From contig OZ059900.1 of assembly GCA_964057225.1 (NCBI GenBank), forward strand, positions 10,416,001 through 10,480,000: 64,000 nucleotides of DNA, in the 5' to 3' direction. Positions 1-64,000 of this stretch are shown one piece after another (the stretch's first letter is position 1; each line of letters begins with the position of its first letter). The position numbers were made by a program, and so were the translations under genes. Below the pieces are notes generated by a model. It was not told where the DNA came from, did no database searches, and saw only the letters and a list, made by a program, of their open reading frames with translations. Origin of the DNA: Auanema rhodensis (taxonomy: Eukaryota; Animalia; Nematoda).

Positions 1-52
1 ACTCAGAAAGATTTATAACCCTGTTCCAACTAATTTCAGCTGTCTGACTTAC

Positions 53-113
53 TTTGTACAATATCTGAACCTAACAGGCGACGATTTTCGTTAGACGGCT
101 CGTATATAAAGCT
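53..113 (-). CDS. Candidate isolated internal exon (SFIYEPSNENRRLLGSDIVQ) of an unidentified minus-strand gene
   Basis: On the minus strand a TTCAG acceptor precedes 113 and a GTAAGT donor follows 53; only one of three frames is open; locally higher GC. No partner exon could be joined with confidence. Confidence 0.3.
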
Positions 114-3100
114 CTGAATATATATGTTCACTAATTTAACATATAATTAATATATTTTAAAATTTTTCAAACTTGCATAAGTGTGTATATGCATATATCA
201 TATTTTTCTTTTTTACTATTTTATGTTCTTACACTTTTATTGTTGCATGATGCAAGTTAGCAAAACAAAAATGAAACAAAGAAGCCGGTTTTCTTATAAG
301 CTTTTGAAACTGATTGTATAAGCATTAATAGCTATTTATGATTTCATCTCATTCATGAAACAAAGAATAAACTATAAGTCAATTAGATAAGCAAAACAAA
401 AAAATCTATTGATAAACGAGGTAAAAAACTTTCACATTGATTTAGACATTAAAAGCATTTTTCGTGCTCGGGTTATCTATAATTTTCATTTTGAATAGCA
501 GCAACCTATTTGCAACAAAGTAAGCAGCTATGGCATGCTTTTCAAAATAGTGAAGGCATCGATTTGATTTGATAACTGCCAAACAGCTTGCAACCTACCA
601 TTGTAGTGGTGCTGTTCTGTATCCGGTGACGATGTTGAAGATAGATGTCGAAAGAATTGGATTAATCCCTTTTTTACAGTCACAAAAGATCAAAAGTTTA
701 TATGTTTGTTCAAGCTATATACGTTGTTCCTATTTACTTATTATGGCACTCAGTACTTTCTCGTGTCATAAACCATAATATCAAAACGTTGAACATTCAC
801 TAATTCTTTCGTTTAAGCTATGTATTATAATTAATTATAGTATTTTAACCAAAAATACAATAGCTTGCGCGAAGTCTGTAGAAAGTAGATGATCTAGAGA
901 CAGATACTTTGTTGTTAGAAGCTAAAATACCTATTTATAGAAGCAAAAATTAATACAAAATAAAGAAATATAAGCATAAGTATGAAATATGAATCACAAA
1001 CTAGAAGCATGGTTAGCAGAGCATCATTAATAAAAATAGCATAAAAGTATGCTTACTTACATACTTACATCTCGAAACTACTATAAACAACTTTGGCTAT
1101 AACTACTATTGATTAAACTGATTAGAATTCTTTTGCAAGTGTCGAGTATCAATAGATTACATATCAATCGATTGATTGCGCTGCTCATATTTCACACAAA
1201 TTATTTAAAAGTAAATGCTACAACCATGCGATCGATCGTACCGTAGTAAACAGGCACGTAGATGCAAAGTGCGAGTGTTCATTCGCGTGAGTGCTTCATG
1301 CAAATTCGAAACATGCAGTTTTTTAATTGCAATAATAAAAAGGAAGTGTTAGTGAGTATTCTATCTACATGCTTATGAGTATATCAATATATTATATATA
1401 AGCATCATGCAAGGGAAAGCGCAGGCAACATGCTGGCATCATGCCGATTAATAAAAAGTTCATGCATTCTGTTTTAACTTTGAAAGTTTATATTATTTGA
1501 AAAAAAGTTAAGTAAATGTATATCTATAGGTATATACATAGCAGTTGTGTTTGTTTATGTTTTTATACAATAGGTAATTACTTACTTAGTATACTGACTA
1601 AATAGGAATTATTTCAAGAAGTGCATAATATGACGCAATATTCTATTCAATGATCATTTAATGATAAAGAAAAAAGAAAACGAGACAGGTAAGATGGTAT
1701 TTGTGTTAAAGAAAAGGGTAAGAACGAAAAGTAAGCAGTTTGGTGTGTTATTAACCAAATCAAATAATATGTTGTTTAGAGTGATGAAAATCTACATGAA
1801 TTTTGTAGGAAGTAAGTAAAGTATTATCAGCAGTCAAAGAGCAATCCGAACTATCATACGTAAGTAGCGTGATAAATAGCTGTTGCTAATGCATTTAAGA
1901 TTAGTTTTTAAAAAAAAAACACAAAAAAATTATTATGGAAAACATTGCATTTTTTGTTATTGTAGCAAAAAACACATAGAAATATTCATCAATGGACTAC
2001 AATATTTGAAACATGTTATTGCATATAAAAACAATTTTGTAGATAGCTATTGATTTTTGGATCAAAAGTTGTATACTAAATAGCGTCACGTTGGATTATT
2101 ATCAATTGTAACTGTATTAGATATGCCATTTTCAGACATAATGTAGGGCAGTGAACGATAAGCTATTAGGACGATATGTCAAATGAAGGCAAGAAAAAAC
2201 ATTCGCAGGCAAGATCCTACTCCTTATCGAGAACAGAAGAGCATTTTGAGTCTATCTGCCCTGTTGCATCTCTTTACTACTTCTTAATCTATAGGAGGCA
2301 CTGCAGAGAGTGAGCACGAAAAAGAAAGAAAGATAGATAACGATGATAATGACCTCTACATTATGATATGATTACACAAATGATTTTTTTTTGGTTTTAT
2401 TTGCATTTTTTAAATAAAATGTTGAGATATTGAGCTTTTTTTTTCAAAAAATAAATGAATTACCTGATGAATATGTTATATAGAAGATAGATATTATACT
2501 GATATGCTGACAGAGAGATCTGCTGGAGTTGGATGGAAGGAAGAAACCTATATTAGTGAATTGATAATTGGTTTGTGGTATTATATAAGAGTTCTTATGA
2601 TACAACAATGTTGGTTCAAAAATTATATATTCGAAACAGACAATAGTATTGAAAGATTCAGAAATAAGGAGATAATTTGATGCTGGTTATGAATGATATA
2701 CATAGTTAGTTGAAAAGGTTAAATAATTCTGATCAATAAATGAACTTGAGCGGTTTGGGATATTTCCAATATAATGGAAACATTGAACAAAACACATATA
2801 AAAACTATGAAACATAGATGGATTATAGCCGATGATAACCGATGAAAAACGTTTATTTTTCTTTGAACTTTGAACTAAAGTTGGGATCATATTAGAACAT
2901 ATGACGTAACTTACAAATCCATGAGAGAGGGGTTGAGGTAAAATTTATGAAATTAGCAAAGCAAGAGTTTGAAAGAAGATCATAATGCTAGAAAAAACGC
3001 GTACGAAATTGAAAATATTTTATGAAATTTGAAATATTTAATGTTCCAAGAAAATGATAAAGAGCAAATAAACAAATAAAAATAATAATTCGCATGTTAG

Positions 3101-6100
3101 CGTTTCATTTCATCTTATCATTATAAGTGTAATTGATTTTAATTAGCAAAAAAAATGTCTGAAATATCAATAAAATTGATGTAATCATCTTAATCAGAAA
3201 AATTCTGTCATTCAGCACCCGATTTTTTTGTTTTTTCTCTTTATCTCTGGTATTCTCTCACACTGTTAATAGCTTCATATTGGGTGCTATCAACAGTTCA
3301 AAAAGTTACATTCAAATATCATTTTTGTCTGAATATTCTGGACAGAACAAGACATTTGGAAGTATTATTAAAATTATTATTTCGTCATCATCTATAGCAC
3401 ATAATATTATAAAGTTAGTTAATCTATGTATATAACATGACATAGAGTAGGAAACACATGAATGTTGAAACTACATCGTCATAAGGTACTTACACTCACT
3501 GTTACATGGTATTATCAAAGTGTTAAAACAAAGAACAGTTTAATCCGTAATGTTCTTGCTCTACCTATCAGCTGAAAGCCAACAGTTAGAGCTTAGAACC
3601 ATTTTTTCACATAAATGCATTTCACACAGTCTCGGTTTCTATCTCACTTTTTTCATTTATTATTGTTCTTTAAATACCTCGTTTTACTATTCGAATTGCT
3701 ACATGTTGTTTCGCAATGTTTTAGTATGGTTAGGCACCATATTCTGTCTTCACACTTGATAATATTAGAAAGCAAAACATGTAATGAAACTTAAACAAGA
3801 TCAATTGTGCCGGAAATGAAATAAAACAAAATTTTTTTCTGTAACAACGTTAATGATCAAGATCAGCAGTAAGTTGGAAATAAATGATGTAAACATTAAA
3901 AAAACGCATGTATATGCAATGCCAAATCGAACCAGAATTCAGGTTTACTGGTACACACATGATGCCTTTTGCGATACGAGATTTGGGGAAAAAAAAAGAA
4001 AAAAAAACGAAAAGATATTGATATTTGATTATTTTCTCAACTTCTCGGAAAATAATACTGTGCTGACCAGTCAGTTCAAATAAATTTTAAATAGAAAATA
4101 TGTTTCTACTAATGCAATAATTGACGAGAAAATGAAAATAAGTAAAAAATAAAAAAAATGAATACAGGTTTCAGATTATCAAGTTTATCATTATGATTAA
4201 GCTTAAAATGCAGTTCATTATTTGTTTGACTGATCTATCAATGAAACAGATTATATTGATGTGGAGTTATCACTAACATGATGAGATACAAAGAAAACAA
4301 TTGAAAAACAACAAAAAATTTGAAGTTAGTTAGTATAGCGTATGGACCAAAATTACAGTTTTTAGTTTTGGCTTGTTTTTGAATGAAATGGTAGCATATA
4401 AAGAGAAAAAAATTAATCAGAATGAGAATATAAAGAGAGAAGAGAGAGAAAAGGTGTAGTATGATGAAACGGTTTGGAATTTAATATTGTTTTGTTGTTT
4501 AATGGAAGTTTGTTAAAGCATTTGATGACAAGGAAATGATTCTTTATATGTTTTCTTGTAATGCTTAACAACTTTTTCATACTTCACACTACATTCTTGC
4601 TTGTTTCAATTCACTTTCTAATTTCTCTCTATCTTTAAAGTTTGCCATATTACCCTCTTTTTTTGTTTCTTTTAACAGCTTACAGACTATCTCTCTTTCT
4701 TTATGTTTATTTACTCTCTTCTCTTTACCCCTTTTACAGGTTTTTAGTTTTGCTTAGCTTTATCACCTGCGGCTACTATTAAAGTGTTGATGATATGTCA
4801 GGTACAGCAAAACCAACATAACATGACACTTATTAGTAGGCAATGAAGCGTAGCTGAAAGGGTAAGTGCGATATGTAATGTTCCCTTCAAACTGGTTTTT
4901 TTTTTCGAAATATTTTCGCTGTACACAATAGATATTTAACTATAATACTCATATACATAAAACAGCTCATCTATATCATATTTTCAAATTCTATCTCACT
5001 AATCGAAATAATCTATGAGAAATACACATTTTTAAAATCTGTCGAATCACTTAATTTTTACGAATTAGTACAAACTTTTAATTTATTTTTTAATAATAAA
5101 GTTGAACAGTGAACGTTTTTCAAGTCATTTTTCTAGCTCTTCATGAATTGTCAGTTTCTTTCTTTATTTTGATATCCAAAATAATGCGAATCATGACCAT
5201 TTTTGAATTTTAAGAATGTAATTGCATAAAGTTTATTCATTAGACATTAATATGTTCAGAATTTAAAGTTTCCAAACATTTTGTTTCTTTTTTTATTTTA
5301 TTTTTTCAAAGTTGAGAATTATAAATAGCTGAAACACGAACACAATTTGGTCTCAAATAAGAACAGGATGACGAAAGAGATAAAAGCATGTTGAAAACAA
5401 GCTTTAATGAAGATTTTATGATTGGTTGTAAGAAAAAAGTGAAGACAAAATGAATAAAAGAAAATTTAGAATGTTTGAGGCTGTTTATAAGGACATTTAG
5501 GTGCATCATTTTGCTGACACATTCCGAACTGATTTGATTCCTTGATTATTAGCAAGAAAAAGGCATAAAAATTGTTAAAGATTAATTTGACTGCTTTAAA
5601 CGGTTAGTTGAAATATCAATTATTATTGAAAGATGAAAATCAAATAAAAAACGTATATGAATATTATACCAGAATAAAATATCATGAAAACGTGGTGGCA
5701 TATAAGGTTTGTACGTGTCAAATTTTTAAGAAGAAAATTGATAAGAAGCAGCATCAGATTATAAACTATCTGATATTTTGGAAGAAGCAACATCGAAAGA
5801 AAAGTGGATGGTCTACAAAAATGTGCTCACCAAATTGAGTACAAGCATATGCGCACTCACACAGATGGATACACGTCAAGCACATAAGCACTCACACTAA
5901 TACGTGAGCTACAAAAGCTGAAAGCTGCGGAAGGCTGACGGTGCCTTTATGGCATATGTGCTAGATAATAATGATCTTAAATCCTTAAATATAAAGAAAA
6001 GCTCATAAGAGGTTTAAAGAATGAGGTGATTAGTTGACTGAAAAATGATCAAAAATAGCTATAATGCTATTTAACTAAATGCATTACATCTCATGAAATA

Positions 6101-7171
6101 AGCAAGCTAAAATAGCATTTACCAGCTGAATGGGGGTAGGTTTAATGTAAAATACGTAAAGAGCATTTGAAATGACTAAATACGCTTTCAACAGCTTATA
6201 TATTTTATAGCATTTCCTATGAAATTCTTGAAAAAAACTACGATTTTCATTAGCTTCTAATATATTGTTACCATATAAATTACGGTAAATAGCTAATATA
6301 TCTTTAAAGTGTTGTAATAGCTGTTTAGTATTTGAATATTTGATGGGCGGATAAAAGAAAGGAAATTAGCTGCTTAGCCATTATTTTTCGATTACATACA
6401 CTATCCAAGCCAGTTCATATTCTCTTATGCCATTATCCTTACGAAAATCTTACTCATCTTTAATTGCATCTTTATTTATCCGTATAGCTAATGCATTTTC
6501 CTATAGTATCCTTTTTTGAGCTTAGCTAGTGATTCATATTTCTTCTTATTCTTTCCAAGAAAAACATAAAATATATCATTCCAAGTCTAATTTCTCGTAT
6601 TTTAGTAGTGAAAGATTTCTACCGCATTCAAAACATTTGATGAAGTTGGTCATTATTGAATAGTAAATGCAGCATAATAATAAACAGAAAGCTAGTGCAC
6701 ACAGAAAACTCGAAGCAAAATCAAATTACATGATCATAGCGGGGCAGAGCAATAGAACAAAAAGTTATTATTAAACTAAATACTAATTCTGCTAATAAAA
6801 ATTCAAACTTTTAAAACAAAGTTAGAAAAATTGGAATAAAAGTTCAATTTCATAATATTAGCAAACATTAAATATATTGTTTTTAATGAGAATAACGTCT
6901 AGAATAGTGAATCATCTTCGCAAAAAATATACATGAAGAATGAAAAACTGAAATGATAATATTCGCTTGTTTTGTTTTGTTTTCTTATTTCACCTCCATA
7001 GCTCTTGTTTAATTCTGTTCGCTCGGCCTACTCGTTGATGAACATTTTTTCTATTCGTTTTCAGATTGTCATGTGTTCATCTATTGACAACAGAAACAAA
7101 TAATCTCAAAAGCACATGCTAGTAAACCAGTCCTGTGCTCTATCACAACGCATGGGTAGAGCTGCGCAACC

Positions 7172-7212
7172 CATACACACACATACACACATATACACAT
7201 GCATGCACACAC
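7172..7212. repeat. Imperfect (CA)/(TA) microsatellite
   Basis: catacacacacatacacacatatacacatgcatgcacacac. Confidence 0.75.
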
Positions 7213-8178
7213 ATTCTCAGTGGACTCTTCCAGAAACACAAAAATAATGAGGAAAATAGTTTTCCTCACTCAAATGCTTTCTTATTTTTAACCGTTTTGT
7301 TATTTTTGGAAAAGAGAGAAATGTTGGAAATTTTCACACTACTTAGTTCAAATTTCCTTTTTTCTCTTCAGATATAATTTTTTTGTTAAAGACCAGTAAA
7401 ACGGTTGTATTTTTTTTGATTTTTCTTTCAGAGTTCAAATACTTAGAGAAAGAATGGCAACTAATCTAACTTTATTCGTGATTCAGTGAGTAATTTCCCA
7501 TCTTTTTCTTGTGAATCAAATTATTAATCATTTTTAAATGAATTTTTATTTTCTTATTCTCAACACTAATCAACCACATTTGATACGAATAAATAAAATG
7601 TACATTTTCAAAATATTTCTTGTTTTACCTACTTTTAATATTAAAAATGCAAAAAAAACCTAATTTTGACGATCTCTTCCACATCGAAAATGAAAGTAAT
7701 CTGATTTAATCAAACAAAGTAAAAGCAAAGGCTGCTTAGATCAAATTTAAAACGTATGAAATTAATGAAATATGAACTCATTGAGTATTCAATGTGTACA
7801 GTTAAATAACTATGTAATTTTATTATTGTTATCAATTGTTTCGTTTAATTAGATGATTTAGCTAGTCGTGATACCATGATAAGGAAGTACAAAGACAATG
7901 TGAGATCAATATATAATAGATAGCAGACAATTGCTTGGAAGATTTATTTAATAATTGATATGATGAAGAAGCAATGAGAGGAAATAAAATTAATAGGATT
8001 AGATTCAAAAACGAATTAATAGAAAATTGAGACAATAACCACAGAAAAGAATTGGGAAATCTCTTTTTTCTGAAAATTGAAAAAAAAGAACTGGAAGAGA
8101 AACTAAATGAATTAATTTCTTATTATAGTGCACTGTTCTAAATATTTTTTAATCTTGAAACTTCTATCATCATTCTAT

Positions 8179-8210
8179 TTCTATGTTCTATGTTCTATGT
8201 TTATGTTCTA
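8179..8210. repeat. Short (TTCTATG)n tandem repeat, about 4 copies
   Basis: ttctatgttctatgttctatgtttatgttcta. Confidence 0.7.
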
Positions 8211-8852
8211 TTTATATGCTTCTTTAACAAAATAATGATAATTATTGCAAAAAACTTTCATAATTCCTTTGACAGCTAAAACAAGAGAAAATTTAATTTT
8301 AAAATCATTTATCAATGAAGATTTAAGCATGATTAGTGCAATATGTTTAGATAAAAATCTGGTGATTAGTGATAGGAAACTCAAATTTTTGTGAAAAGTG
8401 AAAAAGAAGAAACAAAAAAAGGTTGGAAATAAGTTTAACACTACAAAAGTCGATATCACAAACAAATACAACTATTCAGTCAGTAAATCAATTCATAAAA
8501 TAAAAAGTTTGAATAATTATAATAAAACTTTTCCGTTGAATTGAATTAGCCATAAATTGTTATAGATAAGTATTTATATATAATTAATTCTTATACTTTT
8601 TTTGAATAAAATAAATAATATTATTATAGTTAAAGTGAAATCAAGACTTATTTTTCAAACTTTTTGAGAATAAATGTTGATATCCAATCAATAATTGATG
8701 TATAAAACTATATTGAAACTTCTTCATTCAAAACAAATTATTGAATTTCTTTAGTATAATATTCAATTCTTTCTATATCTACGTGATATAATAGAATAAC
8801 AGAACCTTCTTGTTCATATAACTATTGTACATTGTAGTTTTCTTAGGCGAAT

Positions 8853-8855
<3 letters not shown>

Positions 8856-8907
<52 letters not shown>
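8856..8907. repeat. (TC)26 microsatellite
   Basis: Perfect dinucleotide run; explains the ERERER ORF at 8779-8964. Confidence 0.97.
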
Positions 8908-8914
<7 letters not shown>

Positions 8915-9039
8915 CCAAACAAAACAATTTTAATTTTTATGGCGCTCAATCGCTTATGAAACAAACAATCCTTGCGTCCTATTGTTAATTTTATCTATTT
9001 GTCATCAAAAGTTATTTTAGGTAGACAATTCTCTAAATA

Positions 9040-9213
9040 TTTTAATATATTAATATTTTATTTATATTTTATTCGTAATTTCTTTGTTATTTGTTTGTAT
9101 TTTATTAATTTATTTTATTTTATAGCTTAACTATATATTTTTATTCCAATTAACCCCAACCTAAAAGTGAGTCGGTTTTAACATTTTTATTTTAATTCTT
9201 CGAAGTTCTATAG
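9040..9213 (+). promoter_or_regulatory. T-rich outron/intron ending in a 3' splice acceptor directly before the ATG (possible SL trans-splice site)
   Basis: Very A/T-rich tract ending ttctatAG|ATG at 9213/9214; could alternatively be a cis acceptor of an upstream exon. Confidence 0.45.
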
Positions 9214-10849
9214 ATGAGTCAATTCTTTGGAGAAGATTTCGAGCAATTACTTATCTCAGAGAAAGTGTCCAAAGATGAAACTTCTGTTGGCGAAATGGAT
9301 ACTCCCACTTCATTCTTGGAACTATCTACTTGTGCATCCCCAACTCAACTGACTGGCGCTTGTAGAACAATAACTCCAACTAACGCCACCTCCCTACTTT
9401 CCGAGACCAGAGAACTGTCATTTGCTTCTCCCAATGTTCTAGATCTTTCTCAAAGATCTATTCAACAGAAAGACATATTACCAATACTTCAATTACAATC
9501 TTCCGTGAAAGAGGTAATTTTAAATATTCTGACATTCAGAACAGATTTAAATATTTAGGAAGATACTCAAAGTTTCAATCATGAGAATTACAATGACAAT
9601 GAGATAAATGCTTCGAATTCTATTGTAGAACTTCTGGAAAACATGAAGAACAAGCTTAAACTGCTTGACAAAGAAAAAGAAGAGTTGCGTAACAAGAATG
9701 ATCATTTTTTCGTTAACCACTTCCGGTGTATGCAAGAGCACGCAATTTACCGAAAAGAATTGGAATATCTACAAGATCACCAGCTCTCAGAGAAAAGTAA
9801 CATCGAAACTAATCAAGATATCATGCGAAAGATGAATCGACTATGTGATGACACGATATCATCAATGGAGACGGTCTATAATTGTTTGCTTAGTTGCTCG
9901 ATTCAGGAGAAACGTGTTAATCCTGCAATGGCTACCTTTATCAAAGAAAAGACCAATGAGATATTACATAATGATAGAAACGATGATTACGTCTTAGAGG
10001 GATGTGATGCAAATGTATGTTTAGGTTATTTCGGTAATAATACAATTACCTTACAATTTTTAAGAAAAGACTTGACGATTCTTCTAGTTTGATAAGCGAT
10101 GATCAGGTGTTAGATGTCATTAGCCACGTTGTAAGCCGACTGTCGTATTGATAATTATTAATTTTATTTTTGCTTGTAGATAAGTTCAGGAAAAATGAAT
10201 AGCGCTTTTGAAAATGATGACGAGGTCTTTTATGTAAGTGACTTGATACATGTTTGCTTAAATCCCATAATGCCATATTTAGTCTGATGATTCGATAGAA
10301 AACGAAATTGTGCAGGCGCTGCTAAAACAAGTGACGAGTGAAACGTTCTACAGGATCAAAAACTTTGTAAGTTTCAGAATTTGCCAAGTTAAACAAAAAT
10401 GGTCTTAGTTACATACCAAAATACATGTGTTCATGTTGGAAGCATCTAAGAATAAATTTGCTTATATTCAAACGAGAAATCCATCATTTTCTGTCGAAGA
10501 CCTCGAAATAGTTGCTGATATGGTTTGTGAAATTGAAAATCATACTAAGAGCTAATATTGCAGTTGGAAATTGATATTAATCCACTTGAAGTAATAGAAC
10601 TACGTACCATGACACCAGATGTAAGATGACTGAATCTATTTCAATACTATACTTCAGCTGTTATAGAAAGGATCTAGACATAATGATGATGATTTGGCTG
10701 GATTGAAAAACCTTTCCACTAAAACACTGAAAAAGAGATTCATGAAGATGGTAACGCGAAAACAACATTATACACGTTCCAAGTTTTCGAGAAGAAGCAA
10801 CAAATTATTGAAATTTAAGAATTTGAGCCGTCCACGAAACCATTTCTAA
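9214..10849 (+). CDS. 8-exon gene, about 437 aa protein of unknown family: S/T-rich N-terminus, predicted coiled-coil, acidic middle, Lys/Arg-rich C-terminal tail
   Basis: Exons 9214-9513, 9559-10014, 10065-10130, 10180-10233, 10283-10366, 10409-10522, 10564-10620, 10667-10849(TAA). Introns of 45, 50, 49, 49, 42, 41 and 46 nt are all GT-AG and phase 0; joining gives one uninterrupted frame MSQFFGEDF...VELLENMKNKLKLLDKEKEELRNK...KKRFMKMVTRKQHYTRSKFSRRSNKLLKFKNLSRPRNHF*. Confidence 0.85.
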
Positions 10850-11007
10850 AGCTTGTTTCTTTTGAATCTTCAGAATCTTACTTTGACTTGAATTTTTTTA
10901 TGTTTTAACATACTATAGCTTGTATATAAACAAAACATACCATATTTCATTTTCATCGTTGATAAACCAATGAATTTGTAGAAAAATAGCATAGCAAAAT
11001 TGAAAAA

Positions 11008-11051
11008 ATCAGCATCCACTCTCTACAAAGAAAACAGCACATATACTATAT
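11008..11051. repeat. Degenerate, internally deleted satellite monomer marking the left edge of the array
   Basis: Colinear monomer fragments atcagcat (11008-11015), tctaca (11022-11027), aaagaaaacagc (11027-11038) and acatata precede the clean match from about 11052. Confidence 0.6.
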
Positions 11052-13193
11052 ATATAATTAACTTCCATATGATTACGTACATTTCGGGAGAGTGAGATAT
11101 GGTTACCGAAAACTCGAATGATATACGGATATCACCATCATAGGCCATGTTGCATGATGTTATACAGTCAACTTCTCTGGTTCCTTTGCAATATTCCGTG
11201 AAAATCTTTCGCCTTTTACTAAAGATTTCCGTGCATAGGGACGCATATGAGTATCTTTCATTTTGGAATCCCCTCGAAAGAGCGGGACATCAGCATATCA
11301 AAGCTTCAGATATAACAGGGTTGTAATATCTACAGCCTTCTTTAAAGAAAACAGCGGATTCAAAAGAAATAAAATAAACTGTAGTTTGCTTTCATCTACA
11401 GTATGTATAGTTACATATATACATATAATTAACTTCCATATGATTACGTACATTTCGGGAGAGTGAGATATGGTTACCGAAAACTCGAATGATATACGGA
11501 TATCACCATCATAGGCCATGTTGCATGATGTTATACAGTCAACTTCTCTGGTTCCTTTGCAATATTCCGTGAAAATCTTTCGCCTTTTACTAAAGATTTC
11601 CGTGCATAGGGACGCATATGAGTATCTTTCTTTTTGGAATCCCCTCGAAAGAGCGGGACATCAGCATATCAAAGCTTCAGATATAACAGGGTTGTAATAT
11701 CTACAGCCTTCTTTAAAGAAAACAGCGGATTCAAAAGAAATAAAATAAACTGTAGTTTGCTTTCATCTACAGTATGAATAGTTACATATATACATATAAT
11801 TAACTTCCATATGATTACGTACATTTCGGGAGAGTGAGATATGGTTACCGAAAACTCGAATGATATACGGATATCACCATCATAGGCCATGTTGCATGAT
11901 GTTATACAGTCAACTTCTCTGGTTCCTTTGCAATATTCCGTGAAAATCTTTCGCCTTTTACTAAAGATTTCCGTGCATAGGGACGCATATGAGTATCTTT
12001 CTTTTTGGAATCCCCTCGAAAGAGCGGGACATCAGCATATCAAAGCTTCAGATATAACAGGGTTGTAATATCTACAGCCTTCTTTAAAGAAAACAGCGGA
12101 TTCAAAAGAAATAAAATAAACTGTAGTTTGCTTTCATCTACAGTATGTATAGTTACATATATACATATAATTAACTTCCATATGATTACGTACATTTCGG
12201 GAGAGTGAGATATGGTTACCGAAAACTCGAATGATATACGGATATCACCATCATAGGCCATGTTGCATGATGTTATACAGTCAACTTCTCTGGTTCCTTT
12301 GCAATATTCCGTGAAAATCTTTCGCCTTTTACTAAAGATTTCCGTGCATAGGGACGCATATGAGTATCTTTCTTTTTGGAATCCCCTCGAAAGAGCGGGA
12401 CATCAGCATATCAAAGCTTCAGATATAACAGGGTTGTAATATCTACAGCCTTCTTTAAAGAAAACAGCGGATTCAAAAGAAATAAAATAAACTGTAGTTT
12501 GCTTTCATCTACAGTATGTATAGTTACATATATACATATAATTAACTTTCATATGATTACGTACATTTCGGGAGAGTGAGATATGGTTACCGAAAACTCG
12601 AATGATATACGGATATCACCATCATAGGCCATGTTGCATGATGTTATACAGTCAACTTCTCTGGTTCCTTTGCAATATTCCGTGAAAATCTTTCGCCTTT
12701 TACTAAAGATTTCCGTGCATAGGGACGCATATGAGTATCTTTCTTTTTGGAATCCCCTCGAAAGAGCGGGACATCAGCATATCAAAGCTTCTGATATAAC
12801 AGGGTTGTAATATCTACAGCCTTCTTTAAAGAAAACAGCGGATACAAAAGAAATACAATAAACTGTAGCTTACTTTCATCTACAGTATGTATAGTTACAT
12901 ATATACATATAATTAACTTTCATATGATTACGTACATTTCGGGAGAGTGAGATATGGTTACCGAAAACTCGAATGATATACGGATATCACCATCATAAGC
13001 CATGTTGCATGATGTTATACAGTCAACTTCTCTGGTTCCTTTGCAATATTCCGTGAAAATCTTTCGCCTTTTACTAAAGATTTCCGTGCATAGGGACGCA
13101 TATGAGTATCTTTCTTTTTGGAATCCCCTCGAAAGAGCGGGACATCAGCATATCAAAGCTTCTGATATAACAGGGTTGTAATCAGCCTTCTTT
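11052..13193. repeat. 371-bp satellite, left mini-array (about 5.8 monomers)
   Basis: Exact 371-bp periodicity (ORF starts at 11263, 12005, 12376); ends at ...cagccttcttt running into a T-tract. Confidence 0.98.
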
Positions 13194-13222
13194 TTTTTTT
13201 TTTTTTTTTTTTTATTTTTTTT
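13191..13222. repeat. T23 homopolymer plus T-rich tail at the left junction of the island
   Basis: T run 13191-13213; reads as AATAAA-containing A-rich/poly(A) on the minus strand. Confidence 0.9.
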
Positions 13223-13876
13223 ATTTCTCCATTAACTTTTGTGAATAGAAAAGAGACTTCTTTTTCATTTGCTTCATGAATGTTATAATTAATTTCGTAT
13301 TAATTTTTAAATTGATTTAGGTTAAATGTTCATTGTCGTTACCTTGCGTGATCACGAAGATAAGTCTCACAATTCCGTTAAATTGGTATTTGAATCTGAG
13401 GTATGTTTTCCATTTATATTCATTTTCTCATTTATGTTTTCCATACATAAATACAATTCAGTGTTTTAGGCGACAATCCAGCAGCTTCAAGATAAAATTC
13501 TCACTAGTTTCCAAGTTGCGATACGTCGTCAAGAGATATTCGAGCGCAATGCTCGTCGCATCGATTTGTTAAATGGTTCATTGGAAAATGCAGGACTTCG
13601 AGATAATGAAACGTTGATTCTGGTTAGTTATTTTGACATGTAATTCTGACATTTTTAAAAGCGAGAACTAATTATTTTTCATTTTTCCTTTTCAAGTTAT
13701 CAAAGTAGAATTTCGGGGATAAATATAATAATTTTTGAGATTAAAAATTGTGTTAAACAATTCTTATACAGCTAGTGAATTTTATAACAGTTTTATTTTA
13801 AATTGTTGTTGCACAAAATTAAATATAAGCCCATGACTAATAGTGCATTTTAGAAACACAGTGGACTGCAAAATCT

Positions 13877-14536
13877 CAAAACATTAAAAAAACGTTTTCT
13901 TTCGGTGAGTTCCCTTTGTCTCTAGCATCAAGCTATAAAGACCTCGGAGTTTTAACAGACCAAAACTTATTATTTGGTAGTCACATCAACTATGTTAGCA
14001 ACTTGGCAGCTCAAAAATGCCGCACCATTCTGCGCTGTTTCCATTCCAGATTCCCGACTCTAATGTTTAGACTTTTTTGTTGTTATGTCCGCCCCATTCT
14101 GGAATACGCATCAGTAGTATGGTCACCTCAAGATGAAAAAAACAAAAGAAGTATCGAGAACGTTCAGAAAAAGTTTTTACGAGCTGTTTTCTGTAGAGCA
14201 GGTACTTTTGGCAGTTATTCCGATCAGCTCGGCATACTGCAAGCTCAAGAATTATCAACCAGACGCTTGGTAACCGATCTGATATTTTACTTCAACCATA
14301 TAAAAGACTCAAATACCGAGATACATTCTAGAATTTTTACGATCAAAAAGTTTTCTCACTCTCTTCGTACACACCAATGGAATATCGACTTTCCTAATCT
14401 TCGAAAAAACGCATCAAGAAATGAAATTGAATACAGAGCGATCAAGACAAGGAATTCTTTACCCGACAACTTGGTTAACCTTGAGAAAACCAAAAGCTTC
14501 AGAAAACACCTCTACAATACTCTACAAACACCATAA
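13877..14536 (+). CDS. C-terminal fragment of CR1-like ORF2 (region downstream of the RT catalytic core); no authentic start
   Basis: Stop-free frame ...KKTFSFGEFPLSLASSYKDLGVLTDQNLLFGSHINY...KSFRKHLYNTLQTP*; ORF track 13916..14536; no YADD motif or endonuclease present. Confidence 0.85.
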   Translation, partial: QNIKKTFSFGEFPLSLASSYKDLGVLTDQNLLFGSHINYVSNLAAQKCRTILRCFHSRFPTLMFRLFCCYVRPILEYASVVWSPQDEKNKRSIENVQKKFLRAVFCRAGTFGSYSDQLGILQAQELSTRRLVTDLIFYFNHIKDSNTEIHSRIFTIKKFSHSLRTHQWNIDFPNLRKNASRNEIEYRAIKTRNSLPDNLVNLEKTKSFRKHLYNTLQTP

Positions 14537-14798
14537 TGTGATCTAAATAATTAATACGAGTGTTAATTTGTTCACTTTTCATTTTGTTAATTATTTCTCT
14601 TTCCATAGTCATATCCTTGTTCTGTTTTTTTGTTCGTGACAATTAGCAACAGTTTCCTATTTTCATCCCTTCTTTACTCCTTTGTTACTTCGTTTCATAT
14701 CTTATAGACATGAGTCATACGGATTGAACGCAAGTTATCTCCTATTGTTAGAACGGGCTCGGCTCAACTTATGAGTACCTCCGTACCTAACAACCACC

Positions 14799-14837
14799 AA
14801 CAGGAGATCAGCTTTTATGCTGAACAAACCCCCTGTT
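14799..14837 (+). other. Stem-loop in the LINE 3' UTR
   Basis: aacagg..tcagc-ttttat-gctga..cctgtt nested inverted repeat. Confidence 0.45.
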
Positions 14838-15695
14838 TTCTATGAAAAAAAGGAACTGCTTACAAATATTCACTCTCAGATTAACTTATTATTTTATCCA
14901 CCCTTCATTTTTTTCAATGTTCTTATTGCATGGCTCTTACTCACGTAACTTCTCATTTGTACTAATACCGTTTAGCCTGTAATACTGAACAATAAACCAA
15001 TAAACCAAAACAAAATTGGGCAGCATGCTTAGTTTTGGCCGACAGTGTTGCACAGAAGAAGCCCGATCATTTAAAGGCTAGATTTGCTAAACGAGGATTT
15101 AAAAATTTAATCGACCTTGAAAATTGTGAATTCTTCGAGACGTATCCTTCTTTCGCTGATAAGTTCGTGGAGTTATCGACTGTGTTCGACCGTTTTATTA
15201 TTGGAGTTGAAGAGAACATCAAAATAGTGAGTATTTTTGACGGCACTTTATTGAGTCAATAATTGCAATTTCCAGGCTGTGGGATCCTACTTCAGAAAGT
15301 ATTTCGCTAATGAAGCTCTTTCAATTACATTTTCTCCAAAACCGGGACAGCGACTCGACCATCCTTCACTGAACATGATTATACAAAATTGGAAGCTGCT
15401 TGAAAATTTTACAAAGGCAACTGAGAGCATTGCGAATGATTGCAAGCGGATGGAGAACATTATTTGGAGAGATGGCTATGACGAATATTTGAAAGTGGTA
15501 TTGGAGAATATTAAGTTGTTCAATAATATGTTGTAAATAAAGGTAGCTTAATTTTGGTGTGGAGTTTTTGGGTGTCCCAGAAATCTAAGTTTTGTGAGTT
15601 GATGAAAAATCGCATTATTATTTCGAGATCAAGATTTGTTAATGGTTTTAAATTTTTCCCTAGTTTCATCATTTATTTAGCATTATTTTTATTCA

Positions 15696-15902
15696 CCGTT
15701 CAAGCGCATTTTTCTCGACCATTTCGACTATGGATTTCGACCACATTTTCAAGGTAGCGCATTTCGACCTTTTTACCATTTTTGAAAATTGTTTAAAATG
15801 ACACATTTTCGAAGAGTTGAGACACAAAATCAATCAAAATAAGCCTTAAAATGGCTTAAAAATGTCAAAAATGAAGGTGGTCGAAAAGGTGCGCTAGAAC
15901 GG
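15696..15902. mobile_element. 207-bp MITE-like element with imperfect 24-25 bp terminal inverted repeats
   Basis: Left ccgttcaagcgcatttttctcgacc (15696-15720); reverse complement of right end (15879-15902) is ccgttctagcgcaccttttcgacc; internal ttcgac repeats; no clear TSD (ttca / caaa flanks). Confidence 0.7.
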
Positions 15903-16179
15903 CAAAATACATATTATTAATAAACTGTAGTTTGCTTTCATCTACAGTATGTATAGTTACATATATACATATAATTAACTTTCATATGATTACATACATT
16001 TCGGGAAAGTGAGATATGGTTACCGAAAACTCGAATGATATACGGATATCACCATCATAGGCCATGTTGCATGATGTTATACAGTCAACTTCTCTGGTTC
16101 CTTTGCAATATTCCGTGAAAATCTTTCGCCTTTTACTAAAGATTTCCGTGCATAGGGACGCATATGAGTATCTTTCTTT

Positions 16180-19137
16180 TTGGAATCCCCTCGAAAGAGC
16201 GGGACATCAGCATATCAAAGCTTCAGATATAACAGGGTTGTAATATCTACAGCCTTCTTTAAAGAAAACAGCGGATTCAAAAGAAATAAAATAAACTGTA
16301 GTTTGCTTTCATCTACAGTATGTATAGTTACATATATACATATAATTAACTTTCATATGATTACGTACATTTCGGGAAAGTGAGATATGGTTACCGAAAA
16401 CTCGAATGATATACGGATATCACCATCATAGGCCATGTTGCATGATGTTATACAGTCAACTTCTCTGGTTCCTTTGCAATATTCCGTGAAAATCTTTCGC
16501 CTTTTACTAAAGATTTCCGTGCATAGGGACGCATATGAGTATCTTTCTTTTTGGAATCCCCTCGAAAGAGCGGGACATCAGCATATCAAAGCTTCAGATA
16601 TAACAGGGTTGTAATATCTACAGCCTTCTTTAAAGAAAACAGCGGATTCAAAAGAAATAAAATAAACTGTAGTTTGCTTTCATCTACAGTATGTATAGTT
16701 ACATATATACATATAATTAACTTTCATATGATTACGTACATTTCGGGAGAGTGAGATATGGTTACCGAAAACTCGAATGATATACGGATATCACCATCAT
16801 AGGCCATGTTGCATGATGTTATACAGTCAACTTCTCTGGTTCCTTTGCAATATTCCGTGAAAATCTTTCGCCTTTTACTAAAGATTTCCGTGCATAGGGA
16901 CGCATATGAGTATCTTTCTTTTTGGAATCCCCTCGAAAGAGCGGGACATCAGCATATCAAAGCTTCAGATATAACAGGGTTGTAATATCTACAGCCTTCT
17001 TTAAAGAAAACAGCGGATTCAAAAGAAATAAAATAAACTGTAGTTTGCTTTCATCTACAGTATGTATAGTTACATGTATACATATAATTAACTTCCATAT
17101 GATTACGTACATTTCGGGAGAGTGAGATATGGTTACCGAAAACTCGAATGATATACGGATATCACCATCATAGGCCATGTTGCATGATGTTATACAGTCA
17201 ACTTCTCTGGTTCCTTTGCAATATTCCGTGAAAATCTTTCGCCTTTTACTAAAGATTTCCGTGCATAGGGACGCATATGAGTATCTTTCTTTTTGGAATC
17301 CCCTCGAAAGAGCGGGACATCAGCATATCAAAGCTTAAGATATAACAGGGTTGTAATCAGCCTTCTTTAAAGAAAACAGCGGATTCAAAAGAAATAAAAT
17401 AAACTGTAGTTTGCTTTTATCTACAGTATGTATAGTTACATATATACATATAATTAACTTTCATATGATTACGTACATTTCGGGAGAGTGAGATATGGTT
17501 ACCGAAAACTCGAATGATATACGGATATCACCATCATAGGCCATGTTGCATGATGTTATACAGTCAACTTCTCTGGTTCCTTTGCAATATTCCGTGAAAA
17601 TCTTTCGCCTTTTACTAAAGATTTCCGTGCATAGGGACGCATATGAGTATCTTTCTTTTTGGAATCCCCTCGAAAGAGCGGGACATCAGCATATCAAAGC
17701 TTCAGATATAACAGGGTTGTAATATCTACAGCCTTCTTTAAAGAAAACAGCGGATTCAAAAGAAATAAAATAAACTGTAGTTTGCTTTCATCTACAGTAT
17801 GTATAGTTACATATATACATATAATTAACTTTCATATGATTACGTACATTTCGGGAAAGTGAGATATGGTTACCGAAAACTCGAATGATATACGGATATC
17901 ACCATCATAGGCCATGTTGCATGATGTTATACAGTCAACTTCTCTGGTTCCTTTGCAATATTCCGTGAAAATCTTTCGCCTTTTACTAAAGATTTCCGTG
18001 CATAGGGACGCATATGAGTATCTTTCTTTTTGGAATCCCCTCGAAAGAGCGGGACATCAGCATATCAAAGCTTCAGATATAACAGGGTTGTAATATCTAC
18101 AGCCTTCTTTAAAGAAAACAGCGGATTCAAAAGAAATAAAATAAACTGTAGTTTGCTTTCATCTACAGTATGTATAGTTACATATATACATATAATTAAC
18201 TTTCATATGATTACGTACATTTCGGGAGAGTGAGATATGGTTACCGAAAACTCGAATGATATACGGATATCACCATCATAGGCCATGTTGCATGATGTTA
18301 TACAGTCAACTTCTCTGGTTCCTTTGCAATATTCCGTGAAAATCTTTCGCCTTTTACTAAAGATTTCCGTGCATAGGGACGCATATGAGTATCTTTCTTT
18401 TTGGAATCCCCTCGAAAGAGCGGGACATCAGCATATCAAAGCTTCAGATATAACAGGGTTGTAATATCTACAGCCTTCTTTAAAGAAAACAGCGGATTCA
18501 AAAGAAATAAAATAAACTGTAGTTTGCTTTCATCTACAGTATGTATAGTTACATGTATACATATAATTAACTTCCATATGATTACGTACATTTCGGGAGA
18601 GTGAGATATGGTTACCGAAAACTCGAATGATATACGGATATCACCATCATAGGCCATGTTGCATGATGTTATACAGTCAACTTCTCTGGTTCCTTTGCAA
18701 TATTCCGTGAAAATCTTTCGCCTTTTACTAAAGATTTCCGTGCATAGGGACGCATATGAGTATCTTTCTTTTTGGAATCCCCTCGAAAGAGCGGGACATC
18801 AGCATATCAAAGCTTAAGATATAACAGGGTTGTAATCAGCCTTCTTTAAAGAAAACAGCGGATTCAAAAGAAATAAAATAAACTGTAGTTTGCTTTTATC
18901 TACAGTATGTATAGTTACATATATACATATAATTAACTTTCATATGATTACGTACATTTCGGGAGAGTGAGATATGGTTACCGAAAACTCGAATGATATA
19001 CGGATATCACCATCATAGGCCATGTTGCATGATGTTATACAGTCAACTTCTCTGGTTCCTTTGCAATATTCCGTGAAAATCTTTCGCCTTTTACTAAAGA
19101 TTTCCGTGCATAGGGACGCATATGAGTATCTTTCTTT
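16180..19137. repeat. 4-monomer higher-order repeat (1479 bp x2)
   Basis: Ordered variants ggaaagt / tttcat / catgtatac / gcttaaga+5-bp deletion recur at +1479 (3x371+366). Confidence 0.9.
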
Positions 19138-22100
19138 TTGGAATCCCCTCGAAAGAGCGGGACATCAGCATATCAAAGCTTCAGATATAACAGGGTTGTA
19201 ATATCTACAGCCTTCTTTAAAGAAAACAGCGGATTCAAAAGAAATAAAATAAACTGTAGTTTGCTTTCATCTACAGTATGTATAGTTACATATATACATA
19301 TAATTAACTTCCATATGATTACGTACATTTCGGGAGAGGGAGATATGGTTACCGAAAACTCGAATGATATACGGATATCACCATCATAGGCCATGTTGCA
19401 TGATGTTCTACAGTCAACTTCTCTGGTTCCTTTGCAATATTCCGTGAAAATCTTTCGCCTTTTACTAAAGATTTCCGTGCATAGGGACGCATATGAGTAT
19501 CTTTCTTTTTGGAATCCCCTCGAAAGAGCGGGACATCAGCATATCAAAGCTTCAGATATAACAGGGTTGTAATATCTACAGCCTTCTTTAAAGAAAACAG
19601 CGGATTCAAAAGAAATAAAATAAACTGTAGTTTGCTTTCATCTACAGTATGTATAGTTACATATATACATATAATTAACTTTCATATGATTACGTACATT
19701 TCGGGAGAGTGAGATATGGTTACCGAAAACTCGAATGATATACGGATATCACCATCATAGGCCATGTTGCATGATGTTATACAGTCAACTTCTCTGGTTC
19801 CTTTGCAATATTCCGTGAAAATCTTTCGCCTTTTACTAAAGATTTCCGTGCATAGGGACGCATATGAGTATCTTTCTTTTTGGAATCCCCTCGAAAGAGC
19901 GGGACATCAGCATATCAAAGCTTCAGATATAACAGGGTTGTAATATCTACAGCCTTCTTTAAAGAAAACAGCGGATTCAAAAGAAATAAAATAAACTGTA
20001 GTTTGCTTTCATCTACAGTATGTATAGTTACATATATACATATAATTAACTTTCATATGATTACGTACATTTCGGGAGAGTGAGATATGGTTACCGAAAA
20101 CTCGAATGATATACGGATATCACCATCATAGGCCATGTTGCATGATGTTATACAGTCAACTTCTCTGGTTCCTTTGCAATATTCCGTGAAAATCTTTCGC
20201 CTTTTACTAAAGATTTCCGTGCATAGGGACGCATATGAGTATCTTTCTTTTTGGAATCCCCTCGAAAGAGCGGGACATCAGCATATCAAAGCTTCAGATA
20301 TAACAGGGTTGTAATATCTACAGCCTTCTTTAAAGAAAACAGCGGATTCAAAAGAAATAAAATAAACTGTAGTTTGCTTTCATCTACAGTATGTATAGTT
20401 ACATATATACATATAATTAACTTCCATATGATTACGTACATTTCGGGAGAGTGAGATATGGTTACCGAAAACTCGAATGATATACGGATATCACCATCAT
20501 AGGCCATGTTGCATGATGTTCTACAGTCAACTTCTCTGGTTCCTTTGCAATATTCCGTGAAAATCTTTCGCCTTTTACTAAAGATTTCCGTGCATAGGGA
20601 CGCATATGAGTATCTTTCTTTTTGGAATCCCCTCGAAAGAGCGGGACATCAGCATATCAAAGCTTCAGATATAACAGGGTTGTAATATCTACAGCCTTCT
20701 TTAAAGAAAACAGCGGATTCAAAAGAAATAAAATAAACTGTAGTTTGCTTTCATCTACAGTATGTATAGTTACATATATACATATAATTAACTTCCATAT
20801 GATTACGTACATTTCGGGAGAGTGAGATATGGTTACCGAAAACTCGAATGATATACGGATATCACCATCATAGGCCATGTTGCATGATGTTATACAGTCA
20901 ACTTCTCTGGTTCCTTTGCAATATTCCGTGAAAATCTTTCGCCTTTTACTAAAGATTTCCGTGCATAGGGACGCATATGAGTATCTTTCTTTTTGGAATC
21001 CCCTCGAAAGAGCGGGACATCAGCATATCAAAGCTTCAGATATAACAGGGTTGTAATATCTACAGCCTTCTTTAAAGAAAACAGCGGATTCAAAAGAAAT
21101 AAAATAAACTGTAGTTTGCTTTCATCTACAGTATGTATAGTTACATATATACATATAATTAACTTCCATATGATTACGTACATTTCGGGAGAGGGAGATA
21201 TGGTTACCGAAAACTCGAATGATATACGGATATCACCATCATAGGCCATGTTGCATGATGTTCTACAGTCAACTTCTCTGGTTCCTTTGCAATATTCCGT
21301 GAAAATCTTTCGCCTTTTACTAAAGATTTCCGTGCATAGGGACGCATATGAGTATCTTTCTTTTTGGAATCCCCTCGAAAGAGCGGGACATCAGCATATC
21401 AAAGCTTCAGATATAACAGGGTTGTAATATCTACAGCCTTCTTTAAAGAAAACAGCGGATTCAAAAGAAATAAAATAAACTGTAGTTTGCTTTTATCTAC
21501 AGTATGTATAGTTACATATATACATATAATTAACTTTCATATGATTACGTACATTTCGGGAGAGTGAGATATGGTTACCGAAAACTCGAATGATATACGG
21601 ATATCACCATCATAGGCCATGTTGCATGATGTTATACAGTCAACTTCTCTGGTTCCTTTGCAATATTCCGTGAAAATCTTTCGCCTTTTACTAAAGATTT
21701 CCGTGCATAGGGACGCATATGAGTATCTTTCTTTTTGGAATCCCCTCGAAAGAGCGGGACATCAGCATATCAAAGCTTCAGATATAACAGGGTTGTAATA
21801 TCTACAGCCTTCTTTAAAGAAAACAGCGGATTCAAAAGAAATAAAATAAACTGTAGTTTGCTTTCATCTACAGTATGTATAGTTACATATATACATATAA
21901 TTAACTTCCATATGATTACGTACATTTCGGGAGAGGGAGATATGGTTACCGAAAACTCGAATGATATACGGATATCACCATCATAGGCCATGTTGCATGA
22001 TGTTCTACAGTCAACTTCTCTGGTTCCTTTGCAATATTCCGTGAAAATCTTTCGCCTTTTACTAAAGATTTCCGTGCATAGGGACGCATATGAGTATCTT

Positions 22101-25100
22101 TCTTTTTGGAATCCCCTCGAAAGAGCGGGACATCAGCATATCAAACTTCAGATATAACAGGGTTGTAATATCTACAGCCTTCTTTAAAGAAAACAGCGGA
22201 TTCAAAAGAAATAAAATAAACTGTAGTTTGCTTTCATCTACAGTATGTATAGTTACATATATACATATAATTAACTTTCATATGATTACGTACATTTCGG
22301 GAGAGTGAGATATGGTTACCGAAAACTCGAATGATATACGGATATCACCATCATAGGCCATGTTGCATGATGTTATACAGTCAACTTCTCTGGTTCCTTT
22401 GCAATATTCCGTGAAAATCTTTCGCCTTTTACTAAAGATTTCCGTGCATAGGGACGCATATGAGTATCTTTCTTTTTGGAATCCCCTCGAAAGAGCGGGA
22501 CATCAGCATATCAAAGCTTCAGATATAACAGGGTTGTAATATCTACAGCCTTCTTTAAAGAAAACAGCGGATTCAAAAGAAATAAAATAAACTGTAGTTT
22601 GCTTTCATCTACAGTATGTATAGTTACATATATACATATAATTAACTTTCATATGATTACGTACATTTCGGGAGAGTGAGATATGGTTACCGAAAACTCG
22701 AATGATATACGGATATCACCATCATAGGCCATGTTGCATGATGTTATACAGTCAACTTCTCTGGTTCCTTTGCAATATTCCGTGAAAATCTTTCGCCTTT
22801 TACTAAAGATTTCCGTGCATAGGGACGCATATGAGTATCTTTCTTTTTGGAATCCCCTCGAAAGAGCGGGACATCAGCATATCAAAGCTTCAGATATAAC
22901 AGGGTTGTAATATCTACAGCCTTCTTTAAAGAAAACAGCGGATTCAAAAGAAATAAAATAAACTGTAGTTTGCTTTCATCTACAGTATGTATAGTTACAT
23001 ATATACATATAATTAACTTCCATATGATTACGTACATTTCGGGAGAGTGAGATATGGTTACCGAAAACTCGAATGATATACGGATATCACCATCATAGGC
23101 CATGTTGCATGATGTTCTACAGTCAACTTCTCTGGTTCCTTTGCAATATTCCGTGAAAATCTTTCGCCTTTTACTAAAGATTTCCGTGCATAGGGACGCA
23201 TATGAGTATCTTTCTTTTTGGAATCCCCTCGAAAGAGCGGGACATCAGCATATCAAAGCTTCAGATATAACAGGGTTGTAATATCTACAGCCTTCTTTAA
23301 AGAAAACAGCGGATTCAAAAGAAATAAAATAAACTGTAGTTTGCTTTCATCTACAGTATGTATAGTTACATATATACATATAATTAACTTCCATATGATT
23401 ACGTACATTTCGGGAGAGTGAGATATGGTTACCGAAAACTCGAATGATATACGGATATCACCATCATAGGCCATGTTGCATGATGTTATACAGTCAACTT
23501 CTCTGGTTCCTTTGCAATATTCCGTGAAAATCTTTCGCCTTTTACTAAAGATTTCCGTGCATAGGGACGCATATGAGTATCTTTCTTTTTGGAATCCCCT
23601 CGAAAGAGCGGGACATCAGCATATCAAAGCTTCAGATATAACAGGGTTGTAATATCTACAGCCTTCTTTAAAGAAAACAGCGGATTCAAAAGAAATAAAA
23701 TAAACTGTAGTTTGCTTTCATCTACAGTATGTATAGTTACATATATACATATAATTAACTTCCATATGATTACGTACATTTCGGGAGAGTGAGATATGGT
23801 TACCGAAAACTCGAATGATATACGGATATCACCATCATAGGCCATGTTGCATGATGTTATACAGTCAACTTCTCTGGTTCCTTTGCAATATTCCGTGAAA
23901 ATCTTTCGCCTTTTACTAAAGATTTCCGTGCATAGGGACGCATATGAGTATCTTTCTTTTTGGAATCCCCTCGAAAGAGCGGGACATCAGCATATCAAAG
24001 CTTCAGATATAACAGGGTTGTAATATCTACAGCCTTCTTTAAAGAAAACAGCGGATTCAAAAGAAATAAAATAAACTGTAGTTTGCTTTCATCTACAGTA
24101 TGTATAGTTACATATATACATATAATTAACTTTCATATGATTACGTACATTTCGGGAGAGTGAGATATGGTTACCGAAAACTCGAATGATATACGGATAT
24201 CACCATCATAGGCCATGTTGCATGATGTTATACAGTCAACTTCTCTGGTTCCTTTGCAATATTCCGTGAAAATCTTTCGCCTTTTACTAAAGATTTCCGT
24301 GCATAGGGACGCATATGAGTATCTTTCTTTTTGGAATCCCCTCGAAAGAGCGGGACATCAGCATATCAAAGCTTCAGATATAACAGGGTTGTAATATCTA
24401 CAGCCTTCTTTAAAGAAAACAGCGGATTCAAAAGAAATAAAATAAACTGTAGTTTGCTTTCATCTACAGTATGTATAGTTACATGTATACATATAATTAA
24501 CTTCCATATGATTACGTACATTTCGGGAGAGTGAGATATGGTTACCGAAAACTCGAATGATATACGGATATCACCATCATAGGCCATGTTGCATGATGTT
24601 ATACAGTCAACTTCTCTGGTTCCTTTGCAATATTCCGTGAAAATCTTTCGCCTTTTACTAAAGATTTCCGTGCATAGGGACGCATATGAGTATCTTTCTT
24701 TTTGGAATCCCCTCGAAAGAGCGGGACATCAGCATATCAAAGCTTCAGATATAACAGGGTTGTAATATCTACAGCCTTCTTTAAAGAAAACAGCGGATTC
24801 AAAAGAAATAAAATAAACTGTAGTTTGCTTTCATCTACAGTATGTATAGTTACATATATACATATAATTAACTTCCATATGATTACGTACATTTCGGGAG
24901 AGTGAGATATGGTTACCGACAACTCGAATGATATACGGATATCACCATCATAGGCCATGTTGCATGATGTTATACAGTCAACTTCTCTGGTTCCTTTGCA
25001 ATATTCCGTGAAAATCTTTCGCCTTTTACTAAAGATTTCCGTGCATAGGGACGCATATGAGTATCTTTCTTTTTGGAATCCCCTCGAAAGAGCGGGACAT

Positions 25101-28100
25101 CAGCATATCAAAGCTTCAGATATAACAGGGTTGTAATCAGCCTTCTTTAAAGAAAACAGCGGATTCAAAAGAAATAAAATAAACTGTAGTTTGCTTTTAT
25201 CTACAGTATGTATAGTTACATATATACATATAATTAACTTCCATATGATTACGTACATTTCGGGAGAGTGAGATATGGTTACCGACAACTCGAATGATAT
25301 ACGGATATCACCATCATAGGCCATGTTGCATGATGTTATACAGTCAACTTCTCTGGTTCCTTTGCAATATTCCGTGAAAATCTTTCGCCTTTTACTAAAG
25401 ATTTCCGTGCATAGGGACGCATATGAGTATCTTTCTTTTTGGAATCCCCTCGAAAGAGCGGGACATCAGCATATCAAAGCTTCTGATATAACAGGGTTGT
25501 AATATCTACAGCCTTCTTTAAAGAAAACAGCGGATTCAAAAGAAATAAAATAAACTGTAGTTTGCTTTCATCTACAGTATGTATAGTTACATATATACAT
25601 ATAATTAACTTCCATATGATTACGTACATTTCGGGAGAGTGAGATATGGTTACCGACAACTCGAATGATATACGGATATCACCATCATAGGCCATGTTGC
25701 ATGATGTTATACAGTCAACTTCTCTGGTTCCTTTGCAATATTCCGTGAAAATCTTTCGCCTTTTACTAAAGATTTCCGTGCATAGGGACGCATATGAGTA
25801 TCTTTCTTTTTGGAATCCCCTCGAAAGAGCGGGACATCAGCATATCAAAGCTTCAGATATAACAGGGTTGTAATCAGCCTTCTTTAAAGAAAACAGCGGA
25901 TTCAAAAGAAATAAAATAAACTGTAGTTTGCTTTTATCTACAGTATGTATAGTTACATATATACATATAATTAACTTCCATATGATTACGTACATTTCGG
26001 GAGAGTGAGATATGGTTACCGACAACTCGAATGATATACGGATATCACCATCATAGGCCATGTTGCATGATGTTATACAGTCAACTTCTCTGGTTCCTTT
26101 GCAATATTCCGTGAAAATCTTTCGCCTTTTACTAAAGATTTCCGTGCATAGGGACGCATATGAGTATCTTTCTTTTTGGAATCCCCTCGAAAGAGCGGGA
26201 CATCAGCATATCAAAGCTTCTGATATAACAGGGTTGTAATATCTACAGCCTTCTTTAAAGAAAACAGCGGATTCAAAAGAAATAAAATAAACTGTAGTTT
26301 GCTTTCATCTACAGTATGTATAGTTACATATATACATATAATTAACTTCCATATGATTACGTACATTTCGGGAGAGTGAGATATGTTTACCGAAAACTCG
26401 AATGATATACGGATATCACCATCATAGGCCATGTTGCATGATGTTATACAGTCAACTTCTCTGGTTCCTTTGCAATATTCCGTGAAAATCTTTCGCCTTT
26501 TACTAAAGATTTCCGTGCATAGGGACGCATATGAGTATCTTTCTTTTTGGAATCAACTCGAAAGAGCGGGACATCAGCATATCAAAGCTTCTGATATAAC
26601 AGGGTTGTAATATCTACAGCCTTCTTTAAAGAAAACAGCGGATACAAAAGAAATAAAATAAACTGTAGTTTGCTTTCATCTACAGTATGTATAGTTACAT
26701 ATATACATATAATTAACTTCCATATGATTACGTACATTTCGGGAGAGTGAGATATGGTTACCGAAAACTCGAATGATATACGGATATCACCATCATAGGC
26801 CATATTGCATGATGTTATACAGTCAACTTCTCTGGTTCCTTTGCAATATTCCGTGAAAATCTTTCGCCTTTTACTAAAGATTTCCGTGCATAGGGACGCA
26901 TATGAGTATCTTTCTTTTTGGAATCCCCTCGAAAGAGCGGGACATCAGCATATCAAAGCTTCTGATATAACAGGGTTGTAATATCTACAGCCTTCTTTAA
27001 AGAAAACAGCGGATACAAAAGAAATAAAATAAACTGTAGTTTGCTTTCATCTACAGTATGTATAGTTACATGTATACATATAAGTAACTTCCATATGATT
27101 ACGTACATTTCGGGAGAGTGAGATATGTTTACCGAAAACTCGAATGATATACGGATATCACCATCATAGGCCATGTTGCATGATGTTATACAGTCAACTT
27201 CTCTGGTTCCTTTGCAATATTCCGTGAAAATCTTTCGCCTTTTACTAAAGATTTCCGTGCATAGGGACGCATATGAGTATCTTTCTTTTTGGAATCAACT
27301 CGAAAGAGCGGGACATCAGCATATCAAAGCTTCTGATATAACAGGGTTGTAATATCTACAGCCTTCTTTAAAGAAAACAGCGGATACAAAAGAAATAAAA
27401 TAAACTGTAGTTTGCTTTCATCTACAGTATGTATAGTTACATATATACATATAATTAACTTCCATATGATTACGTACATTTCGGGAGAGTGAGATATGGT
27501 TACCGAAAACTCGAATGATATACGGATATCACCATCATAGGCCATATTGCATGATGTTATACAGTCAACTTCTCTGGTTCCTTTGCAATATTCCGTGAAA
27601 ATCTTTCGCCTTTTACTAAAGATTTCCGTGCATAGGGACGCATATGAGTATCTTTCTTTTTGGAATCCCCTCGAAAGAGCGGGACATCAGCATATCAAAG
27701 CTTCAGATATAACAGGGTTGTAATATCTACAGCCTTCTTTAAAGAAAACAGCGGATTCAAAAGAAATAAAATAAACTGTAGTTTGCTTTCATCTACAGTA
27801 TGTATAGTTACATATATACATATAATTAACTTTCATATGATTACGTACATTTCGGGAGAGTGAGATATGGTTACCGAAAACTCGAATGATATACGGATAT
27901 CACCATCATAGGCCATGTTGCATGATGTTATACAGTCAACTTCTCTGGTTCCTTTGCAATATTCCGTGAAAATCTTTCGCCTTTTACTAAAGATTTCCGT
28001 GCATAGGGACGCATATGAGTATCTTTCTTTTTGGAATCCCCTCGAAAGAGCGGGACATCAGCATATCAAAGCTTCTGATATAACAGGGTTGTAATATCTA

Positions 28101-31100
28101 CAGCCTTCTTTAAAGAAAACAGCGGATACAAAAGGAATAAAATAAACTGTAGTTTGCTTTCATCTACAGTATGTATAGTTACATGTATACATATAATTAA
28201 CTTCCATATGATTACGTACATTTCGGGAGAGTGAGATATGTTTACCGAAAACTCGAATGATATACGGATATCACCATCATAGGCCATGTTGCATGATGTT
28301 ATACAGTCAACTTCTCTGGTTCCTTTGCAATATTCCGTGAAAATCTTTCGCCTTTTACTAAAGATTTCCGTGCATAGGGACGCATATGAGTATCTTTCTT
28401 TTTGGAATCAACTCGAAAGAGCGGGACATCAGCATATCAAAGCTTCTGATATAACAGGGTTGTAATATCTACAGCCTTCTTTAAAGAAAACAGCGGATAC
28501 AAAAGAAATAAAATAAACTGTAGTTTGCTTTCATCTACAGTATGTATAGTTACATATATACATATAATTAACTTCCATATGATTACGTACATTTCGGGAG
28601 AGTGAGATATGGTTACCGAAAACTCGAATGATATACGGATATCACCATCATAGGCCATATTGCATGATGTTATACAGTCAACTTCTCTGGTTCCTTTGCA
28701 ATATTCCGTGAAAATCTTTCGCCTTTTACTAAAGATTTCCGTGCATAGGGACGCATATGAGTATCTTTCTTTTTGGAATCCCCTCGAAAGAGCGGGACAT
28801 CAGCATATCAAAGCTTCAGATATAACAGGGTTGTAATATCTACAGCCTTCTTTAAAGAAAACAGCGGATTCAAAAGAAATAAAATAAACTGTAGTTTGCT
28901 TTCATCTACAGTATGTATAGTTACATATATACATATAATTAACTTTCATATGATTACGTACATTTCGGGAGAGTGAGATATGGTTACCGAAAACTCGAAT
29001 GATATACGGATATCACCATCATAGGCCATGTTGCATGATGTTATACAGTCAACTTCTCTGGTTCCTTTGCAATATTCCGTGAAAATCTTTCGCCTTTTAC
29101 TAAAGATTTCCGTGCATAGGGACGCATATGAGTATCTTTCTTTTTGGAATCCCCTCGAAAGAGCGGGACATCAGCATATCAAAGCTTCAGATATAACAGG
29201 GTTGTAATATCTACAGCCTTCTTTAAAGAAAACAGCGGATTCAAAAGAAATAAAATAAACTGTAGTTTGCTTTCATCTACAGTATGTTTAGTTACATATA
29301 TACATATAATTAACTTCCATATGATTACGTACATTTCGGGAGAGTGAGATATGGTTACCGAAAACTCGAATGATATACGGATATCACCATCATAGGCCAT
29401 GTTGCATGATGTTATACAGTCAACTTCTCTGGTTCCTTTGCAATATTCCGTGAAAATCTTTCGCCTTTTACTAAAGATTTCCGTGCATAGGGACGCATAT
29501 GAGTATCTTTCTTTTTGGAATCCCCTCGAAAGAGCGGGACATCAGCATATCAAAGCTTCAGATATAACAGGGTTGTAATATCTACAGCCTTCTTTAAAGA
29601 AAACAGCGGATTCAAAAGAAATAAAATAAACTGTAGTTTGCTTTCATCTACAGTATGTATAGTTACATATATACATATAATTAACTTCCATATGATTACG
29701 TACATTTCGGGAGAGTGAGATATGGTTACCGAAAACTCGAATGATATACGGATATCACCATCATAGGCCATGTTGCATGATGTTATACAGTCAACTTCTC
29801 TGGTTCCTTTGCAATATTCCGTGAAAATCTTTCGCCTTTTACTAAAGATTTCCGTGCATAGGGACGCATATGAGTATCTTTCTTTTTGGAATCCCCTCGA
29901 AAGAGCGGGACATCAGCATATCAAAGCTTCAGATATAACAGGGTTGTAATATCTACAGCCTTCTTTAAAGAAAACAGCGGATTCAAAAGAAATAAAATAA
30001 ACTGTAGTTTGCTTTCATCTACAGTATGTATAGTTACATATATACATATAATTAACTTCCATATGATTACGTACATTTCGGGAGAGTGAGATATGGTTAC
30101 CGAAAACTCGAATGATATACGGATATCACCATCATAGGCCATGTTGCATGATGTTATACAGTCAACTTCTCTGGTTCCTTTGCAATATTCCGTGAAAATC
30201 TTTCGCCTTTTACTAAAGATTTCCGTGCATAGGGACGCATATGAGTATCTTTCTTTTTGGAATCCCCTCGAAAGAGCGGGACATCAGCATATCAAAGCTT
30301 CAGATATAACAGGGTTGTAATATCTACAGCCTTCTTTAAAGAAAACAGCGGATTCAAAAGAAATAAAATAAACTGTAGTTTGCTTTCATCTACAGTATGT
30401 ATAGTTACATATATACATATAATTAACTTCCATATGATTACGTACATTTCGGGAGAGTGAGATATGGTTACCGAAAACTCGAATGATATACGGATATCAC
30501 CATCATAGGCCATGTTGCATGATGTTATACAGTCAACTTCTCTGGTTCCTTTGCAATATTCCGTGAAAATCTTTCGCCTTTTACTAAAGATTTCCGTGCA
30601 TAGGGACGCATATGAGTATCTTTCTTTTTGGAATCCCCTCGAAAGAGCGGGACATCAGCATATCAAAGCTTCAGATATAACAGGGTTGTAATATCTACAG
30701 CCTTCTTTAAAGAAAACAGCGGATTCAAAAGAAATAAAATAAACTGTAGTTTGCTTTCATCTATAGTATGTATAGTTACATATATACATATAATTAACTT
30801 TCATATGATTACGTACATTTCGGGAGAGTGAGATATGGTTACCGAAAACTCGAATGATATACGGATATCACCATCATAGGCCATGTTGCATGATGTTATA
30901 CAGTCAACTTCTCTGGTTCCTTTGCAATATTCCGTGAAAATCTTTCGCCTTTTACTAAAGATTTCCGTGCATAGGGACGCATATGAGTATCTTTCTTTTT
31001 GGAATCCCCTCGAAAGAGCGGGACATCAGCATATCAAAGCTTCAGATATAACAGGGTTGTAATCAGCCTTCTTTAAAGAAAACAGCGGATTCAAAAGAAA

Positions 31101-34100
31101 TAAAATAAACTGTAGTTTGCTTTCATCTACAGTATGTATAGTTACATGTATACATATAATTAACTTCCATATGATTACGTACATTTCGGGAGAGTGAGAT
31201 ATGGTTACCGAAAACTCGAATGATATACGGATATCACCATCATAGGCCATGTTGCATGATGTTATACAGTCAACTTCTCTGGTTCCTTTGCAATATTCCG
31301 TGAAAATCTTTCGCCTTTTACTAAAGATTTCCGTGCATAGGGACGCATATGAGTATCTTTCTTTTTGGAATCCCCTCGAAAGAGCGGGACATCAGCATAT
31401 CAAAGCTTCAGATATAACAGGGTTGTAATATCTACAGCCTTCTTTAAAGAAAACAGCGGATTCAAAAGAAATAAAATAAACTGTAGTTTGCTTTCATCTA
31501 CAGTATGTATAGTTACATATATACATATAATTAACTTCCATATGATTACGTACATTTCGGGAGAGTGAGATATGGTTACCGAAAACTCGAATGATATACG
31601 GATATCACCATCATAGGCCATGTTGCATGATGTTATACAGTCAACTTCTCTGGTTCCTTTGCAATATTCCGTGAAAATCTTTCGCCTTTTACTAAAGATT
31701 TCCGTGCATAGGGACGCATATGAGTATCTTTCTTTTTGGAATCCCCTCGAAAGAGCGGGACATCAGCATATCAAAGCTTCAGATATAACAGGGTTGTAAT
31801 ATCTACAGCCTTCTTTAAAGAAAACAGCGGATTCAAAAGAAATAAAATAAACTGTAGTTTGCTTTTATCTACAGTATGTATAGTTACATATATACATATA
31901 ATTAACTTTCATATGATTACGTACATTTCGGGAGAGTGAGATATGGTTACCGAAAACTCGAATGATATACGGATATCACCATCATAGGCCATGTTGCATG
32001 ATGTTATACAGTCAACTTCTCTGGTTCCTTTGCAATATTCCGTGAAAATCTTTCGCCTTTTACTAAAGATTTCCGTGCATAGGGACGCATATGAGTATCT
32101 TTCTTTTTGGAATCCCCTCGAAAGAGCGGGACATCAGCATATCAAAGCTTCAGATATAACAGGGTTGTAATATCTACAGCCTTCTTTAAAGAAAACAGCG
32201 GATTCAAAAGAAATAAAATAAACTGTAGTTTGCTTTCATCTACAGTATGTATAGTTACATATATACATATAATTAACTTTCATATGATTACGTACATTTC
32301 GGGAGAGTGAGATATGGTTACCGAAAACTCGAATGATATACGGATATCACCATCATAGGCCATGTTGCATGATGTTATACAGTCAACTTCTCTGGTTCCT
32401 TTGCAATATTCCGTGAAAATCTTTCGCCTTTTACTAAAGATTTCCGTGCATAGGGACGCATATGAGTATCTTTCTTTTTGGAATCCCCTCGAAAGAGCGG
32501 GACATCAGCATATCAAAGCTTCAGATATAACAGGGTTGTAATATCTACAGCCTTCTTTAAAGAAAACAGCGGATTCAAAAGAAATAAAATAAACTGTAGT
32601 TTGCTTTCATCTACAGTATGTATAGTTACATATATACATATAATTAACTTTCATATGATTACGTACATTTCGGGAGAGTGAGATATGGTTACCGAAAACT
32701 CGAATGATATACGGATATCACCATCATAGGCCATGTTGCATGATGTTATACAGTCAACTTCTCTGGTTCCTTTGCAATATTCCGTGAAAATCTTTCGCCT
32801 TTTACTAAAGATTTCCGTGCATAGGGACGCATATGAGTATCTTTCTTTTTGGAATCCCCTCGAAAGAGCGGGACATCAGCATATCAAAGCTTCAGATATA
32901 ACAGGGTTGTAATATCTACAGCCTTCTTTAAAGAAAACAGCGGATTCAAAAGAAATAAAATAAACTGTAGTTTGCTTTCATCTACAGTATGTATAGTTAC
33001 ATATATACATATAATTAACTTTCATATGATTACGTACATTTCGGGAGAGTGAGATATGGTTACCGAAAACTCGAATGATATACGGATATCACCATCATAG
33101 GCCATGTTGCATGATGTTCTACAGTCAACTTCTCTGGTTCCTTTGCAATATTCCGTGAAAATCTTTCGCCTTTTACTAAAGATTTCCGTGCATAGGGACG
33201 CATATGAGTATCTTTCTTTTTGGAATCCCCTCGAAAGAGCGGGACATCAGCATATCAAAGCTTCAGATATAACAGGGTTGTAATATCTACAGCCTTCTTT
33301 AAAGAAAACAGCGGATTCAAAAGAAATAAAATAAACTGTAGTTTGCTTTCATCTACAGTATGTATAGTTACATATATACATATAATTAACTTTCATATGA
33401 TTACGTACATTTCGGGAGAGTGAGATATGGTTACCGAAAACTCGAATGATATACGGATATCACCATCATAGGCCATGTTGCATGATGTTCTACAGTCAAC
33501 TTCTCTGGTTCCTTTGCAATATTCCGTGAAAATCTTTCGCCTTTTACTAAAGATTTCCGTGCATAGGGACGCATATGAGTATCTTTCTTTTTGGAATCCC
33601 CTCGAAAGAGCGGGACATCAGCATATCAAAGCTTCAGATATAACAGGGTTGTAATATCTACAGCCTTCTTTAAAGAAAACAGCGGATTCAAAAGAAATAA
33701 AATAAACTGTAGTTTGCTTTCATCTACAGTATGTATAGTTACATATATACATATAATTAACTTTCATATGATTACGTACATTTCGGGAGAGTGAGATATG
33801 GTTACCGAAAACTCGAATGATATACGGATATCACCATCATAGGCCATGTTGCATGATGTTCTACAGTCAACTTCTCTGGTTCCTTTGCAATATTCCGTGA
33901 AAATCTTTCGCCTTTTACTAAAGATTTCCGTGCATAGGGACGCATATGAGTATCTTTCTTTTTGGAATCCCCTCGAAAGAGCGGGACATCAGCATATCAA
34001 AGCTTCAGATATAACAGGGTTGTAATATCTACAGCCTTCTTTAAAGAAAACAGCGGATTCAAAAGAAATAAAATAAACTGTAGTTTGCTTTTATCTACAG

Positions 34101-37100
34101 TATGTATAGTTACATATATACATATAATTAACTTTCATATGATTACGTACATTTCGGGAGAGTGAGATATGGTTACCGAAAACTCGAATGATATACGGAT
34201 ATCACCATCATAGGCCATGTTGCATGATGTTATACAGTCAACTTCTCTGGTTCCTTTGCAATATTCCGTGAAAATCTTTCGCCTTTTACTAAAGATTTCC
34301 GTGCATAGGGACGCATATGAGTATCTTTCTTTTTGGAATCCCCTCGAAAGAGCGGGACATCAGCATATCAAAGCTTCAGATATAACAGGGTTGTAATATC
34401 TACAGCCTTCTTTAAAGAAAACAGCGGATTCAAAAGAAATAAAATAAACTGTAGTTTGCTTTCATCTACAGTATGTATAGTTACATGTATACATATAATT
34501 AACTTCCATATGATTACGTACATTTCGGGAGAGTGAGATATGGTTACCGAAAACTCGAATGATATACGGATATCACCATCATAGGCCATGTTGCATGATG
34601 TTATACAGTCAACTTCTCTGGTTCCTTTGCAATATTCCGTGAAAATCTTTCGCCTTTTACTAAAGATTTCCGTGCATAGGGACGCATATGAGTATCTTTC
34701 TTTTTGGAATCCCCTCGAAAGAGCGGGACATCAGCATATCAAAGCTTCAGATATAACAGGGTTGTAATATCTACAGCCTTCTTTAAAGAAAACAGCGGAT
34801 TCAAAAGAAATAAAATAAACTGTAGTTTGCTTTCATCTACAGTATGTATAGTTACATGTATACATATAATTAACTTCCATATGATTACGTACATTTCGGG
34901 AGAGTGAGATATGGTTACCGAAAACTCGAATGATATACGGATATCACCATCATAGGCCATGTTGCATGATGTTCCACAGTCAACTTCTCTGGTTCCTTTG
35001 CAATATTCCGTGAAAATCTTTCGCCTTTTACTAAAGATTTCCGTGCATAGGGACGCATATGAGTATCTTTCTTTTTGGAATCCCCTCGAAAGAGCGGGAC
35101 ATCAGCATATCAAAGCTTCAGATATAACAGGGTTGTAATATCTACAGCCTTCTTTAAAGAAAACAGCGGATTCAAAAGAAATAAAATAAACTGTAGTTTG
35201 CTTTCATCTACAGTATGTATAGTTACATATATACATATAATTAAGTTCCATGTCATTACGTACATTTCGGGAGAGTGAGATATGGTTACCGAAAACTCGA
35301 ATGATATACGGATATCACCATCATAGGCCATGTTGCATGATGTTCTACAGTCAACTTCTCTGGTTCCTTTGCAATATTCCGTGAAAATCTTTCGCCTTTT
35401 ACTAAAGATTTCCGTGCATAGGGACGCATATGAGTATCTTTCTTTTTGGAATCCCCTCGAAAGAGCGGGACATCAGCATATCAAAGCTTCAGATATAACA
35501 GGGTTGTAATCAGCCTTCTTTAAAGAAAACAGCGGATTCAAAAGAAATAAAATAAACTGTAGTTTGCTTTCATCTACAGTATGTATAGTTACATATATAC
35601 ATATAATTAACTTCTATATGATTACGTACATTTCGGGAGAGTGAGATATGGTTACCGAAAACTCGAATGATATACGGATATCACCATCATAGGCCATGTT
35701 GCATGATGTTATACAGTCAACTTCTCTGGTTCCTTTGCAATATTCCGTGAAAATCTTTCGCCTTTTACTAAAGATTTCCGTGCATAGGGACGCATATGAG
35801 TATCTTTCTTTTTGGAATCCCCTCGAAAGAGCGGGACATCAGCATATCAAAGCTTCAGATATAACAGGGTTGTAATATCTACAGCCTTCTTTAAAGAAAA
35901 CAGCGGATTCAAAAGAAATAAAATAAACTGTAGTTTGCTTTCATCTACAGTATGTATAGTTACATATATACATATAATTAAGTTCCATGTCATTACGTAC
36001 ATTTCGGGAGAGTGAGATATGGTTACCGAAAACTCGAATGATATACGGATATCACCATCATAGGCCATGTTGCATGATGTTATACAGTCAACTTCTCTGG
36101 TTCCTTTGCAATATTCCGTGAAAATCTTTCGCCTTTTACTAAAGATTTCCGTGCATAGGAACGCATATGAGTATCTTTCTTTTTGGAATCCCCTCGAAAG
36201 AGCGGGACATCAGCATATCAAAGCTTCAGATATAACAGGGTTGTAATATCTACAGCCTTCTTTAAAGAAAACAGCGGATTCAAAAGAAATAAAATAAACT
36301 GTAGTTTGCTTTCATCTACAGTATGTATAGTTACATATATACATATAATTAACTTCTATATGATTACGTACATTTCGGGAGAGTGAGATATGGTTACCGA
36401 AAACTCGAATGATATACGGATATCACCATCATAGGCCATGTTGCATGATGTTATACAGTCAACTTCTCTGGTTCCTTTGCAATATTCCGTGAAAATCTTT
36501 CGCCTTTTACTAAAGATTTCCGTGCATAGGAACGCATATGAGTATCTTTCTTTTTGGAATCCCCTCGAAAGAGCGGGACATCAGCATATCAAAGCTTCAG
36601 ATATAACAGGGTTGTAATCAGCCTTCTTTAAAGAAAACAGCGGATTCAAAAGAAATAAAATAAACTGTAGTTTGCTTTCATCTACAGTATGTATAGTTAC
36701 ATATATACATATAATTAACTTCCATATGATTACGTACATTTCGGGAGAGTGAGATATGGTTACCGAAAACTCGAATGATATACGGATATCACCATCATAG
36801 GCCATGTTGCATGATGTTATACAGTCAACTTCTCTGGTTCCTTTGCAATATTCCGTGAAAATCTTTCGCCTTTTACTAAAGATTTCCGTGCATAGGAACG
36901 CATATGAGTATCTTTCTTTTTGGAATCCCCTCGAAAGAGCGGGACATCAGCATATCAAAGCTTCAGATATAACAGGGTTGTAATCAGCCTTCTTTAAAGA
37001 AAACAGCGGATTCAAAAGAAATAAAATAAACTGTAGTTTGCTTTCATCTACAGTATGTATAGTTACATATATACATATAATTAACTTCTATATGATTACG

Positions 37101-40100
37101 TACATTTCGGGAGAGTGAGATATGGTTACCGAAAACTCGAATGATATACGGATATCACCATCATAGGCCATGTTGCATGATGTTATACAGTCAACTTCTC
37201 TGGTTCCTTTGCAATATTCCGTGAAAATCTTTCGCCTTTTACTAAAGATTTCCGTGCATAGGAACGCATATGAGTATCTTTCTTTTTGGAATCCCCTCGA
37301 AAGAGCGGGACATCAGCATATCAAAGCTTCAGATATAACAGGGTTGTAATCAGCCTTCTTTAAAGAAAACAGCGGATTCAAAAGAAATAAAATAAACTGT
37401 AGTTTGCTTTCATCTACAGTATGTATAGTTACATATATACATATAATTAACTTCCATATGATTACGTACATTTCGGGAGAGTGAGATATGGTTACCGAAA
37501 ACTCGAATGATATACGGATATCACCATCATAGGCCATGTTGCATGATGTTATACAGTCAACTTCTCTGGTTCCTTTGCGATATTCCGTGAAAATCTTTCG
37601 CCTTTTACTAAAGATTTCCGTGCATAGGGACGCATATGAGTATCTTTCTTTTTGGAATCTCCTCGAAAGAGCGGGACATCAGCATATCAAAGCTTCAGAT
37701 ATAACAGGGTTGTAATATCTACAGCCTTCTTTAAAGAAAACAGCGGATTCAAAAGAAATAAAATAAACTGTAGTTTGCTTTCATCTACAGTATGTATAGT
37801 TACATATATACATATAATTAACTTTCATATGATTACGTACATTTCGGGAGAGTGAGATATGGTTACCGAAAACTCGAATGATATACGGATATCACCATCA
37901 TAGGCCATGTTGCATGATGTTATACAGTCAACTTCTCTGGTTCCTTTGCAATATTCCGTGAAAATCTTTCGCCTTTTACTAAAGATTTCCGTGCATAGGG
38001 ACGCATATGAGTATCTTTCTTTTTGGAATCCCCTCGAAAGAGCGGGACATCAGCATATCAAAGCTTCAGATATAACAGGGTTGTAATATCTACAGCCTTC
38101 TTTAAAGAAAACAGCGGATTCAAAAGAAATAAAATAAACTGTAGTTTGCTTTCATCTACAGTATGTATAGTTACATATATACATATAATTAACTTCCATA
38201 TGATTACGTACATTTCGGGAGAGTGAGATATGGTTACCGAAAACTCGAATGATATACGGATATCACCATCATAGGCCATGTTGCATGATGTTCTACAGTC
38301 AACTTCTCTGGTTCCTTTGCAATATTCCGTGAAAATCTTTCGCCTTTTACTAAAGATTTCCGTGCATAGGGACGCATATGAGTATCTTTCTTTTTGGAAT
38401 CCCCTCGAAAGAGCGGGACATCAGCATATCAAAGCTTCAGATATAACAGGGTTGTAATATCTACAGCCTTCTTTAAAGAAAACAGCGGATTCAAAAGAAA
38501 TAAAATAAACTGTAGTTTGCTTTCATCTACAGTATGTATAGTTACATATATACATATAATTAACTTCCATATGATTACGTACATTTCGGGAGAGTGAGAT
38601 ATGGTTACCGAAAACTCGAATGATATACGGATATCACCATCATAGGCCATGTTGCATGATGTTATACAGTCAACTTCTCTGGTTCCTTTGCAATATTCCG
38701 TGAAAATCTTTCGCCTTTTACTAAAGATTTCCGTGCATAGGGACGCATATGAGTATCTTTCTTTTTGGAATCCCCTCGAAAGAGCGGGACATCAGCATAT
38801 CAAAGCTTCAGATATAACAGGGTTGTAATATCTACAGCCTTCTTTAAAGAAAACAGCGGATTCAAAAGAAATAAAATAAACTGTAGTTTGCTTTCATCTA
38901 CAGTATGTATAGTTACATGTATACATATAATTAACTTCCATATGATTACGTACATTTCGGGAGAGTGAGATATGGTTACCGAAAACTCGAATGATATACG
39001 GATATCACCATCATAGGCCATGTTGCATGATGTTCTACAGTCAACTTCTCTGGTTCCTTTGCAATATTCCGTGAAAATCTTTCGCCTTTTACTAAAGATT
39101 TCCGTGCATAGGGACGCATATGAGTATCTTTCTTTTTGGAATCCCCTCGAAAGAGCGGGACATCAGCATATCAAAGCTTCAGATATAACAGGGTTGTAAT
39201 ATCTACAGCCTTCTTTAAAGAAAACAGCGGATTCAAAAGAAATAAAATAAACTGTAGTTTGCTTTCATCTACAGTATGTATAGTTACATATATACATATA
39301 ATTAACTTTCATATGATTACGTACATTTCGGGAGAGTGAGATATGGTTACCGAAAACTCGAATGATATACGGATATCACCATCATAGGCCATATTGCATG
39401 ATGTTATACAGTCAACTTCTCTGGTTCCTTTGCAATATTCCGTGAAAATCTTTCGCCTTTTACTAAAGATTTCCGTGCATAGGGACGCATATGAGTATCT
39501 TTCTTTTTGGAATCCCCTCGAAAGAGCGGGACATCAGCATATCAAAGCTTCAGATATAACAGGGTTGTAATATCTACAGCCTTCTTTAAAGAAAACAGCG
39601 GATTCAAAAGAAATAAAATAAACTGTAGTTTGCGTTCATCTACAGTATGTATAGTTACATATATACATATAATTAACTTCCATATGATTACGTACATTTC
39701 GGGAGAGTGAGATATGGTTACCGAAAACTCGAATGATATACGGATATCACCATCATAGGCCATGTTGCATGATGTTCTACAGTCAACTTCTCTGGTTCCT
39801 TTGCAATATTCCGTGAAAATCTTTCGCCTTTTACTAAAGATTTCCGTGCATAGGGACGCATATGAGTATCTTTCTTTTTGGAATCCCCTCGAAAGAGCGG
39901 GACATCAGCATATCAAAGCTTCAGATATAACAGGGTTGTAATATCTACAGCCTTCTTTAAAGAAAACAGCGGATTCAAAAGAAATAAAATAAACTGTAGT
40001 TTGCTTTCATCTACAGTATGTTTAGTTACATATATACATATAATTAACTTCCATATGATTACGTACATTTCGGGAGAGTGAGATATGGTTACCGAAAACT

Positions 40101-43100
40101 CGAATGATATACGGATATCACCATCATAGGCCATGTTGCATGATGTTATACAGTCAACTTCTCTGGTTCCTTTGCAATATTCCGTGAAAATCTTTCGCCT
40201 TTTACTAAAGATTTCCGTGCATAGGGACGCATATGAGTATCTTTCTTTTTGGAATCCCCTCGAAAGAGCGGGACATCAGCATATCAAAGCTTCAGATATA
40301 ACAGGGTTGTAATATCTACAGCCTTCTTTAAAGAAAACAGCGGATTCAAAAGAAATAAAATAAACTGTAGTTTGCTTTCATCTACAGTATGTATAGTTAC
40401 ATATATACATATAATTAACTTTCATATGATTACGTACATTTCGGGAGAGTGAGATATGGTTACCGAAAACTCGAATGATATACGGATATCACCATCATAG
40501 GCCATGTTGCATGATGTTCTACAGTCAACTTCTCTGGTTCCTTTGCAATATTCCGTGAAAATCTTTCGCCTTTTACTAAAGATTTCCGTGCATAGGGACG
40601 CATATGAGTATCTTTCTTTTTGGAATCCCCTCGAAAGAGCGGGACATCAGCATATCAAAGCTTCAGATATAACAGGGTTGTAATATCTACAGCCTTCTTT
40701 AAAGAAAACAGCGGATTCAAAAGAAATAAAATAAACTGTAGTTTGCTTTCATCTACAGTATGTATAGTTACATATATACATATAATTAACTTTCATATGA
40801 TTACGTACATTTCGGGAGAGTGAGATATGGTTACCGAAAACTCGAATGATATACGGATATCACCATCATAGGCCATGTTGCATAATGTTATACAGTCAAC
40901 TTCTCTGGTTCCTTTGCAATATTCCGTGAAAATCTTTCGCCTTTTACTAAAGATTTCCGTGCATAGGGACGCATATGAGTATCTTTCTTTTTGGAATCCC
41001 CTCGAAAGAGCGGGACATCAGCATATCAAAGCTTCAGATATAACAGGGTTGTAATATCTACAGCCTTCTTTAAAGAAAACAGCGGATTCAAAAGAAATAA
41101 AATAAACTGTAGTTTGCTTTCATCTACAGTATGTATAGTTACATATATACATATAATTAAGTTCCATATGATTACGTACATTTCGGGAGAGTGAGATATG
41201 GTTACCGAAAACTCGAATGATATACGGATATCACCATCATAGGCCATGTTGCATGATGTTATACAGTCAACTTCTCTGGTTCCTTTGCAATATTCCGTGA
41301 AAATCTTTCGCCTTTTACTAAAGATTTCCGTGCATAGGGACGCATATGAGTATCTTTCTTTTTGGAATCCCCTCGAAAGAGCGGGACATCAGCATATCAA
41401 AGCTTCAGATATAACAGGGTTGTAATATCTACAGCCTTCTTTAAAGAAAACAGCGGATTCAAAAGAAATAAAATAAACTGTAGTTTGCTTTCATCTACAG
41501 TATGTATAGTTACATATATACATATAATTAGCTTTCATATGATTACGTACATTTCGGGAGAGTGAGATATGGTTACCGAAAACTCGAATGATATACGGAT
41601 ATCACCATCATAGGCCATGTTGCATGATGTTATACAGTCAACTTCTCTGGTTCCTTTGCAATATTCCGTGAAAATCTTTCGCCTTTTACTAAAGATTTCC
41701 GTGCATAGGGACGCATATGAGTATCTTTCTTTTTGGAATCCCCTCGAAAGAGCGGGACATCAGCATATCAAAGCTTCAGATATAACAGGGTTGTAATCAG
41801 CCTTCTTTAAAGAAAACAGCGGATTCAAAAGAAATAAAATAAACTGTAGTTTGCTTTCATCTACAGTATGTATAGTTACATGTATACATATAATTAACTT
41901 CCATATGATTACGTACATTTCGGGAGAGTGAGATATGGTTACCGAAAACTCGAATGATATACGGATATCACCATCATAGGCCATGTTGCATGATGTTATA
42001 CAGTCAACTTCTCTGGTTCCTTTGCAATATTCCGTGAAAATCTTTCGCCTTTTACTAAAGATTTCCGTGCATAGGGACGCATATGAGTATCTTTCTTTTT
42101 GGAATCCCCTCGAAAGAGCGGGACATCAGCATATCAAAGCTTCAGATATAACAGGGTTGTAATATCTACAGCCTTCTTTAAAGAAAACAGCGGATTCAAA
42201 AGAAATAAAATAAACTGTAGTTTGCTTTCATCTACAGTATGTATAGTTACATATATACATATAATTAACTTTCATATGATTACGTACATTTCGGGAGAGT
42301 GAGATATGGTTACCGAAAACTCGAATGATATACGGATATCACCATCATAGGCCATGTTGCATGATGTTATACAGTCAACTTCTCTGGTTCCTTTGCAATA
42401 TTCCGTGAAAATCTTTCGCCTTTTACTAAAGATTTCCGTGCATAGGGACGCATATGAGTATCTTTCTTTTTGGAATCCCCTCGAAAGAGCGGGACATCAG
42501 CATATCAAAGCTTCAGATATAACAGGGTTGTAATCAGCCTTCTTTAAAGAAAACAGCGGATTCAAAAGAAATAAAATAAACTGTAGTTTGCTTTCATCTA
42601 CAGTATGTATAGTTACATATATACATATAATTAAGTTCCATATGATTACGTACATTTCGGGAGAGTGAGATATGGTTACCGAAAACTCGAATGATATACG
42701 GATATCACCATCATAGGCCATGTTGCATGATGTTATACAGTCAACTTCTCTGGTTCCTTTGCAATATTCCGTGAAAATCTTTCGCCTTTTACTAAAGATT
42801 TCCGTGCATAGGGACGTATATGAGTATCTTTCTTTTTGGAATCCCCTCGAAAGAGCGGGACATCAGCATATCAAAGCTTCAGATATAACAGGGTTGTAAT
42901 ATCTACAGCCTTCTTTAAAGAAAACAGCGGATTCAAAAGAAATAAAATAAACTGTAGTTTGCTTTCATCTACAGTATGTATAGTTACATATATACATATA
43001 ATTAACTTCCATATGATTACGTACATTTCGGGAGAGTGAGATATGGTTACCGAAAACTCGAATGATATACGGATATCACCATCATAGGCCATGTTGCATG

Positions 43101-44690
43101 ATGTTATACAGTCAACTTCTCTGGTTCCTTTGCAATATTCCGTGAAAATCTTTCGCCTTTTACTAAAGATTTCCGTGCATAGGGACGCATATGAGTATCT
43201 TTCTTTTTGGAATCCCCTCGAAAGAGCGGGACATCAGCATATCAAAGCTTCAGATATAACAGGGTTGTAATATCTACAGCCTTCTTTAAAGAAAACAGCG
43301 GATTCAAAAGAAATAAAATAAACTGTAGTTTGCTTTCATCTACAGTATGTATAGTTACATATATACATATAATTAACTTCCATATGATTACGTACATTTC
43401 GGGAGAGTGAGATATGGTTACCGAAAACTCGAATGATATACGGATATCACCATCATAGGCCATGTTGCATGATGTTATACAGTCAACTTCTCTGGTTCCT
43501 TTGCAATATTCCGTGAAAATCTTTCGCCTTTTACTAAAGATTTCCGTGCATAGGGACGCATATGAGTATCTTTCTTTTTGGAATCCCCTCGAAAGAGCGG
43601 GACATCAGCATATCAAAGCTTCAGATATAACAGGGTTGTAATATCTACAGCCTTCTTTAAAGAAAACAGCGGATTCAAAAGAAATAAAATAAACTGTAGT
43701 TTGCTTTCATCTACAGTATGTTTAGTTACATATATACATATAATTAACTTCCATATGATTACGTACATTTCGGGAGAGTGAGATATGGTTACCGAAAACT
43801 CGAATGATATACGGATATCACCATCATAGGCCATGTTGCATGATGTTATACAGTCAACTTCTCTGGTTCCTTTGCAATATTCCGTGAAAATCTTTCGCCT
43901 TTTACTAAAGATTTCCGTGCATAGGGACGCATATGAGTATCTTTCTTTTTGGAATCCCCTCGAAAGAGCGGGACATCAGCATATCAAAGCTTCAGATATA
44001 ACAGGGTAGTAATATCTACAGCCTTCTTTAAAGAAAACAGCGGATTCAAAAGAAATAAAATAAACTGTAGTTTGCTTTCATCTACAGTATGTATAGTTAC
44101 ATATATACATATAATTAACTTCCATATGATTACGTACATTTCGGGAGAGTGAGATATGGTTACCGAAAACTCGAATGATATACGGATATCACCATCATAG
44201 GCCATGTTGCATGATGTTATACAGTCAACTTCTCTGGTTCCTTTGCAATATTCCGTGAAAATCTTTCGCCTTTTACTAAAGATTTCCGTGCATAGGGACG
44301 CATATGAGTATCTTTCTTTTTGGAATCCCCTCGAAAGAGCGGGACATCAGCATATCAAAGCTTCAGATATAACAGGGTTGTAATATCTACAGCCTTCTTT
44401 AAAGAAAACAGCGGATTCAAAAGAAATAAAATAAACTGTAGTTTGCTTTCATCTACAGTATGTATAGTTACATATATACATATAATTAACTTCCATATGA
44501 TTACGTACATTTCGGGAGAGTGAGATATGGTTACCGAAAACTCGAATGATATACGGATATCACCATCATAGGCCATGTTGCATGATGTTATACAGTCAAC
44601 TTCTCTGGTTCCTTTGCAATATTCCGTGAAAATCTTTCGCCTTTTACTAAAGATTTCCGTGCATAGGGACGCATATGAGTATCTTTCTTT

Positions 44691-47600
44691 TTGGAATCCC
44701 CTCGAAAGAGCGGGACATCAGCATATCAAAGCTTCAGATATAACAGGGTTGTAATATCTACAGCCTTCTTTAAAGAAAACAGCGGATTCAAAAGAAATAA
44801 AATAAACTGTAGTTTGCTTTCATCTACAGTATGTATAGTTACATATATACATATAATTAGCTTTCATATGATTACGTACATTTCGGGAGAGTGAGATATG
44901 GTTACCGAAAACTCGAATGATATACGGATATCACCATCATAGGCCATGTTGCATGATGTTATACAGTCAACTTCTCTGGTTCCTTTGCAATATTCCGTGA
45001 AAATCTTTCGCCTTTTACTAAAGATTTCCGTGCATAGGGACGCATATGAGTATCTTTCTTTTTGGAATCCCCTCGAAAGAGCGGGACATCAGCATATCAA
45101 AGCTTCAGATATAACAGGGTTGTAATCAGCCTTCTTTAAAGAAAACAGCGGATTCAAAAGAAATAAAATAAACTGTAGTTTGCTTTCATCTACAGTATGT
45201 ATAGTTACATATATACATATAATTAAGTTCCATATGATTACGTACATTTCGGGAGAGTGAGATATGGTTACCGAAAACTCGAATGATATACGGATATCAC
45301 CATCATAGGCCATGTTGCATGATGTTATACAGTCAACTTCTCTGGTTCCTTTGCAATATTCCGTGAAAATCTTTCGCCTTTTACTAAAGATTTCCGTGCA
45401 TAGGGACGCATATGAGTATCTTTCTTTTTGGAATCCCCTCGAAAGAGCGGGACATCAGCATATCAAAGCTTCAGATATAACAGGGTTGTAATATCTACAG
45501 CCTTCTTTAAAGAAAACAGCGGATTCAAAAGAAATAAAATAAACTGTAGTTTGCTTTCATCTACAGTATGTATAGTTACATATATAAATATAATTAACTT
45601 CCATATGATTACGTACATTTCGGGAGAGTGAGATATGGTTACCGAAAACTCGAATGATATACAGATATCACCATCATAGGCCATGTTGCATGATGTTATA
45701 CAGTCAACTTCTCTGGTTCCTTTGCAATATTCCGTGAAAATCTTTCGCCTTTTACTAAAGATTTCCGTGCATAGGGACGCATATGAGTATCTTTCTTTTT
45801 GGAATCCCCTCGAAAGAGCGGGACATCAGCATATCAAAGCTTCAGATATAACAGGGTTGTAATATCTACAGCCTTCTTTAAAGAAAACAGCGGATTCAAA
45901 AGAAATAAAATAAACTGTAGTTTGCTTTCATCTACAGTATGTATAGTTACATATATACATATAATTAACTTCCATATGATTACGTACATTTCGGGAGAGT
46001 GAGATATGGTTACCGAAAACTCGAATGATATACGGATATCACCATCATAGGCCATGTTGCATGATGTTATACAGTCAACTTCTCTGGTTCCTTTGCAATA
46101 TTCCGTGAAAATCTTTCGCCTTTTACTAAAGATTTCCGTGCATAGGGACGCATATGAGTATCTTTCTTTTTGGAATCCCCTCGAAAGAGCGGGACATCAG
46201 CATATCAAAGCTTCAGATATAACAGGGTTGTAATATCTACAGCCTTCTTTAAAGAAAACAGCGGATTCAAAAGAAATAAAATAAACTGTAGTTTGCGTTC
46301 ATCTACAGTATGTATAGTTACATATATACATATAATTAACTTCCATATGATTACGTACATTTCGGGAGAGTGAGATATGGTTACCGAAAACTCGAATGAT
46401 ATACGGATATCACCATCATAGGCCATGTTGCATGATGTTATACAGTCAACTTCTCTGGTTCCTTTGCAATATTCCGTGAAAATCTTTCGCCTTTTACTAA
46501 AGATTTCCGTGCATAGGGACGCATATGAGTATCTTTCTTTTTGGAATCCCCTCGAAAGAGCGGGACATCAGCATATCAAAGCTTCAGATATAACAGGGTT
46601 GTAATATCTACAGCCTTCTTTAAAGAAAACAGCGGATTCAAAAGAAATAAAATAAACTGTAGTTTGCTTTCATCTACAGTATGTATAGTTACATATATAC
46701 ATATAATTAACTTCCATATGATTACGTACATTTCGGGAGAGTGAGATATGGTTACCGAAAACTCGAATGATATACGGATATCACCATCATAGGCCATGTT
46801 GCATGATGTTATACAGTCAACTTCTCTGGTTCCTTTGCAATATTCCGTGAAAATCTTTCGCCTTTTACTAAAGATTTCCGTGCATAGGGACGCATATGAG
46901 TATCTTTCTTTTTGGAATCCCCTCGAAAGAGCGGGACATCAGCATATCAAAGCTTCAGATATAACAGGGTTGTAATATCTACAGCCTTCTTTAAAGAAAA
47001 CAGCGGATTCAAAAGAAATAAAATAAACTGTAGTTTGCTTTCATCTACAGTATGTATAGTTACATATATACATATAATTAACTTCCATATGATTACGTAC
47101 ATTTCGGGAGAGTGAGATATGGTTACCGAAAACTCGAATGATATACGGATATCACCATCATAGGCCATGTTGCATGATGTTATACAGTCAACTTCTCTGG
47201 TTCCTTTGCAATATTCCGTGAAAATCTTTCGCCTTTTACTAAAGATTTCCGTGCATAGGGACGCATATGAGTATCTTTCTTTTTGGAATCCCCTAGAAAG
47301 AGCGGGACATCAGCATATCAAAGCTTCAGATATAACAGGGTTGTAATATCTACAGCCTTCTTTAAAGAAAACAGCGGATTCAAAAGAAATAAAATAAACT
47401 GTAGTTTGCTTTCATCTACAGTATGTATAGTTACATATATACATATAATTAACTTCCATATGATTACGTACATTTCGGGAGAGTGAGATATGGTTACCGA
47501 AAACTCGAATGATATACGGATATCACCATCATAGGCCATGTTGCATGATGTTATACAGTCAACTTCTCTGGTTCCTTTGCAATATTCCGTGAAAATCTTT

Positions 47601-50600
47601 CGCCTTTTACTAAAGATTTCCGTGCATAGGGACGCATATGAGTATCTTTCTTTTTGGAATCCCCTCGAAAGAGCGGGACATCAGCATATCAAAGCTTCAG
47701 ATATAACAGGGTTGTAATCAGCCTTCTTTAAAGAAAACAGCGGATTCAAAAGAAATAAAATAAACTGTAGTTTGCTTTCATCTACAGTATGTATAGTTAC
47801 ATATATACATATAATTAACTTCCATATGATTACGTACATTTCGGGAGAGTGAGATATGGTTACCGAAAACTCGAATGATATACGGATATCACCATCATAG
47901 GCCATGTTGCATGATGTTATACAGTCAACTTCTCTGGTTCCTTTGCAATATTCCGTGAAAATCTTTCGCCTTTTACTAAAGATTTCCGTGCATAGGGACG
48001 CATATGAGTATCTTTCTTTTTGGAATCCCCTCGAAAGAGCGGGACATCAGCATATCAAAGCTTCAGATATAACAGGGTTGTAATATCTACAGCCTTCTTT
48101 AAAGAAAACAGCGGATTCAAAAGAAATAAAATAAACTGTAGTTTGCTTTCATCTACAGTATGTATAGTTACATATATACATATAATTAACTTCCATATGA
48201 TTACGTACATTTCGGGAGAGTGAGATATGGTTACCGAAAACTCGAATGATATACGGATATCACCATCATAGGCCATGTTGCATGATGTTATACAGTCAAC
48301 TTCTCTGGTTCCTTTGCAATATTCCGTGAAAATCTTTCGCCTTTTACTAAAGATTTCCGTGCATAGGGACGCATATGAGTATCTTTCTTTTTGGAATCCC
48401 CTCGAAAGAGCGGGACATCAGCATATCAAAGCTTCAGATATAACAGGGTTGTAATATCTACAGCCTTCTTTAAAGAAAACAGCGGATTCAAAAGAAATAA
48501 AATAAACTGTAGTTTGCTTTCATCTACAGTATGTATAGTTACATATATACATATAATTAGCTTTCATATGATTACGTACATTTCGGGAGAGTGAGATATG
48601 GTTACCGAAAACTCGAATGATATACGGATATCACCATCATAGGCCATGTTGCATGATGTTATACAGTCAACTTCTCTGGTTCCTTTGCAATATTCCGTGA
48701 AAATCTTTCGCCTTTTACTAAAGATTTCCGTGCATAGGGACGCATATGAGTATCTTTCTTTTTGGAATCCCCTCGAAAGAGCGGGACATCAGCATATCAA
48801 AGCTTCAGATATAACAGGGTTGTAATCAGCCTTCTTTAAAGAAAACAGCGGATTCAAAAGAAATAAAATAAACTGTAGTTTGCTTTCATCTACAGTATGT
48901 ATAGTTACATATATACATATAATTAAGTTCCATATGATTACGTACATTTCGGGAGAGTGAGATATGGTTACCGAAAACTCGAATGATATACGGATATCAC
49001 CATCATAGGCCATGTTGCATGATGTTATACAGTCAACTTCTCTGGTTCCTTTGCAATATTCCGTGAAAATCTTTCGCCTTTTACTAAAGATTTCCGTGCA
49101 TAGGGACGCATATGAGTATCTTTCTTTTTGGAATCCCCTCGAAAGAGCGGGACATCAGCATATCAAAGCTTCAGATATAACAGGGTTGTAATATCTACAG
49201 CCTTCTTTAAAGAAAACAGCGGATTCAAAAGAAATAAAATAAACTGTAGTTTGCTTTCATCTACAGTATGTATAGTTACATATATACATATAATTAACTT
49301 CCATATGATTACGTACATTTCGGGAGAGTGAGATATGGTTACCGAAAACTCGAATGATATACAGATATCACCATCATAGGCCATGTTGCATGATGTTATA
49401 CAGTCAACTTCTCTGGTTCCTTTGCAATATTCCGTGAAAATCTTTCGCCTTTTACTAAAGATTTCCGTGCATAGGGACGCATATGAGTATCTTTCTTTTT
49501 GGAATCCCCTCGAAAGAGCGGGACATCAGCATATCAAAGTTTCAGATATAACAGGGTTGTAATATCTACAGCCTTCTTTAAAGAAAACAGCGGATTCAAA
49601 AGAAATAAAATAAACTGTAGTTTGCTTTCATCTACAGTATGTATAGTTACATATATACATATAATTAACTTCCATATGATTACGTACATTTCGGGAGAGT
49701 GAGATATGGTTACCGAAAACTCGAATGATATACGGATATCACCATCATAGGCCATGTTGCATGATGTTATACAGTCAACTTCTCTGGTTCCTTTGCAATA
49801 TTCCGTGAAAATCTTTCGCCTTTTACTAAAGATTTCCGTGCATAGGGACGCATATGAGTATCTTTCTTTTTGGAATCCCCTCGAAAGAGCGGGACATCAG
49901 CATATCAAAGCTTCAGATATAACAGGGTTGTAATATCTACAGCCTTCTTTAAAGAAAACAGCGGATTCAAAAGAAATAAAATAAACTGTAGTTTGCGTTC
50001 ATCTACAGTATGTATAGTTACATATATACATATAATTAACTTCCATATGATTACGTACATTTCGGGAGAGTGAGATATGGTTACCGAAAACTCGAATGAT
50101 ATACGGATATCACCATCATAGGCCATGTTGCATGATGTTATACAGTCAACTTCTCTGGTTCCTTTGCAATATTCCGTGAAAATCTTTCGCCTTTTACTAA
50201 AGATTTCCGTGCATAGGGACGCATATGAGTATCTTTCTTTTTGGAATCCCCTCGAAAGAGCGGGACATCAGCATATCAAAGCTTCAGATATAACAGGGTT
50301 GTAATATCTACAGCCTTCTTTAAAGAAAACAGCGGATTCAAAAGAAATAAAATAAACTGTAGTTTGCTTTCATCTACAGTATGTATAGTTACATATATAC
50401 ATATAATTAACTTCCATATGATTACGTACATTTCGGGAGAGTGAGATATGGTTACCGAAAACTCGAATGATATACGGATATCACCATCATAGGCCATGTT
50501 GCATGATGTTATACAGTCAACTTCTCTGGTTCCTTTGCAATATTCCGTGAAAATCTTTCGCCTTTTACTAAAGATTTCCGTGCATAGGGACGCATATGAG

Positions 50601-50611
50601 TATCTTTCTTT
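44691..50611. repeat. Block duplication with 10-monomer (3700 bp) offset
   Basis: Rare variants recur at +3700: 44691/48391, 45089/48789, 45463/49163, 46170/49870 in the ORF track. Confidence 0.85.
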
Positions 50612-53600
50612 TTGGAATCCCCTCGAAAGAGCGGGACATCAGCATATCAAAGCTTCAGATATAACAGGGTTGTAATATCTACAGCCTTCTTTAAAGAAAA
50701 CAGCGGATTCAAAAGAAATAAAATAAACTGTAGTTTGCTTTCATCTACAGTATGTATAGTTACATATATACATATAATTAACTTCCATATGATTACGTAC
50801 ATTTCGGGAGAGTGAGATATGGTTACCGAAAACTCGAATGATATACGGATATCACCATCATAGGCCATGTTGCATGATGTTATACAGTCAACTTCTCTGG
50901 TTCCTTTGCAATATTCCGTGAAAATCTTTCGCCTTTTACTAAAGATTTCCGTGCATAGGGACGCATATGAGTATCTTTCTTTTTGGAATCCCCTCGAAAG
51001 AGCGGGACATCAGCATATCAAAGCTTCAGATATAACAGGGTTGTAATCAGCCTTCTTTAAAGAAAACAGCGGATTCAAAAGAAATAAAATAAACTGTAGT
51101 TTGCTTTCATCTACAGTATGTATAGTTACATATATACATATAATTAACTTCCATATGATTACGTACATTTCGGGAGAGTGAGATATGGTTACCGAAAACT
51201 CGAATGATATACGGATATCACCATCATAGGCCATGTTGCATGATGTTATACAGTCAACTTCTCTGGTTCCTTTGCAATATTCCGTGAAAATCTTTCGCCT
51301 TTTACTAAAGATTTCCGTGCATAGGGACGCATATGAGTATCTTTCTTTTTGGAATCCCCTAGAAAGAGCGGGACATCAGCATATCAAAGCTTCAGATATA
51401 ACAGGGTTGTAATATCTACAGCCTTCTTTAAAGAAAACAGCGGATTCAAAAGAAATAAAATAAACTGTAGTTTGCTTTCATCTACAGTATGTATAGTTAC
51501 ATATATACATATAATTAACTTCCATATGATTACGTACATTTCGGGAGAGTGAGATATGGTTACCGAAAACTCGAATGATATACGGATATCACCATCATAG
51601 GCCATGTTGCATGATGTTATACAGTCAACTTCTCTGGTTCCTTTGCAATATTCCGTGAAAATCTTTCGCCTTTTACTAAAGATTTCCGTGCATAGGGACG
51701 CATATGAGTATCTTTCTTTTTGGAATCCCCTCGAAAGAGCGGGACATCAGCATATCAAAGCTTCAGATATAACAGGGTTGTAATCAGCCTTCTTTAAAGA
51801 AAACAGCGGATTCAAAAGAAATAAAATAAACTGTAGTTTGCTTTCATCTACAGTATGTATAGTTACATATATACATATAATTAAGTTCCATATGATTACG
51901 TACATTTCGGGAGAGTGAGATATGGTTACCGAAAACTCGAATGATATACGGATATCACCATCATAGGCCATGTTGCATGATGTTATACAGTCAACTTCTC
52001 TGGTTCCTTTGCAATATTCCGTGAAAATCTTTCGCCTTTTACTAAAGATTTCCGTGCATAGGGACGCATATGAGTATCTTTCTTTTTGGAATCCCCTCGA
52101 AAGAGCGGGACATCAGCATATCAAAGCTTCAGATATAACAGGGTTGTAATATCTACAGCCTTCTTTAAAGAAAACAGCGGATTCAAAAGAAATAAAATAA
52201 ACTGTAGTTTGCTTTCATCTACAGTATGTATAGTTACATATATACATATAATTAACTTCCATATGATTACGTACATTTCGGGAGAGTGAGATATGGTTAC
52301 CGAAAACTCGAATGATATACGGATATCACCATCATAGGCCATGTTGCATGATGTTATACAGTCAACTTCTCTGGTTCCTTTGCAATATTCCGTGAAAATC
52401 TTTCGCCTTTTACTAAAGATTTCCGTGCATAGGGACGCATATGAGTATCTTTCTTTTTGGAATCCCCTCGAAAGAGCGGGACATCAGCATATCAAAGCTT
52501 CAGATATAACAGGGTTGTAATCAGCCTTCTTTAAAGAAAACAGCGGATTCAAAAGAAATAAAATAAACTGTAGTTTGCTTTCATCTACAGTATGTATAGT
52601 TACATATATACATATAATTAAGTTCCATATGATTACGTACATTTCGGGAGAGTGAGATATGGTTACCGAAAACTCGAATGATATACGGATATCACCATCA
52701 TAGGCCATGTTGCATGATGTTATACAGTCAACTTCTCTGGTTCCTTTGCAATATTCCGTGAAAATCTTTCGCCTTTTACTAAAGATTTCCGTGCATAGGG
52801 ACGTATATGAGTATCTTTCTTTTTGGAATCCCCTCGAAAGAGCGGGACATCAGCATATCAAAGCTTCAGATATAACAGGGTTGTAATATCTACAGCCTTC
52901 TTTAAAGAAAACAGCGGATTCAAAAGAAATAAAATAAACTGTAGTTTGCTTTCATCTACAGTATGTATAGTTACATATATACATATAATTAACTTCCATA
53001 TGATTACGTACATTTCGGGAGAGTGAGATATGGTTACCGAAAACTCGAATGATATACGGATATCACCATCATAGGCCATGTTGCATGATGTTATACAGTC
53101 AACTTCTCTGGTTCCTTTGCAATATTCCGTGAAAATCTTTCGCCTTTTACTAAAGATTTCCGTGCATAGGGACGCATATGAGTATCTTTCTTTTTGGAAT
53201 CCCCTCGAAAGAGCGGGACATCAGCATATCAAAGCTTCAGATATAACAGGGTTGTAATATCTACAGCCTTCTTTAAAGAAAACAGCGGATTCAAAAGAAA
53301 TAAAATAAACTGTAGTTTGCTTTCATCTACAGTATGTATAGTTACATATATACATATAATTAACTTCCATATGATTACGTACATTTCGGGAGAGTGAGAT
53401 ATGGTTACCGAAAACTCGAATGATATACGGATATCACCATCATAGGCCATGTTGCATGATGTTATACAGTCAACTTCTCTGGTTCCTTTGCAATATTCCG
53501 TGAAAATCTTTCGCCTTTTACTAAAGATTTCCGTGCATAGGGACGCATATGAGTATCTTTCTTTTTGGAATCCCCTCGAAAGAGCGGGACATCAGCATAT

Positions 53601-55785
53601 CAAAGCTTCAGATATAACAGGGTTGTAATATCTACAGCCTTCTTTAAAGAAAACAGCGGATTCAAAAGAAATAAAATAAACTGTAGTTTGCTTTCATCTA
53701 CAGTATGTTTAGTTACATATATACATATAATTAACTTCCATATGATTACGTACATTTCGGGAGAGTGAGATATGGTTACCGAAAACTCGAATGATATACG
53801 GATATCACCATCATAGGCCATGTTGCATGATGTTATACAGTCAACTTCTCTGGTTCCTTTGCAATATTCCGTGAAAATCTTTCGCCTTTTACTAAAGATT
53901 TCCGTGCATAGGGACGCATATGAGTATCTTTCTTTTTGGAATCCCCTCGAAAGAGCGGGACATCAGCATATCAAAGCTTCAGATATAACAGGGTTGTAAT
54001 ATCTACAGCCTTCTTTAAAGAAAACAGCGGATTCAAAAGAAATAAAATAAACTGTAGTTTGCTTTCATCTACAGTATGTATAGTTACATATATACATATA
54101 ATTAACTTTCATATGATTACGTACATTTCGGGAGAGTGAGATATGGTTACCGAAAACTCGAATGATATACGGATATCACCATCATAGGCCATGTTGCATG
54201 ATGTTATACAGTCAACTTCTCTGGTTCCTTTGCAATATTCCGTGAAAATCTTTCGCCTTTTACTAAAGATTTCCGTGCATAGGGACGCATATGAGTATCT
54301 TTCTTTTTGGAATCCCCTCGAAAGAGCGGGACATCAGCATATCAAAGCTTCAGATATAACAGGGTTGTAATCAGCCTTCTTTAAAGAAAACAGCGGATTC
54401 AAAAGAAATAAAATAAACTGTAGTTTGCTTTCATCTACAGTATGTATAGTTACATATATACATATAATTAAGTTCCATATGATTACGTACATTTCGGGAG
54501 AGTGAGATATGGTTACCGAAAACTCGAATGATATACGGATATCACCATCATAGGCCATGTTGCATGATGTTATACAGTCAACTTCTCTGGTTCCTTTGCA
54601 ATATTCCGTGAAAATCTTTCGCCTTTTACTAAAGATTTCCGTGCATAGGGACGTATATGAGTATCTTTCTTTTTGGAATCCCCTCGAAAGAGCGGGACAT
54701 CAGCATATCAAAGCTTCAGATATAACAGGGTTGTAATATCTACAGCCTTCTTTAAAGAAAACAGCGGATTCAAAAGAAATAAAATAAACTGTAGTTTGCT
54801 TTCATCTACAGTATGTATAGTTACATATATACATATAATTAACTTTCATATGATTACGTACATTTCGGGAGAGTGAGATATGGTTACCGAAAACTCGAAT
54901 GATATACGGATATCACCATCATAGGCCATGTTGCATGATGTTCTACAGTCAACTTCTCTGGTTCCTTTGCAATATTCCGTGAAAATCTTTCGCCTTTTAC
55001 TAAAGATTTCCGTGCATAGGGACGCATATGAGTATCTTTCTTTTTGGAATCCCCTCGAAAGAGCGGGACATCAGCATATCAAAGCTTCAGATATAACAGG
55101 GTTGTAATATCTACAGCCTTCTTTAAAGAAAACAGCGGATTCAAAAGAAATAAAATAAACTGTAGTTTGCTTTCATCTACAGTATGTATAGTTACATATA
55201 TACATATAATTAACTTCCATATGATTACGTACATTTCGGGAGAGTGAGATATGGTTACCGAAAACTCGAATGATATACGGATATCACCATCATAGGCCAT
55301 GTTGCATGATGTTATACAGTCAACTTCTCTGGTTCCTTTGCAATATTCCGTGAAAATCTTTCGCCTTTTACTAAAGATTTCCGTGCATAGGGACGCATAT
55401 GAGTATCTTTCTTTTTGGAATCCCCTCGAAAGAGCGGGACATCAGCATATCAAAGCTTCAGATATAACAGGGTTGTAATATCTACAGCCTTCTTTAAAGA
55501 AAACAGCGGATTCAAAAGAAATAAAATAAACTGTAGTTTGCTTTCATCTACAGTATGTATAGTTACATATATACATATAATTAACTTCCATATGATTACG
55601 TACATTTCGGGAGAGTGAGATATGGTTACCGAAAACTCGAATGATATACGGATATCACCATCATAGGCCATGTTGCATGATGTTATACAGTCAACTTCTC
55701 TGGTTCCTTTGCAATATTCCGTGAAAATCTTTCGCCTTTTACTAAAGATTTCCGTGCATAGGGACGCATATGAGTATCTTTCTTT

Positions 55786-58700
55786 TTGGAATCCCCTCGA
55801 AAGAGCGGGACATCAGCATATCAAAGCTTCAGATATAACAGGGTTGTAATATCTACAGCCTTCTTTAAAGAAGACAGCGGATTCAAAAGAAATAAAATAA
55901 ACTGTAGTTTGCTTTCATCTACAGTATGTATAGTTACATATATACATATAATTAACTTCCATATGATTACGTACATTTCGGGAGAGTGAGATATGGTTAC
56001 CGAAAACTCGAATGATATACGGATATCACCATCATAGGCCATGTTGCATGATGTTATACAGTCAACTTCTCTGGTTCCTTTGCAATATTCCGTGAAAATC
56101 TTTCGCCTTTTACTAAAGATTTCCGTGCATAGGGACGCATATGAGTATCTTTCTTTTTGGAATCCCCTCGAAAGAGCGGGACATCAGCATATCAAAGCTT
56201 CAGATATAACAGGGTTGTAATATCTACAGCCTTCTTTAAAGAAAACAGCGGATTCAAAAGAAATAAAATAAACTGTAGTTTGCTTTCATCTACAGTATGT
56301 ATAGTTACATATATACATATAATTAACTTCCATATGATTACGTACATTTCGGGAGAGTGAGATATGGTTACCGAAAACTCGAATGATATACGGATATCAC
56401 CATCATAGGCCATGTTGCATGATGTTATACAGTCAACTTCTCTGGTTCCTTTGCAATATTCCGTGAAAATCTTTCGCCTTTTACTAAAGATTTCCGTGCA
56501 TAGGGACGCATATGAGTATCTTTCTTTTTGGAATCCCCTCGAAAGAGCGGGACATCAGCATATCAAAGCTTCAGATATAACAGGGTTGTAATATCTACAG
56601 CCTTCTTTAAAGAAAACAGCGGATTCAAAAGAAATAAAATAAACTGTAGTTTGCTTTCATCTACAGTATGTATAGTTACATATATACATATAATTAACTT
56701 CCATATGATTACGTACATTTCGGGAGAGTGAGATATGGTTACCGAAAACTCGAATGATATACGGATATCACCATCATAGGACATGTTGCATGATGTTATA
56801 CAGTCAACTTCTCTGGTTCCTTTGCAATATTCCGTGAAAATCTTTCGCCTTTTACTAAAGATTTCCGTGCATAGGGACGCATATGAGTATCTTTCTTTTT
56901 GGAATCCCCTCGAAAGAGCGGGACATCAGCATATCAAAGCTTCAGATATAACAGGGTTGTAATATCTACAGCCTTCTTTAAAGAAAACAGCGGATTCAAA
57001 AGAAATAAAATAAACTGTAGTTTGCTTTCATCTACAGTATGTATAGTTACATATATACATATAATTAACTTCCATATGATTACGTACATTTCGGGAGAGT
57101 GAGATATGGTTACCGAAAACTCGAATGATATACGGATATCACCATCATAGGCCATGTTGCATGATGTTCTACAGTCAACTTCTCTGGTTCCTTTGCAATA
57201 TTCCGTGAAAATCTTTCGCCTTTTACTAAAGATTTCCGTGCATAGGGACGCATATGAGTATCTTTCTTTTTGGAATCCCCTCGAAAGAGCGGGACATCAG
57301 CATATCAAAGCTTCAGATATAACAGGGTTGTAATATCTACAGCCTTCTTTAAAGAAAACAGCGGATTCAAAAGAAATAAAATAAACTGTAGTTTGCTTTC
57401 ATCTACAGTATGTATAGTTACATATATACATATAATTAACTTCCATATGATTACGTACATTTCGGGAGAGTGAGATATGGTTACCGAAAACTCGAATGAT
57501 ATACGGATATCACCATCATAGGCCATGTTGCATGATGTTATACAGTCAACTTCTCTGGTTCCTTTGCAATATTCCGTGAAAATCTTTCGCCTTTTACTAA
57601 AGATTTCCGTGCATAGGGACGCATATGAGTATCTTTCTTTTTGGAATCCCCTCGAAAGAGCGGGACATCAGCATATCAAAGCTTCAGATATAACAGGGTT
57701 GTAATCAGCCTTCTTTAAAGAAAACAGCGGATTCAAAAGAAATAAAATAAACTGTAGTTTGCTTTCATCTACAGTATGTATAGTTACATATATACATATA
57801 ATTAACTTCCATATGATTACGTACATTTCGGGAGAGTGAGATATGGTTACCGAAAACTCGAATGATATACGGATATCACCATCATAGGCCATGTTGCATG
57901 ATGTTATACAGTCAACTTCTCTGGTTCCTTTGCAATATTCCGTGAAAATCTTTCGCCTTTTACTAAAGATTTCCGTGCATAGGGACGCATATGAGTATCT
58001 TTCTTTTTGGAATCCCCTCGAAAGAGCGGGACATCAGCATATCAAAGCTTCAGATATAACAGGGTTGTAATATCTACAGCCTTCTTTAAAGAAAACAGCG
58101 GATTCAAAAGAAATAAAATAAACTGTAGTTTGCTTTCATCTACAGTATGTATAGTTACATATATACATATAATTAACTTCCATATGATTACGTACATTTC
58201 GGGAGAGTGAGATATGGTTACCGAAAACTCGAATGATATACGGATATCACCATCATAGGCCATGTTGCATGATGTTATACAGTCAACTTCTCTGGTTCCT
58301 TTGCAATATTCCGTGAAAATCTTTCGCCTTTTACTAAAGATTTCCGTGCATAGGGACGCATATGAGTATCTTTCTTTTTGGAATCCCCTCGAAAGAGCGG
58401 GACATCAGCATATCAAAGCTTCAGATATAACAGGGTTGTAATATCTACAGCCTTCTTTAAAGAAGACAGCGGATTCAAAAGAAATAAAATAAACTGTAGT
58501 TTGCTTTCATCTACAGTATGTATAGTTACATATATACATATAATTAACTTCCATATGATTACGTACATTTCGGGAGAGTGAGATATGGTTACCGAAAACT
58601 CGAATGATATACGGATATCACCATCATAGGCCATGTTGCATGATGTTATACAGTCAACTTCTCTGGTTCCTTTGCAATATTCCGTGAAAATCTTTCGCCT

Positions 58701-59861
58701 TTTACTAAAGATTTCCGTGCATAGGGACGCATATGAGTATCTTTCTTTTTGGAATCCCCTCGAAAGAGCGGGACATCAGCATATCAAAGCTTCAGATATA
58801 ACAGGGTTGTAATATCTACAGCCTTCTTTAAAGAAAACAGCGGATTCAAAAGAAATAAAATAAACTGTAGTTTGCTTTCATCTACAGTATGTATAGTTAC
58901 ATATATACATATAATTAACTTCCATATGATTACGTACATTTCGGGAGAGTGAGATATGGTTACCGAAAACTCGAATGATATACGGATATCACCATCATAG
59001 GCCATGTTGCATGATGTTATACAGTCAACTTCTCTGGTTCCTTTGCAATATTCCGTGAAAATCTTTCGCCTTTTACTAAAGATTTCCGTGCATAGGGACG
59101 CATATGAGTATCTTTCTTTTTGGAATCCCCTCGAAAGAGCGGGACATCAGCATATCAAAGCTTCAGATATAACAGGGTTGTAATATCTACAGCCTTCTTT
59201 AAAGAAAACAGCGGATTCAAAAGAAATAAAATAAACTGTAGTTTGCTTTCATCTACAGTATGTATAGTTACATATATACATATAATTAACTTCCATATGA
59301 TTACGTACATTTCGGGAGAGTGAGATATGGTTACCGAAAACTCGAATGATATACGGATATCACCATCATAGGACATGTTGCATGATGTTATACAGTCAAC
59401 TTCTCTGGTTCCTTTGCAATATTCCGTGAAAATCTTTCGCCTTTTACTAAAGATTTCCGTGCATAGGGACGCATATGAGTATCTTTCTTTTTGGAATCCC
59501 CTCGAAAGAGCGGGACATCAGCATATCAAAGCTTCAGATATAACAGGGTTGTAATATCTACAGCCTTCTTTAAAGAAAACAGCGGATTCAAAAGAAATAA
59601 AATAAACTGTAGTTTGCTTTCATCTACAGTATGTATAGTTACATATATACATATAATTAACTTCCATATGATTACGTACATTTCGGGAGAGTGAGATATG
59701 GTTACCGAAAACTCGAATGATATACGGATATCACCATCATAGGCCATGTTGCATGATGTTCTACAGTCAACTTCTCTGGTTCCTTTGCAATATTCCGTGA
59801 AAATCTTTCGCCTTTTACTAAAGATTTCCGTGCATAGGGACGCATATGAGTATCTTTCTTT
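55786..59861. repeat. Block duplication with 7-monomer (2592 bp) offset
   Basis: gaagacagc variant at 55786/58378, ggacatg variant at 56563/59155, followed by the gttctac variant in both. Confidence 0.85.
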
Positions 59862-62800
59862 TTGGAATCCCCTCGAAAGAGCGGGACATCAGCATATCAA
59901 AGCTTCAGATATAACAGGGTTGTAATATCTACAGCCTTCTTTAAAGAAAACAGCGGATTCAAAAGAAATAAAATAAACTGTAGTTTGCTTTCATCTACAG
60001 TATGTATAGTTACATATATACATATAATTAACTTCCATATGATTACGTACATTTCGGGAGAGTGAGATATGGTTACCGAAAACTCGAATGATATACGGAT
60101 ATCACCATCATAGGCCATGTTGCATGATGTTATACAGTCAACTTCTCTGGTTCCTTTGCAATATTCCGTGAAAATCTTTCGCCTTTTACTAAAGATTTCC
60201 GTGCATAGGGACGCATATGAGTATCTTTCTTTTTGGAATCCCCTCGAAAGAGCGGGACATCAGCATATCAAAGCTTCAGATATAACAGGGTTGTAATATC
60301 TACAGCCTTCTTTAAAGAAAACAGCGGATTCAAAAGAAATAAAATAAACTGTAGTTTGCTTTCATCTACAGTATGTATAGTTACATATATACATATAATT
60401 AACTTCCATATGATTACGTACATTTCGGGAGAGTGAGATATGGTTACCGAAAACTCGAATGATATACGGATATCACCATCATAGGCCATGTTGCATGATG
60501 TTATACAGTCAACTTCTCTGGTTCCTTTGCAATATTCCGTGAAAATCTTTCGCCTTTTACTAAAGATTTCCGTGCATAGGGACGCATATGAGTATCTTTC
60601 TTTTTGGAATCCCCTCGAAAGAGCGGGACATCAGCATATCAAAGCTTCAGATATAACAGGGTTGTAATCAGCCTTCTTTAAAGAAAACAGCGGATTCAAA
60701 AGAAATAAAATAAACTGTAGTTTGCTTTCATCTACAGTATGTATAGTTACATATATACATATAATTAACTTCCATATGATTACGTACATTTCGGGAGAGT
60801 GAGATATGGTTACCGAAAACTCGAATGATATACGGATATCACCATCATAGGCCATGTTGCATGATGTTATACAGTCAACTTCTCTGGTTCCTTTGCAATA
60901 TTCCGTGAAAATCTTTCGCCTTTTACTAAAGATTTCCGTGCATAGGAACGCATATGAGTATCTTTCTTTTTGGAATCCCCTCGAAAGAGCGGGACATCAG
61001 CATATCAAAGCTTCAGATATAACAGGGTTGTAATATCTACAGCCTTCTTTAAAGAAAACAGCGGATTCAAAAGAAATAAAATAAACTGTAGTTTGCTTTC
61101 ATCTACAGTATGTATAGTTACATATATACATATAATTAACTTCCATATGATTACGTACATTTCGGGAGAGTGAGATATGGTTACCGAAAACTCGAATGAT
61201 ATACGGATATCACCATCATAGGCCATGTTGCATGATGTTATACAGTCAACTTCTCTGGTTCCTTTGCAATATTCCGTGAAAATCTTTCGCCTTTTACTAA
61301 AGATTTCCGTGCATAGGAACGCATATGAGTATCTTTCTTTTTGGAATCCCCTCGAAAGAGCGGGACATCAGCATATCAAAGCTTCAGATATAACAGGGTT
61401 GTAATATCTACAGCCTTCTTTAAAGAAAACAGCGGATTCAAAAGAAATAAAATAAACTGTAGTTTGCTTTCATCTACAGTATGTATAGTTACATATATAC
61501 ATATAATTAACTTCCATATGATTACGTACATTTCGGGAGAGTGAGATATGGTTACCGAAAACTCGAATGATATACGGATATCACCATCATAGGCCATGTT
61601 GCATGATGTTATACAGTCAACTTCTCTGGTTCCTTTGCAATATTCCGTGAAAATCTTTCGCCTTTTACTAAAGATTTCCGTGCATAGGGACGCATATGAG
61701 TATCTTTCTTTTTGGAATCCCCTCGAAAGAGCGGGACATCAGCATATCAAAGCTTCAGATATAACAGGGTTGTAATCAGCCTTCTTTAAAGAAAACAGCG
61801 GATTCAAAAGAAATAAAATAAACTGTAGTTTGCTTTCATCTACAGTATGTATAGTTACATATATACATATAATTAACTTCCATATGATTACGTACATTTC
61901 GGGAGAGTGAGATATGGTTACCGAAAACTCGAATGATATACGGATATCACCATCATAGGCCATGTTGCATGATGTTCTACAGTCAACTTCTCTGGTTCCT
62001 TTGCAATATTCCGTGAAAATCTTTCGCCTTTTACTAAAGATTTCCGTGCATAGGGACGCATATGAGTATCTTTCTTTTTGGAATCCCCTCGAAAGAGCGG
62101 GACATCAGCATATCAAAGCTTCAGATATAACAGGGTTGTAATATCTACAGCCTTCTTTAAAGAAAACAGCGGATTCAAAAGAAATAAAATAAACTGTAGT
62201 TTGCTTTCATCTACAGTATGTATAGTTACATATATACATATAATTAACTTCCATATGATTACGTACATTTCGGGAGAGTGAGATATGGTTACCGAAAACT
62301 CGAATGATATACGGATATCACCATCATAGGCCATGTTGCATGATGTTATACAGTCAACTTCTCTGGTTCCTTTGCAATATTCCGTGAAAATCTTTCGCCT
62401 TTTACTAAAGATTTCCGTGCATAGGGACGCATATGAGTATCTTTCTTTTTGGAATCCCCTCGAAAGAGCGGGACATCAGCATATCAAAGCTTCAGATATA
62501 ACAGGGTTGTAATATCTACAGCCTTCTTTAAAGAAAACAGCGGATTCAAAAGAAATAAAATAAACTGTAGTTTGCTTTCATCTACAGTATGTATAGTTAC
62601 ATATATACATATAATTAACTTCCATATGATTACGTACATTTCGGGAGAGTGAGATATGGTTACCGAAAACTCGAATGATATACGGATATCACCATCATAG
62701 GCCATGTTGCATGATGTTATACAGTCAACTTCTCTGGTTCCTTTGCAATATTCCGTGAAAATCTTTCGCCTTTTACTAAAGATTTCCGTGCATAGGGACG

Positions 62801-64000
62801 CATATGAGTATCTTTCTTTTTGGAATCCCCTCGAAAGAGCGGGACATCAGCATATCAAAGCTTCAGATATAACAGGGTTGTAATATCTACAGCCTTCTTT
62901 AAAGAAAACAGCGGATTCAAAAGAAATAAAATAAACTGTAGTTTGCTTTCATCTACAGTATGTATAGTTACATATATACATATAATTAACTTCCATATGA
63001 TTACGTACATTTCGGGAGAGTGAGATATGGTTACCGAAAACTCGAATGATATACGGATATCACCATCATAGGACATGTTGCATGATGTTATACAGTCAAC
63101 TTCTCTGGTTCCTTTGCAATATTCCGTGAAAATCTTTCGCCTTTTACTAAAGATTTCCGTGCATAGGGACGCATATGAGTATCTTTCTTTTTGGAATCCC
63201 CTCGAAAGAGCGGGACATCAGCATATCAAAGCTTCAGATATAACAGGGTTGTAATATCTACAGCCTTCTTTAAAGAAAACAGCGGATTCAAAAGAAATAA
63301 AATAAACTGTAGTTTGCTTTCATCTACAGTATGTATAGTTACATATATACATATAATTAACTTCCATATGATTACGTACATTTCGGGAGAGTGAGATATG
63401 GTTACCGAAAACTCGAATGATATACGGATATCACCATCATAGGCCATGTTGCATGATGTTATACAGTCAACTTCTCTGGTTCCTTTGCAATATTCCGTGA
63501 AAATCTTTCGCCTTTTACTAAAGATTTCCGTGCATAGGGACGCATATGAGTATCTTTCTTTTTGGAATCCCCTCGAAAGAGCGGGACATCAGCATATCAA
63601 AGCTTCAGATATAACAGGGTTGTAATCAGCCTTCTTTAAAGAAAACAGCGGATTCAAAAGAAATAAAATAAACTGTAGTTTGCTTTCATCTACAGTATGT
63701 ATAGTTACATATATACATATAATTAACTTCCATATGATTACGTACATTTCGGGAGAGTGAGATATGGTTACCGAAAACTCGAATGATATACGGATATCAC
63801 CATCATAGGCCATGTTGCATGATGTTCTACAGTCAACTTCTCTGGTTCCTTTGCAATATTCCGTGAAAATCTTTCGCCTTTTACTAAAGATTTCCGTGCA
63901 TAGGGACGCATATGAGTATCTTTCTTTTTGGAATCCCCTCGAAAGAGCGGGACATCAGCATATCAAAGCTTCAGATATAACAGGGTTGTAATATCTACAG

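What the first reader, a model, noticed from the sequence alone, without database searches (positions are those of the whole stretch)
13326..15536. Hidden spliced ubiquitin-like-domain gene inside a satellite array, recoverable only after removing the LINE
The ORF track shows only fragments. Joining three phase-0 introns and excising 13875-15016 gives a stop-free protein of about 239 aa: a ubiquitin-fold-like N-terminus (about 76 aa, no GG), then KHSGLQNWAACLVLADSVAQ...ITFSPKPG...EYLKVVLENIKLFNNML*. Seen: splice sites, frame, acceptor before ATG, AATAAA. Inferred: UBL fold. A complete intron-containing gene inside a satellite monomer points to DNA-level mobilisation. My unverified recollection is that nematodes have UBL-plus-atypical-kinase genes carried as cargo by Maverick/Polinton elements; no kinase catalytic motifs are visible here, so if related this copy would be internally deleted, possibly after FSPKPG.
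Basis: partly seen in the sequence, partly recalled or inferred. Interest (0 to 1): 0.8.

Follow-up and report, generated by a model that had tools for sequence, protein, structure and literature searches.

The report
Decayed Maverick-cargo kinase inside U5 array
A broken copy of a roundworm ubiquitin-like-plus-kinase gene, of a family that virus-like Maverick transposons are reported to carry between species, sits inside a row of at least 136 U5 splicing-RNA genes; it has lost its catalytic core, is split by a jumping element, and likely got there by reverse transcription of a backwards (antisense) transcript.

Summary
The gene model is real: GT-AG phase-0 introns, frame in register across a 1,142-bp insertion with a 6-bp duplication, 239 codons. 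The post-UBL pieces are 86-100% identical to a C. briggsae protein. Residues 153-298 of that protein, holding every catalytic motif, are missing here. An intact relative folds as ubiquitin plus a CtkA/HipA-like kinase, as published for KRMA. In C. briggsae the near-identical gene is annotated fused to a double-jelly-roll capsid domain. Two other organisms hold LINE-free, kinase-intact copies at 95-97.5% DNA identity. So this is a decayed, probably horizontally moved KRMA gene.

The 'satellite' is an array of 136 full-length U5 snRNA genes. The insert's ends (36 T in 39 nt at a TTT/AAA site, 29-bp target loss, no duplication) fit retrotransposition of an antisense RNA at least as well as DNA mobilisation. 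The scan earlier noted a U5 array in another genome; I found no earlier KRMA note.

The parts
11047..13193 (+). Left block of the U5 snRNA gene array (6 U5 genes, 371-bp unit); the last gene, 13027-13143, ends 50 nt before the insert
13188..13226 (-). T-tract (36 T in 39 nt, 23 pure): reads as a poly(A)-like tail on the minus strand, with AATAAA at its inner edge; joins the target at CTTCTTT/AAA, the only TTTAAA of the unit
   Evidence: longest A/T run in the 11-kb left flank is 10
13227..13325 (+). 5' flank with an acceptor-like TTTAG before the ATG; also covered by contigs of organism D
13326..13400 (+). Exon 1, UBL first part (25 aa)
13401..13469 (+). Intron 1, GT-AG, phase 0, 69 nt
13470..13622 (+). 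Exon 2, UBL second part (51 aa); 61-67% identical to C. briggsae, C. auriculariae and C. japonica UBLs
13623..13853 (+). Intron 2, GT-AG, phase 0, 231 nt (at the UBL/kinase module boundary)
13854..13874 (+). Exon 3, part before the LINE (KHSGLQN); ends in the first CAAAAT copy
13875..15016 (+). 5'-truncated LINE-like insertion: ORF remnant to 14536, (CAATAAAC)-type tail, 6-bp duplication; depth in run X1 rises towards the 3' end; no cover in runs X13 and X20
   Evidence: the LINE label rests on this anatomy and recalled motifs, not on a named database hit
15017..15226 (+). Exon 3, part after the LINE (helical linker, 70 aa), 86% identical to P0001 and P0002
15227..15275 (+). Intron 3, GT-AG, phase 0, 49 nt
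15276..15536 (+). Exon 4 with stop; in-frame deletion point at about 15345, where 146 residues of P0001 (153-298; about 575 nt in intact copies) have no counterpart
15660..15918 (.). High-copy repeat of unknown class with inverted arms 15696-15721 / 15878-15902; lies next to the gene also in organisms D and F; ends at or just short of the array junction
15919..64000 (+). Right block of the U5 array (130 U5 genes); it resumes 29 bp further on in a 366-bp unit variant, with no target duplication

Best explanation
This is a pseudogene of the KRMA family (ubiquitin-like domain plus CtkA/HipA-like kinase) that lacks its whole catalytic core, is interrupted by a LINE-like insertion, likely entered this nematode lineage as Maverick cargo, and was likely copied into the U5 snRNA array by retrotransposition of an antisense transcript. 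Step 1 (shown): family, deletion, insertion, U5 array. Step 2 (inferred, about 0.75): recent horizontal arrival in a Maverick, from 95-97.5% DNA identity with copies in differently labelled organisms, a swapped UBL module, and a capsid remnant beside the C. briggsae copy. Step 3 (inferred, about 0.55): a polyadenylated minus-strand RNA, starting in or beyond the 3' repeat and ending in the T-tract, was reverse-transcribed at a nick at CTTCTTT/AAA; an upstream second cut removed 29 bp, and + strand introns survived because the RNA was antisense. Step 4 (order unknown): the in-frame deletion and the LINE arose in this lineage. The copy is predicted to be inert: at most a UBL plus 23 residues before a stop in the LINE.
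For: Homology and deletion. In A2, 8 conserved positions (G178, K195, E213, Y217, I239, D277, N282, D295 of P0005; each in 31-37 of 33-39 rows) fall in the deleted interval. Fold of intact P0005 (pLDDT 83.7): ubiquitin-like 1-79 at Z 12-13, rmsd 1.3-1.5; residues 145-374 match HipA 4pu3 (Z 10.5, rmsd 4.6, 191 aligned) and CtkA 3akj (Z 10.5, rmsd 3.7, 184 aligned), two of the three neighbours Widen et al. name for KRMA-1. CBG06247 joins PF21738 (E 2.7e-13, above cut-off) to a segment 23/23 identical to exon 4a. Intact copies: X13 record 18 has 13 differences in 529 nt; X20 records 22-23 have 37 in 807 nt. C. briggsae and C. auriculariae share 132 of 146 core residues. The UBL and post-UBL trees disagree. 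Junction anatomy; target-site deletion is a described outcome of target-primed reverse transcription (PMC2881922).
Against: The donor locus was not seen, so the T-tract may be part of the donor's promoter rather than an added tail; the 5' flank is shared with organism D at least from 13240. No Maverick gene lies in the window. The one LINE seen here ends in CAATAAAC-type repeats with a duplication, not poly(A) with a deletion, so the enzyme responsible is not identified. The TTT/AA nick preference is recalled from mammalian L1, not shown for nematodes. No stranded RNA evidence. The window copy itself was not folded; its fold is inferred from relatives.
Confidence: 0.55

Rival explanations
1. 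Same decayed KRMA gene, but pasted as DNA into a double-strand break in the U5 array by microhomology-guided repair. The T-tract came with the donor and annealed to the target's T's; 29 bp were lost.
For: No duplication, small target loss, possible T microhomology on the left and AATAAA-like microhomology on the right; introns kept; the flanks are shared with other organisms, so a contiguous DNA block moved.
Against: The unit has longer T runs (T5, T4) on the same strand, yet the join is at its only TTT/AAA. A 23-T run is far longer than any in the 11-kb flank (maximum 10) and lies exactly at the junction, with AATAAA at its inner edge on the minus strand.
Confidence: 0.3
2. The kinase-less form was kept as a functional decoy (UBL plus helical scaffold), expressed by read-through from the U5 promoter 183 nt upstream, before or despite the LINE.
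For: The deletion is in frame and removes just the catalytic core; no other stop or frameshift; the gene is in sense 50 nt behind a U5 gene; snRNA read-through into downstream genes occurs in C. elegans when Integrator is impaired (PMC6390993).
Against: An in-frame deletion has a one-in-three chance. Lineage-specific changes among the listed rows are 6 non-synonymous to 3 synonymous, not different from neutral (P 0.26). The LINE gives a stop at 13923 and two AATAAA. U1- and U2-derived read-through RNAs were not translated.
Confidence: 0.07
3. The insert is itself a transposon insertion: a Maverick remnant, or an element (MULE, Helitron) whose end is the 3' repeat.
For: The 3' repeat is high-copy in all 4 runs laid and adjoins the gene in organisms D and F; it could be part of a vehicle end.
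Against: No matching terminal repeats at the two insert ends, no 5-8-bp duplication, target loss instead, no core genes.
Confidence: 0.05
4. An ordinary, vertically inherited host gene that decayed.
Against: About 90% identity between C. briggsae and the basal C. auriculariae over the kinase side while their UBLs share 30%; capsid remnant beside the C. briggsae copy; runs X13 and X20 have no cover of the host's multi-copy LINE at 82% likeness (weak for X20, which may be RNA).
Confidence: 0.03

Closest known systems
KRMA kinases, cargo of nematode Mavericks (Widen et al., bioRxiv 10.1101/2022.07.12.499685)
   Same: N-terminal UBL of about 73-76 aa, CtkA/HipA-like kinase fold in intact relatives, intron-containing gene, UBL swapped between kinase lineages, very high identity across species, capsid remnant beside the closest relative.
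   Different: This copy lacks the catalytic core, carries a LINE, has no Maverick gene nearby and sits in a U5 snRNA array with a T-tract and target loss. Its kinase lineage (about 374-385 aa) is only 26-27% identical to the 430-434-aa lineage that resembles the described KRMA-1.
C. briggsae L5515_011531 / L3Y34_004415 / CBG06246-06247 and C. auriculariae CAD6192090
   Same: 86-100% identity over the post-UBL pieces.
   Different: They keep the kinase core and have no LINE; UBL identity is only 57% (C. briggsae) and 19% (C. auriculariae).
msft-1 in C. briggsae (Maverick cargo re-captured by a MULE; same paper)
   Same: Maverick cargo moved a second time by another mechanism inside the new host.
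   Different: msft-1 is a functional protease toxin inside a DNA transposon; here the second move looks like retrotransposition or repair, and the gene is broken.
Processed pseudogenes / non-LTR trans-mobilisation with target-site deletion (PMC2881922)
   Same: Poly(A)-like tail at a T-rich nick, target deletion without duplication.
   Different: Introns are kept and the gene is antisense to the tail; the enzyme is not identified.
Tandem ncRNA gene arrays in germline-restricted DNA of Auanema rhodense (bioRxiv 10.64898/2026.08.27.747507)
   Same: Large nematode tandem arrays (units of 167-504 nt), including 5S, tRNA and U2 arrays.
   Different: The passages seen name U2, not U5, and give ncRNA density under 20%, against 117/371 = 32% here; whether this host eliminates DNA is unknown.

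Membership tests
KRMA kinases | N-terminal ubiquitin-like domain | tested here: met
   Window exons 1-2 match profile A2 positions 2-76 (E 9e-4 and 7e-11); that profile hits single ubiquitin chains at about E 3e-6; model of relative P0005 gives Z 12-13. The window's own domain was not folded.
KRMA kinases | CtkA/HipA/MavQ-like kinase fold in the intact protein | tested here: met
   P0005 model residues 145-374 match HipA 4pu3 and CtkA 3akj, both Z 10.5; Atlas neighbours are nematode 415-435-aa clusters and UBL-PI4K clusters.
KRMA kinases | Catalytic residues present (a working kinase) | tested here: not met
   The Lys, Glu, Asp-x-x-x-x-Asn and Asp-Phe positions all lie in the deleted interval. 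The copy descends from the family but is not a working member.
KRMA kinases | UBL module exchanged between kinase lineages | tested here: met
   The window UBL groups with P0106 (62%), whose kinase side is only 22-24% identical; P0002 has the window-type kinase (87-88%) with a UBL 92% identical to P0112 (12 rows per tree).
KRMA kinases | Maverick core gene within 6 kb (seen for 22.7% of KRMA genes, so typical, not required) | tested here: not met
   Window: the flanks are U5 array and one unassigned ORF pair; the capsid part of P0008 finds nothing; pPolB and integrase were not used as queries. Closest relative: capsid domain in the same gene model.
KRMA kinases | Extreme DNA identity, introns included, between distant species | tested here: inconclusive
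   95-97.5% identity to copies in organisms D and F, including intron and 3' flank, but the host and D are unnamed; 132 of 146 core residues between C. briggsae and C. auriculariae.
KRMA kinases | Listed in the published KRMA orthogroup (Data S2) | not testable with these tools
   The preprint's supplement was not seen; P0112 (430 aa, unnamed) matches the stated size of KRMA-1 but is not shown to be it.
Maverick/Polinton element | Terminal inverted repeats at both ends, 5-8-bp duplication, pPolB and integrase | tested here: not met
   definition from 10.1101/2023.08.22.554363.
Retrotransposed (TPRT) insertion | Poly(A)-like tail at one end | tested here: met
   36 T in 39 nt at the left junction, AATAAA on the minus strand at its inner edge.
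Retrotransposed (TPRT) insertion | Tail absent from the donor locus | not testable with these tools
   No nematode genome is held; scans of viral and metagenome contigs found no relative.
Retrotransposed (TPRT) insertion | Target duplication or small target deletion | tested here: met
   29-bp target deletion, no duplication; a deletion also fits DNA repair.
Classical processed pseudogene | Introns lost; tail at the gene's 3' end | tested here: not met
   Three introns kept; the tail lies at the gene's 5' side, on the opposite strand.
U5 snRNA gene array | Full-length U5 with invariant loop 1 | tested here: met
   136 hits, model 1-117, 69-76 bits against a cut-off of 40; loop 1 region identical in 136 of 136.
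U5 snRNA gene array | Sm site with A before the U-run, as in the Rfam consensus | tested here: not met
   1 of 136 copies (the edge copy, 11172-11288) has the A; 135 have a pyrimidine there. Expression and Sm binding are untested.

The most novel reading that the evidence does not exclude
Horizontally acquired Maverick cargo was re-mobilised inside the new host by retrotransposition of an antisense RNA, which kept its introns and dropped it directly behind a promoter of a 136-plus-copy U5 snRNA array. This would be a second, RNA-based route by which viral cargo leaves its vehicle, and it would mean that kept introns do not prove DNA-level transfer.
Probability: 0.4. Interest if true: 0.6.

Novelty: new member of a known kind. 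Interest (0 to 1): 0.4.

Why it matters
As a gene it is ordinary: one more decayed copy of a published, horizontally moving family of 532 annotated proteins. It adds three things. It defines a KRMA kinase lineage shared at 86-100% protein identity by this host, C. briggsae and C. auriculariae, with a different UBL in each. Its junction suggests an RNA-based second move of intron-containing cargo, which one look at the donor flank can test. And it exposes a nematode U5 snRNA array of at least 136 genes, 135 of them with a non-consensus Sm site; the paper searches turned up no nematode U5 array.

Tried and rejected
No whole genome is held, so paralogues in the host could not be searched. Pfam on the 4 exon pieces tested gave nothing at cut-off. 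Scans for related loci found none: viral contigs, metagenome contigs, and repeat patterns (0 matches each). The first fold, from 7 sequences, was unusable (pLDDT 46.5); the 39-sequence alignment was used instead. Foldseek gave ubiquitin plus weak kinase-like hits in the PDB and generic viral kinases and ubiquitins; only the wide VIA search listed CtkA and HipA. The host could not be placed: ORF 9562-10014 found nothing at E 10 among 249 candidates of 266-2000 aa, which is weak evidence. The LINE ORF got no named hit in Pfam, the PDB or the Atlas. No RNA holder was listed for the stretch, which says nothing on expression; X20 is only guessed to be RNA and its contigs keep introns. Only 4 of the 23 listed runs were laid, on the insert alone, so the array junctions and the T-tract were not checked in other samples. 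The idea that the deletion is a spliced-out cryptic intron fits poorly: the missing part begins at a codon for Asp in the relatives and spans their introns (inferred; their DNA letters were not seen). Clean splicing-out of the LINE finds no in-frame acceptor. The 3' repeat could not be assigned to a Maverick TIR, MULE, MITE or Helitron. PMC13370393 and PMC13511141 have no passage on snRNA arrays or Mavericks. Earlier-findings look-ups by sequence and place returned nothing.

Full report
OBSERVATION. The coding pieces are 13326-13400, 13470-13622, 13854-13874, 15017-15226 and 15276-15536. The three introns are GT-AG and phase 0, each piece is stop-free, and the frame is in register on both sides of a 1,142-bp insertion flanked by CAAAAT. 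The lengths sum to 239 aa. The insertion has an ORF remnant, a CAATAAAC-type tail and depth that rises towards its 3' end in run X1, as expected for a 5'-truncated LINE family. No database named it, so the label rests on anatomy and recalled motifs. As the locus stands, exon 3 runs into a stop at 13923 after 23 residues.

WHAT THE GENE IS. Exon 3b found two proteins among 39 candidates, from C. briggsae (P0001) and C. auriculariae (P0002), both 86% identical. Further relatives come from Auanema, Mesorhabditis, Panagrellus and C. japonica; a search with intact P0005 listed 97 proteins at E up to 0.001. I aligned 39 proteins chosen for length from these searches (A2). The conserved Gly, Lys, Glu, Asp-x4-Asn and Asp-Phe positions all fall inside the missing interval. 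The model of P0005 (pLDDT 83.7) gives a ubiquitin fold for residues 1-79 (Z 12-13, rmsd 1.3-1.5) and, for 145-374, HipA (Z 10.5, rmsd 4.6, 191 aligned), CtkA (Z 10.5, rmsd 3.7, 184 aligned) and actin-fragmin kinase. Widen et al. describe KRMA-1 as a 430-aa protein with a UBL at 1-73 and MavQ, CtkA and HipA as structural neighbours. An unnamed 430-aa protein (P0112) clusters with C. bovis and C. angaria proteins; its UBL is 92% identical to that of P0002, while its kinase side is 26-27% identical to the window's lineage. This module swapping is the pattern the paper reports. The window's UBL is 57-64% identical to its nearest UBLs but 87-94% identical to P0004 and P0002 after it, and the two trees (12 rows each) disagree.

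MAVERICK LINK AND TRANSFER. The C. briggsae gene model CBG06247 fuses a double-jelly-roll domain (PF21738, E 2.7e-13) to a segment identical to exon 4a. I read this as a capsid remnant next to the gene; the DNA was not seen. In 4 of 23 listed runs laid on the insert, organism D (X13) has one contig that skips the LINE and carries 575 extra letters at 15345, with 13 differences in 529 nt. Organism F (X20) shows the same two features with 37 differences in 807 nt, introns and 3' flank included. Of 15 listed codons where X20 changes the residue, 13 give the C. briggsae residue. Listed synonymous differences are 4 and 5 over about 94 sites; these are lower bounds, because 132 rows were not shown. 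X1 and X10 hold contigs across the deletion point with no difference, and X1 across the LINE's 5' junction, so these breaks are unlikely to be assembly errors (X1 may be the source sample). Changes private to the window are 6 non-synonymous to 3 synonymous, compatible with neutral drift (P 0.26).

THE ARRAY. The 371-bp repeat is not a plain satellite. Each unit holds a full-length U5 snRNA gene on the + strand: 136 hits at 69-76 bits, 6 left and 130 right of the insert. Among 111 full-length units, the U5 part has fewer variable sites than the spacer (7 of 117 against 34 of 254, P 0.03). Loop 1 is invariant, but only the edge copy has the consensus A before the Sm U-run (1 of 136). The insert begins 50 nt behind a U5 gene, in sense.

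HOW IT GOT THERE. The left junction is CTTCTTT followed by 36 T in 39 nt; the longest A or T run in the 11-kb flank is 10. The site is the unit's only TTTAAA, 29 bp of target are lost and nothing is duplicated. Read on the minus strand, the tract is a poly(A)-like tail with AATAAA at its inner edge. The right end lies in a high-copy repeat with inverted arms that also adjoins the gene in D and F. There are no paired termini and no 5-8-bp duplication, so this is not a Maverick integration (definition). Target-primed reverse transcription with an upstream second cut yields a target deletion (PMC2881922). An antisense RNA would not splice + strand introns (inference). I therefore favour retrotransposition (about 0.55) over DNA capture at a break (about 0.3). 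The donor flank decides and could not be fetched. A functional kinase-less decoy driven by U5 read-through is possible in principle (PMC6390993), but nothing here supports selection, and U1- and U2-derived read-through RNAs were not translated in that study.

KNOWN AND NEW. It works like, and descends from, KRMA cargo; it is not a working kinase and not a Maverick. The family, its transfer and its modularity are published. The antisense-retroposition reading and the U5 array are the parts I did not find in print (searches). The nearest report is 5S, tRNA and U2 arrays in Auanema rhodense. What I saw of each paper: Widen et al. preprint: abstract and outline, passages, sections 8, 9 and 11; its supplements, including the KRMA list, were not seen and bear on membership. 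PMC11414722, 10.1101/2023.08.22.554363, 10.64898/2026.08.27.747507 (supplementary Tables S3-S4 not seen and bear on the U5 claim), PMC6390993, PMC2881922, PMC13370393: passages only. PMC13511141: term search with no hit. The L1 nick preference and the LINE motifs are recalled.

VERDICT. Observation confirmed; interpretation partly supported. New member of a known kind; interest 0.4. The most novel open reading, RNA-based re-mobilisation of intron-containing viral cargo into an snRNA array, has probability about 0.4 and would merit about 0.6.

Noticed in passing
window 11047-64000: The 371-bp repeat is an array of at least 136 full-length U5 snRNA genes that runs off the window's right end; the U5 part is less variable than the spacer.
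   Followed up: partly
window 11172-11288 versus all other U5 copies: Only the edge copy has A before the Sm-site U-run; 135 of 136 have a pyrimidine there, so most copies may be variant or non-functional U5 genes.
   Followed up: partly
window 11047-64000: A 366-bp unit variant with a 5-bp spacer deletion recurs 23 times (against 111 of the long form) at irregular spacing; the insert sits in one of them.
   Followed up: no
window 15660-15918: High-copy inverted-repeat element shared at 82% likeness or more by all 4 runs laid (organisms A, C, D, F); class unknown; it may itself move between species.
   Followed up: partly
window 15902-15935: The insert's last 17 nt pair with the adjoining array sequence (20-nt arms, 85% complementary): chance or junction templating.
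   Followed up: no
window 9214-10800: A probable spliced host gene beside the array; one ORF piece found no homologue.
   Followed up: partly
window 13510-13869 in run X13: Organism D holds several further, partly deleted copies of the UBL and intron-2 region (joints 13266>13719, 13315>13530).
   Followed up: no
P0010 (C. auriculariae CAD6196242): A UBL of the C. briggsae type is annotated fused to a cuticle collagen: probably another cargo remnant merged into a neighbouring gene model.
   Followed up: no
run X20 against the window, exons 3b-4: Changes private to the C. briggsae-type copy are 11 non-synonymous to 1 synonymous among listed rows, so that copy may also be drifting.
   Followed up: no
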